In this document: positions 1-64,000 of the stretch, in pieces
Position numbering within the stretch: the stretch's first letter is position 1
How the letters are laid out: each line of letters opens with the position of its first letter
Assembly (NCBI GenBank): GCA_964521295.1
Contig: CAZFRF010000001.1
Span: 774,738 to 838,737 of the forward strand
Origin: an uncultured Gammaproteobacteria bacterium
GTDB taxonomy: Bacteria; Patescibacteriota; Microgenomatia; Levybacterales; UBA12049
Length of the DNA stretch: 64,000 nucleotides
Direction of reading: 5' to 3'
The notes under the pieces: model-generated
Seen by the model: the letters and a program-made list of their open reading frames with translations, nothing else
The model's database searches: none
What the model was told of the DNA's origin: nothing
Translations under genes and position numbers: made by a program

Positions 1-992
1 CGGAAAACACCACTTTAATTGTTGGTCCAAATACAATTGGTAAAACTAATATTATTGAATCTGTTTTCTTAATTTCAACAGGAAAAAGCTTTAAAACAGA
101 TAAAGATGTTCAAATGCTTTCTATAGGCAAAGAAGTTGGCAGAGTAAAAGCTAAAGTTGACGATCTCAAATTGGAAGTAGTTTTAACTAATGGTTATGTC
201 AGTGGAGTGAAGAGTCAATATAAAAAGTTCTTGATTAATGGAGTGGCTAAAAGACGCGCAGATTTTGCAGCTAATTTGATTGTTGTTTTATTTTCCCCAG
301 CAGATTTGGATGTGATCATTGGTTCTCCTTCGCTAAGGCGAAATTTACTAGATGATGTTTTAGAGCAAACTGATAGGGAATATAGAATTGCTAATATTGC
401 CTATGTTAAAGCTATAAGACAAAGAAATGCTCTCTTGGAGCTAGCTAGGGAAACGGGAAATAGATCAGAAAAGCAGTTTGAGTATTGGGATAAATTAGTT
501 ATTGATAATGGTCAAGTTTTAACTCAAAAAAGAGAAGAATTTATTAATTTTGTAAATAATAGTAAAAAGGATATTTTTGATTTTAAGCTTTCTTATGACA
601 AAAGCGAAATTTCGCAAGAGAGGCTAGAACAGTACTCATCTGCAGAGGTAGCATCGGCTGTTACATTGGTTGGTCCTCATAGGGATGATTTTATTATCTT
701 AATGCCCAAAGAGGACGGTTTTTACGATGTAAAATCATTTGGAAGTCGCGGGCAACAAAGACTTGCAATTTTACAGTTAAAATCTTTACAAATTAAATTT
801 ATTGAAGAAAAAATAGGAAAAAAGCCTTTACTTCTTCTTGACGATATTTTTTCCGAGCTAGATGAAGGACATATTAATTTAATTTTAGAACAAGTAGGTA
901 GGGAGCAAACAATAATTACTACGACCCATAAAGAGTTTGTGCCACAAAAATATCTTAAGGATATTAACGTGATAGAATTAGAAAAGCTATGA
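1..992 (+). CDS. recF: DNA replication/repair protein RecF (5'-partial, continues upstream of window)
   Basis: Frame 3 is open from nt 3; Walker A 'GPNTIGKTNIIESVFLISTGKS' at window start in frame with ORF 114..992; SMC/RecF-type C-terminal signature 'LLLLDDIFSELDEGH'. Confidence 0.85.
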   Translation, partial: ENTTLIVGPNTIGKTNIIESVFLISTGKSFKTDKDVQMLSIGKEVGRVKAKVDDLKLEVVLTNGYVSGVKSQYKKFLINGVAKRRADFAANLIVVLFSPADLDVIIGSPSLRRNLLDDVLEQTDREYRIANIAYVKAIRQRNALLELARETGNRSEKQFEYWDKLVIDNGQVLTQKREEFINFVNNSKKDIFDFKLSYDKSEISQERLEQYSSAEVASAVTLVGPHRDDFIILMPKEDGFYDVKSFGSRGQQRLAILQLKSLQIKFIEEKIGKKPLLLLDDIFSELDEGHINLILEQVGREQTIITTTHKEFVPQKYLKDINVIELEKL

Positions 993-1858
993 AAATAATC
1001 GTATTAGGTAATGGCCAGTGGGGGAAAACTTTAGCATCTTTGCTTTCTGAAAATAAAAGGAATTATGAATTTTGGAAGCCAGGAGTAGATTTGCCTGATA
1101 ATTCAATTTTAGTAAATTGTTTGCCAGCCAATGTAATTAGAGATGTTTTAGTAACTCATGGTAAAAATCTTAAAAATGTCATTTTTATTAATGGCTCTAA
1201 GGGTGTTGAGCAGAAAACTCATAAGTTGCCTTTTGAAATAGTTACTGAAATCTTGGGAAATATAGACTATTTTACCTTGATTGGTCCTGGCTTTGCTAAA
1301 GAAATAATGGCTAAAATGCCTACTTTAGTTAATATTGGTTTTGTTAAAAAAACTAATGTTGAATTAATAAGAGGCTTATTTGAAACAGATTATTTCAGGG
1401 TAAAAATGGTAGAAGGAGTAAAAGCGCTAGAGCTTTCTTCTGCATTTAAAAACGTTTATGCAATTGCTTGTGGAATAGCTAGTGGATTAGGTTTTGAGTC
1501 TAATACTCAAACTAAGGTAATTTTAATTGCAATTGATGAATTTTATGCGTTAGCAAAGGCTTTAAATATTGAGGTTACAGAAGATATGTTGCCAGGAACA
1601 GTTGGAGATTTAATGTTAACCTGCAGCAGCGTTAATAGTAGAAATTTTAGATTTGGAAAAGGACTTGTTTCAAAAAATCATATAGATGTTTTAAGAGAAA
1701 TAGGGGAAACTGTAGAAGGTTATTCAACAATTAGTTCAGTGGGGTACTTTGAGAAAATATCCGGAGTAAATCTAAAATTAGCTAATTTTGTGTCTAGAAG
1801 TATAGTTAAGGAAACAGATATTAAGAATGAATTTTTAAAACTTTTACGAAATGTTTAG
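989..1858 (+). CDS. gpsA: NAD(P)H-dependent glycerol-3-phosphate dehydrogenase
   Basis: N-terminal Rossmann 'MKIIVLGNGQWG'; conserved blocks 'IGPGFAKEI', 'KNVYAIACGIASGLGF', 'GDLMLTCSSVNSRNFRFG', 'GETVEGY' match GpsA signature regions; 4-nt overlap with recF stop (operon). Confidence 0.85.
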   Translation: MKIIVLGNGQWGKTLASLLSENKRNYEFWKPGVDLPDNSILVNCLPANVIRDVLVTHGKNLKNVIFINGSKGVEQKTHKLPFEIVTEILGNIDYFTLIGPGFAKEIMAKMPTLVNIGFVKKTNVELIRGLFETDYFRVKMVEGVKALELSSAFKNVYAIACGIASGLGFESNTQTKVILIAIDEFYALAKALNIEVTEDMLPGTVGDLMLTCSSVNSRNFRFGKGLVSKNHIDVLREIGETVEGYSTISSVGYFEKISGVNLKLANFVSRSIVKETDIKNEFLKLLRNV

Positions 1859-2166
1859 GAGTTAAATTTTTCAGAAAGTCTAGATAGTTGATAAGTAACC
1901 AAGACTGCAAGAATTGTAACAATTACTGCATAAATAAGTAGGGAAATGATTCCGCTTCCTTGAGGTAAAAATGATTTAACATAGGAATTAACAAATTCTT
2001 GAATTAAGCTATTCCAGGCTAGGGCAGCAACTAGGCCAAAGCCACTGGTGGCTAGTGTTAACATTTGTTTCAGTAATTCTTTTTGAATTGACTTCTTTTC
2101 TATTGATTTCGTTCGGGAATTCTTCGGCATATTTGTTATAATACAACTAGTTAATCTTAATTTCAA
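1855..2166 (-). CDS. small hypothetical membrane protein (2 TM); true start may be internal Met (MPKNSRT...)
   Basis: ORF convergent with gpsA; two hydrophobic helices; no recognisable family. Confidence 0.4.
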   Translation of the reverse strand: MKLRLTSCIITNMPKNSRTKSIEKKSIQKELLKQMLTLATSGFGLVAALAWNSLIQEFVNSYVKSFLPQGSGIISLLIYAVIVTILAVLVTYQLSRLSEKFNS

Positions 2167-2170
2167 GGTT

Positions 2171-3214
2171 ATGTATATTCCTAAATTTTCAATTACAAGT
2201 AAGATACTTAAAAATATAGGTAGTATAGAGGCTTCAAAGGAAATTATTGATCACGCTCCACTTCTTCCGTATTTTGAAAAAGAATTCAGGCAATCAGCAA
2301 TGGTTAGGAGTGTGCATTATGGAACACATATTGAAGGTAATGAGTTGAATTTAACTCAAGCAGAAAAGGTGTTGATGGGGCAGGAGGTAGCGGGAAGAGA
2401 TAGGGATATTCAAGAAGTCATTAACTACAGAAAGGTTTTAGAATATTTATCTGCAGTAACAGGAGATGCAAAGATTACAGAAGAGACAATAAAAAAGATT
2501 CATGAGATTACAGTTGAAAAAATTTTAGCTGCAGAGCAAGCTGGGTTTTATAGACAAACCCAGGTGGTAATTAAAAATAGTCATACAGGTGAAGTTGCTT
2601 TTAGGCCACCACTTGCTATTGCCGTTCCATTCCAGATTAAGGAACTTTTGGCATTTATAGACAGCTCGCAAGAGCAAGATATTCATCCAATTTTGGAGAG
2701 CGGAATTGTTCATTATGAATTCGTCAGAATTCACCCTTTTGTTGATGGAAACGGAAGAGTCGCTAGGGCAATCGCAACATTAATCTTATATCTAAGAGGC
2801 TATGACATTAAAAAGTTTTTTGCCCTAGAAGAATATTTTGATAGAGACGCAATGGCATATTACGATGCATTACAAAGTGTTGAGAAAAAAGAAGGAGATT
2901 TAACAAATTGGCTAGAATATTTTACTTTGGGACTTGCTATTGAGCTGCAAAAAATTAGAGAAAAAGTTGAAAGTATATCAGTCGATGCAAGACTTAAAGA
3001 AAAGTTAGGCGGAGCACCAATTTTACTGACCCCTAGGCAAATAAAAATTATTGAATATATCCAAAAAGTAGGGTATCTTCAAAATCAAGCATTTGAAGGC
3101 CTATTTCCAATGATTTCTGAGGATACGATTCTTAATGAACTTAAGGGATTATTGACAGCAGGTTTAATAAAAAAACATGGGGTAACTAAGGGTGCAAAAT
3201 ATATAATGGCTTAA
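2171..3214 (+). CDS. Fic/DOC family protein (AMPylator-type) with C-terminal winged-helix region
   Basis: Canonical Fic motif 'HPFVDGNGRVARAIATLIL' (HPFx[D/E]GNGR). Confidence 0.85.
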   Translation: MYIPKFSITSKILKNIGSIEASKEIIDHAPLLPYFEKEFRQSAMVRSVHYGTHIEGNELNLTQAEKVLMGQEVAGRDRDIQEVINYRKVLEYLSAVTGDAKITEETIKKIHEITVEKILAAEQAGFYRQTQVVIKNSHTGEVAFRPPLAIAVPFQIKELLAFIDSSQEQDIHPILESGIVHYEFVRIHPFVDGNGRVARAIATLILYLRGYDIKKFFALEEYFDRDAMAYYDALQSVEKKEGDLTNWLEYFTLGLAIELQKIREKVESISVDARLKEKLGGAPILLTPRQIKIIEYIQKVGYLQNQAFEGLFPMISEDTILNELKGLLTAGLIKKHGVTKGAKYIMA

Positions 3215-3215
3215 T

Positions 3216-4937
3216 ATGAAATTTAATACATTAATTGAATATTTCGAAAAATTAGAACAAACCTCATCAAGGCTTTCTTTAATAGAAATTCTGGCTAGTC
3301 TTTTTGCTGAAACAAAGACTGAGGAAATAGAAAAAATTGTTTATTTAATCCAAGGAAGACTTGCTCCATTTTTTGTGCCTTTAGAGATTGGTATGGCAGA
3401 GAAAAATGTAGCAAAATCCGTAGCTGCGGCTTTTAATGTGAGCGCAGAAGAGGTTACTAAAGAATTTAATAAATTAGGAGATATGGGCTTAGCAACAGAG
3501 CATTTTGTTAAGAATACAAAAGTATCAGATATTTCTGTAGATGAAGTATTTAGAATTTTAACTGAAATCGCTAATACTAAAGGTGAGGGAACAGTTGAGA
3601 AAAGACAAACTCTTTTAGCCGATATTTTAAAAAAAGTTGATGCAAAATCGGCAAAACATTTAGTTAGAATTCCTTTAGGAAATGTAAGACTGGGAATTGG
3701 TGATCCGACTGTTTTGGATGCGCTCGCTACTGCAAAATTAGGAGATAAATCACAAAGAAAAGTTCTTGAAGGAGCATATAATAAAACTTCAGATCTAGGA
3801 CTTATTGCTAAAACATTATGGGCAAAAGGTCTTGCTGGAGTAGAAAAATTAGAAGTAAGAGTTGGAAGCCCAATCAGATCTGAACTTTGCGAGCGCTTGC
3901 CAAGTCCAGTAAAAGTAATTGAAAAAATGGGAGAGGTTGATGCGCAGTACAAGTATGATGGTTTTAGAGTTCAGATTCATAAAGATGGTAAAAACGTCAG
4001 GATCTTTTCTAGAAACTTAGAGGAAATGACTCATATGTTTCCAGAGTTAATTCAAGCTGCAATTGAAGAAATTGATGCTAAAACAGTAATTCTAGATGGG
4101 GAAGCTTTAGCATATAATCCAGAATCAGAGGAATTTTTACCTTTTCAAGAAACAACCAAAAGAAGAAGAAAGCATGGAATTGAAGAAATGGCAGCCAAGC
4201 TTCCATTAAAAGCTTTTATTTTTGACATTTTATTTAAGAATGATCAGTCACTTTTAGATAAGCCACTTTCTGAAAGAATGGATATTTTAGCTAAAACCAT
4301 TCAGTCAGATGGGGTACTTATTAAAAGTAAAAACCAAGTAATTAAAGAAGCAAAGCCTCTAGCGGTTATGCTTGAGGATGCAATCTCTAAGGGATTAGAA
4401 GGGGTTGTTATTAAAAAGCTAGAGAGTCCTTACGAAGCCGGTGCAAGGAATTTTAACTGGGTAAAGCTGAAAAGACACAGTAGTGGAGAATTAAATGACA
4501 CGATCGATTGTGTCATCCTAGGATATATTACAGGGAAAGGCAAAAGAGCAGCTTTCGGAGCAGGAGCTCTTTTAGTGGGAATATATGATAAAAAGTTAGA
4601 TGAATTTGTAACAGTTTCCAAAATTGGCACAGGGCTTACAGATGATGAATGGAGAGAGGTTCATAAGAGAGCTGATAAAATAAAAGTTGATCATAAGCCT
4701 GCAAGAGTAAGTTCAACAATTGTTCCTTCAGTTTGGATTAAGCCCGAAATAGTAATAGAAGTTTTAGCTGATGAAATTACCAGAAGCCCAATTCATACTG
4801 CTGGAAAAACAAATGAAGATCCAGGTTATGCATTGAGATTTCCAAGGCTCGTTTCATTTAGGGGTAATGATAAAAAAGCAGAGGATGCAACCACAACAGA
4901 AGAGTTAATTGAAATGTATCAAAATCAAGGTAAATAA
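3216..4937 (+). CDS. ATP-dependent DNA ligase (archaeal/eukaryotic Lig-type)
   Basis: Adenylation motif I 'KYDGFRVQIH' (KxDG), motif III 'LDGEALAY', motif IV 'EGVVIKK', OB-fold C-terminus; 573 aa. Confidence 0.85.
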   Translation: MKFNTLIEYFEKLEQTSSRLSLIEILASLFAETKTEEIEKIVYLIQGRLAPFFVPLEIGMAEKNVAKSVAAAFNVSAEEVTKEFNKLGDMGLATEHFVKNTKVSDISVDEVFRILTEIANTKGEGTVEKRQTLLADILKKVDAKSAKHLVRIPLGNVRLGIGDPTVLDALATAKLGDKSQRKVLEGAYNKTSDLGLIAKTLWAKGLAGVEKLEVRVGSPIRSELCERLPSPVKVIEKMGEVDAQYKYDGFRVQIHKDGKNVRIFSRNLEEMTHMFPELIQAAIEEIDAKTVILDGEALAYNPESEEFLPFQETTKRRRKHGIEEMAAKLPLKAFIFDILFKNDQSLLDKPLSERMDILAKTIQSDGVLIKSKNQVIKEAKPLAVMLEDAISKGLEGVVIKKLESPYEAGARNFNWVKLKRHSSGELNDTIDCVILGYITGKGKRAAFGAGALLVGIYDKKLDEFVTVSKIGTGLTDDEWREVHKRADKIKVDHKPARVSSTIVPSVWIKPEIVIEVLADEITRSPIHTAGKTNEDPGYALRFPRLVSFRGNDKKAEDATTTEELIEMYQNQGK

Positions 4938-4938
4938 T

Positions 4939-6276
4939 ATGGATTATCTATCAGACTTACATCTTCATTCTAAATACTCCAGAGCTGTATCTCCGAGTAT
5001 GAATTTAGACATAATGGCTAAATTTGCTAGGGAAAAAGGATTAAATCTACTTTCAATTTCAGATTTTACTCACCCTGTTTGGCTAAAAGAAGTCAAGGCC
5101 AAGCTTAAGGAAACGCATGAAGGAATTTATGAGCTAGCGGATGAAATAAGTTTTCCAAAACCAGTATATTTTTTATTTTCTACAGAAATTGCCAGCATTT
5201 ATAAGCAAGGAGGAAAATTAAGAAGAATTCATAATTTAATCTTTGCTCCTAATTTAGAAACTGTTGAAAAAATTAATGCAGAGCTTATTAAAAGAGGAGC
5301 GAATTTAAATGCAGATGGAAGACCAATTATTGGTTTATCTTCAAAAGCATTATTGGAATTAATTTTAGAGATAGATAAGAATTGCATGCTTATCCCATGC
5401 CATGTTTGGACTCCGCATTTTGGAGTATATGGTTCAAAGTCTGGGTTTGATTCTTTAGCTGAGTGCTTTGAAGATTTAGAAAAATATGTTTACGGAATTG
5501 AAACTGGAATTTCTTCAGATCCAGAAATGAACTGGAGGATTAAGGAGCTCGAAAAAAGATCAATTTTGTCATTTTCTGATGCTCATAGTCCAGCCAATAT
5601 GGCAAGAGAAGCAACAACTTTTTCTTTATCTGAGATAACATATTCAAATATTAAAAAGGCAATCGAAAGAAGAGGTGGAGCAGAAAACAGAATCAGTTAT
5701 ACAGTTGAATTTTATCCGGAAGAAGGGAAATATCATTTTTCAGGACATCGAAACTGCGGCGTTAGCTTGTCTCCTTCAGAAATAGTTAATAATGGCAATA
5801 TTTGTCCAGTTTGCAGCAGGGAATTAACCGAGGGTGTTGCAATCAGAATAGATCAGTTAGCTGGTCCAAATTATTATAAAGATTACGAAGAAAAAGAAAG
5901 CCCTCTGGGGATTAAATGGTATACAGATTTAGCTAAACATCATCCGCCATATGTGAAATTAGTAAGGTTGATTCAAATTGTCGCCGAGAGTATGGGTTCA
6001 ACTGTAACTAGTCAGAAAAGTATAAATGTGTATACAAATCTAATGCAAGAATTTGGCGTTGAATTAGATATTTTACTTAAAACGAGCTTAGCTGATATTT
6101 CAAGAGTTGCAGGTTCGAGAATTGCTGAGGGAGTTGGAAAAGTTAGGAGAGGGGAGATTGAAATAAGGCCAGGATTTGATGGTGAATACGGTAAGGTTAA
6201 AATCTTTTCTGACGATAAAACTGGTAAATTAAACAAGGAAAATAATATAAGCTCACAGATTGGCATTGACTTTTAA
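4939..6276 (+). CDS. PHP-domain protein with Zn-finger, endonuclease Q (TIGR00375)-like
   Basis: PHP motif 'DLHLHSKYSRA' at N-terminus, internal 'CPVCS' zinc-finger-like Cys pair; start moved to ATG 4939 (in frame) to avoid overlap with ligase. Confidence 0.5.
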   Translation: MDYLSDLHLHSKYSRAVSPSMNLDIMAKFAREKGLNLLSISDFTHPVWLKEVKAKLKETHEGIYELADEISFPKPVYFLFSTEIASIYKQGGKLRRIHNLIFAPNLETVEKINAELIKRGANLNADGRPIIGLSSKALLELILEIDKNCMLIPCHVWTPHFGVYGSKSGFDSLAECFEDLEKYVYGIETGISSDPEMNWRIKELEKRSILSFSDAHSPANMAREATTFSLSEITYSNIKKAIERRGGAENRISYTVEFYPEEGKYHFSGHRNCGVSLSPSEIVNNGNICPVCSRELTEGVAIRIDQLAGPNYYKDYEEKESPLGIKWYTDLAKHHPPYVKLVRLIQIVAESMGSTVTSQKSINVYTNLMQEFGVELDILLKTSLADISRVAGSRIAEGVGKVRRGEIEIRPGFDGEYGKVKIFSDDKTGKLNKENNISSQIGIDF

Positions 6277-6317
6277 TCTTGAGGGATATACTCTAAATTT
6301 GAAAGGAGGTGAATTAA

Positions 6318-6773
6318 ATGGAAGTATTGGATACATACGCGAAACAAATTGCTAAACCACTTGAAGATATTTATGCAAAAGTTCCATCTCTCCCTGGAAA
6401 TATAAGAGAGATTTTAGTAAAAATAGCTCCTTGGTTATCATTAATTTTTGGTGTTCTTATGGTTTTAACTGGAGTAGGTGGACTTGGAGTGTTAACAGCG
6501 CTTTCTCCATTCGTTGCAGCATATGCTGGAGGAATGAGCGTTTTCTTCTTAGTATCTTCAATAGTAGTAATATTACAAGGCGTACTTATGTTATTAGCCT
6601 TTTCTCCTCTTAAGAAAAGAGTAGTAAGAGGTTGGAATTTGCTACTTTGGAGCGAGGTGTTAGCAGTTTTAAGTTCAGTCGTTACCTTAAGTGTTGGTAG
6701 CGTAATCGGAGCATTAATAGGTGCAGCAATTTCATTCTATTTCTTGTTCCAAATGAGGTCTTACTATAAATAA
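6318..6773 (+). CDS. small hypothetical membrane protein (3-4 TM)
   Basis: Perfect SD 'AAAGGAGGTGA' 8 nt upstream of ATG; highly hydrophobic. Confidence 0.5.
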   Translation: MEVLDTYAKQIAKPLEDIYAKVPSLPGNIREILVKIAPWLSLIFGVLMVLTGVGGLGVLTALSPFVAAYAGGMSVFFLVSSIVVILQGVLMLLAFSPLKKRVVRGWNLLLWSEVLAVLSSVVTLSVGSVIGALIGAAISFYFLFQMRSYYK

Positions 6774-6799
6774 AGGTATTTATAGAGAAACGTTTCTAT

Positions 6800-6843
6800 C
6801 AAAGATTACCTGTGTAAAAAATAGGTAATCTTTGATTTTTGTT
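6800..6843 (+). terminator. rho-independent terminator (12-bp perfect stem 'caaagattacct/aggtaatctttg' + T-run)
   Basis: Inverted repeat 6800-6811 / 6823-6834 followed by 'atttttgtt'. Confidence 0.55.
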
Positions 6844-6865
6844 AAAACATGTTAAAATACTAAAT

Positions 6866-7477
6866 ATGAAACTAATTGTTGGTCTAGGAAATCCTGGAGA
6901 AAAGCATGAATTTACAAGACATAACTTAGGTTTTGTTATCTTAGATCATCTTCTAAAAGAAATTGATTCCTCTGCTGTTTTTGAAAAAATCGATAAATTT
7001 AAAAGCCAAATAATTCAAGTCGAATATAAAGCAAAGAGTGGAGAGGTAGAAAAAATCATTTTAGTTAAGCCACAAACTTACATGAACAATAGTGGATTAG
7101 CTGTAAATTTAGTTTCAAGCTTTTATAAAATTCAGCCTGAGGATATTTGGATAGTCCATGATGAATTAGATTTACCGCTTGGTTCTATGAAGATTAGGCT
7201 TGGGGGATCAGCTGCGGGGCATCATGGGATAGAGTCGATAATGGAAGCGTTAAAAGATGAAAAGTTTTGGCGATTTAGAATGGGAATTGGGGTAGCTCAT
7301 AATAAAGATGAATTGGTTAAGCATGATTTTAAAAATGCACAAGATTTTGTTTTAGGAAAGTTTAATCAGCATGAGCAGGGATCATTAAAACATTCAATTA
7401 AAAGAGGCGTTGAAGCCCTTTTAATGGCTCTAGAAAAGGATATTAACTCTTCTATGAATCGTTTTAATACTAAATAA
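6866..7477 (+). CDS. pth: peptidyl-tRNA hydrolase
   Basis: 'MKLIVGLGNPGEKHEFTRHNLGF' canonical Pth N-terminus; start set to internal ATG 6866 (track ORF begins 6839). Confidence 0.9.
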   Translation: MKLIVGLGNPGEKHEFTRHNLGFVILDHLLKEIDSSAVFEKIDKFKSQIIQVEYKAKSGEVEKIILVKPQTYMNNSGLAVNLVSSFYKIQPEDIWIVHDELDLPLGSMKIRLGGSAAGHHGIESIMEALKDEKFWRFRMGIGVAHNKDELVKHDFKNAQDFVLGKFNQHEQGSLKHSIKRGVEALLMALEKDINSSMNRFNTK

Positions 7478-7755
7478 TGCAGAAAGTTTCACAGATACTT
7501 AAAAAATTTGATCCAACAAAAGATAAATATATTTCTAGGGATTTTCAAGCTTTTGGTATTTACTTAGCGGAAGAAATGAATGATTATGCGCATAGAAGTA
7601 TGTGGATTAGGCTTGCAAAAACAAATCATAGGGCAGTTTTAGAGCAAGCATTGTCATTTGTAAAAGATAGTACAGCTGATAATAAGATTGGTTTATTTTT
7701 ATGGAAATTAAAAAAAATTAAAAATGAAAAAGCTGCAGTTAGCAAATCTAAATAA
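7477..7755 (+). CDS. hypothetical protein (92 aa)
   Basis: ORF start overlaps pth stop (ATGA); no recognisable motif. Confidence 0.4.
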   Translation: MQKVSQILKKFDPTKDKYISRDFQAFGIYLAEEMNDYAHRSMWIRLAKTNHRAVLEQALSFVKDSTADNKIGLFLWKLKKIKNEKAAVSKSK

Positions 7756-8284
7756 GATTTTTTCCAATAAGATCTTTATCGTAATTCTGTTTTTACTTTC
7801 ATTAGTTTTATCTTTTGCTGGATTTTATTTTCAGGATTTCTTTGCTCACTCAAGAGGGTGGGGACTTTTAGGAATTTTTATCCTTAATTTTTTTGCAAGT
7901 GCTACATTTTTTGTTTCAGGGCCGGCTTTTTTAACTATAATTGCAGGAGGCAATTTATATAATCCACTTCTCGTAGCTGTGGTGGCTGCAGTGGCAGCCT
8001 CTTTGGGGGATTTGGTTTCGTTTGCATTGGGCTATTCAGGTAGAAATTTGACATATAAGCATCCGGAGAATCATAAGTGGCTTTTTTTAATAGAAGCACA
8101 TTTTAAAAAATATGGCTTACTTATAGTTTTTCTGTTTGCTTTAATTCCTAATCCTTTTTTCGATGCAATTGGTATAGTGGCTGGTATTTTTGGTTTAAAA
8201 CCGGGAAAATTCTTTGTAATTATGCTCTGTGGTCGTTTTTTGAGATTTATGGTATTAGCTTTTAGTGGCGCTAAATTTATATGA
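7724..8284 (+). CDS. DedA/YqaA (VTT-domain)-like membrane protein
   Basis: Gly-rich re-entrant motif 'VSGPAFLTIIAGGNLYNPLLVAVVAAVAASLGDLVSFALGY' typical of COG1238/DedA proteins. Confidence 0.45.
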   Translation: MKKLQLANLNKIFSNKIFIVILFLLSLVLSFAGFYFQDFFAHSRGWGLLGIFILNFFASATFFVSGPAFLTIIAGGNLYNPLLVAVVAAVAASLGDLVSFALGYSGRNLTYKHPENHKWLFLIEAHFKKYGLLIVFLFALIPNPFFDAIGIVAGIFGLKPGKFFVIMLCGRFLRFMVLAFSGAKFI

Positions 8285-8550
8285 CAGTTAGGATTTTTGT
8301 TTTAGGTTTTGTTCAAGGGGTAGGATTTAGGCGCTTTATTAGAAAAAACGCCCAGAAGTTAGGTATTAAGGGTTGGGTTAGAAATACATCAGATGGAAGA
8401 GTGGAAATAGTTGCTCAAGGAGCTAAAGAGCAAATTGAGGAACTTAAAAAGATTGCAGAGAAGGGAACTATCTTTTCTGATGTAAAAGGAATTGTTGTAG
8501 ATAATTTAGAAGAGTCTGAGGTTTTTGAAGGTTTTGAATTACGATTTTGA
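8281..8550 (+). CDS. acyP: acylphosphatase
   Basis: 'VLGFVQGVGFRRF' and 'GWVRNTSDGRVEIVAQG' acylphosphatase signatures 1 and 2; 89 aa. Confidence 0.8.
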   Translation: MTVRIFVLGFVQGVGFRRFIRKNAQKLGIKGWVRNTSDGRVEIVAQGAKEQIEELKKIAEKGTIFSDVKGIVVDNLEESEVFEGFELRF

Positions 8551-9654
8551 TTTATTAGAGAAAAGATAAGCTGCAATAAAAGTTACAATTGGTACAGCTA
8601 AGAGTAACCCCATGCTTCCTGCAATAGTTTTAATTATCTCATCTGCCAGGATTTCATTGTTAAAGATTACCCAGTAAGGTATTTTACTAGGGTTAAGCGC
8701 AAGGAAAATAAAGATAGCGAACGCACTTCCTGCATAGGCTAAGATAAGGGTATTAACCAAAGAGGCAATGTGTTCTTTTCCAACTTTAAAACCTTTGTCA
8801 AAAAGCGTAACTAAGTCATACTTAGGATTTGCCTCTTTTAGTTCCTGAATGGTTGCTGCTTGAGTCGTAGTTATATCATTCAATGCTCCTAGCGTGCCAA
8901 TGATAATTCCGCTCAAAAATAAACCTTTAATATTGATAAAGCTAGTTTGGCCAAATTGGAGCATAAATGAGTCTTCGTCTCCTAAGCCGGTTATAGAATT
9001 TAAGTTCATTGCAAGAATTGCAAAACCTGCTGTTAAAAATAATGCAATAAGTGTTGAAAAAAGCGCAACTGTTGTTTTCTTAGATACTCCATGCGCTAAA
9101 TAAATCGAAGTTGTAAGAATAAAGATAGAGCCAATTAGAGTATATTGTAGGGGATCATTGCCTTTGAGGATGTTTGGGATTATAAAGACTATAATTGTAC
9201 CAAGACTTACAAGCATGCCTAGGATTGAGCCAAGACCTTTAAGACCAGCTATCAAAACTACGGTTAGGAAAAATATGCCTATGAAGAAAAAGAGCATATT
9301 TAATCTGTAAAAGTCATAAACAGAATATTGAGTTTGTCCATTGGGGTAGGTGGTTTTTGCAACAACTATTGTTTGCCCTTTTTTAATTAATTGATCTTTA
9401 TTTATTTGAGTTTGACTTCCATTTTGAATAACAGTAAATTTTCCAGATTTCGAGCCATCGTTTATTTTTACTCTTAGAGTTTGAAAATAAGCAGTAAAGT
9501 TTTCTGTCTTTTTCTGTCCCTCATCAATGATTTCAACAACATTTGCAATGTAAAAAATTTGTTTTGGCGCTTGAAATTGTTTCTCTTGCGCAAAAGAGGG
9601 TTTGACAGTGATTAAGAGAAGGAGAAGGGCAAGTAGTAGGACTTTTATTTTCAT
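8539..9654 (-). CDS. YibE/F-like polytopic membrane protein with N-terminal signal and periplasmic domain
   Basis: Signal peptide 'MKIKVLLLALLLLLITVKPSFA', ~100-aa soluble domain then 6-7 TM helices; family call from memory. Confidence 0.4.
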   Translation of the reverse strand: MKIKVLLLALLLLLITVKPSFAQEKQFQAPKQIFYIANVVEIIDEGQKKTENFTAYFQTLRVKINDGSKSGKFTVIQNGSQTQINKDQLIKKGQTIVVAKTTYPNGQTQYSVYDFYRLNMLFFFIGIFFLTVVLIAGLKGLGSILGMLVSLGTIIVFIIPNILKGNDPLQYTLIGSIFILTTSIYLAHGVSKKTTVALFSTLIALFLTAGFAILAMNLNSITGLGDEDSFMLQFGQTSFINIKGLFLSGIIIGTLGALNDITTTQAATIQELKEANPKYDLVTLFDKGFKVGKEHIASLVNTLILAYAGSAFAIFIFLALNPSKIPYWVIFNNEILADEIIKTIAGSMGLLLAVPIVTFIAAYLFSNKSKS

Positions 9655-9684
9655 AACCAGATTATATCAGACTAAAACTATCTC

Positions 9685-9733
9685 TTGACAAATGCAAATA
9701 ACTTGCATATAATATGCAAATAATTCGCATTTG
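9685..9733 (+). promoter_or_regulatory. consensus sigma70 promoter (TTGACA-17-TATAAT) embedded in a 45-bp imperfect palindrome (candidate repressor operator)
   Basis: -35 TTGACA 9685-9690, 17-nt spacer, -10 TATAAT 9708-9713; arms 'caaatgcaaataacttgcatat' / 'atatgcaaataattcgcatttg' (19/22 complementary) centred on the -10 and overlapping ATG 9731. Confidence 0.55.
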
Positions 9734-10645
9734 TATATGATTAAAACAGAATTAAGTTCAGTATTAAAAGATACAGCAGGTTTGGCTCTTCAGGGCGGAA
9801 TTTTTGCGCCTGAGACTCCTTCTGGAATAGATCTATCTCCATCTTTACAGGTAATGGAAAAAAGATTAGTTGATGGTTTAAGAGAAAATGGTAGAGCAGT
9901 ATATGGATTAGATAATCCAGAGGGAATGGATTTTACAATGGCATTAGGTCCTTATGCAAAATTAATTTTGGTTTTTAAGCAACGCAGGGAAACTTTACCA
10001 ACTCCCGTGACAGCATTTGGAACTATTGCTCCAGACTCAAATTATTTATCAGGTCAATTAAGATTAGCATTTATGGCAAGATATAGTGGAGGAGCATTTC
10101 AGGTTCCCTGGGAATATGATCCAGATAATACATTAGTTAAGCCTTCTACAATTGATACTTATTTATCTGCGGTTAATGAATTAGGCTCAGTAGGAGACCA
10201 TGAGCCCTCTCGTCCAGTTTCAGTTGCAGATCCTAGGCATTTACTTACGGCAATGAGTGAGTTTAATTTAGGATCAGTTGCATCTTCGCAGATTAACTCT
10301 GTAGATGTAACTCAAAGGCCACATGTAGGCGATGTGTGGGAAGCGAATCGTGGAATGTTTCCAATTATTTCAGCTCAAGAAATGGGTAATTTAGAAAACG
10401 ATTTAGTATGGGCGCCATTTACAGTTACAAAAAAATATTCTAGATCTGATAGTTTGCCATTTGGAGTCATGTTAAAACCAGAAAATCTTGATTTAGAAGC
10501 ATTAGGTAGGGGAAGAATTGTACCAGCTAAAGCAAATATTCCTGGTTCTTTGGAGATGATTCAGCAATTAGGTTTTGCAACTCTTCTTACCAAGGGCAAT
10601 GCCGTTGATAATTTTAAAAGAATCCTAGAAAGGAGAGTTGTTTAA
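9731..10645 (+). CDS. hypothetical protein (304 aa), Ala/Gly/Pro-rich, no family recognised
   Basis: First gene of cassette; composition and GC (~38-40%) above flanking genes; acidic, Lys-poor. Confidence 0.55.
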   Translation: MYMIKTELSSVLKDTAGLALQGGIFAPETPSGIDLSPSLQVMEKRLVDGLRENGRAVYGLDNPEGMDFTMALGPYAKLILVFKQRRETLPTPVTAFGTIAPDSNYLSGQLRLAFMARYSGGAFQVPWEYDPDNTLVKPSTIDTYLSAVNELGSVGDHEPSRPVSVADPRHLLTAMSEFNLGSVASSQINSVDVTQRPHVGDVWEANRGMFPIISAQEMGNLENDLVWAPFTVTKKYSRSDSLPFGVMLKPENLDLEALGRGRIVPAKANIPGSLEMIQQLGFATLLTKGNAVDNFKRILERRVV

Positions 10646-11130
10646 TGATGCCTTATGTTGAGGCTTTTACTCCTCAGAAAAGAATTGAACCAATTGTTCC
10701 CCAGGCTACTCAATCAGAATGGGAGCTTGGTGGAGCCGTTTTTCAGTTTGGCTCTATGGAGGAAATGCTTTCTGCCGCTCAACAGCCAATAGTAGAAGTA
10801 GGAGAGGTGAAATTAGAGCCTTCTTTAAATATTGAGGATGATTTCTCCCGTGCTCGTAGAATAATTAATGCAAATTTAGGCGTCTTTACTCAATTGCAAA
10901 GTTCAATTATGATGCGTGCTCAACAATTACAGATTGCTTGTCATCCTCATAATTCATCAATGACAACTATGACATCTCCAATGAGTAATTTAGGAAACGG
11001 TGAATTTGCTAGCGGCGCATTCCTAGGAAATTTAGGAGGAGAAAAACAAACTCATTCTACTGAGCAGCATGGTCACTGTAGTTCATGCGGAGCAGATTTA
11101 AAAGGTGGAAAATGTCCAAAATGTTCATAA
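10645..11130 (+). CDS. hypothetical protein (161 aa) with C-terminal zinc-ribbon
   Basis: Start overlaps upstream stop (ATGATG/TAATG coupling); C-terminus 'CSSCGADLKGGKCPKCS'. Confidence 0.5.
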   Translation: MMPYVEAFTPQKRIEPIVPQATQSEWELGGAVFQFGSMEEMLSAAQQPIVEVGEVKLEPSLNIEDDFSRARRIINANLGVFTQLQSSIMMRAQQLQIACHPHNSSMTTMTSPMSNLGNGEFASGAFLGNLGGEKQTHSTEQHGHCSSCGADLKGGKCPKCS

Positions 11131-11143
11131 AGGAGGTGATTAA

Positions 11144-11308
11144 GTGAAATTTTACAATGTCAAAACAAGACAATCCGTTGAAATTGATGACTCTAAAGTC
11201 CAGGTCATAACAATGAAAAACGGAAAGTTAGCAGCTAAAGCTGAAGATAATGGAATTGGTTTATTCAAAATATTAAGCAGAGAAGACGCTGCAAGACTCA
11301 ACAAGTAA
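11144..11308 (+). CDS. unannotated 54-aa protein (GTG start), SH3-barrel/Sul7d-like pattern
   Basis: Perfect SD 'AAGGAGGTGA' then GTG at 11144; ORF VKFYNVKTRQSVEIDDSKVQVITMKNGKLAAKAEDNGIGLFKILSREDAARLNK*; followed by terminator; not in supplied ORF track (track has an antisense ORF 11152..11376 instead). Confidence 0.45.
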   Translation: MKFYNVKTRQSVEIDDSKVQVITMKNGKLAAKAEDNGIGLFKILSREDAARLNK

Positions 11309-11330
11309 TTGATCTGTATTTTACGCAATA

Positions 11331-11362
11331 CATGGGAGACCTTTGGTCTCCCATGGTGTTTG
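11331..11362 (+). terminator. rho-independent terminator 'catgggagacc-tttg-ggtctcccatg' + T-rich tail
   Basis: 11-bp perfect GC-rich stem 11331-11355 followed by 'gtgtttgt'. Confidence 0.65.
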
Positions 11363-11388
11363 TAAAAAGTTTGCATTAAATTTACAAT

Positions 11389-11820
11389 ATGATAATATCA
11401 GCTAGAATGAAAAATATTAAAGATTTAGGAATTAAATCAACTAACTCTAGAGTTGCAGTTTTAAACTTTTTAGAAAAAGCAGAGAAGCCTTACGATGTCC
11501 AGGCAATAATTGAATATTTAAGAGCTTCAGGATTGTCAACTGATCAAGCAACTGTTTATAGAATTTTAGACCTATTTTATAAAAAGGGAATAGTACAAAA
11601 AATTGAATTAGGAGAAGGTAAGTACAGATATGAAAAAACCCAAGCTCATCATCATCACTTAATCTGTACTAATTGTGGAAGCATAGAGGATGTAAGTGGG
11701 GATTTCGTTGCTGATATAGAAGAAAATATAAAAAAGAATAAGGGATTTGAAGTTAAAAGTCATTCATTGGAATTTTTTGGATTATGTAAAAATTGTCAAT
11801 CTCATTCTTTATCTTCGTAA
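11389..11820 (+). CDS. Fur-family metal-responsive transcriptional regulator (Fur/Zur/PerR)
   Basis: wHTH N-domain, 'HHHHLICTNCGSIEDV' and C-terminal 'CKNC' metal sites. Confidence 0.8.
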   Translation: MIISARMKNIKDLGIKSTNSRVAVLNFLEKAEKPYDVQAIIEYLRASGLSTDQATVYRILDLFYKKGIVQKIELGEGKYRYEKTQAHHHHLICTNCGSIEDVSGDFVADIEENIKKNKGFEVKSHSLEFFGLCKNCQSHSLSS

Positions 11821-11963
11821 CTGCAATTTTTTAATTTATATTTTAGCTTAAAATTTTACCCTCAAAACACATATAAGAATAAAAGAGATTTTGTTTGATT
11901 TTAGGTTTTAATTATTTGGGGGATATAACAGTTTCGGTGTTAATCTCTCTTCTTGAGCATTAA

Positions 11964-12752
11964 TTATTCTTTTAAAGCTGCTTCTATTTGTGCTTTGATT
12001 TGAGAGTAGGGAACTGCCCCGGTAATTTGAACTCCATTGACAAAGGTTGCTGGTGTTCCTGTTACTCCTGCGGCCTGTCCTTCTGATAAGTCTTTATCAA
12101 TGTTTGCTTGATATTTCCTATTTGTTAAGCAACTGTTAAAGCTAGTAGTATCCATGCCTAAGGTTCCTGCTACTTGAGTTAATTTATCAACGGTATACAT
12201 AGATATATCGCTTTCTGGTGGTTGATTTTCATAGAAGTATTTATGCATTTCCCAGAATTTACCTTGTTCGTTTGCACATTCCGCTGCGTTAGCTGCGACT
12301 ACAGAAGGATCACCTAAGAAAGCAAATTGTCTAAAATATAAGACTGCTTTTCCTGCATCAACATACTCTTTAATAAATTGTTGCTCTGATTCGGTATATA
12401 GTTGTTCGCAGAATGGACATCTGAAATCTGCAAATACAATAATTTTAACTTTAGCATTTGGATCTCCCTTGGCTGGTAGGTGACCGACTGCAACATCAAC
12501 TTTAGCGGCTGGAGCTTGTTGTTCTCCAGAGCCATCATCGAGAGCAGTTGGAGCTGTATTTGTTCCTAGGTTACCGGTTCCCTTTTCTAAATATTGAACT
12601 TTAGTAATTAATACTCCAAGTAAAAAAGCAGCGATAACTAATAGTACAGCGAGTATCGGTGTGTAGTTTTTGGGCCTATAAGAAAGAGCAGAGGATGCAG
12701 CTACTGTTGTAGTTTTTTTGATTGATTTGAGTATAGATTTGCCCTTTGGCAT
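11964..12752 (-). CDS. membrane-anchored DsbA-like thiol:disulfide oxidoreductase
   Basis: N-terminal TM, thioredoxin fold with 'FRCPFCEQ' CxxC active site. Confidence 0.75.
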   Translation of the reverse strand: MPKGKSILKSIKKTTTVAASSALSYRPKNYTPILAVLLVIAAFLLGVLITKVQYLEKGTGNLGTNTAPTALDDGSGEQQAPAAKVDVAVGHLPAKGDPNAKVKIIVFADFRCPFCEQLYTESEQQFIKEYVDAGKAVLYFRQFAFLGDPSVVAANAAECANEQGKFWEMHKYFYENQPPESDISMYTVDKLTQVAGTLGMDTTSFNSCLTNRKYQANIDKDLSEGQAAGVTGTPATFVNGVQITGAVPYSQIKAQIEAALKE

Positions 12753-12826
12753 ACAAGCATTTTATTTTTTTTGCAAACTCGTGTCAATAGGAGAAACCAC
12801 TATACGAAAGGTAAGTAAGGAATTGT

Positions 12827-12853
12827 TTGACAACGCTTGGTTTATCGTATAAT
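12827..12853 (+). promoter_or_regulatory. putative promoter TTGACA-15-TATAAT, -10 located 9 nt from ATG 12863
   Basis: TTGACA 12827-12832, TATAAT 12848-12853. Confidence 0.35.
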
Positions 12854-12862
12854 CTCAAACTA

Positions 12863-13864
12863 ATGAACAAAGTTGTCTTTTTTGAAATGGAGTCATGGGA
12901 AGAGGAGTATGTTAAAAAGATTCTTAATCTGGAAAATTCCGTATCTACTTCTGAAAAATTAACTTTAGCCAACGTGTCGAATTTTACCGAGGCAGAGGCA
13001 ATATCAATCTTTATCTATTCCGAAATTACCAAAGAATTAATAGATAGTTTGCCTAATCTAAAGTTTATTACTACTAGATCAATGGGCTATGACCACATAG
13101 ATATTAATTATTGCAAAGAGAAGGGAATTAAAGTTGCTTATGTTCCTACTTATGGATCACATACAGTTGCAGAACATACATTTGCTTTAATTTTGGCTAT
13201 TTCACGAAAAATTGTATCTTCAGTTGAAAGAGCCAGAAGTGGAGAATTCGGCAATGCAGGACTTGAAGGCTTTGATTTATTTGGTAAAACAATTGGTTTG
13301 ATTGGTACTGGTCATATTGGTAAAAACGTAGCTAGTCTTGCTCTAGCTTTTGGAATGAAGGTTCTAGCTTACAGTAGGCATGAAGACGAGGAGCTAAAAG
13401 CAAAAGGAGTTAACTTTGTTTCGCTGGATGAGCTATTAACGTCTTCTGATATTGTTTCCTTGCATCTTCCTCACACTAAAGAAACAGAGCACATTATCAA
13501 TATGGATTTATTATCTAAGTTTAAAAAAGGCGCTGTCTTAATTAATACAGCTAGAGGTGCTTTAGTTGAAACTGCTGCAATAGCGGAAGGATTAGAGAAG
13601 GGAATCTTTGCAGGGGTTGGTCTAGATGTATTAGAAGAAGAAGCAGATTTGCGAGAAGAAAGAGAGCTTTTGTCATCTGAATATCTTGCTAAAGTTGATT
13701 TAAAAACCCAACTATTAAATCATGTTTTGCTTACACAACAGGATGTAATTATTACTCCCCACAATGCATTTAATAGTAGAGAAGCCTTGCAAGAAATATT
13801 AGAAACTACAATTTCTAATGTAAAAGGATATTTGCAGGGCAATCTAATCAATATTATTGAATAA
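12863..13864 (+). CDS. D-isomer-specific 2-hydroxyacid dehydrogenase (D-lactate/phosphoglycerate DH family)
   Basis: NAD-binding 'GLIGTGHIGKNVA', catalytic R/E/H blocks ('TARGALV', 'ITPHNAFNS'); start at internal ATG 12863. Confidence 0.85.
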   Translation: MNKVVFFEMESWEEEYVKKILNLENSVSTSEKLTLANVSNFTEAEAISIFIYSEITKELIDSLPNLKFITTRSMGYDHIDINYCKEKGIKVAYVPTYGSHTVAEHTFALILAISRKIVSSVERARSGEFGNAGLEGFDLFGKTIGLIGTGHIGKNVASLALAFGMKVLAYSRHEDEELKAKGVNFVSLDELLTSSDIVSLHLPHTKETEHIINMDLLSKFKKGAVLINTARGALVETAAIAEGLEKGIFAGVGLDVLEEEADLREERELLSSEYLAKVDLKTQLLNHVLLTQQDVIITPHNAFNSREALQEILETTISNVKGYLQGNLINIIE

Positions 13865-13951
13865 ATATTTTGTTCATGAGTTTTAGTTACTATACTTTTA
13901 TTCCATAGTTGACGAAATTAAAAAGTTTATGTAAATTAGTAAAGCAGATAT

Positions 13952-14278
13952 ATGGCAGACTTAGTTTTAACAGATCAAAATTTTCAACAGGAAGTTCTTT
14001 CTTCAGAAATGCCAGTGTTAGTAGATTTTTGGGCTACTTGGTGTGCTCCATGTAGAATAGTTGGCCCAATTATTGAAGAATTAGCAACAGAATATCAGGG
14101 TAAACTAAAAGTTGGAAAATTAGATGTTGATGTAAATGGTCAAGCTTCGCAAAATTATGGAGTAATGAGTATTCCAACTGTCATGCTTTTTAAAAAGGGC
14201 CAGCCGGTAAAAGTATTAGTTGGGGCACAAAGCAAAGATAATTATAAAAGAGAAATTGAAGCTATCTTAAACGGATAA
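13952..14278 (+). CDS. trxA: thioredoxin
   Basis: 'VDFWATWCAPCR' active site, 108 aa. Confidence 0.9.
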   Translation: MADLVLTDQNFQQEVLSSEMPVLVDFWATWCAPCRIVGPIIEELATEYQGKLKVGKLDVDVNGQASQNYGVMSIPTVMLFKKGQPVKVLVGAQSKDNYKREIEAILNG

Positions 14279-14295
14279 TCTGTCCTTACCTTCTT

Positions 14296-15213
14296 ATGGA
14301 AAACATTTATGACGTCATTATTATTGGAAGCGGTCCCGCTGGTTTAACCTCAGCAATTTATACAACGCGTGCAGATTTAAAAACTCTTGTTATTGCTGGT
14401 GGCAAATGGGGAGGGCAACTAATGTTAACCACATTAGTAGAGAATTTTCCAGGATTTCCAGAAGGTATTCAAGGACCAGAGCTTATGGCAAATATGCGAA
14501 AACAGGCTGAAAAATTTGGCACAGAATTTTTAGATGAGGAGTTTATTGCTGCAGATTTTTCTAGTAAACCCTTTATTATTACAGCTTCAGATAAAACTTT
14601 TAAAGCTAAAAGTGTCATTATTGCTACGGGAGCAGATACGAAATGGTTAGGAGTTCCTGGGGAGCTAGAGAAGATTGGTAGAGGCGTATCGAGCTGCGCA
14701 CCATGCGATGCTGTATTTTTTAGAAATAAAAATGTAATTGTAGTTGGCGGAGGAGACAGTGCAATGGAGGAAGCAATGGTTTTAACTAAATTTGCTAGCT
14801 CTGTAACTTTAATTCATAGAAAAGATAGTTTTAGAGCTTCAGAAATTATGCAAAAAAGAGTCAAGGAAAATCCAAAGATTAAAATTATGTTCAATAGTGA
14901 AATAGTTGAAGTTTTAGGGGAGAACAATGTAACAGGAGTTAAGGTTAAGAATAGTTTAGACAACAGCGTGTCTGAAATGTCAATCGATGGTGTTTTTGTG
15001 GCAATTGGTCATATGCCTAATACCAAAGTCTTTAAAGATATCGATCTTGATGAAGCAGGTTTTATAAAAGTTCATGATCATTTTTTAACCAATAAAGAAG
15101 GTGTATTTGTAGCAGGTGATGTTCATGATTCGCATTATAAGCAAGCAATAACTGCAGCAGGATACGGTTGCGCTGCGGCTTTAGAAGTTGAAAAATGGCT
15201 GTCTAATATGTAG
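14296..15213 (+). CDS. trxB: thioredoxin-disulfide reductase
   Basis: FAD 'IIGSGPAG', redox 'CAPCD', NADPH 'VVGGGDSAMEEA'; adjacent to trxA. Confidence 0.85.
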   Translation: MENIYDVIIIGSGPAGLTSAIYTTRADLKTLVIAGGKWGGQLMLTTLVENFPGFPEGIQGPELMANMRKQAEKFGTEFLDEEFIAADFSSKPFIITASDKTFKAKSVIIATGADTKWLGVPGELEKIGRGVSSCAPCDAVFFRNKNVIVVGGGDSAMEEAMVLTKFASSVTLIHRKDSFRASEIMQKRVKENPKIKIMFNSEIVEVLGENNVTGVKVKNSLDNSVSEMSIDGVFVAIGHMPNTKVFKDIDLDEAGFIKVHDHFLTNKEGVFVAGDVHDSHYKQAITAAGYGCAAALEVEKWLSNM

Positions 15214-15336
15214 TCATTGTTTTGAGCTTATTTTTATATTAAAATCACTTTTATGATAAAGAAAACTACAATTATTAGCATTATTATTGCCTCCTAGAGG
15301 AGGAATGCTAGTTTTGTAGAAATACAAACAAAGTAT

Positions 15337-15360
15337 GCCTCCCAGACGGGAGGTTTTTTT
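15337..15360 (+). terminator. rho-independent terminator 'cctccc-agac-gggagg' + T7
   Basis: Stem 15337-15353 followed by 'ttttttt'. Confidence 0.6.
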
Positions 15361-15380
15361 ATGGAAAAGGAGGTGAAATT

Positions 15381-15692
15381 ATGTCGCCAGAAGTAGTAAT
15401 TGAAAATGCAGTTGGACAAGTAATAAGAAAGATTATATTACCTGATGCTGTTAATTCAACTTGTGAAGCTGAAGATGTGTTAGCAAAAGTGATTAAACCT
15501 GGAGCTGTAAGACTATCGACAGGATTAGTAGCTGGAGCTCAAGAAGTTTTAAGTAGAAAATATGTTGATAAAGGAATCTTGGTGAATTTCGCAGCTGGAG
15601 AAAATAGGGTGGATTTACGAAGGGTAAGCGCAGAGGGTGAAGTGAGTTTTGTTTCTGTTATCGCACGGCCTATTGGAGTAAGGATTCGGTAG
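15381..15692 (+). CDS. hypothetical protein (103 aa), Ala/Val/Gly-rich
   Basis: Perfect SD 'AAAGGAGGTGA' + ATG; immediately upstream of subtilase gene. Confidence 0.5.
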   Translation: MSPEVVIENAVGQVIRKIILPDAVNSTCEAEDVLAKVIKPGAVRLSTGLVAGAQEVLSRKYVDKGILVNFAAGENRVDLRRVSAEGEVSFVSVIARPIGVRIR

Positions 15693-15741
15693 GTTTCTTA
15701 GCGTATTGACATTGATATAGGCTTATGTCTAAATAAATTAA

Positions 15742-18700
15742 GTGGAAGAAAGCTCTTTTGTTGATAATAAAATCGCTTCATCGTCAAATCTAAATAATTC
15801 TAGCGTGGATTGGCTAAGAAAGAATCTTAAATTTATTTTTCCCTGTGTTTTGGTTGTGTTTTTGCTCTTTTTTATAGGTTTATTGTTATTTAATAAGCAA
15901 CCAAATGAGAAAATAATTGCCGTAAAAGGAGTAGAGGATTCAAGAATAAAAACAGTAGGTTATATTGTTGAATTTAAAGACCCACCTTTAAATAATTTAT
16001 CAAGAACTAATGAGTCATTCTATTCAGCTAAAGAGAAGGCTGCTGATAGTGTTTTAAGTATTTTAAATAAGAATGCTTTTTCTTTAACAAGCAATGATGT
16101 CAATAATCTAAAAGTAAGAGCTCAGTTTAGTAGTGTTTTAAATGGAATTGCAGTTGATGTTACAGAGGAAGAAGCAGAAAAGATAAAAGAATCTCCTTAT
16201 GTTAAGGCTGTATATCCTGATCGTGAAGTGCGAGTAAATCTTTATCAATCAGTTCCTTTAATGGGAGCAAATAGAGTTTGGGAGTTGACTGATCAGGCAA
16301 ATAATAATGTAACAGGTAAGGGAGTTAAGGTTGCAATTTTAGATACAGGCGTGGATTATACAAATGCTGATCTGGGCGCAACGCCTCTTAAAGAAAGGTC
16401 TTTGACTAAAATTACTCCAAAGCCATTATTTGATGAATTTTTAGCATATTGGGATCATACGATTGCCTATGATAAAGATAGGCTTTTATATCCATTAAGT
16501 AACGATTCAGTGGGTATTTATTCATTTAAAGATAAAAAACTAACTAAAGTTAATTTATCTACTCCAATTTCTAAGCCTGGAATAGATAGAGTATTTTTAG
16601 AAGGACAGAAAATTATTTATATGTCTGCTAATTCGAAACAAATGGGTTTGTTTGTTAAGGATTTGACAACAAATAAAACTACCAAAATTTCCGATCTCGG
16701 TCAAATAGGGCATTGGGCAACAGCTGGTAATGTTGATTACTCAAACGGGAATGTAATTTATGCTAGCAGAACAGGATCAAAAGATGCAAAAGGAAGAGTT
16801 TTATATAATATTTATTCTTACGATCTTTCGGCTAAAAAACAAACAAAATTAATAGACAATACGACTTCACTCCCCGCGATTCATGTTTATGGAAAAACAT
16901 TAATTTATTCCTTGTTTATCTCTAAAGACAAGGGATATAGGATTTTTAAAATTGATTTAAACACCAACAAAAGACAAGTTTTGTATGTTCCTAAAGCAGG
17001 GCAATTGGTAGATTTTAAAGGAGATAATATTTTATATGCAGCTAATGCTAAATTGGGTTACAGATCTTATTATCTTTATAATCTAGTTACAAAAAAAGCT
17101 CAAGAAATTCATTATCCAGCGGATGATAATTCAGTGCCAAATAAATATTATAAATCCGAGTCCCAAGCATGGACTGCTTTTGCTGAGCCTGATTATCCAG
17201 AAGGATTTATTGGAGATGGCGTAGTTTTCTTTGAAACAAGCTTTATTTCAGATGTTGGCAAGATGGCCGTATATGATTTAAATAATAATAAATACGCAAA
17301 GATAAATGTGATTATACCATCCTCTACGGTTACAGGATCTGGAAATAGAATTTGTTTTATTTCTTCTGGAGACCTAAATATTTATTGTCATGTTTATGAT
17401 CCGAACTATAATTATGCACTTCCTACGAATTTATTTAATTCTAAGGTTGTTGGGGGATACAATTTTATTGATAACAGCAACAATCCAATTGATGATATGG
17501 GTCATGGTACGCATGTGGCAGGAATAGTGGGGGGAAATGGATCTTTAAAGGGAGTTGCTCCAGGAGTTGAGATAGTTGCATATAAGGTTTTGGATTATTC
17601 AGGTTCTGGTAGTACTTCCAAGATTCTTTCAGCAATTGATGCGGCGATAGCAACAAGGCTTGATGATGATCAGACAAATGACATTTCTGTACTAAGTATG
17701 AGTTTGGGCGCTTATTGTGATAAATATGATGCGAAATGTGGGCCAAATGATGTTTTGTCGCGTGCTGTAGATAGAGCAAGTGTAAATGGAATTACTTCTG
17801 CAATTTCTGCTGGTAATGATGGTCCTTATAACTCGAGTATTAATAGTCCTGGTACGGCAAGGACAGCAATTACTGTGGGAGCAGTTACTAAATCCAAACA
17901 AATAACTTCGTATAGCTCACGAGGTCCAGTAATTTTGGGAGATGAAGTTATTCAAAAGCCGGATGTATTAGCTCCAGGGCATGATATTTGCTCATCTTTG
18001 CTTAATGGTTACGCTTTGCCAGGTGATGAGCGGTGTTTTGATAATAAACATATTTTCATGTCGGGTACAAGTATGGCAGCACCTCATATTGCAGGAGTTG
18101 TTGCTTTGATTAAGCAAATGTATTCTGATTGGACACCATCTGAAATAAAAAATGCGATCATGAGCAATGCGGACTTATTAGTTTATCCAGCAAATACACA
18201 AGGAGCAGGATTTGTTAATGTAGCTAGAGTATTTTCTCTATTTCCAAGTCCAACTTCCACTTTAACTCCGACTCCTACTAATATAAGTAATTCAAGCGTT
18301 GTTAAGACAGTTAAGACAATTGAGCTTCAGCCAATTGCTGATACATATGTAAAATCTGATCAGGTTAATACAAATTTTGGTAAAGGAGCAACGCTTATTG
18401 CTGATAATGATTCGATTGCTTATAGCTATCTTAAGTTTAGTCTGAATAGCCTTAAAGGTAAGACTCTTTTGAAAGCTACTCTGCAGGTTCAAGTAGCACC
18501 AGGAGCTGATTCTGAATCAACTTTATCTAAGGGAATTCAGGCTTATTTAGTTAATAACACATCGTGGTCTGAAATAAATTTGAATTACAAAACTAAATTA
18601 AAAAATGACAAGCTGCTTGCAACTCTAAGCGGAGTCAAAGAGTCTGGAGACGTGCTTTCTTTTAATATTACTTCAGGTATCAGTGGTAAATTTGGCTCGT

Positions 18701-18801
18701 TAGTCTCATTATCTTTAGTAAATTTGGGAACAGATGGAATTGCTTTTAATTCCAAAGAAGCAACAGTGGGTAAGCCTAAGTTAATCATAGAATACAAGTA
18801 G
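15742..18801 (+). CDS. membrane-anchored S8 subtilisin-like serine protease with I9 propeptide, inserted beta-propeller and C-terminal beta-sandwich domain
   Basis: GTG start; TM near N-term; catalytic Asp 'AILDTGVDY', His 'HGTHVAG', Ser 'SGTSMAAPH'; ~380 aa between Asp and His with TolB-like repeats. Confidence 0.85.
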   Translation: MEESSFVDNKIASSSNLNNSSVDWLRKNLKFIFPCVLVVFLLFFIGLLLFNKQPNEKIIAVKGVEDSRIKTVGYIVEFKDPPLNNLSRTNESFYSAKEKAADSVLSILNKNAFSLTSNDVNNLKVRAQFSSVLNGIAVDVTEEEAEKIKESPYVKAVYPDREVRVNLYQSVPLMGANRVWELTDQANNNVTGKGVKVAILDTGVDYTNADLGATPLKERSLTKITPKPLFDEFLAYWDHTIAYDKDRLLYPLSNDSVGIYSFKDKKLTKVNLSTPISKPGIDRVFLEGQKIIYMSANSKQMGLFVKDLTTNKTTKISDLGQIGHWATAGNVDYSNGNVIYASRTGSKDAKGRVLYNIYSYDLSAKKQTKLIDNTTSLPAIHVYGKTLIYSLFISKDKGYRIFKIDLNTNKRQVLYVPKAGQLVDFKGDNILYAANAKLGYRSYYLYNLVTKKAQEIHYPADDNSVPNKYYKSESQAWTAFAEPDYPEGFIGDGVVFFETSFISDVGKMAVYDLNNNKYAKINVIIPSSTVTGSGNRICFISSGDLNIYCHVYDPNYNYALPTNLFNSKVVGGYNFIDNSNNPIDDMGHGTHVAGIVGGNGSLKGVAPGVEIVAYKVLDYSGSGSTSKILSAIDAAIATRLDDDQTNDISVLSMSLGAYCDKYDAKCGPNDVLSRAVDRASVNGITSAISAGNDGPYNSSINSPGTARTAITVGAVTKSKQITSYSSRGPVILGDEVIQKPDVLAPGHDICSSLLNGYALPGDERCFDNKHIFMSGTSMAAPHIAGVVALIKQMYSDWTPSEIKNAIMSNADLLVYPANTQGAGFVNVARVFSLFPSPTSTLTPTPTNISNSSVVKTVKTIELQPIADTYVKSDQVNTNFGKGATLIADNDSIAYSYLKFSLNSLKGKTLLKATLQVQVAPGADSESTLSKGIQAYLVNNTSWSEINLNYKTKLKNDKLLATLSGVKESGDVLSFNITSGISGKFGSLVSLSLVNLGTDGIAFNSKEATVGKPKLIIEYK

Positions 18802-18843
18802 AACTTCTTGACTTTTGGATATGTTAAGGTTTAAACTCCGCTT

Positions 18844-19341
18844 ATGAAAGTTGATAAATTAGCCGTAGTAGCTGGTGGAGCATTAATTATTTTTGTAGTA
18901 GCATATTTTATTATGCAGGCCTTGAAGGCCAATCCAAAATTTGGAGGTACATTTGGTACAACTGTTAAGGCAACGCTTACACCAACCCAGGCTCCAGGAC
19001 AAGTTGCAAGTAATAATGGTAAAACTATGACTGCTAATTCTGGAAATATTGTTGTTAATTCTCCTGTCTCAGGTTCCAGCGTAAGCAGTGTTTTTGTGGT
19101 TAAGGGTAGGGCAAGGGTTTTTGAAAATGTTGTAAATTATAGAGTTAGTGATACCAAGTCTAATGTATTACTAGAGGGAAGCGTTTTAGCTAAGTCAAAA
19201 GATGCAGGTCAGTTTGGAGATTTTAATTTTACAATATCGGGATTAACTGGAAAAGGACAAATTATCCTACAACTTTTTGATTACAGTGCTAAAGATGGCT
19301 CTGAAATTGACAAAGTTATTATTCCCCTTAACTTAAATTAA
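18844..19341 (+). CDS. secreted Gmad2-type immunoglobulin-like domain protein
   Basis: N-terminal TM/signal; 'VNSPVSGSSVSSVFVVKGRARVFENVVNYRV...GQFGDFNFTI' matches Gmad2/GerM-associated Ig-like pattern. Confidence 0.55.
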   Translation: MKVDKLAVVAGGALIIFVVAYFIMQALKANPKFGGTFGTTVKATLTPTQAPGQVASNNGKTMTANSGNIVVNSPVSGSSVSSVFVVKGRARVFENVVNYRVSDTKSNVLLEGSVLAKSKDAGQFGDFNFTISGLTGKGQIILQLFDYSAKDGSEIDKVIIPLNLN

Positions 19342-19383
19342 GTTTTAATTGACTCTGTAGATAATTAGTGCAATCATTAATGT

Positions 19384-19851
19384 GTGAATAAAATTATTAA
19401 ATTAATTTTATTGGTGTTAGTTTGTGAGGGGATAGGAATATTGGGTTCTATTTTTACTGTTTCTGCAATTCCAACGTGGTATGCAGGGTTAAATAAGCCA
19501 TTTTTTAGTCCACCAAATTTTGTCTTTGGTCCAGTTTGGACGACTTTATATTTTTTAATGGCTTTAGCGTTGTTTTTGGTTTTAGAACAAAAGTTAAAGA
19601 AAGATAGGCAAAAGATAATTTTTCTATTTTCCCTACAGCTTTTTCTTAATTTTATTTGGTCTTTTATCTTTTTTGGAGCTCAAAATCCCGCCTTAGCATT
19701 CGTAAACATAATAGCGCTTTGGGCTTCAATTGCAATATTAATTTATAAATTCTGGCAACACTCTAAAGTGGCTAGTTTATTGCTGACGCCCTATCTTGCT
19801 TGGGTAAGTTTTGCCTCAGTTCTCAATCTTTTTATTATCATCTTAAACTAA
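19384..19851 (+). CDS. TspO/MBR (tryptophan-rich sensory protein) family
   Basis: 5-TM 155-aa protein, 'FFSPPNFVFGPVWTTLYFLMALA' matches TspO conserved loop/TM2. Confidence 0.7.
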   Translation: MNKIIKLILLVLVCEGIGILGSIFTVSAIPTWYAGLNKPFFSPPNFVFGPVWTTLYFLMALALFLVLEQKLKKDRQKIIFLFSLQLFLNFIWSFIFFGAQNPALAFVNIIALWASIAILIYKFWQHSKVASLLLTPYLAWVSFASVLNLFIIILN

Positions 19852-19852
19852 T

Positions 19853-19881
19853 TTGACAATTAAAAAAAATAGGACTAGAAT
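19853..19881 (+). promoter_or_regulatory. consensus-like promoter TTGACA-17-TAGAAT directly abutting ORF start (leaderless configuration)
   Basis: TTGACA 19853-19858, TAGAAT 19876-19881; TTG at 19885 / ATG at 19894. Confidence 0.45.
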
Positions 19882-19884
19882 TTC

Positions 19885-20079
19885 TTGTGGAATATGGCAG
19901 TTCAAAAATTAGAATTAAGCGGTAGAGAAGGTATCCATTCGGTAATTGGTTATCCAACTGTAGAAACACCAATTAGGCCAATTGTATTTGAGCCTCATCA
20001 TCAAACAAGAGGCATAGAAGCTGCATTTAGAAGATGGGATTTAGCTCATGCACCTAAAAAACCACACTCGCACCATTAA
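19885..20079 (+). CDS. small hypothetical protein (61-64 aa; likely starts at ATG 19894)
   Basis: ORF immediately after promoter; His-rich C-terminus 'KKPHSHH'. Confidence 0.35.
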   Translation: MWNMAVQKLELSGREGIHSVIGYPTVETPIRPIVFEPHHQTRGIEAAFRRWDLAHAPKKPHSHH

Positions 20080-20082
20080 ATA

Positions 20083-20110
20083 TTGACATCCTCTTAGTAT
20101 TAAATATAAT
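20083..20110 (+). promoter_or_regulatory. promoter TTGACA-16-TATAAT, 7 nt upstream of ATG 20118 (leaderless)
   Basis: TTGACA 20083-20088, TATAAT 20105-20110. Confidence 0.45.
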
Positions 20111-20117
20111 TACCCTC

Positions 20118-20522
20118 ATGACACCAGATAATGAAAAAAAAGTTGGAAAAGTTCCAGTAGATGAAAAGGTTAGGATAATTCAGGAAAGAATACAGCCAGT
20201 TATAGTTAGAGAAGAGCAGGTTCAGGCTTATTCAAGCGGTGGATTAAGGACTGGTTTCGAGGTCTGTCAAGTAGCTGGGGCTGGAGAATCATTCGTAAGG
20301 TATTCATGGGAAAGAGGATATAGATCTGCAGGTACATATATTCTGGAAGATGCAATATTACAGCCTGGTTATGTTGGGCTATATATTAGAAATATTGATA
20401 ACGTTGGTTTAGATAATTCTAAGGTTGCAACCCACTCGGATTGGAGTAGGTTAAGAAGGGCAGTGAAGGGGCGTTTGCGTCATGCTGGTTTTAGTCAACA
20501 AATGCCTGGGTTTAGATTTTAG
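20118..20522 (+). CDS. hypothetical protein (134 aa), Arg/Gly-rich, GC-elevated
   Basis: ORF with leaderless promoter; no family recognised. Confidence 0.4.
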   Translation: MTPDNEKKVGKVPVDEKVRIIQERIQPVIVREEQVQAYSSGGLRTGFEVCQVAGAGESFVRYSWERGYRSAGTYILEDAILQPGYVGLYIRNIDNVGLDNSKVATHSDWSRLRRAVKGRLRHAGFSQQMPGFRF

Positions 20523-20541
20523 TTTGATATAATTTATTTAG

Positions 20542-21015
20542 ATGATTAATTGCATTTTTGAAGATGGTGGTAAGGGTAGTCTTAGGCATGTTACGGTTAA
20601 TGCATTGATTTTTAAAGATAATAAGATTCTATTAGCGAAAAGAGCAGCGAATTTATCTAATCCAGGGAAATGGGGTTTAATTGGTGGCTTTGTAGGTAGA
20701 GATGAAGTGATATCAGTTGCTATTGCAAGGGAAATTTTTGAAGAGACTGGTTTACGAATTGTAAATTTACAATTTTTATTTATAGTAGATAATCCAAATA
20801 GGGCAAAGGAGGATAGGCAAAATATTTGTTTTATCTATAGTTGTGATGCGGGCGAAAAAGAAGGCGAGCCAGATAAAGAGTCCACGGAAATTAGATGGTT
20901 CAATCTTCATGAGCTTCCCTCTGATCAAGAAATAGCTTTTGATCATTCTGAAATTATTCAATTTTATTTAAAAAATAAAGATAATCCTCAAAATTTATTA
21001 TTTAAATCTTCCTAA
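20542..21015 (+). CDS. NUDIX hydrolase
   Basis: Nudix box 'GGFVGRDEVISVAIAREIFEETGL' (Gx5Ex7REUxEExGU). Confidence 0.8.
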   Translation: MINCIFEDGGKGSLRHVTVNALIFKDNKILLAKRAANLSNPGKWGLIGGFVGRDEVISVAIAREIFEETGLRIVNLQFLFIVDNPNRAKEDRQNICFIYSCDAGEKEGEPDKESTEIRWFNLHELPSDQEIAFDHSEIIQFYLKNKDNPQNLLFKSS

Positions 21016-21022
21016 GCACGAC

Positions 21023-21051
21023 TTGACACTTATCTAGCCTTGTGATAATAT
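21023..21051 (+). promoter_or_regulatory. putative rRNA operon promoter (TTGACA-17-TAATAT with TG extended -10)
   Basis: TTGACA 21023-21028; 'tgTGaTAATAT' 21041-21051. Confidence 0.45.
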
Positions 21052-21222
21052 CGATCTTGTGAATGAATCTAACCCAAAGTTTGCTTTGGAGTTACGAGGA
21101 AATTACTTTATGATGACACTAAAGACAATAACTTTTTTAAACCTTAAGGGTTTTTAGTGACTTCTTAAAATTTTCCTCAAAAACAATTCATCAGTAAAAT
21201 TTTTTTCGTGGATGGCGAGGCA

Positions 21223-21295
21223 TGGGCCCGAAGTTTACCCGGTTGAACGCCTCATTTGCAATGAGGAGGTAGGGAGTTCGACTCTCCTCGGGTCC
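21223..21295 (+). tRNA. tRNA-Ala (anticodon UGC)
   Basis: Manual fold: acceptor gggcccg/cgggtcc with G3:U70 Ala identity pair, D-stem gttt/gaac, anticodon stem cctca/tgagg, loop 'tttgcaa' (anticodon tgc), T-arm gggag-ttcgact-ctcct; CCA not encoded. Confidence 0.85.
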
Positions 21296-21389
21296 ACAAG
21301 TGTTTTATTTATTTGCGCGTAGCGCTTTCCAGTATGCTCTGGACGCTACCCGCAAATAAGTAAGAGTTGGCTCTTTAAAAAGTGAAGAG

Positions 21390-24640
<3,251 letters not shown>

Positions 24641-24698
24641 ATTAAATTTTTCTTATCTTCACCTTTTAGAGGGCCAAATTTACTTAATTGAAATTTTT

Positions 24699-24812
24699 CC
24701 CGGTGTTTTTAGCGAAGCGGCACCACCTCTTCCCATTCCGAACAGAGAAGTGAAACGCTTCAGCGCCTACGATACTGAGCATGGGCTCGTGGACAATAGG
24801 TCAATGCCGGGA
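24699..24812 (+). rRNA. rrf: 5S ribosomal RNA
   Basis: 'ccaccucuucccauuccgaacagagaagugaaacgcuucagcgccuacgauacug' 5S loop B/C-helix III consensus; helix I cccggug/...gccggg; T-run after. Confidence 0.8.
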
Positions 24813-24842
24813 TTTTTTATGGTAAAGTGACACGTCCTATAG

Positions 24843-24871
24843 TTGACAAATTAGCCTCAAAAGACTATAAT
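24843..24871 (+). promoter_or_regulatory. perfect consensus promoter TTGACA-17-TATAAT, 8 nt upstream of ATG 24880 (leaderless)
   Basis: TTGACA 24843-24848; TATAAT 24866-24871. Confidence 0.5.
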
Positions 24872-24879
24872 TATCGTTT

Positions 24880-25620
24880 ATGGAAGCACGAAGAAGACCT
24901 GATGCGTCACACATTATTCAGACGAATGCAATTTTGAATGGATTAACTCCTGAGGTGGTTACGGGAAAAGATCTAAATCATTTTGTGGTTGCCGTTAGAG
25001 ATGAGATCTCTGCGCAATTGGCCGAGAGTGGTTTTAGACAAACTGAAATAGCTAGAATGCTTGGAAAAGGATGTAGCTCTTCTGTTTCTACAGGGATAAG
25101 ACGAGCTTTATCTAGAAGATTTGTAGTAGATGGGGCGCCACGACCAAGTGATGTGCCTACAGTTTATTTGCCCATTGCTCATTTAGGGGGACCAGAAGTG
25201 AATTTTGAAGCAATTGTTGAACAGAGAAAGAAAAGAGAGCTTAGAAAAGAAAAAGCTAGACAAAACAAGGAAAAAATATTGCAAGCCCGTGAGAAAAGAA
25301 GGCAAGAGGCAATAGTAAATGAAGCCTTTGTCATGGTTACTATTCCAATAGTTGCTGAGCATTATGGGGTAGAGCCTGAAGCTATTATTTCTGAAAAAAG
25401 ACCGAAAGTATTAGTTCATCCAAGACAAGCAATCTTATATATTCTTTCTAAAGAAACCACTTTAAGCATGAAGCAAATAGCGGAATTAGTTGGAAAAAGT
25501 GACCATACTGTTGTTTTGCATGCAATCGAAAGAACAGAGGCTCATCTCGCTAATGATGAGCATTTCCAAAAAAGAATGGATAAGTTAATTGAGGAAATAA
25601 GACAAGCAGCTTCTAGCTAA
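24880..25620 (+). CDS. DnaA domain IV-only (DnaA C-terminal HTH) protein with Arg/Lys-rich coiled-coil linker
   Basis: C-terminus 'RPKVLVHPRQAILYILSKETTLSMKQIAELVGKSDHTVVLHAIERTE' aligns with DnaA box-binding domain 'ARPRQIAMYLAKELTxxSLPEIGxxFGGRDHTTVLHACRKIE'; no AAA+ motifs; GC and Arg content atypical for locus. Confidence 0.6.
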   Translation: MEARRRPDASHIIQTNAILNGLTPEVVTGKDLNHFVVAVRDEISAQLAESGFRQTEIARMLGKGCSSSVSTGIRRALSRRFVVDGAPRPSDVPTVYLPIAHLGGPEVNFEAIVEQRKKRELRKEKARQNKEKILQAREKRRQEAIVNEAFVMVTIPIVAEHYGVEPEAIISEKRPKVLVHPRQAILYILSKETTLSMKQIAELVGKSDHTVVLHAIERTEAHLANDEHFQKRMDKLIEEIRQAASS

Positions 25621-25642
25621 AATTTGTGCTATATTTAGATTA

Positions 25643-27379
25643 ATGTTATCTAAAAAAGTACTGATTGGTTTTATCCCTGTTGTTTTAATAATTCTTCTGG
25701 CTTCATTTTTACGTTTTATTTGGGTAGATAAGGTCCCTAACGCTGTTGGAGGAGATGAGATTGTATATCTAGTTACAGCCAAGGCTTCATTTTTAACAGG
25801 CCATGATATTTTTCAAAAATGGTCACCCATAAACGGTTTATTTTTTAAGTATCCTAAAGGCGAAACTCAAGCAGAGCTTCCTTATATTATTGATTCATTC
25901 TTTGTCGGGCCAATGCCTTTTTCTCTTTTAATAGCACATCTACCTACGGCTATTATGAGTACTTTAATGGCATTATTTGTCTATTTAGTTACTAAAGAGC
26001 TATTGGGAAGGAGAGCGGGTATTTTTGCAGGTTTAATAGCTGCAGTAAATCCTTGGTTTATATATATTGGCAGAACTGCCTATGAGGGAACTCCAGCTAT
26101 GCTTTTTTTCTTGGTTGGGTTTTGGGTTCTTCTTAAAACAAAAGGGTGGAGGATTCTTCTTTCATTTCCCTTTTTTGTTTTGGCGTTTTATTCTTATATA
26201 GCGACTAAGCTTATTTTCTTGCCTTTAATTTTAGTATTTATTGCTTATACGTATCTTTATATTACAAATAAGAAGTATTTTAAGCAGTATTTAGTGTTAT
26301 TCTTGCTGTGTATTGGTTTAGTTGGATTCTTCTTTGTTTCTTTGAAGATGAATCCATCTACTGCAAGGCTTTCTGAAATCCTAACTCCCTTTGATCCAGC
26401 AATTACTAATGAGGTAAATGCTATTAGAAAGACATCTATTTATAATCCCTTAACTGAAATCTTAACTAATAAGTATACGGTGTTTGCGAATATTCTGTTT
26501 ACAAAAACTTTGAAAAGTTTTGCCGCTGATTATTTATTTGTTAATGGAGATGAGTTTTTCTCAATATGGAGGCATGGTATGTTTTATTATATTGACGCTC
26601 TATTTATGTTACTTGGTCTACTTTTTATGTTCAGTAAAAAAAGACCTGTTTTTAGTTTGTTTTCTTTACTTATTTTAATAGGAATTATTCCACAAGTGTT
26701 TCATAAGGCTGATACAGTTAATTTTGTAATTCATATGACAATGTCAATTGTTTTTATGGTTATATTGATAGGTTACGGAATCTCCGAAACGATAGAATAT
26801 TTTAAAAATAAAAAAGTAAAGCTTTTTGCATCGCTTATAATTATGGCTTTATATGTTATTTCTGTAGTTAATTTTTTCAATATATATATTTTTTGGAGTT
26901 CGCTCCAAGGGTATTTTGATTTTAAGATAAGAACATTGTCTTCATACGCGGTTAGAGCAGAACAAAAAGGACAACAGGTCTATGTTTACTCCAACGCCTC
27001 GTTTGATTTTTTTAAGAAATATATGTTTTATTCTAATGTCTACACTAAAGATTCAGCACAAACTATAGCTAATAATTTAAATAATGATAAATATACATTT
27101 GGTAATGTTACTTTTGTTTCGTGTAATAAGCCTGTGCCATTTGAGAAAACTAATAACGTAGTAATTTTTGATAATCAATGTGGTCCAGGACTTGTGTCCG
27201 GAAGTCATTTGAGTATCGCTTTTCTTAAGGACGGAGGAGAAGTGTTTCAAATATATAATGATAAAGTTTGCATAGGCGCAGGGTTAAGTAGGTATGCAAG
27301 TGGAATTAAATTAGCAGATTTTAATATGGAATCGTTGTCAAATAAAACTTTTTGTGAGAAATTTATTACTTCTCTTTAA
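25643..27379 (+). CDS. GT-C fold glycosyltransferase, GT39/GT83 (PMT/ArnT)-like
   Basis: 11-13 TM; first periplasmic loop 'GGDEIVYL' (DE motif) as in PMT/ArnT family; C-terminal soluble domain. Confidence 0.65.
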   Translation: MLSKKVLIGFIPVVLIILLASFLRFIWVDKVPNAVGGDEIVYLVTAKASFLTGHDIFQKWSPINGLFFKYPKGETQAELPYIIDSFFVGPMPFSLLIAHLPTAIMSTLMALFVYLVTKELLGRRAGIFAGLIAAVNPWFIYIGRTAYEGTPAMLFFLVGFWVLLKTKGWRILLSFPFFVLAFYSYIATKLIFLPLILVFIAYTYLYITNKKYFKQYLVLFLLCIGLVGFFFVSLKMNPSTARLSEILTPFDPAITNEVNAIRKTSIYNPLTEILTNKYTVFANILFTKTLKSFAADYLFVNGDEFFSIWRHGMFYYIDALFMLLGLLFMFSKKRPVFSLFSLLILIGIIPQVFHKADTVNFVIHMTMSIVFMVILIGYGISETIEYFKNKKVKLFASLIIMALYVISVVNFFNIYIFWSSLQGYFDFKIRTLSSYAVRAEQKGQQVYVYSNASFDFFKKYMFYSNVYTKDSAQTIANNLNNDKYTFGNVTFVSCNKPVPFEKTNNVVIFDNQCGPGLVSGSHLSIAFLKDGGEVFQIYNDKVCIGAGLSRYASGIKLADFNMESLSNKTFCEKFITSL

Positions 27380-28092
27380 TTAACTTTTTTTGCAACAACC
27401 ACGCAGTAGGTGAATAGATCTTTTCCTCCAAAGTAAAACTTTGTTACTTTGAACCCGCACTCTTTCAAAAGAACTTCAACTTGTTTTCGAGACTGAATCA
27501 AGGATACTTCATCTGGATGAAGTCTAATTTTTCTTCTTAAAATATCATTTAAGACAAAATGTAAAGTGTTTAAGAATATAACTGACATTCCATATCTTGG
27601 TGGCCAGAATAATACTAATTTTCCATTTGTTTTTAAAATTCGGTGAAATTCTTTGAATACTTTAGTATTTTCAGATCCAGTAAAATGTTCGTGAACTCCC
27701 AGATTATAAATTCCCTCAAAAGTGTTAGCTTTAGTTGGAATGTCAAAAATACTAGCTTTTAGGGTTTTAGCAGATTGACCATTGTTTACTTTGTAAAGTT
27801 TTAAGGCTTGAGCTGAGATATCTAGGGCTGTGATGTCAAAATTTTTCTGTAAGTCTAAATCAACTTGTCCTGCGCCAGAGCCTGCATGTAAAAGAGTAGA
27901 TCCTTTTTTGAATTCCTGATTAATAAAATAATTTAGCGCGTTTTTAATGATGTAAAGTCTGTAGAATGAGGCAATTACTCTGTAGATTGATTGTGAAGTA
28001 GTTTTTTTCTTCGTCCAATACTTATCCCATTCTTGTTCTTCATTTTTAGCTTTGATTTTTGACATTCCAAGATTATAAAATATTTTCTGCAA
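27376..28092 (-). CDS. class I SAM-dependent methyltransferase
   Basis: Motif I 'LLHAGSGAGQVDLDL', motif post-I acidic 'ALDIS'. Confidence 0.75.
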   Translation of the reverse strand: MQKIFYNLGMSKIKAKNEEQEWDKYWTKKKTTSQSIYRVIASFYRLYIIKNALNYFINQEFKKGSTLLHAGSGAGQVDLDLQKNFDITALDISAQALKLYKVNNGQSAKTLKASIFDIPTKANTFEGIYNLGVHEHFTGSENTKVFKEFHRILKTNGKLVLFWPPRYGMSVIFLNTLHFVLNDILRRKIRLHPDEVSLIQSRKQVEVLLKECGFKVTKFYFGGKDLFTYCVVVAKKVN

Positions 28093-28097
28093 AACTA

Positions 28098-30203
28098 CTA
28101 GTGGAATTTTAGAGTTGAAATAATATTATCAAATAGTCTTAAGTTATCTGAGTTGGCTGGATGGACTACGGCTTTTATTAAGTCATTTTCATAAAATAAG
28201 TAAAAAAGATAGGTGGATTCATTGTTAAATATTTTTACATAAGCAAAAGACGTATTAGGAATTTCAGCTTTACCTTCTTTAATTAGGGGTCCATAGGCTG
28301 ATTTATCGGTTGAAATTATTGATTCATAGTTTGGCGCTGATTTTAGTGCAATGTGTTCTAAATAAATACTTAATCCAGTTTTAGGATTAGTTAAAGTTAG
28401 ATTATCCTTTTCTTCTGTAACTGTTAATTCTGTAGGGTAGGTTAAGCTAAATTTAGAGTTATTTTGGCTTTGTAGGTTTAAAATATTTTTTATAATTTCT
28501 ATTTGAGAGTTAGGGAATTTTTCAAATAGCGTTTTATATTTAAGTTGATTATTAATTATTTTGTGACTCGGACTAATTGGTTTTTGACTAATCTTAAAAG
28601 TGATACCATTGTCGATTAGAAAATAATCTCCTAATTTACAGTAATTTATATTGCAAGTTTTAAATATGTCAGGCGCATAATTTAAAATATAGCTTTTATC
28701 AATATAGAAGCTTTTATTAGGATTTTCTTTAATTAATCTAATAAGAATATCTGTTTGATTATTTTTATTTGATTTTAGGATTATTTGTTCTAAGCTAGTT
28801 GATGTTTGAATGTTTTGACCTTTGGAAATATTTTGCCTATACCACTTAAAATCGTAATAAAAATTACCTATTAATGGAAAAATATCTGGTCGGGTTTTAC
28901 TTACGAATTTAGCGTATGCAGTTTGACCTTCAAATATATTCCCTCCGCCAATTAGAATTGCATTATTAGCTATCCCTGAATAGAGATTTGCAATATACGT
29001 TGAGGTAATATTATTGCTGGCTCTATTTAAATAATTGAACCAAAAAAATAAGGGGAGTAGGGAGATGGTGATGGCAAAGAAAATTAATAGCTTTTCAGGA
29101 AGTTGGGGTATTTTGGAATAAGTTTTACTCGCTAAGTTATTGATTGCAACGCCAAAGAATAATGCTAAAGCAATAAAACTAGGCAAGAACCAATATTCTT
29201 GATTTCCGGAGATATATAAAATTCCCAAAATTGAACTCGTTAACAAGATTGAAATTAGCATTAGTAGTAATGATGTTCTATTTTTTAAGCTAAGCATGCC
29301 AATTGCTGATAATAGTAGGAGTAATGGATTGAACTGAATTAATAGTATTTCAAAATAGTGTGATAGGGTTTTTAATAAGATTTTAAAGTTAAGCGTAAAT
29401 CCAATTATTTCTGTGCTTTCGCTTTTTGAAACAAAACCCTTCCCGCTCATTACATCCCAAATTGAGCTTAGGGTTGTAGGATTGCCAAAATTTAAATAAG
29501 GATTTTGTTGTGCGCGTAGAGGTAGGTATAGGTATAGAAGAGTCGTAATAATAAGTATTATGAGAATATTTGAAAGTATGAATTTTTTATTTTTAATTAA
29601 TACATCTTTAAAAAATAAAGCAAAAATAGCTATTGGGATTAAAGAGAAGACTATGATTGGATTAAGCCCGGATCCAATTCCCAAAACAATGCTAATGATG
29701 AGTATCATTTTTTTTATTTTTTGATTAAATTTATAATCATTTTTAATGATTAATTCTCTTGTTTTAAGTAGTAAGAATAAGATTAAAAATATAAAGGTAA
29801 TTGTCAGGGGGAAGGATTCGATGTTAATTGTGCCAGACCAAAATTGATAAGAAAAAGCAACAGAAACTGTGGTGATAAATGCAGCTAGATTAGTGAATTG
29901 ATTAATATTTTTGCCACATAAGAGTTTAACACTCAAAAATATTAAAGTTAAAGTTATACATGAGGCAAGTATAGATATTAAATATAAATTTGTATTTAGA
30001 GAAAAAGGGAGTTTGGTAAATAAATATCCAATGATTAAGTAAGTAGGATAGCCTGGAGGCAAAGGAATTGCCAGATCAACAACTGCAGCAGAGAATAATC
30101 CAGAATCGGCAAATCCGTTTTCTCTTGAAAACGTAAGTAGATAGATAGCAAGAGGGATAAATACGCTAGCAATTAAATAAATATTTATTTTTATATTTCT
30201 CAT
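28098..30203 (-). CDS. DUF2723/TMEM260-like polytopic membrane protein (putative GT-C glycosyltransferase)
   Basis: 701 aa, ~12 TM N-terminal half with 'FADSGLFSAAVVDLAIPLPPGYPTYL' loop typical of DUF2723, Asn-rich C-terminal soluble half. Confidence 0.45.
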   Translation of the reverse strand: MRNIKINIYLIASVFIPLAIYLLTFSRENGFADSGLFSAAVVDLAIPLPPGYPTYLIIGYLFTKLPFSLNTNLYLISILASCITLTLIFLSVKLLCGKNINQFTNLAAFITTVSVAFSYQFWSGTINIESFPLTITFIFLILFLLLKTRELIIKNDYKFNQKIKKMILIISIVLGIGSGLNPIIVFSLIPIAIFALFFKDVLIKNKKFILSNILIILIITTLLYLYLPLRAQQNPYLNFGNPTTLSSIWDVMSGKGFVSKSESTEIIGFTLNFKILLKTLSHYFEILLIQFNPLLLLLSAIGMLSLKNRTSLLLMLISILLTSSILGILYISGNQEYWFLPSFIALALFFGVAINNLASKTYSKIPQLPEKLLIFFAITISLLPLFFWFNYLNRASNNITSTYIANLYSGIANNAILIGGGNIFEGQTAYAKFVSKTRPDIFPLIGNFYYDFKWYRQNISKGQNIQTSTSLEQIILKSNKNNQTDILIRLIKENPNKSFYIDKSYILNYAPDIFKTCNINYCKLGDYFLIDNGITFKISQKPISPSHKIINNQLKYKTLFEKFPNSQIEIIKNILNLQSQNNSKFSLTYPTELTVTEEKDNLTLTNPKTGLSIYLEHIALKSAPNYESIISTDKSAYGPLIKEGKAEIPNTSFAYVKIFNNESTYLFYLFYENDLIKAVVHPANSDNLRLFDNIISTLKFH

Positions 30204-30305
30204 TAGTGTAAATATAGCAAACCTTATATTGTTTTAACACAGATTGTAACAAGAGTTAGATAGTGGTATACTGTATCTACTTTAATAAGAAAGGTAATTT
30301 AATGA

Positions 30306-31382
30306 ATGTCGTCTGTAAATCAATCTAAAGCAACCACAATGGCCGATTTAATGAAATCGGTTCAAACAAATTTTGTAAGTCCACATAAAGGTGATATTTT
30401 AGATGGAACTATTAAAAAAATCTCATCCGCGGAGATTACTGTTAACATTGGTGCAAAAACAGATGCTGTTGTTTTAGAGAAAGATAGAAATATTTTAAAA
30501 AGCTTGCTCTCTTCAATAAAAGTAGGAGATAAAGTTAAAGTTAGCGTTCTAAATCCAGAGTCAGATTTTGGCTATCCAGTTGTGTCTTTAAGAAAGTTTA
30601 ATGAGGAGAGGATGTGGGGAAGAGTTGAGGAGCTTAAAAAAGCAAAAACCAAAATTGAAGTGACAATTGACGAGATTACAAAGGGTGGATTTGTGGCTTC
30701 AAGTAAAGAAGGGGTTTCGGGATTTTTACCTAATTCTCAAGTTTCCTTTATGGAGGGTGGCCAAGCCTTGCTCGGTAAAACATTAACTGTTTGCGTTATT
30801 GAGGTAAGTAAGGCCTTGAAGAAAGTAATTTTGTCTCAAAAAGCTACAATTGAAGCAGCGGATTTTGAAAATGCAGCTAAGGATTTAAAAAGAGGTCAAA
30901 GAATTGAAGTTAATATCTCCAATGTCGCTCCGTTTGGTATCTTTACGACCCTAGATCTTGCTGATGGTACAAAGCTTGAGGGGTTTGTGCATATTTCAGA
31001 GATCGCTTGGGAGAAAACAGATACAATTCCAGCTAGCTTTGTTCCTGGCTCAAAATTAACAGTTGAAGTATTAGGCTTAGATAAGGAATCAAAGAGGGTT
31101 AATTTATCAATAAAAAGACTAACTGCAAATCCCCTTGAAGCTAAATTAAGAGAATACACAGTTGATAAAAAGGTAATGGGAACTATTACTAAGGTTATGG
31201 ATAGTGGTTTAGTAGTTGATTTGGGCGAAGGGATTGAAGGGTTTGTTAAGAAAGAAAAACTTCCTCCAACAGTTACTTATTCTCAGGGATCTAGTCTTGA
31301 AGCAACAGTGCTCGAGGTTGATAAGAAGCAAAGAGTTATTTTGGCACCTGTTCTCAAAGTTAAGCCAATTGGATACCGCTAG
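30306..31382 (+). CDS. ribosomal protein S1-like (four S1 domains)
   Basis: Four repeated S1/OB units ('GDILDGTIKKI', 'GRVEEL..VTIDEITKGGFVA', 'GQRIEVNISNVAPFGIFT', 'VMGTITKVMDSGLVVDL'). Confidence 0.7.
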   Translation: MSSVNQSKATTMADLMKSVQTNFVSPHKGDILDGTIKKISSAEITVNIGAKTDAVVLEKDRNILKSLLSSIKVGDKVKVSVLNPESDFGYPVVSLRKFNEERMWGRVEELKKAKTKIEVTIDEITKGGFVASSKEGVSGFLPNSQVSFMEGGQALLGKTLTVCVIEVSKALKKVILSQKATIEAADFENAAKDLKRGQRIEVNISNVAPFGIFTTLDLADGTKLEGFVHISEIAWEKTDTIPASFVPGSKLTVEVLGLDKESKRVNLSIKRLTANPLEAKLREYTVDKKVMGTITKVMDSGLVVDLGEGIEGFVKKEKLPPTVTYSQGSSLEATVLEVDKKQRVILAPVLKVKPIGYR

Positions 31383-31411
31383 TTACTATTTGGTTGCTAG
31401 TATTTGAAACT

Positions 31412-32737
31412 ATGAAAACAACAACAATGTTTGTTTGTCAGGAATGCGGCTATGAGACTCCGAAATTTTTGGGAAAATGCCCTGAATGTGGCCTCTGGAA
31501 TACGCTAAAGCAGTTTAAGATTCAAGGATCTAAGCCTAGTTCTAATGATCTGTTTGCGCAGGATAAATTTGCTAAAAAACCAAGTCTTATTTCAGAGGTT
31601 TCTCAAGAAAAAAAAGATAGGATTTTAACAAACATTGCTGAGTTAGATACTGTTTTAGGAGGAGGAGTGGTTATGGGAAGCGTTACTTTGCTTGCCGGAG
31701 ATCCTGGGATTGGAAAGTCAACTTTACTCTTGCAAGTTGCTCTAAATTTATCTAAAAATCAAACAGTTTTATACGTGAGTGGAGAAGAGTCAGAATCTCA
31801 GGTAAAAATGCGCGCTGAAAGACTTTCTAAAAATTTAAAAACCAATCAATTATTTTTGATTTCTGCAACTAATCCAGATTCAATAGTAAGTTTAATCGAA
31901 GAAACAAGACCTGCTTTTGTAATTATCGATTCTATTCAGACTATGGCTTCAGAAAATCTAGAAGGGTTATCCGGTAGTGTGGGTCAAATTAGATATGCCA
32001 CAACTCAGTTTATTAGAGCAGCAAAAACATTAAATATTCCGGTCATTTTAGTGGGACACGTAACAAAAGAGGGAATGGTAGCTGGTCCTATGACCTTATC
32101 TCATATGGTCGATACAGTCCTATTTTTAGAGGGAGAGAAAAATACTGGGATAAGGCTTTTAAGAAGCTTAAAGAATAGATTCGGTCCAGTCGATGAAGTA
32201 GGTGTTTTTTCGATGCAAGGCGAAGGCTTAGCTGAGGTTAAGAATCCTGAGGGATTATTTGTTAATGAGAATAAGTCTGCGGGATCTGTTCTGACAATTA
32301 CCCTTGAAGGAACTCGGGCTTTCCTGGTTGAAATTCAAGCTTTAGTCGTGTATTCTAAGTTACCTATGCCCAGAAGGGTTGCCTCAGGCGTAGATTATAA
32401 AAGATTGGAATTACTTTTGGCTGTTTTACAAAAACACGGAAGAATGCCTTTGGATCAAATGGATGTTTTTGTAAACGTTGCGGGCGGATTTAAACTTTCA
32501 GACCCAGCTAGTGACCTTGCAATCGTTTTAGCGATATTTTCTAGCTTTAAGAATATAAGTTTAACTAAAACTGTTGCAGCAGCAGAAGTAGGGCTTTTAG
32601 GAGAGCTAAGAGTGCCAATGCTTTTGGATAAGAGAATTAAGGAGGCAAGAAAGCTTGGTTTTACAAAGATACTGACGCCAAAAGCGTACAAAAATATTTC
32701 AGAAGTGGTTAGGGTTTTAGGAGGAATAAATGGCTAA
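31412..32737 (+). CDS. radA: DNA repair protein RadA/Sms
   Basis: Zn-finger 'CQECGYETPKFLGKCPECGLWN', Walker A 'GDPGIGKST', 'LKNRFGP' RadA motif, Lon-protease-like C-domain; start moved to ATG 31412. Confidence 0.9.
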   Translation: MKTTTMFVCQECGYETPKFLGKCPECGLWNTLKQFKIQGSKPSSNDLFAQDKFAKKPSLISEVSQEKKDRILTNIAELDTVLGGGVVMGSVTLLAGDPGIGKSTLLLQVALNLSKNQTVLYVSGEESESQVKMRAERLSKNLKTNQLFLISATNPDSIVSLIEETRPAFVIIDSIQTMASENLEGLSGSVGQIRYATTQFIRAAKTLNIPVILVGHVTKEGMVAGPMTLSHMVDTVLFLEGEKNTGIRLLRSLKNRFGPVDEVGVFSMQGEGLAEVKNPEGLFVNENKSAGSVLTITLEGTRAFLVEIQALVVYSKLPMPRRVASGVDYKRLELLLAVLQKHGRMPLDQMDVFVNVAGGFKLSDPASDLAIVLAIFSSFKNISLTKTVAAAEVGLLGELRVPMLLDKRIKEARKLGFTKILTPKAYKNISEVVRVLGGING

Positions 32738-33539
32738 AAAAAACAAAACAAAAAAAACAACAGAGGAAGTAAAATTAGATACAATTCAAGCGGTTGATGG
32801 AACGGGTAGATCAATTCATTTTTCGCCAAAAGTAATGGGTCTTTTGGCAGATGAGATAGCTAAAACAGTAGTTAATAGGTTGCCAAGTTTTAGAAGGTCT
32901 AGGAAACCAAAAGAAACAAAAAAAATAGAAAATGGTATATTTCTAGATACCTCGGCCATAATTGACGGGAGAATTTTTGAAGTTATTAATTTAGGTCTTT
33001 TAAGAGGGGAAATAGTAATCCTTGAAAGTATTCTTTTAGAACTAAAACACATTGCTGACTCTAAAGATTTGGTTAAAAGAGAGCGAGGAAGAAAAGGACT
33101 CATTTTACTTGAAAAGGTCAAGAAGGTTAAAGAAATTAAATTTACAGTTATTTCTTCAGAAAAGGAAAAGGGAATGGGATTGGATAGGCTTGCTGAGGTT
33201 GACGAGAGATTAATTTTTGCTGCCAAACATAATAAAGCAAGGCTTATTACTTGCGACTATAATCTTGAGAAAAAGGCGAGTATTAATGGCGTTAATGCAA
33301 TTAATGTAAATACCTTAGCGAATGTATTAAAGGTTATTGCTGTTCCAGGTGAGACTTTGCATATTAAAATTCAACATAAGGGCAAAGATATTACACAAGG
33401 GGTTGGTTACCTTGATGATGGAACAATGATTGTTGTTGAAAATGCTAGTTTAGATATTGGTAAGGAGTTAAATGTTGTAGTATCCAGGGTTATTCAAACT
33501 GCGGCTGGTAGAATATTGTTTTCAAAAAAAATCCTTTAG
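32730..33539 (+). CDS. PIN + TRAM domain protein (YacL-like)
   Basis: PIN core 'LDTSAIIDGRI', C-terminal TRAM 'GETLHIKIQHKGKDITQGVGYLDDGTMIVVENAS'; conserved radA-yacL synteny. Confidence 0.75.
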   Translation: MAKKNKTKKTTEEVKLDTIQAVDGTGRSIHFSPKVMGLLADEIAKTVVNRLPSFRRSRKPKETKKIENGIFLDTSAIIDGRIFEVINLGLLRGEIVILESILLELKHIADSKDLVKRERGRKGLILLEKVKKVKEIKFTVISSEKEKGMGLDRLAEVDERLIFAAKHNKARLITCDYNLEKKASINGVNAINVNTLANVLKVIAVPGETLHIKIQHKGKDITQGVGYLDDGTMIVVENASLDIGKELNVVVSRVIQTAAGRILFSKKIL

Positions 33540-34444
33540 TTTCTCCTTTTTTTAACCAAGTAGGCAATTATTGAGACAATAACAATTACACTTATTACTA
33601 CTATAAAATTAATACTTCCTTGGGTAAAATAAGTAACTTTTGCGTTAAGATTTGTATCTGATTTGCCAAAGTGTAAATTAAGCTCAGCAGTATAAAAGCC
33701 AGGGATAAGAAAATTTGAATCTCTTTTTATATTTATCTCATAACGCCTAATGCTTTCAGGTAAGGCATCTAAAGAATTCTCATTTAAAATTCCCTTAGCG
33801 ATTTGATTACCAAAAATGTCTTTTATTTTAACTATTCCATAAGGGACAACATGAACATTGCCGTTGTTTTGAAATCTAAGACTAAAGCTTTCGGGATTAT
33901 CTACGCCATCTCTACTAGGTTTAAAAGATAATATTTTTCCATCTTCTATTTCGTTACCAGTCGAAGCTCTAACAAAAAGAAGGCTAGATAATACGGCCTT
34001 GATAACGACTTGTTTATCTGTTTTTGGTTGAATTATTTCAGCTAGAACACTTGCATAGTGTCCTCCTTTAGTAATTCTATTTTTATCAATAAAAACTTTT
34101 ATTGTTTTAGATTCATTAGGAGAGAGTTGTATGTTCTTGTTTTCAAAAGAAATCCAAGAAGATAGGCTATATTTATAATTTGCGGCATCTTTACCTTCTA
34201 AAAAACTTAATCTATAGCTGTCTTCAAGTTCAGTAAAATCTTTAACACTGAGTAGGAGATTGATGTCGGAGTCAGTGTTATTGGTATAGGTGAGTGCATA
34301 TTCTGCTGGATCTGAAGCTAGATCTAGATGTATGATTGAAGGCGTTACGCTAATTCCTTTTTGAGATTGTGCAAATGAGTTTTTTACAGCAAATGAAAAA
34401 AATAGTATTAATACAACTGAAGTAAAGACTGACTTTTTGAGCAT
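33536..34444 (-). CDS. DUF916/CscA-like cell-surface protein, paralog 1 (signal peptide + C-terminal TM anchor)
   Basis: 'AQSQKGISVTPSIIHLDL...' beta-sandwich, C-terminal 'VVISVIVIVSIIAYLVKKRRN' anchor; paralogous to 35099..36142 and 36139..37185. Confidence 0.45.
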   Translation of the reverse strand: MLKKSVFTSVVLILFFSFAVKNSFAQSQKGISVTPSIIHLDLASDPAEYALTYTNNTDSDINLLLSVKDFTELEDSYRLSFLEGKDAANYKYSLSSWISFENKNIQLSPNESKTIKVFIDKNRITKGGHYASVLAEIIQPKTDKQVVIKAVLSSLLFVRASTGNEIEDGKILSFKPSRDGVDNPESFSLRFQNNGNVHVVPYGIVKIKDIFGNQIAKGILNENSLDALPESIRRYEINIKRDSNFLIPGFYTAELNLHFGKSDTNLNAKVTYFTQGSINFIVVISVIVIVSIIAYLVKKRRN

Positions 34445-34498
34445 ACAATCATCATAGCAAAAGTGTCTTAATATGTTAAGATTTGGTATGATAAATAA

Positions 34499-35098
34499 GT
34501 GAAAAAGATCATTTTACTTGTCTTTTCAGTCTTTATTTTAATTGCTGTAATTATTGTCTTCTTTATTTTGAATAGTAGTCCTAACAAGCTCTCTCAGGCT
34601 GAAAAAGATGCAGCTTTGGTAAATTTATTAGGCAGAAAGCCAATTTTAGATGAAAAAGATGCGCCTAAGGGTGATGTGGAGTATAAGGGTAAAGCTTTAA
34701 GTTTTAAATATCCCGCTGCAGCTAAGATGTTTGTGACTTTAGTAAATGGTAAGGAAGTTAAGGATACTTGGCATATAGATTATCTAAATTTTGATATTGA
34801 TGATCCACGTTTATCAATGCTTATTACGGTTGCTGATAGTCCAACATCTGTCACCTTGATTGAGGATTATCCAGCAGTTAAGCTTAGGATTATTCAGCCT
34901 GCAATGTTTAATAAGAGTGAAATTAAAGTTAATGGTCAAAATGGTTTAGTCTTTATTAAAACTGATAATTCAGGATTTGAAAAAACAGCTTTTGTTTATT
35001 ACAAGGCAAAGATATTTATGTTTTCGATGCAGGGAGCGGATTTAGTTTCAGCTGATCCAATTTTTCAAAGAATAATTAACTCAGTTAAGTTTAAATAA
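34499..35098 (+). CDS. hypothetical exported protein with N-terminal TM anchor
   Basis: 'MKKIILLVFSVFILIAVIIVFFIL' then 170-aa soluble domain; only plus-strand gene inside minus-strand surface locus. Confidence 0.4.
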   Translation: MKKIILLVFSVFILIAVIIVFFILNSSPNKLSQAEKDAALVNLLGRKPILDEKDAPKGDVEYKGKALSFKYPAAAKMFVTLVNGKEVKDTWHIDYLNFDIDDPRLSMLITVADSPTSVTLIEDYPAVKLRIIQPAMFNKSEIKVNGQNGLVFIKTDNSGFEKTAFVYYKAKIFMFSMQGADLVSADPIFQRIINSVKFK

Positions 35099-36142
35099 TT
35101 ATCTTCTCATTCGTTTTTTAATTTCTTTGTTGATATAGAATCTAATAATAAATCGAGCGACAAAGAAGAAAATAATTAGGCCAATAAGCAGGGTTATTAT
35201 TACTTTGTAGGGTATTACCCAAAAAGTAATGCTTTGCTCGATTGGAATATCTCTTTTACCATTATCATAAACCAATAAGAGATTGGCAGTATATTTACCA
35301 ATTCTAAAGCTTGTTAATTTATTCCAATTGATAGTCAGTTTTTCTAGTGCTTTTCCATTCTTATCTAACTTTATTTGTCCATCTTCTTTTAAGGGTTCTT
35401 TAACTATAAATCCGTCAAACCAGCTAGCAGTGAGATCTCGTCTGGTTTCTGGAATGATGTTAGCTGCTGTTTGATTAACATCTAAAATACCAATATTGTC
35501 GTTATTGCCACTGGTAATAAAAATATTTCCTCTAGGTCTAACATGAACATTGCCAGTGTTTTCAAGTTTAATATTGAAATTAATAGGTAAGTATTCATTA
35601 ATATAATTAGGTGTTGAGAAGTTAAGTATCTTGACTTCGGCTTTCGCTCCATTTTTTCTAACATTTAAAAGGATTGGTACAGCAGCCGCTCCTGTTATTT
35701 TAGTTCCAACTTGATTTAATTTATCATTGTTTTCTTGGGTAAAGTTAACTGCAAAGTAGTATCCATAGGCTGCTGTCTTAGGTACTTCAATGGAAAAGGG
35801 TACATCTGTCCATTCCAAGGGTTTTGCAACAAAGGTTTTCTCCTTAAACTTAATCCAAGACAAGCTATTGTCATCGTTTTCATCTTTAATTACTAAATCT
35901 CCATTGTCATCTCCTGTTAGTTTCTTAACTTCAAGCTTTATTGACAAAGGATTGCTTGTATTATTCCTTACTCTAATCTTGTCAGAAACAGTACTTCCAG
36001 GATTTGCAGACAAGTCAAAGAAAACAGGCGAGACTGTTACATCATAGTTAGGAGATTGTTGGGCGAAAGAATATTTAGCTCCAAATATGAAAACTAGAGT
36101 AAGGGAAATTAGAAATAATCCTGAAAATAAGGTTTTCTTCAT
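35099..36142 (-). CDS. DUF916/CscA-like cell-surface protein, paralog 2
   Basis: Signal peptide, 141 aa identical to paralog 3, C-terminal TM 'IITLLIGLIIFFFVARFIIRFYINKEIKKRMRR'. Confidence 0.55.
   Translation of the reverse strand: MKKTLFSGLFLISLTLVFIFGAKYSFAQQSPNYDVTVSPVFFDLSANPGSTVSDKIRVRNNTSNPLSIKLEVKKLTGDDNGDLVIKDENDDNSLSWIKFKEKTFVAKPLEWTDVPFSIEVPKTAAYGYYFAVNFTQENNDKLNQVGTKITGAAAVPILLNVRKNGAKAEVKILNFSTPNYINEYLPINFNIKLENTGNVHVRPRGNIFITSGNNDNIGILDVNQTAANIIPETRRDLTASWFDGFIVKEPLKEDGQIKLDKNGKALEKLTINWNKLTSFRIGKYTANLLLVYDNGKRDIPIEQSITFWVIPYKVIITLLIGLIIFFFVARFIIRFYINKEIKKRMRR
35642..36069. repeat. 428-bp perfect direct repeat, copy A (within paralog 2)
   Basis: 100% identical to 36677..37106; offset ~1036 bp; identical antisense ORFs 35790..36047 and 36827..37084 in the track are a by-product. 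Confidence 0.9.
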
Positions 36143-37185
36143 TTTTTGAATATCTTTATTATTCTCTTTATAAGGTTTTTAATTGTGTTAGCAAAGCCTA
36201 AGAAAGCAAAAACTACAAAGGCAATAGCAATTAAAACAACCTTCCAGGGAAAAACAAAGAAGCTGGTTTCGCTTTGGAAAGGAATGTCTCTGGTATTAGT
36301 ACTGATTACAAGAAGCGATGTGGCAGTATATTTACCAATTCTTAAGTCTAAGATCTTATCAAATTTAATTTTAAGTGTAGTCTGAGGTTTTCCGTTCTTA
36401 TCTAACTTTATTTGCCCATCTTCCATCTTGGGCTCTTCGGTAATAAAGGAATCATTCCAAATTGACTCAAACGCCTTTTTTGTATTTGGTAAAACTGTTC
36501 CTTGAGTACTGTTGACATCTAGAATAGCCACTTGTCTGCCTAAGAAGTCTCTAATAAAAATATTCCCTCTGGGTTTAACATGAACATTGCCAGTATTTTG
36601 AAAAACTGTAGTTAGGCTTACTGGTAAGTATTCGTAAAAACCTTTTGTTGCTGTAAAACTTTTAACATTTCCTTCGAATTTCGCTCCATTTTTTCTAACA
36701 TTTAAAAGGATTGGTACAGCAGCCGCTCCTGTTATTTTAGTTCCAACTTGATTTAATTTATCATTGTTTTCTTGGGTAAAGTTAACTGCAAAGTAGTATC
36801 CATAGGCTGCTGTCTTAGGTACTTCAATGGAAAAGGGTACATCTGTCCATTCCAAGGGTTTTGCAACAAAGGTTTTCTCCTTAAACTTAATCCAAGACAA
36901 GCTATTGTCATCGTTTTCATCTTTAATTACTAAATCTCCATTGTCATCTCCTGTTAGTTTCTTAACTTCAAGCTTTATTGACAAAGGATTGCTTGTATTA
37001 TTCCTTACTCTAATCTTGTCAGAAACAGTACTTCCAGGATTTGCAGACAAGTCAAAGAAAACAGGCGAGACTGTTACATCATAGTTAGGAGATTGTTGGG
37101 CGAAAGTAGATACTAAAGGGATAAAAACAAAAAAACCCACTAAAAGGCTTAGGGGCAGCAGTAATTTTTTTAACCTCAAATTCAT
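36139..37185 (-). CDS. DUF916/CscA-like cell-surface protein, paralog 3
   Basis: Start overlaps stop of paralog 2 (ATGA-type coupling); same mature N-terminus 'AQQSPNYDVTVSPVFFDLSANPGS...'. Confidence 0.55.
   Translation of the reverse strand: MNLRLKKLLLPLSLLVGFFVFIPLVSTFAQQSPNYDVTVSPVFFDLSANPGSTVSDKIRVRNNTSNPLSIKLEVKKLTGDDNGDLVIKDENDDNSLSWIKFKEKTFVAKPLEWTDVPFSIEVPKTAAYGYYFAVNFTQENNDKLNQVGTKITGAAAVPILLNVRKNGAKFEGNVKSFTATKGFYEYLPVSLTTVFQNTGNVHVKPRGNIFIRDFLGRQVAILDVNSTQGTVLPNTKKAFESIWNDSFITEEPKMEDGQIKLDKNGKPQTTLKIKFDKILDLRIGKYTATSLLVISTNTRDIPFQSETSFFVFPWKVVLIAIAFVVFAFLGFANTIKNLIKRIIKIFKK
36677..37106. repeat. 428-bp perfect direct repeat, copy B (within paralog 3)
   Basis: See copy A. Confidence 0.9.
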
Positions 37186-37193
37186 GATAGATC

Positions 37194-38312
37194 CTAGAAT
37201 GATCCGGCAGCAACGACTGTAAGTGTATCGCTATAGTCATTTGCTGCAGATTGGGTAGCAGCAACTGATGCTCTTACATTTAACGTAACGGTTGTTCCTG
37301 ACTGGCTTCCTCCTAGGCTTGCAACTTGTCTAAATTGTGTATCAATATGTCCAACAGTAGAAGCGCTTCCTTGATATCCTGCAGCAATTGTTGGAGTATT
37401 CGTTCCAGGTTGAGCGTCTAATCCATAACCACTAGTTGTTCCATTGGTTGTTAAGGTTCCAATTTGAGGATATGCTCCTAGACTAAAGATTTGCGCATTA
37501 GCAGTTGGGGAATATAGTCCATTCCAGTTAGTTCCTTTTACCCAAGATACAAAGCCATTCCTAGCGTTAGTTGAAACTGTTTGCGTAACAGTTCCAGATG
37601 AGATTGCAGTTGTTGAAATAGAGCCTAAGGCAACTGAGTTAGCAGATAGAGAGAAAGTCATAGTTGCGGCAACAGATGCTGTAACTGTAATTTGATCTGC
37701 TCCAGAAGATACAACTGAAGTTGCCCAGTCTAATGTATCAACGTATGGTGTTCCTCCTTGGGTTTTTAATGTACCAGTTTTATCATTTCCAGCTGAACCG
37801 ACAGTAGAGGAGGCTCCTGCAAAGTTAAAGCAATAGAAGGTTCCAGTTGATAGATCTGTGGTTGGGAAGGTAACATTAAGTCCATTAACGTTTGAAGCAG
37901 TATTAATTCCGGGCCAGGCAGTTGCTGCTCCACCACCAACTGGATCAGTTGGCAGATTAGTAGTTGTTACAGTCCAGTTAGATGCAGTGGAAGAAATGGT
38001 CCAACCTTGTGGGAATGTTATTACTGTGCCAGTCTCTGTTCCTGAAGTTGATGTTTTAAGACAAGCTGTTCCGGAAATAGCAGATCCAGTTGCTAATCTA
38101 TCAAATCTAACAAAACCTTCTGTAATAGTTGCATTGGCTTTTCCTGGAGTAAATAAAGGGTAGAGAATAAGTAAAAGTAAGGATAAGTTTAAGACTAAAC
38201 TCAAAATGTTATTCTTTTCTTTTAAATTGTTCACCTTAATATTTTGGGCAATTTTAGATAAGTCCATAAAATAATATACTTCTAGCAAATCATATTCATA
38301 AACTCTTGTCAA
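37194..38312 (-). CDS. Thr/Ser/Gly-rich secreted surface protein with conserved C-terminal motif (...NDYSDTLTVVAAGSF); probable start at internal Met (MDLSKIAQ..., ~38267)
   Basis: Signal-anchor 'ILSLVLNLSLLLLILYPLF'; N-domain paralogous to N-domain of 48874..51708 gene; C-terminus shared with 38330..39403. Confidence 0.5.
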   Translation of the reverse strand: MTRVYEYDLLEVYYFMDLSKIAQNIKVNNLKEKNNILSLVLNLSLLLLILYPLFTPGKANATITEGFVRFDRLATGSAISGTACLKTSTSGTETGTVITFPQGWTISSTASNWTVTTTNLPTDPVGGGAATAWPGINTASNVNGLNVTFPTTDLSTGTFYCFNFAGASSTVGSAGNDKTGTLKTQGGTPYVDTLDWATSVVSSGADQITVTASVAATMTFSLSANSVALGSISTTAISSGTVTQTVSTNARNGFVSWVKGTNWNGLYSPTANAQIFSLGAYPQIGTLTTNGTTSGYGLDAQPGTNTPTIAAGYQGSASTVGHIDTQFRQVASLGGSQSGTTVTLNVRASVAATQSAANDYSDTLTVVAAGSF

Positions 38313-38329
38313 TAGTATTGTTGAGCTAT

Positions 38330-39403
38330 TTAGAATGAACCCGTTGCTATAACAGTTAAAATATCACTATAGTCATTTGCTGAAGGAGTAGTGTTTTTAA
38401 CTTTGGCTTTTAATTCAAATGAAGCTTGTCCATTAGTTACTGGTGCAGAAGTGGAATCTGCTATCGGTCTTTTACTGGTGTCGATTACGCCAACATTGTC
38501 ACTTGCTCCATTATAGGGAGATAAAAGTTCCATGGGTCCGCCTGAAGTTTGAGCTACTGTTGTTCCTCTGGCTCCGTAGCCCTCAAGGGCTGCGGAAAGA
38601 TCAGTAGAGGAGCTACTGATGTTATAGTTACTTGCAGTTGTGCTTTTTAACCCATTATTTGTACCATAAAGATATATTAAGCCGCCGTTTGTAGCATTTG
38701 TGGTAATTGTGACATTTACTTTATCGGAAGACGTTGTAACAGACCCGGCTGTTAAGTTGCCTATGTTAACAGAAAATGGAGGAGAAATAAGACTAGTAGT
38801 GGTTAAGCTGAATGTAAAGCTAGGGTTTACGGTTGCCGAAGATGCAATCGGAGAATATTTACTTTGAGTATATGTTCCATTTCTGGCTGTTACCCTAGCA
38901 TAATAGGTAGTTCCTGGATAAAGTCCTATTAAGGTAAAGCCGCTTCCTGATCCCCATGCACTATATGTTTGCCAAGCAGGGCTTTGCCCCAAGGTATTAT
39001 CTGCCTGTACAAAAAACGTATCAGATGCAAAGTCAGCTGATCCCGATGATATTTGAATTGCAAAGGTTGAATCAGAAGAATTGTTAGCATTGTTTATAGT
39101 TAGACTAAGTTTGTTATAGTAATTTGAAGGGTTACTGAAAGTTGGCATTCCTGGAGTATTAGCCTGAAGAGTGTTGGTTAATCCTGCTCCCAAAATAAAA
39201 TTCGTCGACGAGGCAGAGGCAGTGTCTACTTCTCCTGATGAGCCCTGAAATAAGAAATTTTCTGAACTTGAAGTTGCAACACCTCCAGAGCCAAAACCAT
39301 ATTCAAGTAATTGATAATTTGTGCTTGTTGGTCCAGCTAGGGCAATAGGAGAAAATGCAAAATAACTTAAACTTAAGGCTAATAAAATTAATTTCTTATT
39401 CAT
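38330..39403 (-). CDS. Thr/Ser-rich secreted surface protein with same C-terminal motif (...NDYSDILTVIATGSF)
   Basis: Signal peptide 'MNKKLILLALSLSYFAFSPIALA'; fibronectin-like 'YYARVTARNGTYTQSKYSP' segment. Confidence 0.5.
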   Translation of the reverse strand: MNKKLILLALSLSYFAFSPIALAGPTSTNYQLLEYGFGSGGVATSSSENFLFQGSSGEVDTASASSTNFILGAGLTNTLQANTPGMPTFSNPSNYYNKLSLTINNANNSSDSTFAIQISSGSADFASDTFFVQADNTLGQSPAWQTYSAWGSGSGFTLIGLYPGTTYYARVTARNGTYTQSKYSPIASSATVNPSFTFSLTTTSLISPPFSVNIGNLTAGSVTTSSDKVNVTITTNATNGGLIYLYGTNNGLKSTTASNYNISSSSTDLSAALEGYGARGTTVAQTSGGPMELLSPYNGASDNVGVIDTSKRPIADSTSAPVTNGQASFELKAKVKNTTPSANDYSDILTVIATGSF

Positions 39404-39415
39404 ATTTTTAGTTTA

Positions 39416-39835
39416 TTATATTGGCAAATAGAATGCACTAAGTCCAAACAAAGGATGTAAATATTCAAACGTACAAACTTGGGGAATAGAGTTTTTGTTA
39501 CATAAAACTGCCATTTGTGACTGTGCAAATGTAAGCTCATTTGTGCGGTAATTAATTAAAGTTTTTAAGGCTGCTTTCATGTCATTTTCAGTTGGATAGA
39601 GAACATTAAGCGAACTTAAGGAAATACCTCTCAAAAAGTCCTTAGCTAGGGAAGGACTTATTTTTTCATAGATTTGTCTATATGTTTCAATTACATTTAA
39701 ATAGCCTGTGTAGACAAAGTATTTTTCCTGCGCAAAGAATCTAAAATACGCACTTGCTTGAGCGTGTTTTTCATGAGCTCTATCTACAAAAGCGTAGAGT
39801 AGTTCAGTTGTAACAAATACTTTTTTACTTGTCAT
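39416..39835 (-). CDS. hypothetical protein, possible PIN-like toxin partner
   Basis: 139 aa immediately downstream (8-nt gap) of HTH gene; N-terminal 'KVFVTTELLYAFVD' weakly PIN-like; call by context only. Confidence 0.3.
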   Translation of the reverse strand: MTSKKVFVTTELLYAFVDRAHEKHAQASAYFRFFAQEKYFVYTGYLNVIETYRQIYEKISPSLAKDFLRGISLSSLNVLYPTENDMKAALKTLINYRTNELTFAQSQMAVLCNKNSIPQVCTFEYLHPLFGLSAFYLPI

Positions 39836-39842
39836 AATCTAG

Positions 39843-40118
39843 CTACAAATTAAGCGATGCGCCCCTTCCTTGTAGCTGAAAGAAGGGATCAATGTCTGTA
39901 AAAGTTTTAGCTGGAGATCTAGTTTCGGTTGCAGTTTTCATTTTAGGAATTCTAGGAGCGAACTCGCGATTTAGTTCTTGAAGCTGAGATTCTTTAATAC
40001 GAACGTTGCCTCCAACTTTAATAGCCTTTAATCTACCTTCGCGAATATAGCGTCTAACAGTTAGGGGATGAACCTTTAGAATAAATGCTGCTTGGTTAAT
40101 ATTAAACAAATTTTCCAT
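39843..40118 (-). CDS. excisionase/MerR-type HTH (HTH_17) DNA-binding protein, antitoxin-like
   Basis: 'AAFILKVHPLTVRRYIREGRLKAIKVGGNVRIKESQLQE' matches HTH_17 excisionase-family fold. Confidence 0.55.
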   Translation of the reverse strand: MENLFNINQAAFILKVHPLTVRRYIREGRLKAIKVGGNVRIKESQLQELNREFAPRIPKMKTATETRSPAKTFTDIDPFFQLQGRGASLNL

Positions 40119-40261
40119 GTTTTTAAATTTTTAAGGCTAATTTTTCACAAAGGCCTTATACAATTTTATACAATATTATGCAATTTTATGCAAGATATCA
40201 GAATATTTGACGGCTGGGTTTAAACTTAGTGTAATTAATATTACGAAGTAATATTAATTAA

Positions 40262-43200
40262 ATGCTTAACCTGCCCATAATCAATTCTAGAAAAATTTTC
40301 ACGCTACTAGCAATAGTTATTTTAGCCATAGTTTTCTTAAGTCTAAAACCATTTGTTTTTGCTGCTACGGGTATTCCACGAACAATTAATTTCCAAGGTA
40401 AATTAGTAAACAACTCTTCAGGAATTAATGTTACAAATTCAACTTACTCAGTAGTTTTCACGCTTTACGATAAAGATTCAGGGGGAACAGCTTTGTGGAC
40501 TGAGACTCAAAGTGTTACAACTGTTGATGGAATTTTCAGGGTTGCCTTGGGTTCAGTAACCCCAATCCCTTCTAATTTTAACTTTAACTGGGATGGTTTG
40601 TATCTGGGTATGAAAGTTGGAGCAGATTCAGAAATGACTCCAAGAATTCAAATGGCTTCAGTTCCATTTGCATTCAATTCCCAAAAAGTAGCAGGGTTAA
40701 CTGTTCAGGATACATCAGGTAATGCTTCAACTTCTGGAACTCTACAGATTGCAAATGCAAAAACCATTAACCTGGGTACACAAAACCTTACCTTGACCAC
40801 AACAGGAGATACGACAATCACATTGCCTACAACGGGAACTTTACTTACAAATTCTGCAACAGCAGTACAGACAATAACCTCTACTCAGGGAACTGGCACG
40901 GTTTTAGCTGTCGCTGATTCATCGGCACTTTCTGGAGCATTAACTGGATTTGCTGTTAATTTAACCTCTTCGACCAATAGTCAGAATAAGACTGGTCTTA
41001 GTTTTGATCTTTCAGGTGGTACTGGTGCGACATATTACGATATATTAGGTACTGGTAGTACATGGAGTATTACTAGAGCTGGTGTATTAACTGTTTCTTC
41101 ATGTACGGGTTGTGGAGGAGGAGGCGCAAGTTATTGGAATTTAGTTTCTGGTAATGGAGTTTCAAATGGTGGATACATAACACCAATTAATTCAACCGCA
41201 GATTTCTTTTTGGGTGGTCAGGCAACAACATCTGCAAAATTTGGAGTGCTAAATTTAAATTCTGGAATTCCAATCGCAACAATTGCTGGTAATTTTGTTA
41301 TTCAGCCTCAACTGGGTGGAGGAGGAAGGTTAGGAATTGGAACTGATCCATCTGTCTACAATTATCTAATTGATGCAACTAAAGATATTAACGATATTTC
41401 AACCGTTAATGTTTGGAATCCAAATTTAGGAAGTGCTGCTTGGGCTGGATTTAGAGCAGGTGGCTCACAGTCTAGTGGCGATAACATTCAACTTCTTTTT
41501 ACTGGTAGTCAGCAAGGAGGCAGTGCATTAAATAGAATTGCTAGCTCAGCATTACTTGAATCAGGCTCAGGCGCAAGTGGAGGATTAATTTTAATAACTG
41601 ATCATTCTTCTGCACCGATAATTTTCGCAACTGGCGGAAATGCTTTAACCAATGAGAGATTAAGGATTACTTCTACGGGTGTCTTAAGTTTGGGTAGTAC
41701 TTCCGGAGAATCACAGCTAAGCGTTACTAGGCCTTTGTCGTGGGGCGCTACTGGTAAATCCTTAGCTATACTTAATCAAATTGAAAATCAGGATATTTTC
41801 ACAGCTTCTGCTTCAGGAACTCCAGTTATAACAATTTCTAGGGCTGGAGGATTGGGAATCGGTGGAGGACCAGGCTCAAGTCCAAATTACGGAACAGGCT
41901 CAAATTGTCTTTTAGGAGGAACTACTATTTCCTGGGGGTCTTGTGCGGCTGGTTCTGGAGATGGAATAGATAGATGGCAAGTAAACAATGGAGTGTTATC
42001 TCCTGGAAACCAAACCTTGGATTTTGCTGTTGGCGGAACAGCTTCGACATCTGCAAAATTATTAGTGTCTCAGTTGGGAACTAATGCAATAGCTTCAGTT
42101 GCTGGTTCAACTTCTTTTTCAGCATTAGTAGTTGATAATAGTGGTACAGGAAGTTTATTTACCGCATCTTCTTCTGGATTAACGAGATTTGTAATTAACA
42201 AAAATGGCGGAGTTGGTATTAATACAGCATCAATTGGTGATGGCCTAGAGCTAGATGTTAATGGAAGCGCAAGAATTGGAACAACTGCAGTTGCGGCTCC
42301 AGATGATATTATGAAAACTGATACTACAGACTTTACAGTTAGTGGGTATAGCGCAACTACTGTAACCACGAGCGGAGATAAGATAACTTTGCCTGTAAAT
42401 CAAATAGCCAGCGCAAAAGTTCCAGCAGCAGGACCAAATACAACATATGCGGTTGCAACCTGGTCAGCTGCTTTAACCAGAGCAGATGGAAAAGTGTTAG
42501 TTATAACAGGTGATTCCGCCAATACATCAGGTAATGTAAGAAAAACAACCATTTATGAATCTAGATCTAATACTTTTTTAGCAGGTCCTTCTTTAGTTAA
42601 TACACCACATGCCTCAAATGCTGCTGTATTTCAGCTTGCTAATGGTACTTTCTTAGTTGCTTTGGGAAATGGATCGCAAATTTATAATCAAGCTGGTGTT
42701 AATGGTACGGGAAGCTTTACCCAAGGAGCTCCTTTAATGGCTAATCCGGCATCTCCAAATACAAATTCAGTTGTGGGTGCAGGTGCCCGTTTTATTAGAA
42801 GGTTTGATGGCTCATTAATTTTAATTTTAGGTGGGAATAGTACTATGACAAATATTTATAATCCAACTAATAATCAATTTATTTATGGACCTAGTTTAAC
42901 AACAGGTGTTGCTTCAGGAAGTGCAGTATTCCAAAGACCAGATGGGAAATGGATTGTTGTCGTTGGTGGAGGAACCAGTACTACTAATATATATGATCCA
43001 TCGCTTGGAAATGGTGGTGCTTTTACCGCAGGACCAGCTCTTGCTGCTGGAAATGCAAATTATGGAGCTAATGTTTTTCAATTATCAGATGGTAGATTCA
43101 TGTTGATTAACGGTGGAGGAACGAATACTACTAATATATACAATCCTATTTCTAATACTTTTACATCTGGTCCAACTTTAACAACAAATGTTGGTTCGGG

Positions 43201-46200
43201 TTCTCAAACAATCCAAAGATCAGATGGTAAATGGTTGGTAGTGGCTGGTGGAGGATCAAAAGCTGTAAATTTATATGATCCAACAACAAATACATTTAGT
43301 CAGCCTGCAAATTCTGATTTAACAGCTCCAGCTGGAGTTGGCGCAGTTACATTCCAGAGAGAAGATGGAAAATATATAGTAGTTCATGGAGGAAATTATA
43401 ACGTTGGCGTAAACGTTGTCTCGACAACTCTATATGATGCAGGTTGGCAAACTAGTGGTATTTGGATTTCTGAGGATATAAATAATACAAAAATATCAAC
43501 TTATTCAGCTATATCATGGGTTTCAAATCCACAAATAGCTGCAACGCCTTCGTCAAACGTTACATTTCAGGTTAAAACCTCTCCTACCCAGGGAGGATTA
43601 GCTACAGCTACTTGGAATACTATTGCGAATACAGGTGATTTAATTCAAGCTGTAGCTGGAGCGCAATGGATAAAGATTCAAGCTTTGTTTGCAGCTCAAA
43701 TTCCTCAACCATATACAGTAAGTATTCCTAATAATATTCAATCAGGAGTTTGGCCAGCTGAGGGAGGAGTTTCGTACTTTAGGTATGCATTAGAACCTAC
43801 TTTATTCAGAATTAGAATTATTAATCCAATTGCGGGTTATGGAGGTTGGGTTTCAACAGATTTATATAATGGTAGAAATGAAGCAACTCAAGGTGCTGTA
43901 CTGGATAATGTTGTAATTGATAATACAAATAGATTAACTCTGGCTACAAATAGATTTAATGGTTCTGCTTCAGCGTCTGCGGGTGTAATTATTGCTTCTG
44001 CTTCAGCAAATTTGGGTGGAGCTGCTGGAGCTGGTTCAGTTACCATAACCTTGCCAAGTGGTAAGTTATTAGTAATACTAGGTCAAGCTAAAAACTCTAC
44101 TGTAATTTACGATCCTATTACAGGTCAATCTACTGCAGGTCCAATTTTGTCATCCGCAACAACAACAACTGGTACGTTTGCTTTCCAAAGACCTGATGGT
44201 AATTTTGTTGTAGTTATAGGAGGAACAGCAATTACTAATATCTATAATGTTTCCTCAAATACTTTTTCTGTCGGTCCGTCTTTGTCGGGAAATGCAGGAA
44301 CTGGAGCCCATGCGATTCAAAGGCCAGATGGAAAGTTTGTTATCTTTAGAGGAGGTACAACTGTATTTACAAATATTTATGATCCAATTTCGAATTCAAT
44401 GGTTGATGGACCACAGGTTACAGGAGGCTCTGTTGGTGCTGGAGCATTTTCAATTAGAAGATCTGATGGAAGATATTTAACAATTTTAGGAAATAATACT
44501 GCTGTAGTAAATTTATATGATCCATATCAAAATTCCTTTACCTTAGGAGCTGCTGTATCAGGTGCAGTAAGTACAAATGGTAATGGAATTATGCTTCCTA
44601 ATGGTAGAGTTTGGGCAACTAGAACAACAACTACTTCGGAAACTATTAATCCATTAGTAACAGCTGAGCCTGTAGCTGCCTCAGGTTATTCAGTTGCAGG
44701 TCCTGCTATTACTTCAATTGGTGTTGGTTCTCATATGATTCCAATGGCTGATGGCAAGGTAATGCTTTTTACTGGAAATTCTGTTTCATATAACGTTTAT
44801 AACCCTGCAGCTAATACAATGGTTGTATCATCAACTGGTACAGTTGCCGTTGGTGCATTACCACAAACCGTGGGAGATGGAGCTCAGTCAATTCAGCTTC
44901 CGAATGGTAAGTTTTTAGTTATCTCTGGAAACAATACAACAAATACTATGATTGTTGATACGGGTTTTGTTATGAATGGCACCTATATTTCTGAGCCTAT
45001 TTATGCACCTACATTGAGTAGTGCTACTTCACTTCTATGGAAGAATGTCGGCGGAGGAAATGTTAATGCAAAATATAGGACAGCAGCATCAAGTACCGCT
45101 TTAACAACTACTCAATGGGTAGACTTAGAAAAAGATGATGGAGCGCTTGCACCAAATCCAGGCGATCAATGGGTACAGATAAGACTTGATTTGCAAGCCT
45201 ATCTGCCTAAACAGCCTTATGAAAAAGTAAATGTTACCTCTAATACTTCTGCTGGAGGATTTAGATACTGGCAAGCTCCATCGGCTCCAATATTGCAATA
45301 TTGGAGATTAGTTAATAATACGGATCCGAATTTATTGGTTATGACTAGTGGTGGACAAAGACAGTTTAGATTTCAGGCTGATGGTCAAGCATTTACTGCT
45401 TTAAATGGAGCTTGGAATACGGGTGGAGCAGATTTGGCAGAAAGATATACTTCTAAAGAGGTTCTCGAAGCAGGAGAGGTGGTTGTTGGTGATAAGTTTA
45501 ATGCTCAAAATGTTATAAGAGCGACGACTCCGTATCAGTCTAATATTATGGGGGTGGTTTCAACTCAGCCAGGTTTTGTAGCTGGTGCATATACTCCTGA
45601 TTCATATCCAATTGCTTTAGTTGGACGTGTTCCCGTTAAGATTTCAAATGAAAATGGTGAAGTTAGATCAGGTGATTATTTAACTTCTGCATCAATTCCT
45701 GGATATGCAATGAAAGCAACAGTTGCTGGAAGAGTTTTGGGAACTGCTTTGGAAGATTTCGATAGCACTAAAGAAACAGTTGAATGTCCAACTGATGGTT
45801 ATGGCAGTATTGGTACAACGAGATGTGGAGTTATTACTGCCTTTATTAATTTAACAAGCTATACAGGTGCTGACATTGAGACATTGATGGCTGATAGAAA
45901 CTTCGCATTAGGAATTTCTCAGACAGGACTTCAGTCAGACTCATTCTTAAATGGAGTTGATGAAAAAGATAGAAAGATAGTTGAGTTCTTAAAATCTCTT
46001 AAAGAAGAAAACGGTGTGGAGTCTAATTCGCAAATGTTTACAGGAAGACTTTCTGCTGTTAAAATTTTAAGCTCAGATATAGTTGCAGATTTAATTACAG
46101 CAAAAACAATTAGAGCAGATAGAATTGAAGGCTTGGAAATTTTAACGAATCAAATTTCAAGCTTAAATTCGAGATTAAATACCCTAACTAGTACGGGCTC

Positions 46201-46840
46201 TGGTGTTTTAGGAGATGCTACTGAATCTGCAAATCTTAATACTACTTTTGATTTAAATAATTCAGCAACAGCTTCAGCTGACTTTAATATTAGAGGCAAT
46301 AGTGTGGTTGAGGGAATGTTTATGGTTCTAAAAACTATAACAACTCCTAATCTACTAGTTTCAGATTTTGCGAGCTTTTTTGGAGATGTAGTCTTTAAGA
46401 AAAATGTTAATTTTGAAGGAAGGCCAACCTTTAATAATGATACAGCTGGATTTGCAATAGTTTCTAAAGGAGATAGTTCAGTCGAGATAGAATTTGATGA
46501 TGAGTATAGAGAGATTCCAGTAATTACAGCCAGTATTGTTTTGGATAAGGCTGATAATCCTCAAGAACAAAAACAATTAGAAGACGAGATTCTAAGTGGA
46601 AACTTGTCTTATATAGTAACTCAAAGAACTACTAAGGGGTTTGTGATTAGATTAAATAAATTAGCTAATGCAAACATTAGTTTCTCTTGGGTTGCAATAT
46701 CAGTTAAAAATGCAAAGACAGTTACAAAAAATTCAAATAGGGCAAGTATTAATCCTCAAGCGACTCAGTCTGCTGGTTTTCAGTCAATAGTAAACCAGCT
46801 AAATTTATCAAATTCTAATCAGAATGGGGGTGAGAACTAA
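40262..46840 (+). CDS. giant (2192 aa) secreted Kelch-like beta-propeller repeat / fibre-like protein
   Basis: N-terminal signal anchor; N-domain 'INFQGKLVNNSSGINVTNSTYSVVFTLYDKDSGGTALWTETQSVTTVDGIFRVALG'; >=14 ~48-aa repeats 'NIYxPxxNxFxxGPxLxxxxxxGAxxFQRxDGKxxVVGGG'; C-terminal coiled coil 'RIEGLEILTNQISSLNSRLNTLTS'. Confidence 0.8.
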   Translation: MLNLPIINSRKIFTLLAIVILAIVFLSLKPFVFAATGIPRTINFQGKLVNNSSGINVTNSTYSVVFTLYDKDSGGTALWTETQSVTTVDGIFRVALGSVTPIPSNFNFNWDGLYLGMKVGADSEMTPRIQMASVPFAFNSQKVAGLTVQDTSGNASTSGTLQIANAKTINLGTQNLTLTTTGDTTITLPTTGTLLTNSATAVQTITSTQGTGTVLAVADSSALSGALTGFAVNLTSSTNSQNKTGLSFDLSGGTGATYYDILGTGSTWSITRAGVLTVSSCTGCGGGGASYWNLVSGNGVSNGGYITPINSTADFFLGGQATTSAKFGVLNLNSGIPIATIAGNFVIQPQLGGGGRLGIGTDPSVYNYLIDATKDINDISTVNVWNPNLGSAAWAGFRAGGSQSSGDNIQLLFTGSQQGGSALNRIASSALLESGSGASGGLILITDHSSAPIIFATGGNALTNERLRITSTGVLSLGSTSGESQLSVTRPLSWGATGKSLAILNQIENQDIFTASASGTPVITISRAGGLGIGGGPGSSPNYGTGSNCLLGGTTISWGSCAAGSGDGIDRWQVNNGVLSPGNQTLDFAVGGTASTSAKLLVSQLGTNAIASVAGSTSFSALVVDNSGTGSLFTASSSGLTRFVINKNGGVGINTASIGDGLELDVNGSARIGTTAVAAPDDIMKTDTTDFTVSGYSATTVTTSGDKITLPVNQIASAKVPAAGPNTTYAVATWSAALTRADGKVLVITGDSANTSGNVRKTTIYESRSNTFLAGPSLVNTPHASNAAVFQLANGTFLVALGNGSQIYNQAGVNGTGSFTQGAPLMANPASPNTNSVVGAGARFIRRFDGSLILILGGNSTMTNIYNPTNNQFIYGPSLTTGVASGSAVFQRPDGKWIVVVGGGTSTTNIYDPSLGNGGAFTAGPALAAGNANYGANVFQLSDGRFMLINGGGTNTTNIYNPISNTFTSGPTLTTNVGSGSQTIQRSDGKWLVVAGGGSKAVNLYDPTTNTFSQPANSDLTAPAGVGAVTFQREDGKYIVVHGGNYNVGVNVVSTTLYDAGWQTSGIWISEDINNTKISTYSAISWVSNPQIAATPSSNVTFQVKTSPTQGGLATATWNTIANTGDLIQAVAGAQWIKIQALFAAQIPQPYTVSIPNNIQSGVWPAEGGVSYFRYALEPTLFRIRIINPIAGYGGWVSTDLYNGRNEATQGAVLDNVVIDNTNRLTLATNRFNGSASASAGVIIASASANLGGAAGAGSVTITLPSGKLLVILGQAKNSTVIYDPITGQSTAGPILSSATTTTGTFAFQRPDGNFVVVIGGTAITNIYNVSSNTFSVGPSLSGNAGTGAHAIQRPDGKFVIFRGGTTVFTNIYDPISNSMVDGPQVTGGSVGAGAFSIRRSDGRYLTILGNNTAVVNLYDPYQNSFTLGAAVSGAVSTNGNGIMLPNGRVWATRTTTTSETINPLVTAEPVAASGYSVAGPAITSIGVGSHMIPMADGKVMLFTGNSVSYNVYNPAANTMVVSSTGTVAVGALPQTVGDGAQSIQLPNGKFLVISGNNTTNTMIVDTGFVMNGTYISEPIYAPTLSSATSLLWKNVGGGNVNAKYRTAASSTALTTTQWVDLEKDDGALAPNPGDQWVQIRLDLQAYLPKQPYEKVNVTSNTSAGGFRYWQAPSAPILQYWRLVNNTDPNLLVMTSGGQRQFRFQADGQAFTALNGAWNTGGADLAERYTSKEVLEAGEVVVGDKFNAQNVIRATTPYQSNIMGVVSTQPGFVAGAYTPDSYPIALVGRVPVKISNENGEVRSGDYLTSASIPGYAMKATVAGRVLGTALEDFDSTKETVECPTDGYGSIGTTRCGVITAFINLTSYTGADIETLMADRNFALGISQTGLQSDSFLNGVDEKDRKIVEFLKSLKEENGVESNSQMFTGRLSAVKILSSDIVADLITAKTIRADRIEGLEILTNQISSLNSRLNTLTSTGSGVLGDATESANLNTTFDLNNSATASADFNIRGNSVVEGMFMVLKTITTPNLLVSDFASFFGDVVFKKNVNFEGRPTFNNDTAGFAIVSKGDSSVEIEFDDEYREIPVITASIVLDKADNPQEQKQLEDEILSGNLSYIVTQRTTKGFVIRLNKLANANISFSWVAISVKNAKTVTKNSNRASINPQATQSAGFQSIVNQLNLSNSNQNGGEN

Positions 46841-46963
46841 CATCAATGTTTAAAGTTATTCTTGATGCAATAAAAAATTATTTTTTGCTTTTACAGTTTA
46901 ATCCAAAATAAGCATAAAGAGGTAATTGACTTAAGTAAAAATTTCGCTAGAATAATTTAATAC

Positions 46964-47923
46964 ATGAGAAATGCTAAGCGTTTCTTTATTTTTTTGTTCT
47001 TAGCAAGTATTGCAGCTAACCTTTTGTTAATTGGTTGTTATTTTTACTTTCATACGGATTCTAGGCTTCCGGTAAAGAATGAAGGGACTTTTAATAATTT
47101 AGAGCAACAATTTCCTTTACTTTCCAAAAGGACATTATTTGATTTGCCTCAGGATACATTAATCAATTTCTTGGATTTAAGAAAACAAATTAGAGTCGAA
47201 ACGGAAAAGTATAAGGACGAAATCGGACTTTATTTTGAATACTTACCGACAGGTACAAATATTAATGTTAGCTCCAATACTGAGTATCATGCTGCTTCGC
47301 TTTTTAAAGTACCAGTTGTTATGGCATATTATCATTTTCAGGAAAGAACAGGAATCAAAGATAAAGATACGGTAATAAAATATTCGGAATTAGATAACGA
47401 GTTCGGAGACTTATGGAAAAAGGGAGCAGGTTATCCAATTAAACTATCTGAAGCTGTAAGATTGGCTTTGGAGAAGTCAGATAATACAGCAGCTAAAGTT
47501 GTAGCCAATAATATTACAGATCAAGATTTTGCACCTGTTTATAATGGTTTAGATATAGAATTAGAGGCGGATAATGAGGGAGCAATAGTAACTGCTAAGG
47601 GTTATTCTTCTATTTTAAAAGCTTTATATTTTGCTTCAGTTATCAATAGAGAAGATTCTCATAGGATACTGCAATATTTAGCAAATACTCCTTTTAATGA
47701 TAAATTAGCTGCACCAATACCTAAAAATGTGACAGTAGCACATAAAATCGGTAATTTTATAGATGATGATGGCGTGGATGTTTATAATGATTGTGGTATT
47801 GTTTATGTTCCCAGAAGACCATATCTTTTATGTATGTTGTCAAAATCTGATGAAGTCGTAGCTAGAGAAAGAATGCAAAAACTTTCCAAAATGGTTTATG
47901 ATTTCGTCGCTAATGCGAACTAA
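46964..47923 (+). CDS. class A beta-lactamase-fold serine hydrolase, paralog 1 (N-terminal TM)
   Basis: 'SLFK' (SxxK), 'SDNTAAK' (SDN), 'HKIGN' (KTG-like) motifs. Confidence 0.6.
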   Translation: MRNAKRFFIFLFLASIAANLLLIGCYFYFHTDSRLPVKNEGTFNNLEQQFPLLSKRTLFDLPQDTLINFLDLRKQIRVETEKYKDEIGLYFEYLPTGTNINVSSNTEYHAASLFKVPVVMAYYHFQERTGIKDKDTVIKYSELDNEFGDLWKKGAGYPIKLSEAVRLALEKSDNTAAKVVANNITDQDFAPVYNGLDIELEADNEGAIVTAKGYSSILKALYFASVINREDSHRILQYLANTPFNDKLAAPIPKNVTVAHKIGNFIDDDGVDVYNDCGIVYVPRRPYLLCMLSKSDEVVARERMQKLSKMVYDFVANAN

Positions 47924-47925
47924 AA

Positions 47926-48846
47926 ATGTTTAAAAAATTACCTCAAATTATATTTATTCTCTTAATTTTAAGCATTAGTCTTAATTTGTTTTTTGGATAT
48001 AAGCTAGCAAATGTAAATTCTAATTTTAAAGATCAAGAGATTAAATTTAATCTCTTGGCGAAAAGAATATTTCTGGAAAACTTTAGCGATATTTTAATAA
48101 ATTTTCTGGATTTAAGATCTAATTTGCGTAATCTGACTAGTCCTTGGGGGGATGATTTTGCAATGTATTTTGAATATTTGCCAACCGGTACAAATATTAA
48201 TATTAATTCTACAAACGAATATTATGTTGCTTCGCTTTTCAAATTACCTGTGGTAATGGCTTATTTTAGACATAAGGAAAAAAATGGGATTACTCGAGAT
48301 ATAACAACTAAATTAAGGCCAGATGAGATTGATCCCAGGTATGGAGAATTGTGGAAGAAGGGCGTTGGTTATGAAATAAGCTTAGATGAGGCTGCCAAAC
48401 TTGCTCTTTTAGATTCAGATAATACCGCCACTAAAGCACTTGGGCCTTATATAGATCAGTCAGATTTTGATGATGTTTATAAGGCAATTGATATAGAGTT
48501 AAAAATTGCTTCGGAAGGGGCATTACTTTCACCAAAAAACTATTCTTCAATCTTAAAAGCTTTGTATTTTAGCGCGGTGCTTAGTAAAGAGCATTCGCAA
48601 TTAATTTTAAATTATTTATCACAAACTAAGTTTGATGACAAATTAGTGGCAGGTATTCCTAATAATGTTAAAGTTGCCCATAAGATTGGAGTAATTGATG
48701 GCCAGTCTTATATGGATTGTGGTATTGTTTATATTCCCAAGAGACCATATGTTTTATGTATGATTTCTAAAAGCGATGAGCTGACTGCGCAGTCTAGGAT
48801 GCAGCAAGTATCCAAAGCAGTGTATGACTACGTTTCTTCTAGATAA
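47926..48846 (+). CDS. class A beta-lactamase-fold serine hydrolase, paralog 2
   Basis: 'SLFK', 'SDNTATK', 'HKIGV'; ~45% identical to upstream paralog. Confidence 0.6.
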   Translation: MFKKLPQIIFILLILSISLNLFFGYKLANVNSNFKDQEIKFNLLAKRIFLENFSDILINFLDLRSNLRNLTSPWGDDFAMYFEYLPTGTNININSTNEYYVASLFKLPVVMAYFRHKEKNGITRDITTKLRPDEIDPRYGELWKKGVGYEISLDEAAKLALLDSDNTATKALGPYIDQSDFDDVYKAIDIELKIASEGALLSPKNYSSILKALYFSAVLSKEHSQLILNYLSQTKFDDKLVAGIPNNVKVAHKIGVIDGQSYMDCGIVYIPKRPYVLCMISKSDELTAQSRMQQVSKAVYDYVSSR

Positions 48847-48873
48847 AATCAATGCAGGACAATTAAGGGGTTT

Positions 48874-51708
48874 CTAGGACGTTAATTTTCTGCGTTTGTG
48901 AAGAATCCATAAAAATAAATTAAATAACGATACAAGAATAAAGGGTAGAGTCTTTATTCCAAAATTAGAAATAAATAATAATTCAAAAAATAAAGACAAA
49001 AGCAGTAGGGTTTCAAAAGAGATGCCAATGGTCGAGCATATAAAATTGACTACTTTATCTTTGACTTTGTTTTCCCAGTTGTCTTCTTCAATTGTTATTT
49101 TTAAGGCTACATCAGTTTTTTCTTCATACGGAATTTGAGATGTAGATTTATAGCCTTTTTTCATAACCATTAAACTATATTGGCCTAGCCCTTTTTTGAA
49201 GAAAAATTCTCCTTTACCATTTGTCTTGGTACTGGCTATTATTTGCTCAGATGTTGTATCGGTAAGATAGATATTGGCTAGGGGTATGATTTTGCCATTC
49301 GTATCAACAATTACTCCATTAATATACTTCTTATTTCTTTCTCTGTGATTAATTAAATAGAAAAAATATGTAACAAATGTAGATAGGGGGATGTGATGTT
49401 TTTGTGAAAAAGCGAAAAGAGTAATTGTTATAAAAGAAGCTAAAATAACTGTCGCAATCAGATCGAAAAATCTTAAAGAAATATTAAGTATAGAGATATA
49501 TTGAACAGTGCTTTTTAGGAAAACATCGTTGAAGCTGTTGTAGAAATATTTAAGCATGGAAACAATGCTTAATGGATGGCGCTCTAATGTAATTATTGGA
49601 TAATTTGTTTGATCATTATCAGAGATAGTAAAAATTACATTTTTTTCATTATATCCAATGTTGGTAACAGTTGCTTTATATTTTCCCTTGGGTAAAACAA
49701 AATCTAAGTAACCATTGTGGTCACTAAATCCTGGATTAGTGATATTTAGACTGCTTGATACCAGAGGAATAAAGATTCTTTGTTTATCGTTATAAATATA
49801 AAGCATGACCCTTGCGCCTTCAATTGGCTCATCTGTGTTAGATTTTTCTACAACAGTTAAGGGGTTGGTGACTGCAAGTCCAGTTAATTTTCGTTCTGTT
49901 AGGTTGCCGTTTTCATCTTCATAGCTAAGAATTAGGTCATATGATCCTGGTTCAACATTAGACTTAATCGTAGCTGTAAATACACCAGGTTTAATTTCAA
50001 TTAAAGAAACATTATTACTGGCTACCTCATCCTCAATTTTAAAATTGTTAAAGCCTAAAACTTGCCTACTATTTTTTAATTTAGCTTTTTTGCGAACAAT
50101 TAATTTAGCTTTTTTGATTACTTGGTCTGATTTGAAGGAAAACTTTAATTGTAAATTAGTACTTGCAGGAATAACTACAAATTCTTCTTTTTTAGCATTA
50201 GAATCATTGCTGTCTACATTAGTTGTGTCATAGATGATGTTGTTTTTACTTGTAACAACAATACTATTCTCGTTAATTACATTGGGTGGAGCGCTAGCTG
50301 TGGTAAAAGTGAAAATATCAGAATTTATTGTTTTGCCGCTTTTTGTTAAGGCTTTAACGATAAAGAAATATTGCGTAGCGGAATCTAAGTTATTAAGTGT
50401 AAGAGATTGTTTAGTTTTATATTCATTTGCAGAAAAAGTCTTGCTTAGACTATTGACGTTTGTGCCGTAATTAATAGTTAACTTGCTATTGTTTAATGTT
50501 TCAGCATAGATTACTGCTGAATTTTGAGAAATAGATCTTATCTCCAAAACATTAAATACATTGGTTGGTTTTGGGGTGGGGGTGAGGCTTGGAGTTAGGG
50601 TTAAGGTCGGAGTGAGTGTGGTTGTTGATTGAGGTGAGTTGGTGGGTGTAGAAGTTGGCCCGGAAGTTGGTGTAGGGGTAGGATTAAGATTGGAATCATA
50701 AAGATAGTCTTGGCTTACATTTGAGTCTGGGGTGACAGTAGTATTAGCTGTGGCTTTCGCTGAGACGGTGAAGTTAACGGGTAAAGAGCCTGTATATGAA
50801 TCATTAGTTTTTAATTTAAAAGTAAGAAGATTATTAGATGAATTAGCTGGAAAACTAGAATATGTCCAGGTAATTTTATTATGTACAATATCTATAACAG
50901 GAGAGACTCCATTAATTCCGTTGTCTGCGCTGCCTGTTACGTAATCTACGATTTCAACAGATGGGGATGAATTACCCTGAATAGTGCCCTGACTCCAGTT
51001 AGCCTCAAATGTAATAGGGAAAACACTGTTTAGATAAGAGCCATAATTAAGCTTATATGTTAAGGTTTTGTTCTGGGAAAATTGAGTACCCGTGTCAACT
51101 GAGGATAATTCTACTTGCAAGTCTGAAGTATGAGGATCTACTGAAGCTGTAACGTTAATATTGTCGTTATTTACTATTGAAAGAGCATAGCTACTTAAAT
51201 CTACGGTTACATTTGAGCTATTTTTAGTAAAAATAGTGCCTTGTTTATCATTGCCAACATTTCCTGTTGTAGATGATGTACCTTTAAAATTAAAACAATA
51301 AAGAGTATTGCTTGTTAAATCACTTCCATTAAAAGTAACTCCTTGGTTGGAAACGTTTGAGGCTGTTGAGCTAATTCCTGGCCATGGAGTAGAGCCTGTG
51401 GGTAGATTAGTCGTGCTTGTTGTCCAGTTAGACGTAGTTTGAGAAATTGTAAAATCTGATGGAAAGGCAATTACTACTTTTGCTTCTGTGTCTTTTGCTG
51501 CTGATGAAGGCTGAACGCAAGCAGTGCCAGACAAGGAAGTATTAGGTTTTTGGGAATCTAGTCTAATATACGCATTGCTAAAAACAGAAGCAAAGGAAAT
51601 AGAGGGAAGGAATAATAAAATAATAATACCTAAAAGAAGGGTAAGCTTTTTTTGCATATTTATATTTACTCTACATAATTTTTTGCCTTCTAGCAATGCT
51701 TGACACAA
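48874..51708 (-). CDS. large surface protein: surface-paralog N-domain, Pro/Thr linker, Ig/FN3-like and two CarbopepD_reg-like domains interleaved with TM segments (likely start ATG 51657)
   Basis: N-domain paralogous to 37194..38312 ('GTACxxxS...TSNWTxxTTNLPT...LYCFNF'); linker 'PTPTPTSGPTSTPTNSPQSTTTLTPTLTLTPSLTPTPKPT'; 'GARVMLYIY...KGKYKATVTNIGY' and 'GVIVDTNGK...GQYSLMVMKKGY'. Confidence 0.65.
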   Translation of the reverse strand: MCQALLEGKKLCRVNINMQKKLTLLLGIIILLFLPSISFASVFSNAYIRLDSQKPNTSLSGTACVQPSSAAKDTEAKVVIAFPSDFTISQTTSNWTTSTTNLPTGSTPWPGISSTASNVSNQGVTFNGSDLTSNTLYCFNFKGTSSTTGNVGNDKQGTIFTKNSSNVTVDLSSYALSIVNNDNINVTASVDPHTSDLQVELSSVDTGTQFSQNKTLTYKLNYGSYLNSVFPITFEANWSQGTIQGNSSPSVEIVDYVTGSADNGINGVSPVIDIVHNKITWTYSSFPANSSNNLLTFKLKTNDSYTGSLPVNFTVSAKATANTTVTPDSNVSQDYLYDSNLNPTPTPTSGPTSTPTNSPQSTTTLTPTLTLTPSLTPTPKPTNVFNVLEIRSISQNSAVIYAETLNNSKLTINYGTNVNSLSKTFSANEYKTKQSLTLNNLDSATQYFFIVKALTKSGKTINSDIFTFTTASAPPNVINENSIVVTSKNNIIYDTTNVDSNDSNAKKEEFVVIPASTNLQLKFSFKSDQVIKKAKLIVRKKAKLKNSRQVLGFNNFKIEDEVASNNVSLIEIKPGVFTATIKSNVEPGSYDLILSYEDENGNLTERKLTGLAVTNPLTVVEKSNTDEPIEGARVMLYIYNDKQRIFIPLVSSSLNITNPGFSDHNGYLDFVLPKGKYKATVTNIGYNEKNVIFTISDNDQTNYPIITLERHPLSIVSMLKYFYNSFNDVFLKSTVQYISILNISLRFFDLIATVILASFITITLFAFSQKHHIPLSTFVTYFFYLINHRERNKKYINGVIVDTNGKIIPLANIYLTDTTSEQIIASTKTNGKGEFFFKKGLGQYSLMVMKKGYKSTSQIPYEEKTDVALKITIEEDNWENKVKDKVVNFICSTIGISFETLLLLSLFFELLFISNFGIKTLPFILVSLFNLFLWILHKRRKLTS

Positions 51709-51735
51709 AAGTAGAGTTTTAATTAAGATAAATTA

Positions 51736-52494
51736 GTGAAACTAAAATTAGATATTAAAAAAGTAAAAGAATCTGCGATTAAAAATAAGCCTATTACAAT
51801 CGTAATTTCAATAATAGTTTTAGGTGCCTTATTAGTATCATTGTTTTTTTATTTTCAATATAGAAAAACACAAAGTTTATTAAATAATCCTACTCAACAA
51901 GCAGAGCTTGAGGCTGAGAAATTGGTAGTTCAGGTAGGAAAGTTAATTGATCTTCCTAAGAATGAAAAGCCTACAGTATTAACTGTTTCCGATGTAACAA
52001 AACTACTTGATCAACCTTTTTTTGCTAATGCTAAAAATGGTGATAGGGTACTTATCTACACTTTAGCAAACAAAGAAATATTGTTTAGACAAAGTGAAAA
52101 TAAAATTATTGAGGTTGCGCATGTTAATTTAAATTTAGATCAGCCAACTCCTACTTCTGCTTCAACTAATCCAGTAGCGAAACCAACTTCAATCGAAGAT
52201 CAATCTGAAGAGGAATATAGCGTGCAAGTTTTAAATGGAACTTTGACTGTTGGTTTTGCTACTTCAACTCAAAAACAAATTGAATCTAGTCTTCCTAATT
52301 ATAAAGTTGTTGCTAAAGGGGATGCCGCTAAAAACGGTTATTCACAGACAATAGTTGTTAATGTATCTGGAGCAAGTAAAACTGCAGCTGAAAAGCTTGC
52401 AGGGCTTTTAAATGCTAAGGTAGAAAGCTTACCCGAAGAAGAAAATGCAAAGAGTGGAGTAGACTTTTTAGTTATACTTGGCTCTTCAAACTAA
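51736..52494 (+). CDS. LytR_C (LytR/CpsA/Psr C-terminal) domain protein with N-terminal TM
   Basis: 'SVQVLNGTLTVGFATSTQKQIES...VNVSGASKTAAEKLAGLLNAKV' LytR_C pattern. Confidence 0.55.
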   Translation: MKLKLDIKKVKESAIKNKPITIVISIIVLGALLVSLFFYFQYRKTQSLLNNPTQQAELEAEKLVVQVGKLIDLPKNEKPTVLTVSDVTKLLDQPFFANAKNGDRVLIYTLANKEILFRQSENKIIEVAHVNLNLDQPTPTSASTNPVAKPTSIEDQSEEEYSVQVLNGTLTVGFATSTQKQIESSLPNYKVVAKGDAAKNGYSQTIVVNVSGASKTAAEKLAGLLNAKVESLPEEENAKSGVDFLVILGSSN

Positions 52495-52497
52495 AAA

Positions 52498-52536
52498 GGA
52501 GATACGATAACCTGCCCAATCATCGTATCTCCATTA
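52498..52536 (-). terminator. hairpin 'ggagatacgat...atcgtatctcc' with T-run on minus strand (A-run on plus)
   Basis: 11-bp perfect stem 52502-52512/52526-52536; 'taaaaa' 5' on plus = 'ttttta' 3' on minus. Confidence 0.4.
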
Positions 52537-53107
52537 TAGCTTCCAAATACTGATCTAAAAATATCAATCAATATCAATTAAATCGTTTAGTTTTAGCTTC
52601 GTCATTTTTCCTTGACAACCCTTTATTTTTTTGCTAAAACTTCTCAATAGGTAATTAGTTTTATTTCCTGCCTAAAGGACTAATTGCCCTTTTTCCAAGA
52701 GCATTGCTTATCGTACAAAAGAAGTTATCTAAATCCTAGTAACGAAAGCGATGCTCTTTTTTTGAGCTTTAAAGTAATACCACAGGTATTCTTATCCCTT
52801 TTTCCAGCAATTTTTTAAATTGCTCTGCGCCTTGTCTTACCAAGGCATCTTGTTTGTAATCAGAAATCGATTTAACAGTTCTCCTGGCTTCTTTTGTAAA
52901 AAGGTTCAATTTCATGATTAATAGAATTTTAGCATACGTTGTCAAGGGTGTCAAACCTATAGCAAAATATACACAAAAAACCCTATACCCTATAATAAAA
53001 TGTGGATGGTTTTGGATTGATATATCAAGCTAATTAAAATAGTTAAAAAATATGTGGATAACTTTTGGATAAGTACAATGAGGGTTTTAATATCTTGTGC
53101 CTTATGC

Positions 53108-56100
53108 TTATTTACTTTTTCTAATATGTTTTAGAGTTACGAAAGAAAGGGTGATTATTAATAAACCAAACCCTAATAGCTCTAAGTATTGAGGTAAGAA
53201 AATAATTACTATTTGCTTATTGCCTTGAGTGATCCAGCCATTAGACCAGTTGTTTACCATTACATGTTCCAGTTCTTTTGTAATAAAAGGAGAGAGTAAG
53301 GATTTTAAGGCACAGCTAAGTTGAGAGCTACAATTAATAGGATAAGCTTTGAAGCCTTTTTCGAATGAGTAATTTAAATTAAGAATAAATGCCTTACCGT
53401 TTGTATTAATCAAATACATACTTGGACTTAACTCAGAATAGTTGGTAATATTGCCACTAAAATTTGTAACATTGGTATTATTAATCTCTTCTAAATTATT
53501 CAACATTTCGTAAGGAATAGGGACAAATTCAATTGATTTGAGATAATTAGTTGATTTAGTTCCTTTAATTCCGTTTGCTTCAATGTTTAAGTCATAGCCA
53601 ATTCCTTCCTTTTCTGTGGCTGGGATTATGAATAGGTTTTTGGTAAATTCTTTTGCATTAGTTAAGCTTGTATAGATATCACATCTTCTAGTTGTATAGT
53701 TAGTTAAACAAATATTTAAAGGTAATCCATTTGCGTTTTTAGCTTCGATGATTAGTAAGTAGGCTGATTGATGGTTTAAATTAGGATAGGAGAAGTGATC
53801 ACAGAAAAGCCCAAGGCTTGTATCATATTTAATTTGCTTGACTCCATTTATTGTTTCAAGAGTTTTAGAAGCAATATTATTTTTGCCTTGACAGTCATTG
53901 GTTAATTTATCTATTGCTAAAATATCAAAGCCAGGATTGATAGCGTTGCTTAGCGGGACATAGATCTTATTAAAGCTAAGTTCAGAGTTGATTTGCTCTT
54001 GGTTTATTAAGCTATTAGGTATATTAATATCTCCCAAAGATTTGGAGTATGAAGCTGCAAAATTTTGGAGAGTTAATTTTTGAGGTTTGTTCTCGTTTTC
54101 GAAAAAGATTTTAATTGCTCTTGTATTGGAGTTTTTAGCATTCAAAGGGATACTAAAGGTATAAGTGGTGTTGTTTTTATTTGGATTTAAATAATAAATA
54201 CACTTTGAAGTCTCTTGGCTAAATAGACAAGCGTTAACCTTAGCCTTGGTTTGAGTATCAAAGGAAAAATTAGTTAGGATATTAAGATCTTTGGTTTCTT
54301 CAGGAAAAAAGCCATAGGGGACAAGCATGCAGATATCTTCTTGAGCACTTATTTTGATTTGACTAGGGCTAAAAATAGCACTAAGAGATGATTTGTCCTT
54401 ACAGCCCGAGAAGAAAGGATTTAATTGAACTTGAATATTAGTAAGAGGAATAAAGCCACTTTTGTCAAAAATTGAGATTGTATTGCCTGAGTTTTTTAAA
54501 CTTATTTTGTCTAAGGCAACTGGAGTATCTGTAGGTAGGTTATTTAGTTCAAAGACTTGGTTCTCGTTAATACTAAGTAATAGATCAGAAGATAGTTCCT
54601 TGGTCTCCACAGAGCTTCTGATTGGGGTAGTAAGCGAAGAGTTGTCAAAGATAGGAGAAATTGGGTATAGAGCAACATTAAGATTATCAGTTTTCTTTTC
54701 AATGATTAAATTTGCAAATAGATTGTCTTGCTTACTGATGAGATTATTTGTAGGAATTGTTAAATTCGTCTGCGGAGTGAAGGTGATGGTTTCATTGTTT
54801 GCAGAAATAAGTTGCGGGTTTGCCTTAGATTGATTATTAAGTAAATTTCTAAAAGGAAAGTTAATACTGTGAAGATTAAAATTATCTCGAGCAATAATGT
54901 AGTCGCCAAAACTTGCATATGCAGAATCAATATAGGTGGTTGAATACTCAGGGCTAATATTTAAATTCGTGCCAATTTTTCTAATCAATTCAGGATTAGT
55001 TTTTAAAGTAAATAAAGTGATTTTGCCAAAATCTTGCCTGGCTTTAATCAATCCCGTTTCTTGTAACAGTTCTTCAGACTCGGAAAAATATAGAGATGAG
55101 TCTTCGTGCTCAGGGTCGATAACGCTTCGATCAAGTAGAATAAAACCTATTTGATACTTTTCAATCGTGTTTTGTAAAAGGGTTGAATTTTTTGAGTAGA
55201 TTGCGTATGACATTTCTCTAAAATATGATTCATTTTTAGGATTCCAACGATCAAAATCTCTATCTAAGAGTGGTTGTTTTATACCAAAATATAAAAAGCC
55301 TGCTCCTTGGAAGCTTGGTTGATTGTTCCAATTATAGTAGACCCATCCCCAAGGTGAGCTAATGGGTAAGTTGGCTACTTTTAAATTAGAATTTTGAGTA
55401 TTTAGGTAAGTAAATAATTGAAAATATTCAGTAGGAATATTTACTCTAACGAGTTTGTTGATTAGATTTCCATTGAAAGAGGGAAGATTATAGATAGCTA
55501 GGATTATAAATACTATAAAGGTAAAGATATAGGCGCTCTGTTCAGAAACCTTACTTATTATCAGCTTGCAGGCAAAGGCAAAGAAAATTGCAATTAAAAA
55601 GATATGAATGTTTAAGATCTTGTCTTGCGGAAATCTCAAGGCTTCCTGAAAAAAGGGTATGTGGTTTTGGAAAAAGTTAAATAACGGTGTAAATGGAAAA
55701 TTTGCATTTACAAAGAAAAACAGCGAAATAATAAATAGGATTAAAAAAGGCAATGCTTCCTTTGCTTTGGTTTTAGCAAAATAAATGAGTCCGGCAATAC
55801 TTACAAAGCCAAAAGTGTAACCAAAAACTAGAATAGGGAAGTTTTTTAGATAGTTAATATAGAAGCTGAGAAGATCAATGAATTGACCCCCGCCTTTGTA
55901 GATGCTCCAATCAAAGTAGAAATTTTTTAATAAAAGTACAGAGCTTAAATTGCCAAATTCCTTATTTTTAAGGAAAGCTTGCTCTGAGAAGAGAAGGTTA
56001 ATATTTGCATTTTGCACTTCTTTAGCATGATTGAGGACAAAGTATAAATTAGGTACTAGCCAAAAAGAGTTAATTAGAAGTGTAATAAAGATTAAAGACA

Positions 56101-56755
56101 GGGCTTGTTTTAAATGTTTTTTAAGAATTAAAGATCGAGATAAAACATAGACGATAAAGCAAAGAAAAAACACGTACCAAAGTGTCGCCGCATATGCAGA
56201 TGGACTGTTAAATAAGGTCAATATTGCAAATAGAAGTAAATTTTTTGTTCTATTTTCTGAATCTAGAAAATTAGTTGCAAAAAGAAAAATAAAGGGTAAA
56301 GTTGCAAAAAGAGTAGTAAACATCTCAAAAGGAACGTTAAAGATTTGCAATGTTCCATAGTTTAATAGATAGAATAGTCCTCCCAGAAATGCTGCTAATT
56401 TATTTTTTAATAAATGTTTTTCTAAAAATAAATACATTCCAATTGGTCCGAGTATTAAATTTAGAAAAATATATGAATAGCGAAGTAAGGATTCGGGAAG
56501 AATGAAATGCTCTAGGTAGAGAAGAAAGATTCTGGGTAAATCAGCCATGTGGGAATGAGCGGTGACCGCACCTAGGCCTTGCTCTGGTCTAAATACTCCA
56601 AAAATTGTTCTTTGGAAATTTAAATTAAAGTTAAATTCTGGGTGGAGGGTATCCCAGCCTGAAAGAAAAGTATTGGGAGTGTAATTTAAAATAGATAACA
56701 AGGTTGAAATTAAGAATAGAAAAAGAATAGGCCAGTATTTTTTAAAGAGGTTCAT
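53108..56755 (-). CDS. large (~1215 aa) polytopic membrane protein, YfhO/GT-C-like N-terminal TM region + large extracytoplasmic Asn-rich C-terminal domain (track start 56818 alternative)
   Basis: ~14 TM in first 480 aa, then soluble domain, final TM; start set at ATG 56755 (MNLFKKYW) 8 nt after GT2 stop rather than 56-nt overlap. Confidence 0.5.
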   Translation of the reverse strand: MNLFKKYWPILFLFLISTLLSILNYTPNTFLSGWDTLHPEFNFNLNFQRTIFGVFRPEQGLGAVTAHSHMADLPRIFLLYLEHFILPESLLRYSYIFLNLILGPIGMYLFLEKHLLKNKLAAFLGGLFYLLNYGTLQIFNVPFEMFTTLFATLPFIFLFATNFLDSENRTKNLLLFAILTLFNSPSAYAATLWYVFFLCFIVYVLSRSLILKKHLKQALSLIFITLLINSFWLVPNLYFVLNHAKEVQNANINLLFSEQAFLKNKEFGNLSSVLLLKNFYFDWSIYKGGGQFIDLLSFYINYLKNFPILVFGYTFGFVSIAGLIYFAKTKAKEALPFLILFIISLFFFVNANFPFTPLFNFFQNHIPFFQEALRFPQDKILNIHIFLIAIFFAFACKLIISKVSEQSAYIFTFIVFIILAIYNLPSFNGNLINKLVRVNIPTEYFQLFTYLNTQNSNLKVANLPISSPWGWVYYNWNNQPSFQGAGFLYFGIKQPLLDRDFDRWNPKNESYFREMSYAIYSKNSTLLQNTIEKYQIGFILLDRSVIDPEHEDSSLYFSESEELLQETGLIKARQDFGKITLFTLKTNPELIRKIGTNLNISPEYSTTYIDSAYASFGDYIIARDNFNLHSINFPFRNLLNNQSKANPQLISANNETITFTPQTNLTIPTNNLISKQDNLFANLIIEKKTDNLNVALYPISPIFDNSSLTTPIRSSVETKELSSDLLLSINENQVFELNNLPTDTPVALDKISLKNSGNTISIFDKSGFIPLTNIQVQLNPFFSGCKDKSSLSAIFSPSQIKISAQEDICMLVPYGFFPEETKDLNILTNFSFDTQTKAKVNACLFSQETSKCIYYLNPNKNNTTYTFSIPLNAKNSNTRAIKIFFENENKPQKLTLQNFAASYSKSLGDINIPNSLINQEQINSELSFNKIYVPLSNAINPGFDILAIDKLTNDCQGKNNIASKTLETINGVKQIKYDTSLGLFCDHFSYPNLNHQSAYLLIIEAKNANGLPLNICLTNYTTRRCDIYTSLTNAKEFTKNLFIIPATEKEGIGYDLNIEANGIKGTKSTNYLKSIEFVPIPYEMLNNLEEINNTNVTNFSGNITNYSELSPSMYLINTNGKAFILNLNYSFEKGFKAYPINCSSQLSCALKSLLSPFITKELEHVMVNNWSNGWITQGNKQIVIIFLPQYLELLGFGLLIITLSFVTLKHIRKSK

Positions 56756-56762
56756 ATTTTTA

Positions 56763-57524
56763 TTATACAGATTTAATGATTGGAGATAAAAAGGAGCGGA
56801 TAGGAGCTTGGTAGTCATATAGAGTTTTTGACTTTACTAAAAGCTTGAAAAGAGAAAAGATGTTTTTTCTTAAATCTACTACATAATTTTGTGGGTGATT
56901 TCTATGTAAGTGTAAATTATCAGCTAAATTTGCTAATTTTCCATAAGACATAATTTTAAGGAAGATGTCGCTATAGATAAAAGGATCAGAACTAATATTA
57001 AACTTTAACACGTCTTTAGGAAGCATTAATTTATTGATAAGCATGGTTTCAAATTGCATTGTAATTCCATGAAGAGGATTTTTATAAATTTCTTCGCTTA
57101 GGGTAGGGAACTGACTGGTTTTAATTTTCTTTCCATTTGCATCTATAAATGTACATTGAGATCCAACAGCAACTATGTCAGGATTTTGAGTCAAGAATTT
57201 ATATTGCTTTGCGAGCCTAGTTAGTTTTGATATGTCATCTGTGCTCATAAAGGCAATAAAATCACCCTTAGTTTTTTTAATAAGCCTATTTAGAGTGACA
57301 GCAATACCATATCTTTTAACATTTTTGTAAATTCTGAGTCTTTTATCTATTTTTTTGAATTGTCTTAAGATAGACATGGATTTATCTGAGGAGAAATCAT
57401 CAATAGCAATAACTTCAAGGTTTTTATATGTTTGGTTTAGAATACTAGATAGAGAGTCTGCGAGGGTTTCTGCAGCGTTATGGACAGGAAGAATAACTGT
57501 AATTAATGGTTTTTCTTTTTTCAT
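56763..57524 (-). CDS. family 2 glycosyltransferase
   Basis: 'LITVILPVHNAAETLADSLSSILNQTYKNLEVIAIDDFSSDKS' GT2 DxD-containing N-domain. Confidence 0.8.
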   Translation of the reverse strand: MKKEKPLITVILPVHNAAETLADSLSSILNQTYKNLEVIAIDDFSSDKSMSILRQFKKIDKRLRIYKNVKRYGIAVTLNRLIKKTKGDFIAFMSTDDISKLTRLAKQYKFLTQNPDIVAVGSQCTFIDANGKKIKTSQFPTLSEEIYKNPLHGITMQFETMLINKLMLPKDVLKFNISSDPFIYSDIFLKIMSYGKLANLADNLHLHRNHPQNYVVDLRKNIFSLFKLLVKSKTLYDYQAPIRSFLSPIIKSV

Positions 57525-57707
57525 TTAATACCTTGCAGGTAGCTTAGTACGTGGTTAAATATGGACAAATAATTAACCGATAAATTCTAGGTAGAGTATA
57601 GCAATTTTAGAGGCAAAAGTCAAGTTTAGAGGGATATTTTTAGCCTCAAAAATCAAATTTTAGGCACAAAAAATCCCTTATAAAAAATAAGGGATTTTAA
57701 GTATATT

Positions 57708-58166
57708 TTAACTTTTTAAAGCTGGTGCGAAAACCGTGCTTACGCTAAAGTTTGGATCACTTTTATGATCTTTTCTCATAGCTCTCATAGCACTTCCAAT
57801 TGCTTTATTAATAGCATCTTCCTTGATCTTGCAAGGTTCTACGATTACGCTGACTGGGTAGTCTGCATAAACTTCATTAGCTCTTACTTTGCCGTTGATT
57901 CTTACGCCAACTGATCCTGTATGTTCGTTATCGTCAAATAGTTGTCTACCGTTTAGGTGTCCATCTCCGTTTACAAGCACCATTTTAGCTGTAACTCTTA
58001 ACGTATCACCTTGTTGTAGGGCAATAGGTTTTGCTTTATCAGTACAATGTGCTCTTACTAAGGCTCCGTCAGCTTCAGTAATCATAGGAGTTCCGCCTAA
58101 TACAACTGCTGCTCCAAGAGTTGCTGCTCCGATTCTTCTTCTATTTCCTTCTAAAAAATTTCTCAT
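57708..58166 (-). CDS. secreted hypothetical protein (152 aa from ATG 58166), shares C-terminal domain with 59544..60716 product
   Basis: Perfect SD 'AAAGGAGGTGAAAAT' upstream of MRNFLEG; signal 'GNRRRIGAATLGAAVVLGG'; GC-elevated. Confidence 0.5.
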   Translation of the reverse strand: MRNFLEGNRRRIGAATLGAAVVLGGTPMITEADGALVRAHCTDKAKPIALQQGDTLRVTAKMVLVNGDGHLNGRQLFDDNEHTGSVGVRINGKVRANEVYADYPVSVIVEPCKIKEDAINKAIGSAMRAMRKDHKSDPNFSVSTVFAPALKS

Positions 58167-58264
58167 ATTTTCACCTCCTTTATATATAGGATTTAAATTC
58201 AATTGAAGCTCAAAGTTTAACAATATTTGAGGCTGAAGTCAAGCTCAGCAACATAAAAATAAAG

Positions 58265-59443
58265 CTACTTTAAGCTATAATCTCTAGCGACTAAATTGTG
58301 TGGCGAAGCATTCCAAATTCCTTTGGAATAATATAATGTGCCTGTTGATCGAGTTGTATGATCATTATCTTCTAAATTATCGCTTACAAGCGTAGGGTAA
58401 GAATACCAAGTATCCATTGTTGTTCTTGCTGCTTGAGTTTGAGGAAAAGCTGCAATTAGTTTTGGTTCGTCCCAATTTATTCCATCAGCTGAAGTTGTTT
58501 GTGCGAATCCAGCATTAGTTTCAAAAATACAAAGATATTTGCCTAAATCTTTATTAAAACTAACACTTGGTAAAGCAGAGTATCCAGCATTATCGATATT
58601 GCTTGGTACAGGGATGACAGGTTTTAAGTCAGTGGTTTGTCCGGCTATAAATCCTTGATTGGTATAGAATTCTAGGCTTGGTTCAATTGTGCCATTGTTT
58701 ACTCTTGCTCTTGCTAAGTAAATTTGATCAGGATGCTGTTCTGTTTTTTGTGCACTCCAATCAATATGATAAATATATAAATAATCTCCAATTTGAATTG
58801 CGTCTGGTTGACCTGCTCCAGATACTCTTTCTCCAGGATTGGCAATGTCATCGCCTTTGATAATAACTTGCTTGTTTATCCAGCTTAAGCCTCCATCAAA
58901 AGATTCAGCACTCGCAACAGAGGCTCTAAATCCACTTCCATCAGTTGGGGTTTTCCATTCTTCTTGATGTAAGAGGGCAGTCAAATGTTTTTCATTTTCC
59001 TGATCTAAACTAAAAACAGCTGTGATTCCGGTATAGTTATAGCCAGGATTTTGCTCAGGAGAATATACTTCTTGTATTTTTTCTGGGTTAACAAGATTAT
59101 TTTCAATAGCAGACTTTAAACTTTGATCATCGGTATCAATTGCAAAAGTAGAGACTTTTGATGAAATAAAGTATCTTCTTGTCCCGTTACTAAAGGTAAT
59201 GTAAGGCATATGTCCGTCAGGAGTCCATAAGAGTTTTTGGTCAATTAATGAAAGATTATGTTCTGTTCCTAAAGTTATAAAGTCAGGTTTTTCTTGGGGC
59301 ACTTCAGTAGATGGGGAAGGTAACTGTGTTTCAGATTGCGCTACTACTACTTCAGGAAAAGAAGCTCCTCCCATTGCGATTGAGGCAGATAATATTCCTG
59401 TAGCTACTTTTCTTCTGAGTGTTGTTTCAATTAACCTTGACAT
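58265..59443 (-). CDS. secreted BNR/Asp-box repeat beta-propeller protein (sialidase/glycosyl-hydrolase-like)
   Basis: Asp-box-like 'SFDGGLSW' and 'SADGINWDE'; signal peptide; leaderless promoter TTGCAA(59478-59473)-17-TATAAT(59455-59450) 6 nt before ATG. Confidence 0.5.
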   Translation of the reverse strand: MSRLIETTLRRKVATGILSASIAMGGASFPEVVVAQSETQLPSPSTEVPQEKPDFITLGTEHNLSLIDQKLLWTPDGHMPYITFSNGTRRYFISSKVSTFAIDTDDQSLKSAIENNLVNPEKIQEVYSPEQNPGYNYTGITAVFSLDQENEKHLTALLHQEEWKTPTDGSGFRASVASAESFDGGLSWINKQVIIKGDDIANPGERVSGAGQPDAIQIGDYLYIYHIDWSAQKTEQHPDQIYLARARVNNGTIEPSLEFYTNQGFIAGQTTDLKPVIPVPSNIDNAGYSALPSVSFNKDLGKYLCIFETNAGFAQTTSADGINWDEPKLIAAFPQTQAARTTMDTWYSYPTLVSDNLEDNDHTTRSTGTLYYSKGIWNASPHNLVARDYSLK

Positions 59444-59500
59444 CTATGGATTATAACAATTAAGGCTAAATATTGCAACTATAGGTTATTAAACACAAAA

Positions 59501-59527
59501 AATCCCGTCGTATTAACGGGATTTTTG
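59501..59527 (-). terminator. rho-independent terminator 'cccgttaatacgacggg' + T-run (minus strand)
   Basis: Stem 59504-59507/59517-59520 extended, followed on minus strand by 'atttttt'. Confidence 0.5.
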
Positions 59528-59543
59528 TAAGATAAGTTTAGTA

Positions 59544-60716
59544 TTAATTTTTTAATTGATTAACACTTTTTTTATCTAAAGTTCTACCAGTTCCACGTAA
59601 AGCATGTAAGACATCTTGATATTTTTCTTTTACATCTGCATTAGTTGCAGTAGGGCAAAAGATTGTTACGTCTCCGCCACCATAAGGTGTTTGAATAACG
59701 TGTCTTTTACCATCAGTTAAAACGTTAACTGATCCTGTTGTTGCTTTACTGTCATGATAATGTTTACCATCGATTATTGCATCTGCTTGAACGATAATTT
59801 TGTGTCCTGCAGGTACTACGAATCTTTCTCCTAAAGACATTACATGATCGGTTGTTAATTCAGGGCATGGTTCTGGTGTTGGTTTAGGACTTGGTGTTGG
59901 GTTCTTGTGAACACAATCGCCATCGCATGTGCATTTTTGAATCTCTTCTAACAATTGCTCGTTTGTTAATTGAAGTCTTAAATTCCCTAAAGCTAACTTT
60001 TGATCTAAAGTTAGAGTAGAGGGATCTAAAGCTAATAATTCTTTTAACAATGCATCATTTTCTGAGGTTATCGGTGTAACTGTAACTTCAGAAATAGGTT
60101 CTTGAGTTGGTTGAGTTGTAGCTTCAGGCATTTGTCCTTTTTCAAGTTGTCCTTGATCTACGGTAGATTCTTTTCCTGTCCAAGTTACAACATCAACTGT
60201 TTGACATCCGTCTACACAGCCTGTTGCTTCCATGGTTGCTCTTTGTAAGTCTACCCAACTAGTTCTAGTATCTGTTAAACCTGCGACTAAATCTCCTCCG
60301 TATGGAAAGACTGCTTCGCCGGTTGTTTGAACATCTACTATTAATCCAGTGTGATCTGGATCAACGCCTTGTCCTTTGTTGTTATCGGAATCAAAAAGAA
60401 ATCTTAATTTATCTTCTGATGTGTTTCTCATGGCTACATCGCCAATTAAGAAATCTCCTGGAATAACGCTGATTGCTCCACCTTTTTCGCAGTGGTAGCT
60501 TCCGCCTCCTGTAGAATCAGTTAATTTACAACCAAGCATTTGTCTTTCAACGAGTGTAGGTGTTGGTTGCTGATTGTCTGTTCCATCTAGGGTTACTGGC
60601 GCATCAGCTGCTCTTGCAGATATTCCAACCATTCCTTCCAATACTGCAGCAACAGCCAAAGTTGCTCCTGCAGCTTTGCCTAATCTTTTTCTAGGTTGAC
60701 CTTCTAATTTTGTCAT
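59544..60716 (-). CDS. secreted hypothetical protein (390 aa), Cys-containing, Pro/Thr linker
   Basis: SD 'AAGGAGGTGAAAAATAA'+ATG; signal 'KRLGKAAGATLAVAAVLEG'; C-terminal domain 'IIDGKHYHDSKATTGSVNVLTDGKRH' paralogous to 57708 gene 'VNGDGHLNGRQLFDDNEHTGSVGVRINGKVR'. Confidence 0.5.
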   Translation of the reverse strand: MTKLEGQPRKRLGKAAGATLAVAAVLEGMVGISARAADAPVTLDGTDNQQPTPTLVERQMLGCKLTDSTGGGSYHCEKGGAISVIPGDFLIGDVAMRNTSEDKLRFLFDSDNNKGQGVDPDHTGLIVDVQTTGEAVFPYGGDLVAGLTDTRTSWVDLQRATMEATGCVDGCQTVDVVTWTGKESTVDQGQLEKGQMPEATTQPTQEPISEVTVTPITSENDALLKELLALDPSTLTLDQKLALGNLRLQLTNEQLLEEIQKCTCDGDCVHKNPTPSPKPTPEPCPELTTDHVMSLGERFVVPAGHKIIVQADAIIDGKHYHDSKATTGSVNVLTDGKRHVIQTPYGGGDVTIFCPTATNADVKEKYQDVLHALRGTGRTLDKKSVNQLKN

Positions 60717-61421
60717 TTATTTTTCACCTCCTTGTAAATTGGTTTTATTTGTTTTTCTTCTAAGTAAATAGCCTCCAATTGCGCCAGGGAATAGGGCAAT
60801 TAAAGGTAACATTTCTGGTCCGGTTGAAGGTGTTTTGGTAATCTTTGGTGCTGGTAATACTTGAGGTACATTTGTACCCAATACTTGTTTTTCTACACAA
60901 AATTGTGAGCTAGTTGAATTTGCCATACCATTATTATCTGTACCAGTTGCTTGGTTAACTAAACAAACTGTTCCTTGGTCAGCTGGCATAAGGTTTGCAT
61001 CTGAAACTTTACCAACAACATTATATTTAACTGTTTGTCCAGGGTTTAAATTTACAACATTAAAAGTTAAGGTTTTATTATTGTTATTAAAATTTCCAGG
61101 TCCAGATACGAAACTTAAGAATTGTGGGAAGGTATCAACAACTTTTAAATTAGAGATAACTTGATCTCCAGTGTTTTTAACTATAATTTGGAATTTTACT
61201 TGTTGAGATGGAGTATATCTTGGATCATTAACTGAAAGGTTGTTGATGTAACTTCCGCCACCCTTACCAGGTTTTTGAACTAATTTTTCAATAGAGAAGG
61301 AATTAGTAGAGGTACAATTTTGGCCTCCACCATAAATTACGTTACAATCCGCAAAAGAAACTTGCGGTTTCAAAGCAACTAATAATAAGGACAAAATAAA
61401 GATAGATAATAATTTTTTCAT
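60717..61421 (-). CDS. DUF11-like (conserved repeat domain) surface protein with sortase-like C-terminal sorting signal
   Basis: Signal peptide; 'LKVVDTFPQFLSFVSGPG...NVVNLNPGQTVKYNVVGKV' DUF11-type beta-sandwich; C-terminus 'KTPSTGPE'+hydrophobic 'MLPLIALFPGAIGGYLL'+'RRK'. Confidence 0.5.
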   Translation of the reverse strand: MKKLLSIFILSLLLVALKPQVSFADCNVIYGGGQNCTSTNSFSIEKLVQKPGKGGGSYINNLSVNDPRYTPSQQVKFQIIVKNTGDQVISNLKVVDTFPQFLSFVSGPGNFNNNNKTLTFNVVNLNPGQTVKYNVVGKVSDANLMPADQGTVCLVNQATGTDNNGMANSTSSQFCVEKQVLGTNVPQVLPAPKITKTPSTGPEMLPLIALFPGAIGGYLLRRKTNKTNLQGGEK

Positions 61422-61627
61422 TTGGATAATAAATTAACCTATAATGTTAATTAAGATTGGGGAATTATAGCAATTCGCTATAGGGTATGTCAAGCAAGGT
61501 GAGTATTTTTACAATGTTTCTTACCTAAATATTACATTAAATTAATAAATTGAGTTTAAATTCTTACAAATTAGGCAGGAGATGTAGTTGACAAGCTTAG
61601 TGATATAGATTTAAATTAGTATTAGGG

Positions 61628-63871
61628 ATGAATTTATTATTTCTTGTTTCTTTGCTACTGTCTATATTTCAAAGCACCTCTTCTTTAAATGCAGATTTAA
61701 ATAAATTTAATTTATCGATAGATAGTAAAACAGAAGCCTCACATGATGTTTTGGCTGCATTTGATCCTTTTTATGAAGATTATACGCCTGCTGATCCAAT
61801 TGTCGCTGATAGTCCAGCTGTTGCCGTTCAGGCAAATGCGACTGACGCTCTTGCAGATACCCCAGTTTCCTCAAGTATAGCTAATTCTACTTCTAAGCCT
61901 AATATAGTAGTAATAATGCTTGACGATATTAATCCTATTGATGGGAGATTATGGGATAGTTCTCTTACGCCAAATATTAATTCTCTGTTTGTTGATGAAG
62001 GAATTAATTTCACAAATTATTTTGGAGAAACTTCACTTTGTTGTCCAGGTAGAGTTGGTTTTTTGACAGGGCAGCATACCCAAAACCACGGAGTAGGGGA
62101 TTTAGACGGAACTAAATTTAAGCCTAAGGATACGATAGCTACAGAGCTTCAGTCCAAAGGTTATTACACGATGTTAGTTGGAAAATATATAAACTTTTAT
62201 GATCGTATTCCTGCTAGTAGAGCAATTCCTCCAGGTTGGACGAAGTTTGATGCGCAGTATACGGGCAATGGGAAGTATTTTAACTATAATATTATTTCTA
62301 AAAATGGAAGTTCTTATACAAGAAAGCATTATGGTGCTACAGCTGCAGATTATGCCACAGATGTTGAAACTAATATTGCAGTAAAAAGAATTAAAGAAGC
62401 TCCAGCTAATAAGCCAATATTTGCTTATATTGCGCCAACGGCTGCTCATGGTGATTGGACTCCTGCTCCAAGGCATGTAAACACATCTAAGTGTGACAAT
62501 TTATACTGGAAGCCACCAAGTTATGCTGAAGATGTTTCTGATAAACCTAGTTATGTTAGCCACTTAACTGGTCAAGACTCATCAGCGGGACATAGTTTAA
62601 CTAAGTATTGCAAAACACTTTTATCAGTTGATGAAATGGTGGGAAGGGTTAAGAAGGCCTTAAATAGTACGGGTAGGTTAAGTAATACTCTCTTTGTTTT
62701 CACCGCAGACAACGGTATGAGCTGGGGGGAGCATAGGTTAACAATGAAGACTACTCCATATTCAACTAGACTTCCTCTATATATTACTTGGCCTGCGGGA
62801 AGAGGTAGGACTCCAGCAGTTAATACAACAACAATTACTAATATCGATTTCGGTTCAACTTTTTGTGAAATCGCTGGTTGCGTAATGGGTCCTTATCCAA
62901 ATGGACAAAAAACATCTGATGGCTTAAGCTTTCTTCCTTTAATTAAGGGTCAAGCTGTTAACTGGAGAAGAGATTTTATATTAGAGAGTCAACCAATTAA
63001 GCCTATTGATCAAGCTGCCCCAGGAGACAGACCTGCTTGGTGGGCAATCAGAACAACAGAGACAAATCCTTTAGGAATGTGGCATTATGTTGAATATAAT
63101 AATGGAGAGAAAGAGTTATATGATGTTTCAAATGGACCTTGTTATGCTTGGAATTCGAGCATGAGCGGAGATCCTTGTGAGTTAAATAATTTGCTTTCAA
63201 ATAGCGCACCCCTTCCCGCAGACGAAAATTTAGTTTTAAATATGAAATCAGGATTATCAGCTTTGAAAGCTCAGAAAGGACTTTTATCTAGCTTGACGCC
63301 TACTCCAACAGTTACGCCAACCTATACTCCAACTCCAACTTTAACTCAAATAGAGAACGGGACAGTAATAAATAATGTTAAAACTTATACAAAGTCTGTT
63401 ATTGCCATTTCAGATGCGCATGTTAGGTCAGATATTCCTGGATCAAATTATGGAGGTAGCACTTCGATTAGAGCAGATGGTAGTCCAGCGTTTGTTACTT
63501 ATCTAAAGCTAGATTTAACTCCATTTAAGGGTAAAACTGTTACTAATGCTATTTTGAAATTAACAGTTGCCAATATTACAGATGCTAATTCTGCCTTATC
63601 TGAAGGGCTTAGTTTCTATTCGATTTCCACGTCTTGGGGAGAGAATACAGTTACTTATAATAATCGCCCAGCCAATGGTACCTTATTAGGAACAGTTACT
63701 GGCGCAAAGGCTCAGAATGAAGTTGCCAGCCTTGATTTGACTAATTTTATAAAGCAAAACGTTGGCAAGATTGTGTCAGTGTCAATAGTAAATACAGGTC
63801 CTGATGCGATCATGTTTAACTCTAGAGAAGCAAGTTCAAATAAGCCAAGTTTAACCGTTACCTATAAGTAG
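61628..63871 (+). CDS. formylglycine-dependent sulfatase with C-terminal beta-sandwich domain shared with the subtilase
   Basis: Signal peptide; 'NIVVIMLDDIN' metal-binding, 'SLCCPGRVGFLTGQ' CxPxR sulfatase signature, 'TADNGMSWGEH'; C-terminal ~190 aa homologous to C-terminus of 15742..18801. Confidence 0.8.
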   Translation: MNLLFLVSLLLSIFQSTSSLNADLNKFNLSIDSKTEASHDVLAAFDPFYEDYTPADPIVADSPAVAVQANATDALADTPVSSSIANSTSKPNIVVIMLDDINPIDGRLWDSSLTPNINSLFVDEGINFTNYFGETSLCCPGRVGFLTGQHTQNHGVGDLDGTKFKPKDTIATELQSKGYYTMLVGKYINFYDRIPASRAIPPGWTKFDAQYTGNGKYFNYNIISKNGSSYTRKHYGATAADYATDVETNIAVKRIKEAPANKPIFAYIAPTAAHGDWTPAPRHVNTSKCDNLYWKPPSYAEDVSDKPSYVSHLTGQDSSAGHSLTKYCKTLLSVDEMVGRVKKALNSTGRLSNTLFVFTADNGMSWGEHRLTMKTTPYSTRLPLYITWPAGRGRTPAVNTTTITNIDFGSTFCEIAGCVMGPYPNGQKTSDGLSFLPLIKGQAVNWRRDFILESQPIKPIDQAAPGDRPAWWAIRTTETNPLGMWHYVEYNNGEKELYDVSNGPCYAWNSSMSGDPCELNNLLSNSAPLPADENLVLNMKSGLSALKAQKGLLSSLTPTPTVTPTYTPTPTLTQIENGTVINNVKTYTKSVIAISDAHVRSDIPGSNYGGSTSIRADGSPAFVTYLKLDLTPFKGKTVTNAILKLTVANITDANSALSEGLSFYSISTSWGENTVTYNNRPANGTLLGTVTGAKAQNEVASLDLTNFIKQNVGKIVSVSIVNTGPDAIMFNSREASSNKPSLTVTYK

Positions 63872-64000
63872 ATTTTAAATTCAATCTTGACAAAAGATGT
63901 AGTTTATGATGTAATTACGTTGCTTTTAATTATTCTTCAAAGCTCGCTGGTCGAGCAAAAGCAACCCAAACATTGAGAATATAATTTTGTAAAAATTATA

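Follow-up and report, generated by a model that had tools for sequence, protein, structure and literature searches.

The window analyzed in this study, representing a stretch of 64,000 nucleotides in total, carries an ATP-dependent DNA ligase gene directly followed by the gene of an endonuclease Q (EndoQ) homolog. The ORFs and coordinates of the first-pass annotation proved to be exact, and the homologies are too strong to be due to chance (E-values of 4e-128 for the ligase and 4e-46 for EndoQ). Both genes are individually ordinary members of known families residing in a Levybacteria-like chromosome (Microgenomates, CPR). With a probability of roughly 0.6, the two ordinary repair genes were identified correctly and their adjacency reflects inherited Microgenomates gene order, and not a self-sufficient two-gene module.

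The ATP-Dependent DNA Ligase

The ligase gene (positions 3216–4937, plus strand) encodes a protein of 573 aa that was classified as belonging to the Lig1/archaeal type, as deduced from Pfam, TIGR00574, and relatives in the PDB. DNA-binding, adenylation, and OB domains were recognized by the Pfam models DNA_ligase_A_N, _M, and _C, and the TIGR00574 (dnl1) model scored 428.4 bits (E-value 4e-128), being above its curated cutoff of 217.8. The best solved relative was the S. solfataricus (Sso) ligase 2hiv, matched over the full length (6e-125). Motif I, KYDG, was located by a regular expression search of the translation at residues 246–249 (positions 3951–3962, plus strand), K246 being the predicted adenylated lysine, and aligns to the KYDG of the Sso enzyme. 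The nucleotidyltransferase motifs I–VI are complete (KYDG with K246, FIFD, EGVVIK, WVKLK, and RFPR), and the archaeal/eukaryotic-type assignment made in the first-pass annotation was thus corroborated by the family score, the three domains, and motif I.

LigA and PolA were not found among the large ORFs of the window, and a tblastn search with an approximate E. coli LigA query gave no match either in the window or in roughly 2 Mb of related loci. A Lig1-type ligase in place of LigA in Microgenomates would, if true, be surprising. The Lig1-type enzyme neighboring EndoQ is probably a general-purpose cellular ligase, because it is more strongly conserved, is kept when EndoQ is lost, and has intein-bearing homologs.

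The Endonuclease Q Homolog

The second gene (positions 4939–6276, plus strand) encodes an EndoQ homolog of 445 aa, an assignment based on PDB entry 5zb8, TIGR00375, an AF2 model, and Foldseek. Since homologs begin with MxYVxDLHLHS, ATG 4939 is regarded as the real start of the gene, for which the ORF list gives TTG 4909. The protein comprises PHP catalytic, Zn-binding, and C-terminal helical domains, followed by a disordered tail with a clamp-binding-like motif. In the phmmer comparison with PfuEndoQ (5zb8), residues 5–437 were aligned to Pfu residues 5–397, i.e., over the full length (E-value 3.8e-46), and the AF2 model (pLDDT 88.5) retrieved 5zb8/7k30 as top Foldseek matches (E-value 1e-34, TM 0.79–0.89, 423–438 columns). 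The TIGR00375 search proposed earlier gave a mixed outcome: the whole profile was spanned (positions 3–374 of 374, E-value 1e-48), but the score of 166.5 bits fell below the curated cutoff of 326.6. The Pfam profile search yielded no match for this protein, PF27218 being present in precomputed annotations only. The homolog is a member of a divergent bacterial clade, which is rich in Patescibacteria and contains 8000 or more clusters at the 90% identity level. In NCBI annotation, homologs of this protein carry the name ‘endonuclease Q family protein’, and those of the ligase, ‘ATP-dependent DNA ligase’.

The PHP motif DLHLHSKYS, already recognized in the first-pass annotation together with an internal CPVC, occupies residues 6–14 (positions 4954–4980, plus strand), and its predicted metal ligands H8 and H10 map to Pfu H8 and H10. 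Altogether, the Pfu metal ligands H8, H10, E76, H84, H139, and D193 correspond to H8, H10, E83, H98, H155, and D214 of the window protein, and the essential Pfu residues R114 and H195 to R128 and H216. Among 80 loci, these positions were found to be invariant in every locus covering them (L033 lacks the N-terminus), except for the H8 position, where about 20 loci have Q or E instead. The lesion pocket, for which residues are listed in PMC5961232 and PMC8307549, is represented by H155, T158, E188, G190, I191, and S192 (Pfu H139, T142, E167, G169, L170, and S171), I191 being a conservative L-to-I change. The wedge Trp in the beta7-alpha5 loop (Pfu W144) is not kept; the window protein and its closest subclade have H160, while most other bacterial homologs have W at this position, and the adjoining position 161 is mostly F and in a few cases Y.

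The predicted Zn-binding site (positions 5746–5814, plus strand) takes the form H270-x2-C273 ... C289-x2-C292, the CPVC corresponding to residues 289–292 (nt 5803). Of the 80 bacterial loci, 79 share this H-C-C-C arrangement and the remaining one (L032) has H-H-C-C, whereas PfuEndoQ has a C4 site (C249/C252/C268/C271). Histidine is able to ligate Zn. Alignment upheld the expected EndoQ catalytic residues and a putative Zn site of four residues, but not a C4 arrangement.

At the C-terminus, the hexapeptide QIGIDF (positions 6256–6273, plus strand) was recognized as a candidate beta-clamp-binding-type motif; residues 427–445, preceding and including it, have pLDDT values below 50 and form a low-confidence disordered tail. 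A QxxLF or QLxLx[FIL] ending is present in 73 of 81 EndoQ homologs, and C-terminal clamp-binding motifs were reported for bacterial EndoQ homologs (PMC4858679).

The missing Pfam match and the sub-cutoff TIGR00375 score, together with the replacement of the wedge Trp and of the first Zn-site Cys by His, could suggest that the PHP protein is another phosphoesterase of the RNase AM or YcdX type and not a lesion endonuclease. Such an assignment is very improbable, given that homology and predicted fold span all three EndoQ domains, that other PHP enzymes match the PHP domain only (TM about 0.3, E-value 5e-6 or weaker), and that the mutationally essential EndoQ residues are all kept (PMC5961232).

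Local Gene Layout

The ligase stop codon TAA (4935–4937) is followed by a single T (4938) and the EndoQ ATG at 4939, in agreement with the 1-nt spacing noted earlier, and the same junction occurs in a relative (L161) that is 92–94% identical. The stop codon of the preceding Fic gene is likewise separated from the ligase ATG by 1 nt. This Fic gene (positions 2171–3214, plus strand), the first of a tight same-strand string, encodes a SoFic-like Fic-domain protein of 347 aa (Pfam Fic, 8e-21), which was matched nearly over its full length by the PADLOC SoFic model (3.9e-49) and features the motifs HPFVDGNGR (residue 188) and GTHIEG (residue 51); the protein has an inhibitory-helix-like motif of its own. 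Its position upstream of the ligase is fixed and syntenic (49 of 54 ligase-centered loci). The description of this neighbor as Fic toxin-like was therefore right as to the Fic domain, but the toxin label appeared to be too specific for a SoFic-type protein in a conserved syntenic position. The nearby recF, also named in the first-pass annotation, is cut by the left end of the window, where its Walker A motif GPNTIGKT was seen at nt 1–60.

The last gene of the putative unit (positions 6318–6773, plus strand), preceded by a GGAGG ribosome-binding site, encodes a small multi-pass membrane protein (TM) of 151 aa that had no family match in Pfam, NCBIfam, and PADLOC; in 15 loci, the TM gene was located downstream of EndoQ, with a median spacing of 78 nt. 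Ahead of pth, the Fic–Lig–EndoQ–TM string is ended by a terminator-like hairpin with a 16-bp stem and a T run (positions 6798–6846, plus strand), which represents the sole plus-strand terminator-like site between positions 1700 and 7600. Because of the 1-nt spacers and this single hairpin, the four genes are probably co-transcribed in the source genome. As a separate observation, the window EndoQ is closest to the homologs of loci L001–L012, but for the ligase, Fic, and orf92, the nearest homologs are those of L017–L026. This could hint at a discordant history of EndoQ and its neighbors, although the differences are small (61% vs. 54%).

Conservation of the Ligase–EndoQ Pairing

The order of ligase and then EndoQ was found to be kept across Microgenomates within a long block, recF...Fic–Lig–EndoQ–TM–Pth–orf92, with the same order and strand in 55 of 80 EndoQ-centered loci and 46 of 53 ligase-centered metagenome loci. 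Conservation of the pairing, on which the first-pass annotation made its proposal depend, holds for this gene order within Microgenomates, but not for close adjacency, since the two genes lie at most 100 nt apart in only 9 of 55 genome loci and 11 of 53 metagenome loci (about 15–20%), and in none outside the clade. The gap exceeds 600 nt in 33 of the 55 loci; the products encoded there include glycosyltransferases along with a cation exchanger, a P-type ATPase, and proteins of the DedA type.

Linkage was compared for 51 EndoQ-centered genome loci featuring at least 6 kb on each side. The ligase was located upstream of EndoQ in 39 of these loci, peptidyl-tRNA hydrolase (Pth) downstream in 35, and both in 34, at median distances to EndoQ of 1458 nt for the ligase and 1037 nt for Pth. 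Within 100 nt of EndoQ, the ligase was encountered five times and Pth three times, and within 1 kb each of them 16 times. The linkage of the ligase to EndoQ is thus not tighter than that of Pth. Four ligase-centered metagenome loci (L090, L098, L112, and L119) lack EndoQ and have kept ligase, Fic, and Pth, and in EndoQ loci of Dehalococcoidia, Parcubacteria, Saccharibacteria, and Minisyncoccales, neither a ligase within 8 kb nor a repair gene recurring as a neighbor was detected. Junctions of at most 15 nt recur in about 16 loci with ligase identities of 64–80%, so that tight adjacency may represent the ancestral state, which selection may have preserved in some lineages.

Some observations speak against a reading as inherited order. 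The 1-nt junctions and the shared terminator would indicate real co-expression in the source genome, and in relatives, RecF, Fpg/Nei, and a free-standing 5'-3' exonuclease are also encoded in the wider neighborhood. Repair genes in this region may be more numerous than chance would predict, and selection for clustering could be involved. A possible, albeit considerably less probable, explanation is a loose repair neighborhood, in which the 5'-3' exonuclease/FEN, Fpg/Nei, RecF, ligase, and EndoQ are kept in one district without a strict operon, for example, owing to shared replication-linked dosage or regulation. Levybacteria relatives show the order FEN–GT4–Fpg–recF–(hydrolase/gpsA)–DUF5654–Fic–Lig–EndoQ, about 35 loci have Fpg a short distance upstream of recF (22 nt apart in L088), and FEN and ligase represent the very activities that have been proposed to act after EndoQ in its pathway (PMC4357722). 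However, the repair genes of the district are broken up by unrelated genes and one minus-strand gene; FEN was seen in three loci only, namely those with flanks reaching far enough, and the FEN–Fpg region is known from relatives and lies beyond the window.

The first-pass annotation had proposed a compact two-gene repair module, which would imply that EndoQ nicks the lesion, that it is specifically partnered by the co-translated ligase, and that the operon is under selection. This proposal turned out to be weakly supported, and we consider it unlikely. The 1-nt spacing without a terminator between the two genes, the retained order and strand, and the recurring short junctions are what such a module would predict, but unrelated genes are inserted between ligase and EndoQ in many other loci, Pth is linked equally well, the association does not extend beyond Microgenomates, and the ligase persists in the four loci that have lost EndoQ. 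Moreover, T4 ligase rejoined the EndoQ product into a full-length strand that still carried the lesion (PMC4357722), and since direct ligation in this way restores the damaged strand, the two genes cannot complete repair.

In a far more speculative scenario, which appears quite improbable, Fic–Lig–EndoQ–TM would constitute an ancestral Microgenomates operon, in which an archaeal-type ATP-dependent ligase, possibly the sole one and replacing LigA, and a beta-clamp-tethered EndoQ would together form the core of a glycosylase-independent incision repair, with Fic regulating one of them by AMPylation/de-AMPylation. An anti-phage island, serving defense and not housekeeping repair, would combine the SoFic-like Fic, matched by PADLOC, with EndoQ attacking phage DNA that contains uracil. 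This would be in line with a proposal, cited in PMC8307549, that the EndoQ of Bacillus may have an antiviral role and is not inhibited by phage Ugi. Such an island is the least credible of all explanations: the ligase, EndoQ, and TM protein (and orf92) had no PADLOC match, no integrase or mobile-element signs were detected in 1–12 kb, and Fic, ligase, and EndoQ reside at a fixed syntenic site near recF and pth across the whole class, whereas defense genes are typically patchy and mobile.

Proposed Repair Function and Significance

Under the preferred reading of two ordinary repair genes in inherited order, the pocket formed by H155, T158, E188, G190, I191, and S192 would accept a flipped-out deaminated base or abasic site, and EndoQ would cut by means of the PHP metal center H8, H10, E83, H98, H155, and D214, assisted by R128 and H216, as suggested by the conserved residues and the fold. 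As an EndoQ family member, it would be expected to incise on the 5' side of dU, dI, dX, or an AP site and to leave 3'-OH and 5'-P ends. By analogy to the PIP box of archaeal EndoQ and PCNA, the disordered tail with QIGIDF probably tethers the enzyme to the beta sliding clamp. Besides a ligase, the pathway proposed for EndoQ requires a polymerase and Fen1 (PMC4357722), and because a ligase can reseal the EndoQ nick without prior removal of the lesion, polymerase and 5' nuclease functions are needed here as well. Polymerase and 5' flap/exonuclease activity would remove the lesion, and only thereafter would the nick be sealed, most simply by the neighboring Lig1-type ligase.

The importance of the locus is modest: EndoQ is very common in CPR/Patescibacteria, though the literature describes mainly archaeal and few bacterial cases. 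The bacterial clade examined has a signature of its own, consisting of the H-C-C-C Zn site, the beta-clamp-type tail, and an additional beta-hairpin, and in genome-reduced bacteria, EndoQ may be a main route for the removal of uracil and hypoxanthine. As a caution, tight spacing in streamlined genomes is not evidence of a functional module.

Comparison with Known Systems

Searches of a literature library revealed no report linking EndoQ or an ATP-dependent ligase to CPR, Patescibacteria, or Microgenomates, and a paper on a complete Microgenomates genome makes no mention of ligase. The closest characterized counterpart is PfuEndoQ (PF1551; PDB 5ZB8, 7K30–7K33), and the likeness to archaeal EndoQ pointed out in the first-pass annotation was borne out by full-length homology with the three-domain architecture, the predicted fold, and the catalytic residues. 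Shared features comprise the six metal ligands, the R114/H195 equivalents, the pocket H/T/E/G/S, and equivalents of K243 and Y244. However, identity to PfuEndoQ is about 29%, the basic Pfu residues R201, R251, K276, and K320 are not kept, and the window protein features insertions at about 64–70 and 84–90 and a conserved beta-hairpin at about 311–335 (GIKWYTD). At the C-terminus, the window protein has a motif of the bacterial beta-clamp type, whereas PfuEndoQ has a PIP box. The EndoQ of Bacillus pumilus/B. subtilis (Shiraishi et al. 2017, as cited in PMC8307549) is, according to its description, a bacterial member of the same family.

The same logic as in the archaeal pathway of EndoQ, PCNA, PolB, Fen1, and ligase (PMC4357722, PMC4858679) is expected here, namely 5' incision, clamp tethering, strand displacement, flap removal, and Lig1-type ligation. 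Since the host of the window is a bacterium, the clamp would be DnaN, and the polymerase and 5' nuclease would be of bacterial type; in contrast to the archaeal pathway, the ligase gene happens to adjoin EndoQ in the window. In P. furiosus and T. kodakarensis, the two genes are presumably not adjacent.

The Sso ligase (2HIV) and human LIG1 resemble the window ligase in the DNA-binding, adenylation, and OB domains and in every motif (6e-125 and 2e-71, respectively), but the window ligase has a bacterial host. LigD models, by comparison, scored it far under their cutoff (TIGR02776, 136 bits vs. 373). The Ku–LigD pair of NHEJ is similar in that an ATP-dependent ligase gene adjoins the gene of a repair partner, and differs in that the window locus is devoid of Ku. 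Ku–LigD represents a genuine bacterial two-gene module with a ligase and co-occurs across phyla, whereas the ligase–EndoQ pairing does not.

Gene Arrangement and Expression

Four genes follow one another on the same strand, namely a Fic-domain gene (2171–3214), the ATP-dependent DNA ligase gene (3216–4937, 573 aa), the gene for the endonuclease Q (EndoQ) homologue (4939–6276, 445 aa), and a membrane-protein gene (6318–6773, 151 aa). The first-pass annotation was accurate in every detail of these open reading frames, their coordinates, and the 1-nt ligase–EndoQ spacing, as checked against the ORF list and the raw sequence; the neighbourhood it described, with the adjoining Fic gene and recF nearby, was likewise recovered, recF being cut by the left window edge (Walker A motif at nt 1–60). 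One base separates the Fic stop codon from the ligase ATG, and the ligase TAA is followed by a single T (4938) and the EndoQ ATG at 4939. In the mechanical ORF list the EndoQ frame opens at TTG 4909; since the homologues begin with MxYVxDLHLHS, the real initiation codon is ATG 4939, as annotated. The 1-nt spacers, a strong ribosome-binding site upstream of the membrane-protein gene, and the position of the sole terminator-like hairpin found on the plus strand (6798–6846) indicate that the four genes are probably co-transcribed in this genome. Identical junctions occur in a relative with 92–94% identity (L161), and ligase–EndoQ junctions of ≤15 nt were seen again in approximately 16 loci.

The multi-pass membrane protein is conserved but matched no family. 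In Levybacteria, its gene lies directly 3' of EndoQ (median distance, 78 nt), and it has the terminator in common with the upstream string.

Identity of the Two Repair Proteins

The PHP protein matched the profile TIGR00375 over its whole length (1e-48), but its score of 166.5 bits was below the curated cutoff of 326.6, and no match was obtained with the local Pfam copy. The alignment with Pyrococcus furiosus EndoQ (PfuEndoQ, PDB 5ZB8) covered residues 5–437 (3.8e-46). An AlphaFold model computed from 54 homologues was confident (pLDDT 88.5, pTM 0.88), and its sole strong structural matches were EndoQ crystal structures (E 1e-34, TM 0.79–0.89), other PHP enzymes matching in the PHP domain only. 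Mapping onto PfuEndoQ, for which essential residues were reported by Miyazono et al. (PMC5961232), revealed that all six metal ligands (H8, H10, E83, H98, H155, and D214) are kept, as are R128, H216, the lesion pocket (H155, T158, E188, G190, I191, and S192), and the equivalents of Pfu K243/Y244. The full-length EndoQ fold and the conserved residues exclude, for practical purposes, another PHP phosphoesterase. In many homologues from Gottesman- and Woesebacteria, metal ligand H8 is replaced by Gln or Glu.

The ligase carries all three Pfam domains typical of Lig1-type enzymes, scored 428 bits against TIGR00574 (cutoff 218), and could be aligned over its full length with human LIG1 (2e-71) and, more strongly, the Sulfolobus solfataricus enzyme (6e-125), with motifs I, III, IV, V, and VI intact. 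Thus, the earlier identifications of an archaeal/eukaryotic-type ligase and of an EndoQ-like protein were both right, and the motifs named for them were all found (KYDG at residues 246–249, DLHLHSKYS at 6–14, and CPVC at 289–292). Among the nearest relatives, identities are higher for the ligase (76–83%) than for EndoQ (57–74%), and in four loci (L090, L098, L112, and L119) Fic, ligase, and the peptidyl-tRNA hydrolase gene (Pth) are kept while EndoQ is missing. Three close ligase homologues (P0148, P0233, and P0234; 915–918 aa, 80–82% identity) contain an intein with a LAGLIDADG domain within the adenylation domain. Judged from sequence, the higher conservation, the survival of EndoQ loss, and the intein-bearing homologues would fit a general cellular enzyme.

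Conservation of the Ligase–EndoQ Pairing

Conservation was evaluated in two sets of 80 loci, one centred on EndoQ and drawn from species-representative genomes, the other centred on the ligase and drawn from metagenomes; the window neighbours were located in both by tblastn. The order recF–(gpsA/hydrolase)–DUF5654(-)–Fic–ligase–EndoQ–membrane protein–Pth–orf92 is widely kept in Levy-, Gottesman-, Woese-, and Blackburnbacteria. EndoQ loci from Dehalococcoidia, Parcubacteria, Saccharibacteria, and Minisyncoccales lack this order and had neither a flanking ligase nor a recurrent repair gene. EndoQ lies downstream of the ligase in 46/53 metagenome loci; however, gaps of ≤100 nt were limited to 9/55 genome and 11/53 metagenome loci, and 33 of the 55 genome loci had gaps of >600 nt. 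The inserts encode glycosyltransferases, a Ca/Na exchanger-like protein, a P-type ATPase, DedA-type proteins, a small four-helix-bundle protein, and others. Among 51 EndoQ loci flanked by 6 kb or more on both sides, the ligase was present in 39, Pth in 35, and both in 34, with similar median distances to EndoQ of 1458 nt (ligase) vs. 1037 nt (Pth); each of the two lay within 1 kb in 16 loci. The ligase is therefore tied to EndoQ no more tightly than an unrelated housekeeping gene, and the pair is loose within the clade; the pairing is kept as gene order within one class, and the tight adjacency expected of a two-gene module was not borne out.

Fic and ligase form a tighter pair (≤600 nt in 43/50 and 37/54 loci), observed for the SoFic-like gene of the window and in loci L002–L160. 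To our knowledge, this class-wide Fic–ATP-ligase pairing has no known explanation.

Functional Interpretation

T4 ligase rejoined the EndoQ product into a full-length strand that retained the lesion, and the proposed EndoQ pathway requires strand-displacement synthesis and Fen1 before ligation (Shiraishi et al., PMC4357722). A pair that nicks and seals is thus an incomplete repair system, and acting alone it would cycle futilely. Both gene identities of the first reading stand, but the compact module is unsupported beyond co-expression in some lineages.

A loosely kept repair-gene neighbourhood around recF, ligase, and EndoQ appears rather doubtful. In relatives whose flanks extend past recF, a Fpg/Nei glycosylase gene lies close upstream of recF in approximately 35 loci (ending 22 nt before the recF start in L088), and a GT4 glycosyltransferase and, two genes upstream of Fpg/Nei, a stand-alone 5'–3' exonuclease (FEN-like) were found in Levybacteria (L088:279–3601, also L085 and L100). 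The district thereby appears unusually rich in repair genes, among them the flap nuclease required by the EndoQ pathway; however, those upstream of recF lie outside the window, and unrelated genes and a minus-strand gene interrupt the series. Defence against phages by Fic and EndoQ, in line with the Fic match to the PADLOC SoFic model (3.9e-49) and the proposed action of EndoQ against uracil-DNA phages (PMC8307549), is unlikely, because Fic, ligase, and EndoQ hold a fixed syntenic position across a class. A Fic-regulated ancestral operon, built on a LigA-replacing Lig1-type ligase and a clamp-tethered EndoQ, would be highly improbable.

Further Features of the Window

Between the YibE_F gene and fur, two ORFs of 304 aa and 161 aa (the latter ending CSSCGADLKGGKCPKCS) at 9731–11376 had no family match; L161 lacks both, which marks some 1.7 kb here as a strain-specific insertion. 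Genes for tRNA-Ala, 23S, and 5S rRNA were located at 21224–24812, and no 16S gene was found anywhere in the 64-kb window. The 23S match is 3245 nt long for a model of 2925 nt, suggesting insertions; none of the intron families attained its Rfam gathering score. Two very large ORFs (2192 aa, 40262–46840, and 1236 aa, 53108–56818, minus strand) had no Pfam match; near them are genes for a subtilase (15742–18801) and a sulfatase (61628–63871), both of which carry a CBM96 domain at the C-terminus.

Comparison with Known EndoQ Proteins

The closest genomes belong to Levyibacteriota/Levybacteria and other Microgenomates. EndoQ homologues comprise at least 8000 clusters at 90% identity, the named sources among the top matches being mostly Patescibacteria. 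Homologues are already named 'endonuclease Q family protein' at NCBI and 'ATP-dependent DNA ligase' in existing annotation, and both genes are of known kinds; no link between the bacterial EndoQ clade and CPR bacteria was found in the literature searched.

Although the metal ligands, R128, and H216 correspond to PfuEndoQ, the putative structural Zn finger noted earlier differs, as the position of its first ligand is taken by His (H270) instead of Cys. His holds this position in 80/80 related bacterial loci, with H-C-C-C in 79/80 and H-H-C-C in L032. The proposed wedge residue Trp144 of PfuEndoQ is His160 in the window protein and its closest subclade (L001–L012, L016, L020, L032, L040, and L045), and Trp in most other bacterial homologues. 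Several basic residues by which PfuEndoQ contacts the DNA backbone are not conserved. Residues 427–445 form a tail that is predicted as disordered and has QIGIDF as its last six residues. The beta-clamp-binding motif has two canonical forms, QxxLF and QLxLx[FIL], and one or the other makes up the C-terminal end in 73/81 homologues. Clamp motifs in bacterial EndoQ homologues were noted before by Shiraishi et al. (PMC4858679), who also described the stimulation of archaeal EndoQ by PCNA, mediated by a PIP box. The window protein is a further member of this known family, within a bacterial EndoQ clade.

Follow-up and report, generated by a model that had tools for sequence, protein, structure and literature searches.

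A probable metal-starvation operon with tandem palindromic operators and an adjoining Fur-family gene in an uncultured small-genome bacterium

The window analyzed here (the whole stretch of DNA, 64 kb in length) contains a cassette of three tightly packed genes encoding proteins of 302, 161 and 54 amino acids (genes A, B and C), followed by a strong terminator. The cassette is preceded by a sigma-70-type consensus promoter, TTGACA-N17-TATAAT (9685–9713, plus strand), with its −35 element at 9685–9690, a spacer of 17 nucleotides and its −10 element at 9708–9713. It matches the consensus at 12 of 12 positions. The 64 kb contain just one other perfect match, and six matches with at most one mismatch occur against 1.07 expected.

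An initial annotation of this DNA had recognized the same promoter and placed it inside an imperfect palindrome of 45 bp with 19 of 22 arm positions complementary. Both features stand, and only the dimensions of the palindrome required correction: it is a composite inverted repeat of 47 bp (9688–9734), with 23-nucleotide arms (9688–9710 and 9712–9734) that lie one nucleotide apart and are 87% complementary. It is the sole inverted repeat of this kind in the window (one, versus none in each of 20 Markov simulations), and it arises because two palindromic operators stand side by side. Operator 1 (ATGCAAATAACTTGCAT, 9692–9708) has half-sites TGCAA/TTGCA and lies within the −35/−10 spacer. Operator 2 (ATGCAAATAATTCGCAT, 9714–9730) lies immediately 3′ of the −10 box, where it spans the expected transcription start and stops 6 nucleotides short of the gene A ATG. 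The two are thus tandem 17-bp palindromes with the consensus ATGCAAC-N3-GTTGCAT.

The number of operator matches in the window alone is not significant (six with at most one mismatch versus 4.1 expected), and the evidence for the operators rests on their position and their conservation across species rather than on their count. The arrangement TTGACA-nn-TGCAA-N5-TTGCA-TATAnT-(2-4)-TGCAA-N5-TTGCA was found 5′ of all 10 gene A homologs inspected, which range from 89% down to 24% identity (loci L001, L011, L012, L013, L014, L015, L016 and L019, with L020 as a variant), and the TTGACA and TATAnT boxes of the homologous loci match the cassette promoter in position. Operator 1 keeps its place in L001, L011–L016, L019 and L020, and also in L005 and L007. 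The second operator is located 22–24 bp from the first and ends 0–6 nucleotides before the start codon in eight of the 10 gene A homolog loci; the two exceptions are L011, where it is found roughly 80 nucleotides 5′ of the ATG, and L020, where it is displaced. Intergenic DNA that evolves neutrally would have been randomized at such a divergence. The initial annotation had read the architecture as that of a repressed, inducible operon and had proposed a search for the palindrome beside the same downstream genes in other genomes; the conservation of the operator pair with the cassette across distant relatives agrees with that reading.

Gene A (9737–10645, plus strand) represents a small orphan family: a search of 1.84 billion cluster representatives found 25 relatives. 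Its start is the ATG at 9737, which gives a protein of 302 rather than 304 residues; it has no Shine-Dalgarno sequence, and its leader is about 16 nucleotides long. The protein had been described as acidic and rich in alanine, glycine and proline, a characterization that we do not retain, as its acidity is slight (pI 5.4) and its Ala+Gly+Pro content of 22.8% is unremarkable. It contains no cysteines and just three histidines, all of them conserved: H168 and H196 are invariant, H155 is present in more than 90% of sequences, and D199 is likewise invariant. The AF2 model of the protein is confident (pLDDT 89.9, pTM 0.89) and found no convincing fold match in the PDB or in BFVD (viral structures).

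The stop codon of gene A overlaps the start of gene B (TAATG), in agreement with the translational coupling that had been proposed for these genes. Gene B (10645–11130, plus strand) encodes a 161-residue protein that appears to be an obligate partner of gene A, in that a gene of 161–201 codons lies 3′ of every gene A homolog for which downstream DNA was at hand (BLASTP 2e-18 between gene B and the partner in L012). In the alignment of its homologs the N-terminus varies, a helix is conserved (DFxRARxII..N..F) and the C-terminal motif HCxxCxxD-x5-CxxC is invariant; this motif corresponds to the CxxC...CxxC ending seen initially. As first noted, none of the three cassette proteins matches a curated family (Pfam, PHROG, NCBIfam and PADLOC). 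For genes A and B, Pfam likewise gave nothing for all 25 and 7 family members, and a profile search against PDB sequences found no homolog of solved structure.

Gene C (11144–11308, plus strand) encodes a basic protein of 54 residues (pI 9.7), starting at a GTG that is preceded by the Shine-Dalgarno sequence AGGAGGTGA, as had been reported. Its predicted structure is a small beta-barrel with a C-terminal helix. The native protein does not match Pfam DUF5679 at E ≤ 1. An hhalign comparison of the gene C family with two Pfam-verified DUF5679 proteins gave a probability of 92.3% (E = 5.4e-7, 46 columns), and restoring the four cysteines in gene C raised its DUF5679 score to 42.6 or 31.9 bits, versus a gathering cut-off of 27; none of nine shuffled controls gave a hit. 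DUF5679 (PF18930) is itself a widespread four-cysteine zinc-ribbon domain of roughly 40 residues with no assigned function, and the literature searched held no functional characterization of it. The alignment spans the whole domain, and the Y-x-[VL]-K, KNG..A.K and G...[KR]IL positions are held in common. The two differ in that gene C has an additional C-terminal helix and that all four cysteines are replaced (N5, T8 and a second knuckle that is two residues shorter). All 77 members of the gene C family have Asn at position 5 and nearly all have Thr at position 8, and none of the 22 members listed, the most distant included, has a cysteine at any of the four ligand positions. Judged by these profile comparisons, gene C is a divergent, cysteine-less homolog of DUF5679 and not a member of the Pfam family. 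Its resemblance to the SH3-like chromatin proteins of the Cren7/Sso7d type is one of shape only, with a weak score, no sequence similarity (14% identity) and a separate phylogenetic origin. A cysteine-containing DUF5679 gene was found neither in the 64-kb window nor in the fetched loci.

The cassette closes with an intrinsic terminator (11331–11362, plus strand) formed by an 11-bp stem with seven GC pairs and a T-rich tail. The stem (11331–11355) has a predicted energy of −26.3 kcal/mol (z = −5.7), in keeping with the strong terminator initially described, and the terminator is identical in L001 and L002.

A gene for a Fur-family metalloregulator (11389–11820, plus strand; Pfam FUR 5.4e-29) lies just beyond the terminator, with a likely start at the ATG at 11407 (137 residues); the protein carries an HHHH-LICxxCG motif and a C-terminal CxxC. 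A third operator (TGTAAAAAGTTTGCA, 11361–11375) with one mismatch occupies the promoter region of this gene, and its counterpart in L001 is perfect (TGCAAAAAGTTTGCA). Its position implies that the gene is autoregulated. Further downstream in the window are genes for a DsbA-like protein, a thioredoxin and a thioredoxin reductase. On the other side of the cassette, a YibE/F-family membrane protein is encoded divergently (8539–9654, minus strand; Pfam YibE_F 7e-66) and has an 82-bp control region in common with the cassette; a weak minus-strand promoter (9737–9709) overlaps the operators. A YibE/F gene also adjoins the operator, the Fur-family gene or cassette genes in L005, L007, L014, L015 and L020, and it is probably a co-regulated member of the same regulon; the literature searched contained nothing relevant on YibE/F and zinc.

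The Fur-family gene is the only regulator that is present consistently. It adjoins the cassette in the window and in L001, L012, L014, L016 and L020, and orthologs that are 39–48% identical stand beside the cassette or the 54-residue gene in L007, L012, L014, L016 and L020. Such orthologs also head fur-ZIP operons in L001 and L005 and a fur-znuABC operon in L012, and an operator is located 5′ of the Fur-family gene in the window (11361), L001 (6144), L005 and L012. Operators also precede genes of metal uptake and the gene C family: those at 1858 and 1880 in L005 lie before fur-ZIP-NAS (the last being CntL-like), the site at 5908 in L012 before fur-znuA-znuC-znuB, and the site at 9351 in L014 before ZIP, in a ZIP/YibE_F divergent region; the 54-residue genes of L005 and L012 and the 57-residue gene of L014 are preceded by the operator as well. 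In L007 an operator lies 5′ of an ATPase-SDR-54-residue operon, such that other cargo fills the slot between operators and the 54-residue gene, and two members of the gene C family (L008 and L021) are found without a full operator. The ZIP gene of the close relative is missing from the window's own locus. The binding protein encoded by the fur operon of L012 is most similar to B. subtilis YcdH (7e-63) and AdcA (2e-58), with manganese and iron proteins at 1e-31 or weaker, and it has a histidine at the third ligand position (SHAAF). Manganese- and iron-binding members of this protein family have a glutamate at that position.

Taken together, these observations indicate that the cassette is very probably a repressed operon under the control of a Fur-family protein. 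We consider it likely that it responds to metal starvation, with the downstream Fur-family protein as its repressor, and that zinc is the signal (a Zur-like system); that the repressor binds the operators is inferred from their co-localization. Zinc is favored because of the zinc-type binding protein of L012, the fur-ZIP operons of L001 and L005, the CntL-like gene of L005, and the loss of the four cysteines in the 54-residue protein. The initial annotation had offered a stress module as one possible role, and in spirit this holds, the stress being metal (most likely zinc) limitation; it had not linked the downstream Fur-family gene to the cassette.

In the mechanism that we propose, metallated repressor dimers would sit on both 17-bp operators when metal is plentiful, and by occupying the spacer as well as the region from the transcription start to the start codon they would jointly block RNA polymerase at a very strong promoter. 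The divergent YibE/F promoter would probably be blocked as well, and operator 3 would allow the repressor to regulate its own synthesis. When metal runs short, the repressor would be released and the promoter would fire. Gene C might then act as a zinc-free stand-in for the DUF5679 zinc ribbon, sparing or freeing zinc in the manner of the C-minus ribosomal paralogs in established Zur regulons. The ligand-like conservation in the other two proteins (His155, His168, His196 and Asp199 in A; the His/Cys4/Asp tail in B) leads us to suggest, tentatively, that A and B could handle metal as a pair in the cytoplasm; the cysteine-rich tail of B may capture metal or deliver it to the His/Asp site of A. 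Expression of a four-cysteine protein such as B in zinc shortage is counter-intuitive unless it acts as a high-affinity scavenger or chaperone.

To our knowledge, published Zur, Fur and PerR boxes include nothing similar to the 7-3-7 operator. The arrangement as a whole has much in common with Zur operons of Bacillus, Mycobacterium and Streptomyces that include C-minus paralogs (for example the Zur-repressed B. subtilis genes rpmEB/ytiA, rpsNB/yhzA and yciC, and the mycobacterial AltRP operon). Zur boxes overlap −35 and −10 elements and block RNA polymerase (PMC8000910), and the inverted repeat recognized by the B. subtilis Zur dimer overlaps sigma-A promoter elements (PMC4324032). Besides zinc transporters and chaperones, Zur regulons include paralogs that do not bind zinc (PMC8000910). 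Here, too, a Fur-family gene stands beside zinc-uptake genes and a palindromic operator lies over a sigma-70-type promoter (PMC8000910, PMC4324032, PMC5912738), and the regulon combines ZIP and ZnuABC transporters with a small ribbon protein that lacks the four cysteines and with putative accessory metal-handling proteins. It differs from those systems in its tandem 7-3-7 operators (versus an AT-rich 7-1-7 or 9-1-9 Zur box), in a cysteine-less paralog that derives from DUF5679 rather than from a ribosomal protein, and in a regulator without the Zur-type sensing cysteine. Its accessory proteins are an orphan pair rather than COG0523 GTPases. The COG0523 proteins (ZigA/YciC/ZagA) provide a partial parallel, as cytoplasmic Cys/His-bearing accessory proteins that are co-induced with zinc importers (PMC2770081), but Pfam and NCBIfam searches found no CobW or P-loop GTPase domain in A, B or their homologs, and no solved structure is related to A in fold.

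The properties of the regulator itself are among the points that stand against zinc, and they suggest an alternative in which the same repression architecture serves a Fur-family protein that senses iron, manganese or peroxide (of the Fur, Mur or PerR type), a reading that we consider unlikely. The sensing site of Zur from Bacillus, Mycobacterium and Streptomyces, as defined by the Bs, Mtb and Sc structures, consists of Asp/Cys/His/His ligands, of which the cysteine lies a few positions upstream of the HxH motif. None of seven Fur-family orthologs has a cysteine before HHHH, and the regulator of the window has a glutamate in this region (RYE...HHHH). The protein scores higher with the NCBIfam models for PerR (97.9 bits) and Fur (95.9) than with that for E. 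coli-type Zur (51.8), and among PDB sequences it comes closest to Fur proteins; however, the model scores all fall far below the equivalog cut-offs, such that these subtype calls are unreliable. Iron or manganese can also be the cargo of ZIP and TroA-type transporters and of nicotianamine-like chelators, although the binding protein of L012 is of the zinc type (YcdH, AdcA; third-position histidine). The genes for redox proteins just downstream would also fit peroxide or iron sensing, yet neither thioredoxin nor thioredoxin reductase has an operator ahead of its gene in the window, and these neighbors are not conserved in L005, L007, L012, L016 and L020. Loss of a four-cysteine ribbon, in turn, is a hallmark of zinc-sparing regulons (PMC8000910).

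Other explanations concern the cargo. It is improbable, in our view, that A and B form a peptide maturation system, in which enzyme A would cut or modify the His/Cys-rich tail of B to yield a small metal-binding peptide (a ribosomal zincophore). Still less credible is a horizontally acquired island for defense or stress, as initially entertained, with no part in metal homeostasis. The orphan proteins, the narrow taxonomic spread of A and B (25 cluster representatives) and the different cargo of the L007 slot could be read that way, but none of the three proteins matches a PADLOC-DB family at E ≤ 1 or a PHROG, and no relatives of the cassette were found in 2.9 million viral contigs. The deviant composition that had been suggested did not hold up either: the cassette has a GC content of 37.4% against a background of 34.3 ± 2.6%, 14% of equal-sized windows are equally GC-rich and 21% deviate as much in tetranucleotide usage, all within the normal range of the window. 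No integrase, repeats or tRNA were found flanking the cassette, the locus is syntenic with that of the 89%-identical relative, and the neighbors conserved with it are in every case genes of metal homeostasis: Fur, ZIP or Znu, YibE/F and the 54-residue gene. An encapsulin- or capsid-like shell formed by A, with B and C as cargo, was likewise part of the initial proposal. It is suggested only by the size of gene A and the small genes co-transcribed with it, and is effectively refuted, since a confident model without a convincing PDB or viral match argues against an HK97 fold.

The regulatory logic proposed for the cassette is the familiar one of Fur and Zur regulons, with a repressor on a strong promoter and a zinc-free substitute for a ribbon protein, and its component parts are new. 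The literature searched contained no paper that brings together Patescibacteria (CPR) and a Zur regulon. With the tandem ATGCAAC-N3-GTTGCAT motif, a metal regulon could be recognized directly in the DNA of uncultured bacteria with small genomes (CPR-like), and YibE/F membrane proteins are candidate members. Proteins A and B, with conserved residues that resemble ligands and a fold that is predicted with confidence and has no solved relative, are targets for structural and metal-binding work. It is conceivable, though we hold it rather doubtful, that they are a structurally novel cytoplasmic zinc machinery specific to small-genome bacteria of the Microgenomates type, be it a chaperone, a scavenger or an enzyme that swaps metals, and that DUF5679 is an abundant zinc pool that gene C replaces in starvation. 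A metal-regulated paralog without cysteines would provide the first physiological handle on DUF5679, and the replacement by gene C, if true, would carry the C+/C− switch beyond ribosomal proteins and place DUF5679 in a functional setting for the first time.

The palindrome at the promoter of the cassette (the three-gene operon comprising genes A, B and C) is a pair of predicted operators: a palindromic 17-mer that occurs twice in direct orientation, 22 bp apart. Operator 1 (ATGCAAATAACTTGCAT, positions 9692–9708) fills the spacer between the −35 and −10 elements, and operator 2 (ATGCAAATAATTCGCAT, 9714–9730) spans the expected transcription start, stopping 6 nt short of the gene A ATG. The ‘ttgcatat-a-atatgcaa’ core singled out in the initial annotation is the junction between these two adjacent palindromes, and contains the −10 box. 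The inverted repeat around the promoter (23-nt arms at 9688–9710 and 9712–9734, 87% complementary, with a 1-nt gap) is the only palindrome of its kind in the window, and none appeared in 20 Markov simulations. The promoter itself (TTGACA-N17-TATAAT, 9685–9713) is a 12/12 match of the sigma-70 type and one of just two perfect copies in 64 kb; with up to one mismatch there are six copies against 1.07 expected, which suggests that the organism uses such promoters. The other perfect copy (24843–24871) immediately follows the 5S rRNA gene.

Gene A begins at the ATG at 9737, a start shared with database entry P0001 and every homologue, which makes it 302 rather than 304 residues long. The 161-residue gene B starts at an ATG (10645) overlapping the gene A stop, gene C (54 residues) starts at a GTG (11144) preceded by the Shine–Dalgarno sequence AGGAGGTGA, and a hairpin terminator (11331–11355; −26.3 kcal/mol, z = −5.7) closes the cassette. 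Gene A has no Shine–Dalgarno sequence and, given the position of operator 2, an expected leader of about 16 nt; genes B and C, unlike gene A (9714–9737), have good ones. The second operator abuts the ATG in most homologous loci, implying near-leaderless mRNAs. The promoter, inverted repeat, three genes and terminator of the initial annotation were all found at their coordinates, and its reading of a repressed, inducible operon of unfamiliar proteins is borne out at the level of sequence. Its compositional arguments did not hold: the GC content of the cassette (37.4% versus 34.3 ± 2.6%) is equalled in 14% of equal-sized windows and its tetranucleotide deviation in 21%, and the gene A protein, described as Ala/Gly/Pro-rich and acidic, has an unremarkable 22.8% of those residues and a pI of 5.4, only mildly acidic. 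We judge the capsid, defence and horizontal-transfer readings to be wrong.

A word-indexed search of 5.8 billion proteins returned one other cluster each for the gene A and gene B proteins. When 1.84 billion cluster representatives were scanned exhaustively with HMMER, 25 relatives of the gene A protein emerged, down to 24% identity; none was found in 2.9 million viral contigs. Genomic context was recovered for 10 of these relatives (related loci L001/L002, L011, L012, L013, L014, L015, L016, L019 and L020), and a partner gene of 161–201 residues follows wherever downstream DNA exists. The control region TTGACA-nn-TGCAA-N5-TTGCA-TATAnT-(2–4 nt)-TGCAA-N5-TTGCA is present in all 10 loci, usually abutting the ATG (L020 carries a looser variant). 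Its retention at 24–45% protein identity, where unconstrained intergenic DNA retains nothing, indicates purifying selection on a binding site. The consensus from 28 sites is a-T-G-C-A-A-(c/a)-n-n-A-(G)-T-T-G-C-A-T, or ATGCAAC-N3-GTTGCAT. In L012 the promoter and both operators are duplicated almost exactly (3640–3690 and 5320–5370); the second copy is found some 200 nt ahead of the 54-residue gene, and the leader contains a possible 49-residue ORF (MSDTKIPFVLNHW...).

The gene directly after the cassette terminator encodes a Fur-family regulator (Pfam FUR, 5.4e-29), and its promoter carries a third operator-like site (operator 3, 11361–11375), with one mismatch in the window and perfect in a 95%-identical relative. 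Its orthologues (39–48% identical) are the sole recurring regulators across the related loci. Gene orders are cassette, then fur-ZIP (L001/L002); cassette, second promoter copy, 54-residue gene, then fur-znuA-znuC-znuB (L012); cassette convergent with YibE/F-57-residue gene-fur, with ZIP next door (L014); fur, cassette, 53-residue gene (L016); fur, cassette, YibE/F (L020); fur-ZIP-NAS (CntL-like), then 54-residue gene-YibE/F (L005); and YibE/F divergent from ATPase-SDR-54-residue gene, then fur (L007). The operator was found before each of these operons. The fur-ZIP-NAS operon of L005 (1858–3788) lies in a complete 842-kb CPR-like genome and has an extra operator (site 2979) between ZIP and NAS; NAS is weakly CntL-like (NCBIfam 9e-9), a possible sign of metallophore synthesis of the opine or nicotianamine type. 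A ZIP gene overlaps the fur end in an 89–95% identical relative (L001, 6567–7319) and is absent from the window (11820–11964), indicating that some 750 bp were recently gained or lost.

The main alternative to a zinc-responsive regulator is one that senses iron, manganese or peroxide. The regulator sequence is closer to Fur or PerR than to E. coli Zur, its best solved relatives are Fur proteins, the Zur-type sensing cysteine is absent and, to our knowledge, the operator resembles no published box. The genes under its apparent control, however, point to zinc. Among cluster A-I binding proteins, manganese and iron binders have glutamate at the histidine position of the SHAAF motif; the solute-binding protein of the L012 fur operon retains the histidine and, among solved structures, is closest to B. 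subtilis YcdH (7e-63) and AdcA (2e-58), as against 1e-31 or weaker for manganese and iron binders. Together with the ZIP and CntL-like genes and the cysteine-less ribbon protein encoded by gene C, this favours zinc, and we consider it likely that the regulator is Zur-like by regulon content.

The gene C protein follows the pattern Y-N-V-K-T-R...T-M-K-N-G-K-x-A-A-K...G...F-K-I-L, mirroring that of the DUF5679 zinc ribbon, Y-C-V-K-C-K...K-N-G-x-x-A-x-x-G-x-C-x-x-C-G-T...I-L. The native sequence has no match to Pfam DUF5679; with four cysteines restored it scored 42.6 or 31.9 bits (cut-off 27), and nine shuffles with cysteines at the same positions gave no score. Profile–profile comparison of the family with two Pfam-verified DUF5679 proteins, one of phage and one of Leptolinea plasmid origin, covered the whole domain (92.3% probability, E = 5.4e-7). 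Whereas genes A and B have few relatives, this family is sizeable (77 clusters, with named members from Daviesbacteria and Levyibacteriota). Among members examined for context on their own account, those of L005 and L007 have operators and Fur, ZIP and YibE/F genes around them, that of L008 lies near ZnuB/ZnuC-type genes with a half-site only, and a distant variant in L021 has neither operator nor metal genes nearby, so that not every member belongs to the regulon. The L021 variant (58 residues) adjoins a 70-residue tandem paralogue (MIEFYNVKKREK...; 5001–5444).

The gene A protein has no cysteine and exactly three histidines. Two of these, H168 and H196, are invariant, as is D199 (H196-x-x-D199 lies on one helix), and the third, H155, is kept in >90% of sequences. 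The gene B protein has a variable N-terminus, a retained amphipathic helix and an invariant C-terminal H-C-x-x-C-x-x-D-x5-C-x-x-C. In L007 (2185–4683) a MinD/CooC-like P-loop ATPase and a short-chain dehydrogenase (SDR) replace this pair between the operator pair and a 54-residue gene whose product is 87% identical to that of gene C, indicating that the regulated locus has swappable cargo. From these features we infer that genes A and B may encode a cytoplasmic metal-handling pair; a peptide-maturation (zincophore) system is a minor alternative. Six loci show linkage of a YibE/F-family membrane protein to the operator, Fur and cassette genes, its gene either diverging from the regulated genes or sharing an operon with them (window 8539–9654, minus strand; L005 4191–5255; L007 989–2122; L014 8148–9299; L015 1829–2908; L020 6489–7595). 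This protein is therefore a candidate for membership of that metal regulon and possibly a metal transporter.

Elsewhere in the window, the order tRNA, 23S rRNA, 5S rRNA (21224–24812) has no 16S gene upstream, and the 23S match (3245 nt versus a 2925-nt model) suggests about 300 nt of insertions. Tandem direct repeats ∼1037–1136 bp apart (35284–36922 and 37195–38385) reach 92% identity over 300 nt and probably represent paralogous genes in tandem. The L010/L001 contig CAZIOR010000018.1, which shares synteny and ∼90% identity with this low-GC, small-genome window, is labelled ‘uncultured Gammaproteobacteria bacterium’, a bin label that is probably wrong.

Published Zur proteins bind as metallated dimers to an inverted repeat overlapping the −35 and −10 elements, excluding RNA polymerase, and their regulons combine importers and chaperones with paralogues that do without zinc (PMC8000910, PMC4324032); the architecture of the cassette matches. 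The predicted regulatory type, a metal-starvation regulon of the Fur/Zur kind that includes a zinc-sparing paralogue, is already known; the new parts are the operator, a paralogue derived from DUF5679 and the A–B pair.

Follow-up and report, generated by a model that had tools for sequence, protein, structure and literature searches.

The window, i.e., the whole 64-kb stretch of DNA that was analysed, contains an operon whose third gene, after ORFs of 304 and 161 aa, encodes a protein of only 54 aa. The operon is headed by a consensus promoter with operator boxes, and is followed by the gene of a Fur-family regulator. The features of the locus are the following:

8539–9654, minus strand: gene of a YibE/F-family membrane protein, diverging from the operator region of the operon
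9685–9713, plus strand: operon promoter TTGACA-17-TATAAT, a 12/12 match to the consensus (sequence match)
9692–9708, no strand: operator box 1, ATGCAAATAACTTGCAT, an 8-1-8 palindrome of Fur-family type inside the promoter spacer, 0 mismatches
9714–9730, no strand: operator box 2, ATGCAAATAATTCGCAT, directly after the -10 hexamer, 1 mismatch
9731–10645, plus strand: first operon gene, 304-aa protein, probable ATG at 9737, no Pfam or NCBIfam hit
10645–11130, plus strand: second operon gene, 161-aa protein ending in HGHCSSCGADLKGGKCPKCS (CxxC-x8-CxxC)
11130–11139, plus strand: Shine–Dalgarno sequence AAGGAGGTGA of the 54-aa gene, conserved in homologous loci
11144–11308, plus strand: 54-aa gene, GTG start, 54 codons, Cys-less (C-) homolog of DUF5679
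11309–11333, plus strand: 25-nt element TTGATCTGTATTTTACGCAATACAT, directly after the stop codon of the 54-aa gene, candidate antisense seed in the 3′ UTR
11331–11355, plus strand: intrinsic-terminator-like hairpin with an 11-bp stem, its 5′ arm beginning with the last 3 nt of the 25-nt element
11360–11376, no strand: weaker operator-like box TTGTAAAAAGTTTGCAT, which overlaps a promoter-like site (11360–11388) at its -35 hexamer and spacer
11389–11820, plus strand: Fur-family regulator, putative Zur (PF01475, E 5e-29), directly downstream of the terminator

The first-pass annotation had proposed that a small gene with a Shine–Dalgarno sequence, a GTG start and a downstream terminator had been missed here, the ORF track displaying an antisense ORF instead. 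Each of these elements was found. The Shine–Dalgarno sequence partly coincides with the stop codon of the 161-aa ORF before it and is separated by a 4-nt gap from the GTG at 11144, and the terminator-like hairpin follows at 11331–11355. The antisense ORF (11152–11376, minus strand) exists as well and, with 74 aa, is longer than the sense ORF of 54 codons, which explains why the gene is masked in a longest-ORF track. The product is small and basic (pI 9.7), and has no signal peptide or TM segment.

A protein search with the 54-aa product returned 76 cluster representatives (E 2e-25 to 3e-6), nearly all of them 53–58 aa long, and a profile search with the C- family raised this number to 123 in a database of 1.8 billion representatives. 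In the GTDB species genomes, 121 loci of the gene family are present. The named carriers are Levyibacteriota, Daviesbacteria, Roizmanbacteria and members of the “Patescibacteria group,” i.e., the Microgenomates part of CPR. The alignment of the family contains 9 invariant and 20 nearly invariant positions, and both the Shine–Dalgarno sequence and the MKFYNVK start are conserved in the homologous loci. The window gene differs from its closest relative (locus L007) by 12 synonymous and 3 non-synonymous changes (dN/dS 0.05). Moreover, in all 12 homolog comparisons, pS (0.38–0.97) is far above pN (0.02–0.26). Both alternative sense frames contain 2–10 stops in every one of the 12 homologs, and each of the antisense frames is broken in most of them (0–7 stops). 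This pattern indicates that CPR bacteria conserve the 54-codon ORF as a genuine gene under purifying selection. The alternative, that there is no gene and that the reading frame is explained by chance or by the antisense ORF, has the greater length of the latter in its favor. It is already refuted by conservation and retains practically no probability: the low dN/dS applies to the sense frame at about 120 conserved loci, whereas the frame of the 74-aa antisense ORF is interrupted by 2–3 stops in 6 of the 12 homologs.

Relationship to DUF5679 and predicted fold

Searches of Pfam, NCBIfam and PDB sequences with the single 54-aa protein yielded noise only, with no model at threshold. The profile of the C- family retrieves small proteins with two CxxC pairs (4-Cys proteins), which score 35–64 bits on PF18930 (cut-off 27 bits). 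This model represents DUF5679, a family of small zinc ribbons with a CxxC...CxxC pattern that occurs in bacteria, archaea and some viruses. Comparison by hhalign of the C- family (A1) with the Cys-containing, or C+, proteins (A2) gave a probability of 99.3% and an E-value of 7e-21 over 55 columns. In this alignment, N5 and T8 are placed opposite the first CxxC, the motif Y-C-V-K-C corresponding to Y-N-V-K-T. The second knuckle, C-P-x-C-G, is replaced by x-x-N-G and is two residues shorter in the C- proteins. The core motifs V-T-M-K-N-G-[KR]-x-A and G-x-x-[LM]-[FY]-[KR]-I are common to both groups. A single Cys was found over all 74 C- members, the median member having neither Cys nor His; the window protein has no Cys at all, so that the two CxxC knuckles of DUF5679 are absent from it.

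Because of this hhalign homology and the near-total absence of Cys, profile comparison identifies the 54-aa protein as a Cys-less branch of the DUF5679 zinc-ribbon superfamily by common descent. The window protein has no hit to PF18930, and among the 74 members only two come up, at E ~0.1 (best 0.098), still short of the threshold. As it lacks the four Cys and falls below the Pfam threshold, the family is best described as a Cys-less sister family of DUF5679. It has the [FY]-x-V-K motif, the core motifs, the predicted strand order, the size and the charge of DUF5679 (pI 9.7 for both forms), but differs by the loss of all four Cys, by the shortened second knuckle and by a C-terminal helix, SKEDAARL. 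Matches to Ybfg_C in 34 of the 74 members (best E 0.0026) were treated as noise, being far below the 27-bit cut-off. At E ≤ 0.001, the DUF5679 superfamily has over 6,400 cluster representatives, and a literature search on its function found no paper, only passing mentions. Some relatives of the C- protein carry long basic tails.

In the AF2 model of the 54-aa protein (pLDDT 92.3), a β-hairpin is followed by a three-stranded sheet and by a helix at the C-terminus (strands 2–5, 10–13, 20–23, 29–35 and 38–43; helix 46–53). The order of these elements is the one of Sul7d, which has the C-terminal helix too. The model of a C+ relative shows the same strand order, with a pLDDT of ~80 in the domain. 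When the model was compared with the PDB by Foldseek, Sac7d, Sso7d or engineered derivatives made up most of the top 20 matches with full-length coverage, at sub-significant scores (TM 0.46–0.53, probability up to 0.90, E 0.1–0.5). The best match of the C+ model was Cren7 (E 0.52). Sac7d and Cren7 are the best PDB structural neighbours of the C- and C+ models, and the resemblance, which remains below significance, appears to belong to the DUF5679 fold as a whole and not to the 54-aa protein alone. Similar to Sul7d/Sac7d (PF02294) and Cren7 (PF11520), the protein is basic, about 6–7 kDa in size, and predicted to form a hairpin and a three-stranded sheet.

Sequence comparison gives a different picture. 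Neither PF02294 nor PF11520 matches any of the 74 members at E ≤ 10, and the C- profile retrieves no Sac7d, Sso7d or Cren7 chain from the PDB at E ≤ 10. The hhalign values for the C- family are 0.25% to Sac7d and 0.6% to Cren7. Sac7d binds in the minor groove of DNA with its triple-stranded sheet, from which Trp24, Val26 and Met29 intercalate. Strand 3 of the C- family reads V-x-V-[VI]-T-M-K-N-G; as Trp is missing from all 74 members, the family lacks the Trp of this intercalating wedge. The first-pass annotation had suggested both a Sul7d-like sequence pattern and a Sul7d-like SH3 fold. The former does not hold, since Pfam, hhalign and profile searches give no match and several of the residues that had been matched (E34, D35) are not conserved in the family. 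The latter stands in part: the AF2 layout and the top Foldseek matches agree with it, but the scores are sub-significant and a sequence relationship is lacking. Membership of the 54-aa protein in the Sul7d family by homology is accordingly not supported by the sequences. A nucleic-acid-binding role is plausible, given the basic pI and the basic tails of some relatives.

Genomic context of the C- and C+ genes

The operator consensus, ATGCAACT-N-AGTTGCAT, is an 8-1-8 palindrome of the Fur-family 7-1-7 type. Box 1 is its only perfect match in the 64-kb window, and boxes 1 and 2 are the only matches with at most 1 mismatch. The weaker box TTGTAAAAAGTTTGCAT lies before the Fur-family gene; in the close relative L007, its core matches perfectly. 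NCBIfam sub-typing of this regulator as Zur, Fur or PerR gave scores below the cut-offs throughout. The YibE/F gene is 44–48% identical to PF07907 (YibE_F) genes that adjoin the homolog in other loci. In L007 and L039, the position of the 304-aa gene is taken by homologs (89% and 31%), and for the 161-aa protein, Pfam returned sub-threshold zinc-ribbon matches only. An Rfam search of positions 8000–13000 gave no match at E ≤ 1.

In related genomes, the operator box is found upstream of Fur-family genes as well as upstream of the small gene or its operon. Tandem boxes, 22–24 nt apart, are present in L007, L008, L009, L011, L012, L014, L016, L018, L021 and L039. The neighbours of the C- gene include genes for Fur, ZIP, ZnuABC and YibE/F and a nicotianamine-synthase-like gene. 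The counts are given below for three groups of loci, with Fur, ZnuA, ZnuB, ZIP, YibE/F and nicotianamine-synthase-like genes taken as zinc-related, and boxes counted when they have at most 1 mismatch and lie no more than 150 nt before the start codon.

C- gene in CPR, 34 loci: zinc-related gene within 3 kb in 22, Fur gene within 3 kb in 20, box in 13 (0.33 expected from background)
C- homolog in marine group III archaea, 10 loci: zinc-related gene in 10 (znuA-x-znuC-znuB), Fur gene in 0, box in 0
Cys-less relatives in SAR202/Chloroflexota and others, 28 loci: zinc-related gene in 4, Fur gene in 1, box in 1

A YibE/F gene lies within 3 kb in 11 of the 34 CPR loci, and in L001 it adjoins the homolog of the 54-aa gene; no zinc-related gene occurs within 3 kb in 12 of the 34 CPR loci. 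In L003 and L022, the C- gene is located between znuA and znuCB. The ZnuA protein of L003 has a long His/Asp/Glu-rich loop, by which zinc-specific ZnuA proteins are recognised. Each of the 10 marine group III loci also encodes a 4-Cys paralog (MEGYCVKCKAKREI...), 2–3.7 kb away on the same contig and strand. Since the Cys-less relatives of SAR202/Chloroflexota are mostly without a zinc context (4 of 28 loci), Cys loss is not always linked to the regulon. We infer that the product of the Fur-family gene is a Zur and that the limiting metal is zinc. The identity of the metal is no more than inferred, because Mn or Fe can be the substrate of ZnuA-like, ABC-3 and ZIP transporters too, and Fe could in principle be bound by a Cys4 site.

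Unlike the C- gene, which sits in a putative metal-limitation regulon, the C+ genes of CPR occupy a different and stable position. Genes for SecD (SecDF), a wHTH-like protein, DUF3048 and DUF4446 lie on one strand, and next come a gene for a basic/TM protein of ~97 aa and the C+ gene. The C+ genes never adjoin zinc genes or the C- gene, and a box in the 520 nt before the gene was present for just 1 of 68 of them. The 80 metagenomic C+ loci contained no C- gene, and neither tblastn nor hmmsearch detected a C+ gene in the 64-kb window or the 12-kb CPR C- loci. C+ genes are present in Levyibacteriota, Gottesmanbacteria and Woesebacteria, i.e., in the same candidate phyla as the C- genes. This asymmetry in context between C- and C+ genes would be the signature of Zur-controlled zinc-independent paralogs. 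The closest C+ proteins that have the helix, P0117 and P0145, are encoded on short or virus-like contigs, whose context is uninformative.

The element complementary to C+ genes

The 25-nt element that follows the stop codon of the 54-aa gene is antisense to the stretch at the 5′ end of CPR C+ genes that codes for M-Y-C-V-K-C-R-x-K. On the opposite strand, it reads ATG TAT TGC GTA AAA TAC AGA TCA A (“MYCVK...”), and it is complementary in 23 of 25 nt to codons 4–12 of a Levyibacteriota C+ gene (L098, 5010–5034), a comparison across genomes. The exact peptide MYCVKCRAK occurs in 111 of the 118 C+ proteins with a MYC..C motif that were retrieved by a CPR (Patescibacteria) query. The element adjoins the C- gene in 16 distinct CPR loci and is absent from about half of the CPR loci. 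In most loci, it follows the C- stop codon and precedes the terminator; the exceptions are L001, L023, L033 and L035, where it comes after the promoter with the box and before the Shine–Dalgarno sequence. As a consequence of both placements, it would always be part of the C- transcript.

Variation of the element among loci affects mainly the third codon positions of the reverse frame, and the variants are synonymous alternatives found in real C+ genes (TAT/TAC, TGT/TGC, GTA/GTT, AAA/AAG). A hairpin AAATGCC-loop-GGCATTT occurs in many loci; it ties up the distal part of the element and leaves UACACAAUACAU single-stranded before the terminator. Support for this hairpin is modest, with 81% of cells paired and a covariation score above that of 495 out of 500 shuffles. 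The predicted duplex energies are as follows:

window element with the C+ start region of L098: -32.6 kcal/mol
window element with the window's own C- start region: -10.4 kcal/mol
shuffled elements: -11.1 ± 2.7 kcal/mol

Two other explanations of the element were rejected. As a minus-strand gene or pseudogene (“MYCVKC...”), its frames diverge after 6–9 codons by loop length, L016 has a stop at codon 6, and several loci are without a start codon. As a Zur operator, it is superfluous, the true palindromic box having been found separately. It may be that the induced C- transcript, or a fragment of its 3′ UTR, pairs with the C+ mRNA within the first dozen codons and lowers its translation; to this proposal we give about even odds.

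Proposed function and its alternatives

Replacement of zinc-binding proteins by Cys-less copies is well known in bacteria. Makarova et al. in 2001 and Panina et al. in 2003 reportedly described Zur-regulated C- paralogs of the ribosomal proteins L31, L33, L36, S14 and S18. Zur-controlled zinc-independent paralogs, including DksA copies without the C4 finger, are an established paradigm (PMC2770081), and they are known for the zinc-ribbon ribosomal proteins as well (PMC5912738). The C- genes described here have the same layout as the C-/C+ ribosomal proteins and DksA2: a Cys-less copy of a Cys4 ribbon lies behind a Fur-family operator and near zinc uptake genes, the Cys-containing copy is found at a housekeeping locus, and in marine group III both copies are present in one genome. 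From these elements we conclude, with a probability of roughly 0.7, that the 54-aa gene encodes a zinc-independent DUF5679 paralog that is induced on zinc limitation and substitutes for the C+ protein.

In this model, the DUF5679 fold of five strands and a helix would have been retained, while all four zinc-binding Cys have been lost. When zinc is sufficient, the putative Zur would bind the boxes and keep the operon off; when zinc is scarce, the operon would be transcribed. The zinc-free protein would then take over the job, probably nucleic-acid binding, of the zinc-requiring DUF5679 paralog. As a second layer, the element antisense to codons 4–12 of C+ could reduce the synthesis of the zinc-consuming paralog.

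Compared to the known C-/C+ switches, the new aspects would be the protein family, so far not known to be ribosomal, the lineages, the operator sequence and the possible coupling through RNA. The C- DUF5679 protein is no known ribosomal protein or DksA, it is found in CPR bacteria and archaea, and its regulation, through a new 8-1-8 operator, is a prediction. The candidate seed also resembles RyhB, FsrA and PrrF, which are metal-sparing base-pairing RNAs, and sRNAs derived from 3′ UTRs, in that it is single-stranded and flanked by a hairpin and a terminator. Similar to RyhB-type RNAs, it would be part of a metalloregulator-controlled transcript that is complementary to the start region of the mRNA of a metal-consuming protein. 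Unlike RyhB, FsrA and PrrF, the metal would be zinc and the proposed target a single paralog, and the replacement gene carries the seed itself, in its 3′ or 5′ UTR. To our knowledge, there is no chaperone for the candidate seed of the C- mRNA. A second parallel is found in E. coli, where L31p represses the translation of l31 through a hairpin in the 5′ UTR of its mRNA (PMC9825181). In both cases, the locus of a zinc-free paralog would down-regulate the zinc-binding paralog at the 5′ region of its mRNA; the repressor is the L31p protein in E. coli, whereas the candidate repressor here is an antisense stretch of 25–27 nt on the C- mRNA.

The L31p precedent leads to the suggestion that the C- protein might itself be the switch, binding the C+ mRNA, or its own, and repressing translation instead of replacing the C+ protein. 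Its small size and basic charge fit such a role, as does the conserved RNA element that adjoins its gene. We consider this unlikely, as direct base pairing (-32.6 kcal/mol) is a simpler explanation of the adjoining element and as the strong purifying selection over the whole fold, including the surfaces common with C+, fits functional replacement. A bacterial chromatin protein of Sul7d/Sac7d or Cren7 type, i.e., an SH3-like barrel that binds and bends dsDNA in a constitutive role and is related to the crenarchaeal 7-kDa proteins by descent or by convergence, would be in line with the idea of the first-pass annotation. Against this quite improbable reading are the sub-significant structural scores, the hhalign values of less than 1%, the absence of profile matches and of Trp, and the fact that zinc ribbons are the relatives clearly identified. 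Sul7d and Cren7 also belong to another lineage and another genomic context, and a constitutive role leaves the tight link to metal-uptake genes and operator boxes unexplained.

This link would be accounted for if the protein were an accessory of metal uptake, e.g., a cytoplasmic metallochaperone or a regulator of ZnuABC, ZIP or YibE/F, with no paralog being replaced. The position between znuA and znuCB in L003, L022 and all 10 marine group III loci, and next to YibE/F in L001, speaks for it. It is nevertheless very unlikely: the protein offers no Cys, His or acidic cluster to bind a metal, as the median member shows, signal peptide and TM segment are lacking, and the origin clearly is a structural zinc ribbon that lost its ligands.

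Replacement of the zinc-requiring paralog by the 54-aa protein, if correct, would extend the C+/C- zinc-sparing principle beyond ribosomal proteins and DksA, and to CPR and marine group III archaea. It would provide a first functional handle on the very large DUF5679 family. A metal-free spare under a zinc-starvation operator implies that the zinc form probably matters, in amount or in task. In addition, a candidate Zur operator and regulon become available for Microgenomates, comprising YibE/F, ZIP, ZnuABC, the nicotianamine-synthase-like gene and several uncharacterised proteins.

The most far-reaching version, for which the chances seem rather less than even, is a paralog switch in CPR that is coupled through RNA: one transcript released by Zur would supply the zinc-free DUF5679 twin and at the same time silence the zinc twin, DUF5679 being an abundant nucleic-acid binder similar to Sac7d and Cren7. 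If DUF5679 is such a binder, it would be worth sparing zinc for, and if the antisense element works as proposed, it would be a new and compact arrangement in which a replacement gene is tied to the silencing of its counterpart. DUF5679 itself is spread, with thousands of members, over CPR, Chloroflexota, archaea and viruses.

A candidate Zur-type operator and its genes

The palindromic box in the promoter of the operon that carries the Cys-less DUF5679 homolog (the C- gene) has an 8-1-8 consensus, ATGCAACT-N-AGTTGCAT, and is a candidate Zur-type operator of Microgenomates. Besides the copies in the window, the survey covered loci L007-L043 from related genomes. The boxes are frequently arranged in tandem with a spacing of 22-24 nt, overlapping consensus promoters, and the genes downstream encode Fur-family, YibE/F, CbiA-like/short-chain-dehydrogenase, nicotianamine-synthase-like and C- proteins.

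Features in the window
8539-9654 (-), YibE/F-family membrane protein gene, adjoining the C- gene and having the same operator
9692-9708, 9714-9730 and 11360-11376, copies of the candidate operator, the last one weaker
9731-10645, 304-aa protein of unknown family
10645-11130, 161-aa protein of unknown family
11309-11333, antisense element
11383-11388 (TACAAT) or 11403-11408 (TAGAAT), predicted -10 of the Fur-family gene promoter

The 304-aa and 161-aa proteins share the box-controlled promoter with the C- gene. At its C-terminal end the 161-aa protein has CxxC-x8-CxxC preceded by a His-rich stretch, an odd feature for an operon of zinc starvation; L021 encodes a similar C-terminus beside its fur gene. 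In other Microgenomates (L006/L008 3185-4986, L041, L043), an alternative operon has the C- gene in third place, the pair being replaced by a CbiA/AAA_31-type P-loop protein and a short-chain dehydrogenase. This operon likewise lies behind tandem boxes; upstream of it there is also a TTTACRCAA motif, accompanied by a hairpin in the leader.

YibE/F is recurrently found beside the C- gene (within 3 kb in 11 of 34 loci from the candidate phyla radiation, CPR), with the same operator upstream; the gene of L001 is located at 5191-6255. This recurrent adjacency and the shared operator suggest that the poorly characterised YibE/F family has a part in metal (zinc) homeostasis. The annotated start of the window Fur-family ORF, ATG 11389, lies within its own predicted promoter, and the true start is probably ATG 11407 (MKNIKD...).

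An antisense element and the Cys-containing paralogs

The C- transcript carries a conserved element whose sequence matches, in reverse complement, the opening codons (MYCVKCRAK) of the Cys-containing DUF5679 genes of CPR. It also occurs in L003 and L006 (both 5170-5212), L010 (6202-6244), L011 (6203-6245), L018 (4996-5038), L033 (4557-4599) and L001 (about 4896-4936), and in many loci it is flanked by a 5' hairpin and a 3' terminator. The element may silence the zinc-binding DUF5679 paralog.

The synteny of the Cys-containing genes in CPR (L093, L095-L098, L102-L181) is conserved, with SecD, a wHTH-like 191-aa protein, DUF3048 and DUF4446 on one strand. Immediately upstream of the Cys-containing gene, 32 of 51 loci have a co-directional gene for a protein of ~97 aa that is basic at the N-terminus and has a TM helix at the C-terminus.

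In marine group III archaea (Poseidoniales; L044-L046, L049-L052, L055, L056, L059), the Cys-less homolog is located inside znuA-x-znuC-znuB, and a 4-Cys DUF5679 gene of the same orientation follows 2-3.7 kb downstream. These loci showed no antisense element.

Duplications and the wider family

Several genomes have two Cys-less copies, arranged in tandem or separated by about 1 kb (L016, 4927-5088 (-) and 6001-6159 (+); L053, 5760-5948 and 5965-6180; L064/L065); the C- branch itself has thus undergone repeated duplication. Some DUF5679-like proteins, with or without Cys, bear long Lys/Arg/Ser- or Ala/Lys-rich tails (P0101, P0120, P0137, P0143; L089) resembling histone H1 and viral DNA-binding proteins. 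One Cys-containing relative is possibly viral, as its contig also has a UCH protease gene.

Follow-up and report, generated by a model that had tools for sequence, protein, structure and literature searches.

Gene and genomic context

The window considered here is a stretch of DNA of 64,000 nucleotides. The gene under study, referred to below as the DnaA-IV gene, occupies positions 24880-25620 on the forward strand (stop codon included) and encodes a protein of 246 aa; the ORF listing establishes it as a real reading frame, as the initial annotation had it. Upstream lies the 5S rRNA gene (24699..24812, forward strand; Rfam RF00001, 78.8 bits), the last gene of a tRNA-Ala/23S/5S unit. Judging from its sequence, the T-run 3' of the 5S rRNA (24813-24818, forward strand) probably terminates this unit. 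The gap from the 5S end to the ATG is 67 nt, in keeping with the description of the gene as adjoining the 5S rRNA, and the downstream neighbours are genes for a PMT_2 glycosyltransferase, a methyltransferase, S1, and RadA. An identical protein is present in one NCBI genome and in two Logan assemblies.

The composition of the gene had been described as out of character for the locus. This holds for arginine, which makes up 9.3% of the protein (rank 2 among 48 ORFs, z = 2.8). It does not hold for GC content, which amounts to 38.7% (rank 6 of 48, z = 1.4), with a GC3 of 24.7% (z = 0.5). Eighteen of the 23 arginine codons are AGA, as is typical of the host, and both GC3 and codon use are host-like.

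Nine distinct related loci share the gene order 23S-5S-gene-PMT_2; the named loci for which 5S and/or PMT_2 were confirmed are L003, L004, L005, L008, L009, L010, and L111. A longer order, 23S-5S-gene-PMT_2-methyltransferase-S1-RadA, is also conserved. Named RadA homologues suggest that the host and the related loci belong to Candidatus Levybacteria (CPR/Patescibacteria). In L112, a more distant Levybacteria relative, the slot between 5S and PMT_2 does not contain the gene. Pattern scans of genome contigs returned 517 stretches with zero relatives in a first set, and L010 as the sole relative in another. The MAG that carries L010 is labelled "Gammaproteobacteria" yet has Levybacteria-type synteny. 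The genome of the window is evidently not among the GTDB representatives.

Domain architecture of the protein

The C-terminal part of the protein (aa 151-246; 25330..25617, forward strand) is assigned to DnaA domain IV on the basis of Pfam, PDB sequence matches, fold, and a residue table. A profile search with Bac_DnaA_C (PF08299), set beforehand as the test that could overturn this assignment, gave a significant match at aa 156-218 (E 6.9e-18), with a score of 64.9 bits compared with a Pfam gathering threshold of 31.5, and thus speaks in favour of the C-terminal DnaA helix-turn-helix (HTH) proposed earlier. The PDB sequence matches of this domain are DnaA in every case (8btg, 1l8q, 1j1v, 3pvp), and the full AF2 model fits 1J1V and 3PVP with a TM of 0.86-0.88 and an rmsd of 1.6 A. 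In DnaA, the base-specific contacts of domain IV are made by R399, P423, D433, H434, T435, and H439 (PMC2533591, PMC7561715). The corresponding set in the C-domain is R174, K198, D208, H209, T210, and H214, five of six being as in DnaA: R174, D208, H209, T210, and H214 correspond to E. coli R399, D433, H434, T435, and H439, and K198 takes the position of P423. Among the C-domains of 13 aligned family members, R, D, H, and T/S are largely retained. P423 is conserved in no family member, H439 is replaced by N or Y in every relative, and the T436 position is V or I in close relatives. Consequently, the binding specificity has probably drifted from the DnaA box. The domain has a dN of 0.135, compared with a dS of 0.6-0.9 in the neighbouring genes (dN/dS about 0.1-0.2), and on these rates it is under purifying selection.

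The profile search yielded no AAA family match, so the protein lacks an AAA+ domain, as had been stated. The DnaA equivalog model TIGR00362 gives 63 bits, far short of its cut-off of 343.9, and matches only at its C-terminus (profile positions 344-437 of 437), while a second initiator model, NF001154, reaches 53.5 bits against a cut-off of 410. Because the ATPase and oligomerisation module is absent, the role of replication initiator is impossible for this protein.

A second DnaA-domain-IV fold, missed in the initial annotation, occupies residues of about 8-84. This N-terminal domain (24901..25131, forward strand) is identified by profile and AF2. It matches 3pvp and 1j1v in a profile comparison (E 1.1e-7), and its AF2 model (pLDDT 90) superposes on 3PVP and 1J1V with a TM of 0.79-0.85 and an rmsd of 0.9-1.1 A. 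The proteins of the relatives contain two Bac_DnaA_C stretches each (94-98 bits), and an N-terminus of the form MxEA[RK]RRP is conserved among them. In the window strain, the base-contact positions are L32, T55, C65, S66, S67, and T71, which means that five of the six contacting residues are lost and effectively none is kept; the N-domains of the relatives retain R, D, H, S, and H at these positions. In the window strain, this domain is probably a module for non-specific DNA contact or for protein contact. The His439 equivalent is found in the N-domain of the relatives, with Asn in their C-domain, whereas in the window strain the His is in the C-domain and absent from the N-domain. From such sequence comparisons, the "DnaA-like" recognition helix appears to have been swapped between the N- and C-domains across strains.

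The two domains are connected by a disordered hypervariable linker (aa 85-108; 25132..25203, forward strand; pLDDT < 50 at residues 85-105) and a long E/K/R-rich helix (aa 109-150; 25204..25329, forward strand), which in the AF2 model continues into the first helix of the C-domain. The linker is 10-11% identical to its closest relatives and evolves at about the neutral rate (dN 0.8 compared with a neighbour dS of 0.6-0.9). The coiled coil suggested for the region ahead of the C-domain was not confirmed: AF2 predicts one long helix at 109-162, with few hydrophobic positions at 113-142. Residues 113-142 are 63% E/K/R, and in the model the helix looks more like an ER/K single helix than a coiled coil.

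Promoter and conserved upstream block

The promoter noted earlier is indeed perfect, with a 12/12 match to TTGACA-17-TATAAT at 24843-24871 that ends 8 nt before the ATG. In the promoter scan, its -35 hexamer TTGACA lies at 24843..24848 and its -10 hexamer TATAAT at 24866..24871, both on the forward strand. Within 19 kb, such a 12/12 match is found just twice. A layout was counted as leaderless if the -10 hexamer lay 5-9 nt ahead of the start codon and a Shine-Dalgarno sequence was lacking. The DnaA-IV gene has this layout, as no Shine-Dalgarno sequence precedes its ATG, and its mRNA is predicted to be leaderless or nearly so. The spacing of 8 nt between the -10 hexamer and the ATG is identical in all orthologues. 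The term "leaderless" is apt for the layout and does not set the gene apart, since 21-23 of the 48 ORFs in the window share it.

Alignment of the upstream regions reveals a conserved promoter block, TCCTATAGTTGACAAATTAGCCTCAAAA (24835..24862, forward strand), which is a candidate operator. Its 28-nt consensus across orthologues is TCCTATAGTTGACAwwTTAGCyTCAAAA, and it spans the -35 hexamer, the upstream flank of this hexamer (CCTATAG), and a spacer element, TTAGCCTCA. The block is nearly invariant in seven orthologous loci with proteins that share just 30-57% identity, while variation is seen 5' of the block and in the 8 nt that precede the ATG. The spacer element (24851..24859, forward strand) matches the DnaA box TTATCCACA at 7 of 9 positions. 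It reads TTAGCTTCA in most orthologues, with an overall match to the DnaA box of 6-7/9; by the author's estimate, the chance that a 6-7/9 likeness of TTAGCYTCA to a DnaA box arises somewhere in such a block is about 5%.

Conservation in the promoters of S1 and PMT_2 at these loci is limited to an extended -10 element. The PMT_2-like glycosyltransferase gene (25643-27379) is preceded by such a conserved, separate extended -10 promoter, TGTGCTATATT (25625..25635, forward strand). Because this gene has its own promoter, the DnaA-IV gene need not be co-transcribed with it. Two other candidate elements were rejected: an inverted repeat, TATAGT...ACTATA, in the window promoter is not conserved in the orthologues, and TAGTTGMMA as a general extended -35 element is not enriched (6 found, 4.2 expected).

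Further copies of the motif

A second copy of this type of promoter, CCTATAGTTGCAATATTTAGCCTTAATTGTTATAAT, is found on the reverse strand at 59450..59486, followed by 6 nt and then the ATG of gene B (58265-59443, reverse strand), which encodes a secreted-looking protein of 392 aa. The gene-B orthologues in L107, L108, L109, and L110 also carry ATCCTATAGTTGACA..TT.....TCA. A third copy, of TTAGCCTTAA, is located at 40131..40140 on the reverse strand; it precedes a small HTH_17 gene (39846-40118, reverse strand), at a distance of 13-22 nt from the ATG. Each related locus has exactly one occurrence of ATAGTTGAC, which lies either at the DnaA-IV gene or at a gene-B orthologue.

In the window, TTAGCCTYAA was found 6 times compared with 0.86 expected, a number reached in none of 100 shuffles. 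Four copies are intergenic, although intergenic sequence makes up only 7.5% of the window, and three precede an ATG by 13-29 nt, on the coding strand. In L111, the protein is without this type of N-domain, and the block is missing from its own promoter and from that of the gene-B orthologue. A metagenome-wide scan for TTRACAWWTTAGCYTCAAAA (the -35 hexamer plus spacer) returned 96 stretches, among which the sole family member was L025, the already known Hainich orthologue. One stretch, L081, was promoter-like and was set aside because its ORF is unrelated; the remaining stretches are chance matches.

Evolution and origin of the gene

The evolutionary rate of the 246-aa protein is 5-30 times that of its neighbours, and the DnaA-IV allele is far more diverged than its flanks. 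This divergence, together with the empty slot in L112, could be taken as a sign that the gene came from a phage or mobile element and landed beside the rRNA operon. Short Bac_DnaA_C proteins do exist in phage and plasmid records, and there is a weak PHROG match (E 2e-5) to a family of unknown function. However, the phage and plasmid matches cover only the C-domain, with a coverage of <= 45% and none at full length, and no relative was found in the viral-contig scan. An integrase, a flanking repeat, and a defence-family match are all absent at the locus; PADLOC gave no credible defence match. The position is conserved in nine related loci, the promoter is conserved among the orthologues, and GC3 and codon use are host-like. 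The earlier suggestion that a mobile element had inserted beside the rRNA operon is largely refuted by these observations, and a phage or mobile origin is considered highly improbable. The synteny comparison likewise reveals no insertion relative to the nine related loci, in all of which the gene is in place. The DnaA-IV gene is a native, lineage-restricted gene.

It is also scarcely credible that the gene is a decaying, functionless remnant of a duplicated dnaA. The loss of the N-domain base contacts in the window strain and the nearly neutral rate of the linker would be expected of such a remnant. Against it, the reading frame is intact in every relative, the dN/dS of the C-domain is about 0.1-0.2, the N-terminal MxEA[RK]RRP is conserved, and the promoter is nearly invariant with a fixed spacing between the -10 hexamer and the ATG.

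Possible function

The reading preferred here, with a confidence slightly short of even, is that the two-HTH protein is an autoregulated, sequence-specific transcription regulator with a small regulon. In the proposed mechanism, the C-domain, which retains the minor-groove arginine of DnaA and the D-H-T..H residues of its recognition helix, would read the 9-bp DnaA-box-like element TTAGCYTCA between the -35 and -10 hexamers of its own promoter, and binding in the spacer would block RNA polymerase, resulting in negative autoregulation. The two HTH domains would act joined by the floppy linker and the long charged helix. The same type of promoter drives at least gene B, which is likewise conserved and encodes the secreted-looking protein of 392 aa, and perhaps the small HTH_17 gene, which together would form a small regulon. 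A block shared with a second gene points to transcriptional regulation rather than to competition for DnaA boxes. That the protein binds the block, and that it does so as a repressor, is inferred; whether the regulation is negative or positive is guessed from where the motif lies. Against the proposed regulator, the motif is present at only two or three promoters in 64 kb, and the metagenome-wide scan brought up only the known orthologue. The block is identical in the window strain and L003 through TCAAA, whereas all N-domain contacts differ between the two, so that the constraint on the block cannot come from the recognition helix of the N-domain. Another factor may bind there, or the block may be a strong-promoter element specific to the clade.

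It is unlikely, by comparison, that the protein is a modulator of replication, as had been suggested earlier. A free DnaA-type HTH could occupy the organism's DnaA boxes, whether in oriC, in the dnaA promoter, or at titration sites, where it would compete with DnaA or shield the boxes and tune initiation as a dominant-negative, "domain IV only" DnaA. The C-domain does retain the equivalents of R399, D433, H434, T435, and H439, its fold fits that of DNA-bound DnaA domain IV with an rmsd of 1.6 A, and high expression is suggested by the consensus promoter; relatives that carry 4-6 Bac_DnaA_C repeats in tandem (P0008, P0010) would suit arrays of boxes. The changes at P423, H439, and T436, in contrast, indicate a specificity that has probably drifted, and evolution at 5-30 times the rate of the neighbours would not be expected of a protein that works with the highly constrained DnaA/oriC system. 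DnaA boxes (TTWTNCACA), for which the initial annotation had proposed a search near the gene, are not enriched in the 64-kb window, which does not contain oriC (6 found, 8.7 expected), and form no cluster near the gene. In addition, L112 lacks the gene in this slot.

A further reading, judged more doubtful still, is that of a GafY-like activator, in which the HTH at the promoter would recruit RNA polymerase through sigma-70 regions 3-4. GafA and GafY, the only characterised non-initiator proteins with DnaA-like DNA-binding domains, act in this way. The CCTATAG flank adjoins the -35 hexamer, which is the position of a class II activator, and both domains have weak, sub-threshold similarities to Sigma70_r4_2. 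However, both hexamers, -35 and -10, already match the consensus in the target promoters, whereas GafY compensates for a degenerate -35 (PMC9638019, PMC11150451). The protein also falls outside PRK06030 (17.9 compared with 136 bits), and a GafZ-like partner gene is absent nearby.

The wider proposal, advanced only tentatively, is that a family of CPR transcription factors arose from duplicated DNA-binding domains of the initiator and reads TTAGCYTCA, as an operator derived from the DnaA box, in the spacers of consensus, leaderless sigma-70 promoters. If it is true, the protein, with its gene directly behind the single rRNA operon, could link recognition of the DnaA-box type, or competition with DnaA itself, to the expression of a small regulon of surface proteins. 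Discussions of DnaA domain IV nearly always treat it as a part of the replication initiator. The sequence libraries contain thousands of short domain-IV-only proteins; to our knowledge, only GafA and GafY have been studied, and almost nothing is known of the regulatory repertoire of genome-reduced CPR bacteria. The locus is a compact case, since tandem domains, a fixed position, and a footprinted promoter common to a second gene offer a concrete DNA target. If the block is bound, the DNA-reading head of the initiator has been recycled as a gene regulator in CPR bacteria; if true DnaA boxes are bound instead, the protein would represent a new type of antagonist of replication initiation. In either case, the annotation "DnaA", which one source uses for a relative (the JGI label of P0013 is "chromosomal replication initiation ATPase DnaA"), is unsuitable for such proteins.

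Comparison with known systems

Both halves of the protein share the fold of DnaA domain IV (E. coli DnaA 374-467, 1J1V; M. tuberculosis, 3PVP), with a TM of 0.79-0.88. Compared with DnaA, the protein lacks domains I, II, and III (AAA+) and has domain IV twice in tandem. As the AAA+ domain is absent and the score is far below the equivalog cut-off, neither DnaA-style oligomerisation on the origin nor its melting is possible.

GafA of Rhodobacter capsulatus and GafY of Caulobacter crescentus are activators of gene-transfer agents (GTA) with an N-terminal DnaA-like DNA-binding domain, which serves as a promoter-binding, self-regulating transcription factor outside replication (PMC9638019, PMC11150451). 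They are found in Alphaproteobacteria, have a sigma-like domain or a GafZ partner, and act at promoters with a weak -35. The protein described here differs in having two DnaA-IV domains and consensus promoters, without a GTA context at this locus. With the PRK06030 family (NF004688, PRK06030.1-3), it scores 17.9 bits against a cut-off of 136 and is not a member, and the nearby genes (5S rRNA, PMT_2, methyltransferase, S1, and RadA) include no GafZ-like partner.

A further group is that of the stand-alone Bac_DnaA_C proteins, annotated as "helix-turn-helix domain-containing protein" or misnamed "DnaA", which are likewise short and have domain IV as their only recognisable domain. About 128 of the best 150 library matches are shorter than 400 aa, and examples of the stand-alone type are located on alphaproteobacterial plasmids. 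Relatives with several copies of domain IV, also without AAA+, are P0008 (673 aa, 5 repeats) and P0010 (891 aa, 4-6 repeats); these have many more repeats than the window protein, no ER/K helix, and unrelated flanking sequence. Most stand-alone Bac_DnaA_C proteins have a single domain, whereas the window protein combines two domains with a fixed slot after the 5S rRNA. In the library search, this full two-domain architecture is found in about a dozen representatives at 50% identity, four of them at E < 1e-30, all of which are apparently close relatives.

Domain Architecture

The DnaA-IV protein, the 246-aa product of the open reading frame at 24880-25620 (+), is a two-domain protein that has DnaA domain IV only. 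In profile searches, residues 156-218 match Bac_DnaA_C (PF08299; E 6.9e-18; 64.9 bits, gathering score 31.5), and no AAA+ model of Pfam or NCBIfam is matched. Both results agree with the initial annotation, which described a C-terminal DnaA domain IV without an AAA+ domain. The NCBIfam DnaA equivalogs are matched through their last ~95-110 model positions only (63 bits vs a cut-off of 343.9). Every significant sequence match in the PDB is a DnaA (8btg, 1l8q/2hcb, 1j1v, 3pvp). When the full AlphaFold2 model (mean pLDDT 85) is overlaid on 1J1V and 3PVP, two structures of DnaA domain IV bound to DNA, TM is 0.86-0.88 and rmsd 1.6 A.

Profile comparison and structure prediction place a second DnaA-IV domain, overlooked by that annotation, in the N-terminal half. 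The three nearest relatives (P0002-P0004, 55-57% identical) each contain two Bac_DnaA_C stretches according to Pfam, and their N-terminal halves carry the signature GGRDHSTVMHSVRRAL. A profile of ten N-domains, headed by that of the window protein, matches 3pvp and 1j1v over the whole domain (E 1.1e-7). For an AlphaFold2 model of aa 1-82 (pLDDT 90, pTM 0.80), the six best-supported structural matches are DnaA DNA-binding domains, with TM 0.79-0.85 and rmsd 0.9-1.1 A relative to 3PVP and 1J1V. In the full model, a five-helix pattern is common to both halves; between them lie a disordered stretch (85-105, pLDDT < 50) and a single long helix (109-162). Residues 113-142 of this helix are 63% Glu, Lys, or Arg, with few hydrophobic positions, a composition that resembles an ER/K single helix more closely than a classical coiled coil.

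Genomic Context and Origin of the Gene

The gene starts 67 nt downstream of the 5S rRNA gene (24699-24812, +), which is directly followed by a T-run and preceded by tRNA-Ala (21224-21297, +) and 23S rRNA (21401-24645, +). An identical protein is recorded in one NCBI genome and in two independent SRA assemblies, so the reading frame is not an assembly artefact. No 16S rRNA gene was found in the 21 kb upstream of the tRNA-Ala/23S/5S genes (window 1-21400); the rRNA genes are therefore unlinked.

The 23S gene is preceded by tRNA-Ala alone, without tRNA-Ile, and contains a group I intron (23984-24243, +; RF00028, 50.0 bits, exactly the gathering score, E 6e-11) that accounts for most of the ~320 surplus bases in this 3245-nt gene. 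Group I introns also occur in the 23S genes of the related loci L005 and L112, in L005 additionally with a LAGLIDADG ORF. Short ORFs called within the rRNA are spurious. In L005, a Hainich groundwater contig, ~250 extra bases (9686-10000) lie between the 5S gene and the conserved promoter block and hold a 64-aa ORF (9733-9927) with a promoter-like sequence of its own; the post-5S slot thus appears prone to small insertions.

The initial annotation raised the possibility that the gene derives from a mobile element inserted beside the rRNA operon, and considered its GC and Arg content to be out of character. The gene is instead native to a Levybacteria clade. Named RadA homologues that are 70-76% identical to the window RadA all belong to Candidatus Levybacteria (Microgenomates, CPR/Patescibacteria), so the window probably belongs to a Levybacteria genome. 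The order (23S)-5S-gene-PMT_2-methyltransferase-S1-RadA-PIN/TRAM recurs in L003, L004, L005/6/7, L008, L009, and L010, as well as in the more distant L111, which has the same RadA as Levybacteria RIFCSPLOWO2_01_FULL_36_13. In the still more distant L112 (RadA 70% identical), 23S-5S is followed by an 80-aa minus-strand ORF and PMT_2, and no family member was found within 21 kb; within the phylum, exactly this slot has therefore gained or lost the gene. The GC content is unremarkable (38.7%, rank 6 of 48 ORFs; GC3 24.7%, z = 0.5). The Arg content is indeed high (9.3%, rank 2 of 48), but the codon used is AGA, as is typical of the host. No relatives were found in IMG/VR viral contigs, phage and plasmid records yield matches to the C-domain only (coverage <= 45%), and searches of PHROGs and PADLOC give no credible match. 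The conserved slot, the host-like GC3 and Arg codons, and the lack of an IMG/VR relative argue against insertion.

The L112 ORF in the place of the DnaA-IV gene (1935-2366) encodes a membrane/coiled-coil protein. L010 (CAYYJP010000019.1) belongs to a MAG labelled 'uncultured Gammaproteobacteria bacterium', yet it has a Levybacteria-type locus with the promoter block, the DnaA-IV gene, and PMT_2, S1, and RadA 63-76% identical to those of the window; its label or binning is probably wrong.

Evolutionary Rate and DNA-Contact Residues

The DnaA-IV protein evolves rapidly and in a mosaic manner. Between the window and L003, neighbouring proteins are 94-97% identical, except for a TMEM260-like protein (75%), and four neighbours show dN of 0.02-0.03 and dS of 0.6-0.9. 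The DnaA-IV protein is only 54-59% identical, with an overall dN of 0.33 that is distributed unevenly: 0.40 in the N-domain, 0.81 in the linker plus helix, and 0.135 in the C-domain. At the DNA level, identity is 97-100% in the rRNA, drops to 35-80% within the gene, and recovers to 85-93% in PMT_2. The window linker and helix are nearer to the more distant P0005 (38-46%) than to P0002-4 (10-31%). Purifying selection acts on the C-domain, the N-domain is either relaxed or shifting in function, and the linker evolves at an approximately neutral rate.

Base-specific contacts of E. coli DnaA are made by R399, P423, D433, H434, T435, and H439 (PMC2533591, PMC7561715). The C-domain aligns with DnaA without gaps at a numbering offset of 225 (the E. 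coli numbering is our own) and has R174, K198, D208, H209, T210, and H214 at these positions, retaining five of six. The window N-domain has L32, T55, C65, S66, S67, and T71, an effectively complete loss, while the N-domains of relatives typically have R, a variable residue, D, H, S, and H. Consequently, only the C-domain of the window strain looks able to read bases in the manner of DnaA. An alignment of 13 family members shows R, D, H, and T/S largely retained in their C-domains.

The five contact residues retained in the window C-domain keep alive the proposal of the initial annotation that the protein could compete for DnaA boxes. This proposal is weakened by the loss of P423, present in none of the 13 C-domains, by position 439, which is Asn or Tyr in all relatives, and by the fast evolutionary rate. 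The cumulative GC skew of the window rises almost throughout without reversal, and oriC and dnaA lie outside it.

In the recognition helices (window aa 62-72 and 205-215), close relatives all have DHSTVMH in the N-domain (His at H439) and DHTITLN in the C-domain (Asn). The window strain has lost the N-domain motif (CSSSVST), and its C-domain helix now reads DHTVVLH (His); this could represent a compensatory shift of the DnaA-like recognition helix between the two domains.

Promoter Architecture and a Possible Regulon

The predicted promoter of the gene is a consensus promoter of the leaderless type: TTGACA-17-TATAAT (24843-24871, +; 12/12 sigma-70 consensus) ends 8 nt before the ATG, no Shine-Dalgarno sequence is seen before the ATG, and the 8-nt spacing is the same in all orthologues. 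The surrounding 19 kb contain just two perfect promoters. The leaderless layout proposed initially is real but not peculiar to this gene: in 21-23 of 48 window ORFs, a -10-like hexamer ends 5-9 nt upstream of the start codon and there is no Shine-Dalgarno sequence. Such sequences (GGAGG) precede only ~10 of 48, mostly internal operon genes, and at operon starts the host appears to use leaderless translation by default.

Many of these 21-23 ORFs carry an extended TGn -10. Further examples of the layout are 8539-9654 (-), 20118, 20542, 25643, 28098-30203 (-), 33536-34444 (-), and 58265-59443 (-). The second perfect promoter, TTGACA-16-TATAAT (20083-20110), belongs to a gene for a 134-aa protein (feature 20083-20522, +) just upstream of a NUDIX gene and the rRNA unit; 7 nt lie between this promoter and the ATG. 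This protein exceeds the DnaA-IV protein in Arg (10.4%) and has no Pfam or PADLOC match.

A strong phylogenetic footprint covers the DnaA-IV promoter and is common to gene B (58265-59443, -), which encodes a secreted-looking 392-aa protein with no Pfam match. The block TCCTATAGTT[G/A]ACA[AA/TT]TTAGC[C/T]TCAAA is nearly invariant in seven loci whose proteins are just 30-57% identical; variation is seen 5' of it, in the few bases ahead of the -10, and in the 8 nt preceding the ATG. In these loci, conservation in the promoters of S1 and PMT_2 is confined to an extended -10. Gene B has the same promoter type: in the window, CCTATAGTTGCAATATTTAGCCTTAATTGTTATAAT is followed by 6 nt and ATG, and the orthologues in L107, L108/L109, and L110 show ATCCTATAGTTGACA, 2-3 nt, and TT[AG][AG]nCT[CT]A, with 17-nt spacers. 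Each related locus has exactly one copy of ATAGTTGAC, always at the DnaA-IV gene or gene B. In L111, whose protein lacks the window-type N-domain, the block is missing both at the gene's own promoter and at the gene-B orthologue.

The shorter motif TTAGCCTYAA occurs six times in the window (0.86 expected; 0/100 shuffles reached six). Four copies are intergenic, in a window only 7.5% intergenic, and three lie on the coding strand 13-29 nt upstream of an ATG, the third preceding an unlisted HTH_17 gene (39846-40118, -). TTAGCCTCA agrees with the DnaA box TTATCCACA at 7/9 positions and TTAGCTTCA at 6/9; with estimated odds of ~5% for such a match somewhere in a block-sized sequence, the resemblance is a lead, not a test.

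We infer that the protein itself binds the footprint via its C-domain. Such binding would provide autoregulation, probably repression because the element sits between the -35 and -10 of a promoter that is already perfect, and would also control a small regulon. A precedent is found in GafA and GafY, gene-transfer-agent activators whose DnaA-like DNA-binding domain binds and regulates their own and target promoters (PMC9638019, PMC11150451). As caveats, the block is the same through TCAAA in the window strain and in L003 although their N-domain recognition residues are wholly different, and only two or three window promoters bear the motif.

The HTH_17 ORF encodes 90 aa (excisionase/MerR-like; Pfam E 1.2e-10, PADLOC mad1 E 7e-9) directly upstream of a 139-aa ORF (39416-39835, -), and the pair may form a toxin-antitoxin-like module. 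Its TTAGCCTTAA motif lies 13-22 nt before the ATG and adjoins the DnaA-box-like TTTTTCACA (40141-40149, +). The fourth intergenic copy, TTAGCCTCAA (57640-57649, +), lies between two minus-strand genes; a strong hairpin and T-run (AAATCCCTTATAAAAAATAAGGGATTTT) follow within 30 nt, and no ORF does. The right-hand half of the window resembles a region for cell-surface or secreted proteins: a 2192-aa ORF low in Lys and Arg (40262-46840, +) adjoins genes for an S8 peptidase/CBM96, a sulfatase/CBM96 protein, and DUF11 surface proteins.

Comparison with Known Families

The DnaA-IV protein belongs to the Bac_DnaA_C domain superfamily. Its identity as DnaA is ruled out by the missing AAA+ domain and scores far under the equivalog cut-offs, and membership in the PRK06030/GafY sequence family by 17.9 vs 136 bits. 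Stand-alone Bac_DnaA_C proteins are numerous and essentially uncharacterised: a profile search at E <= 0.001 yields 7,672 representatives in the library, ~128 of the 150 best matches have fewer than 400 aa, and the name 'chromosomal replication initiation ATPase DnaA' has been wrongly given to one relative. The same representative library contains P0008 (673 aa) and P0010 (891 aa), with 4-6 tandem Bac_DnaA_C domains and without AAA+, an uncharacterised architecture that could bind arrays of DnaA boxes. The novel features of the Levybacteria protein are its two tandem domains with an ER/K-like connector, the constant position of its gene behind the 5S gene, and a footprinted promoter shared with gene B.
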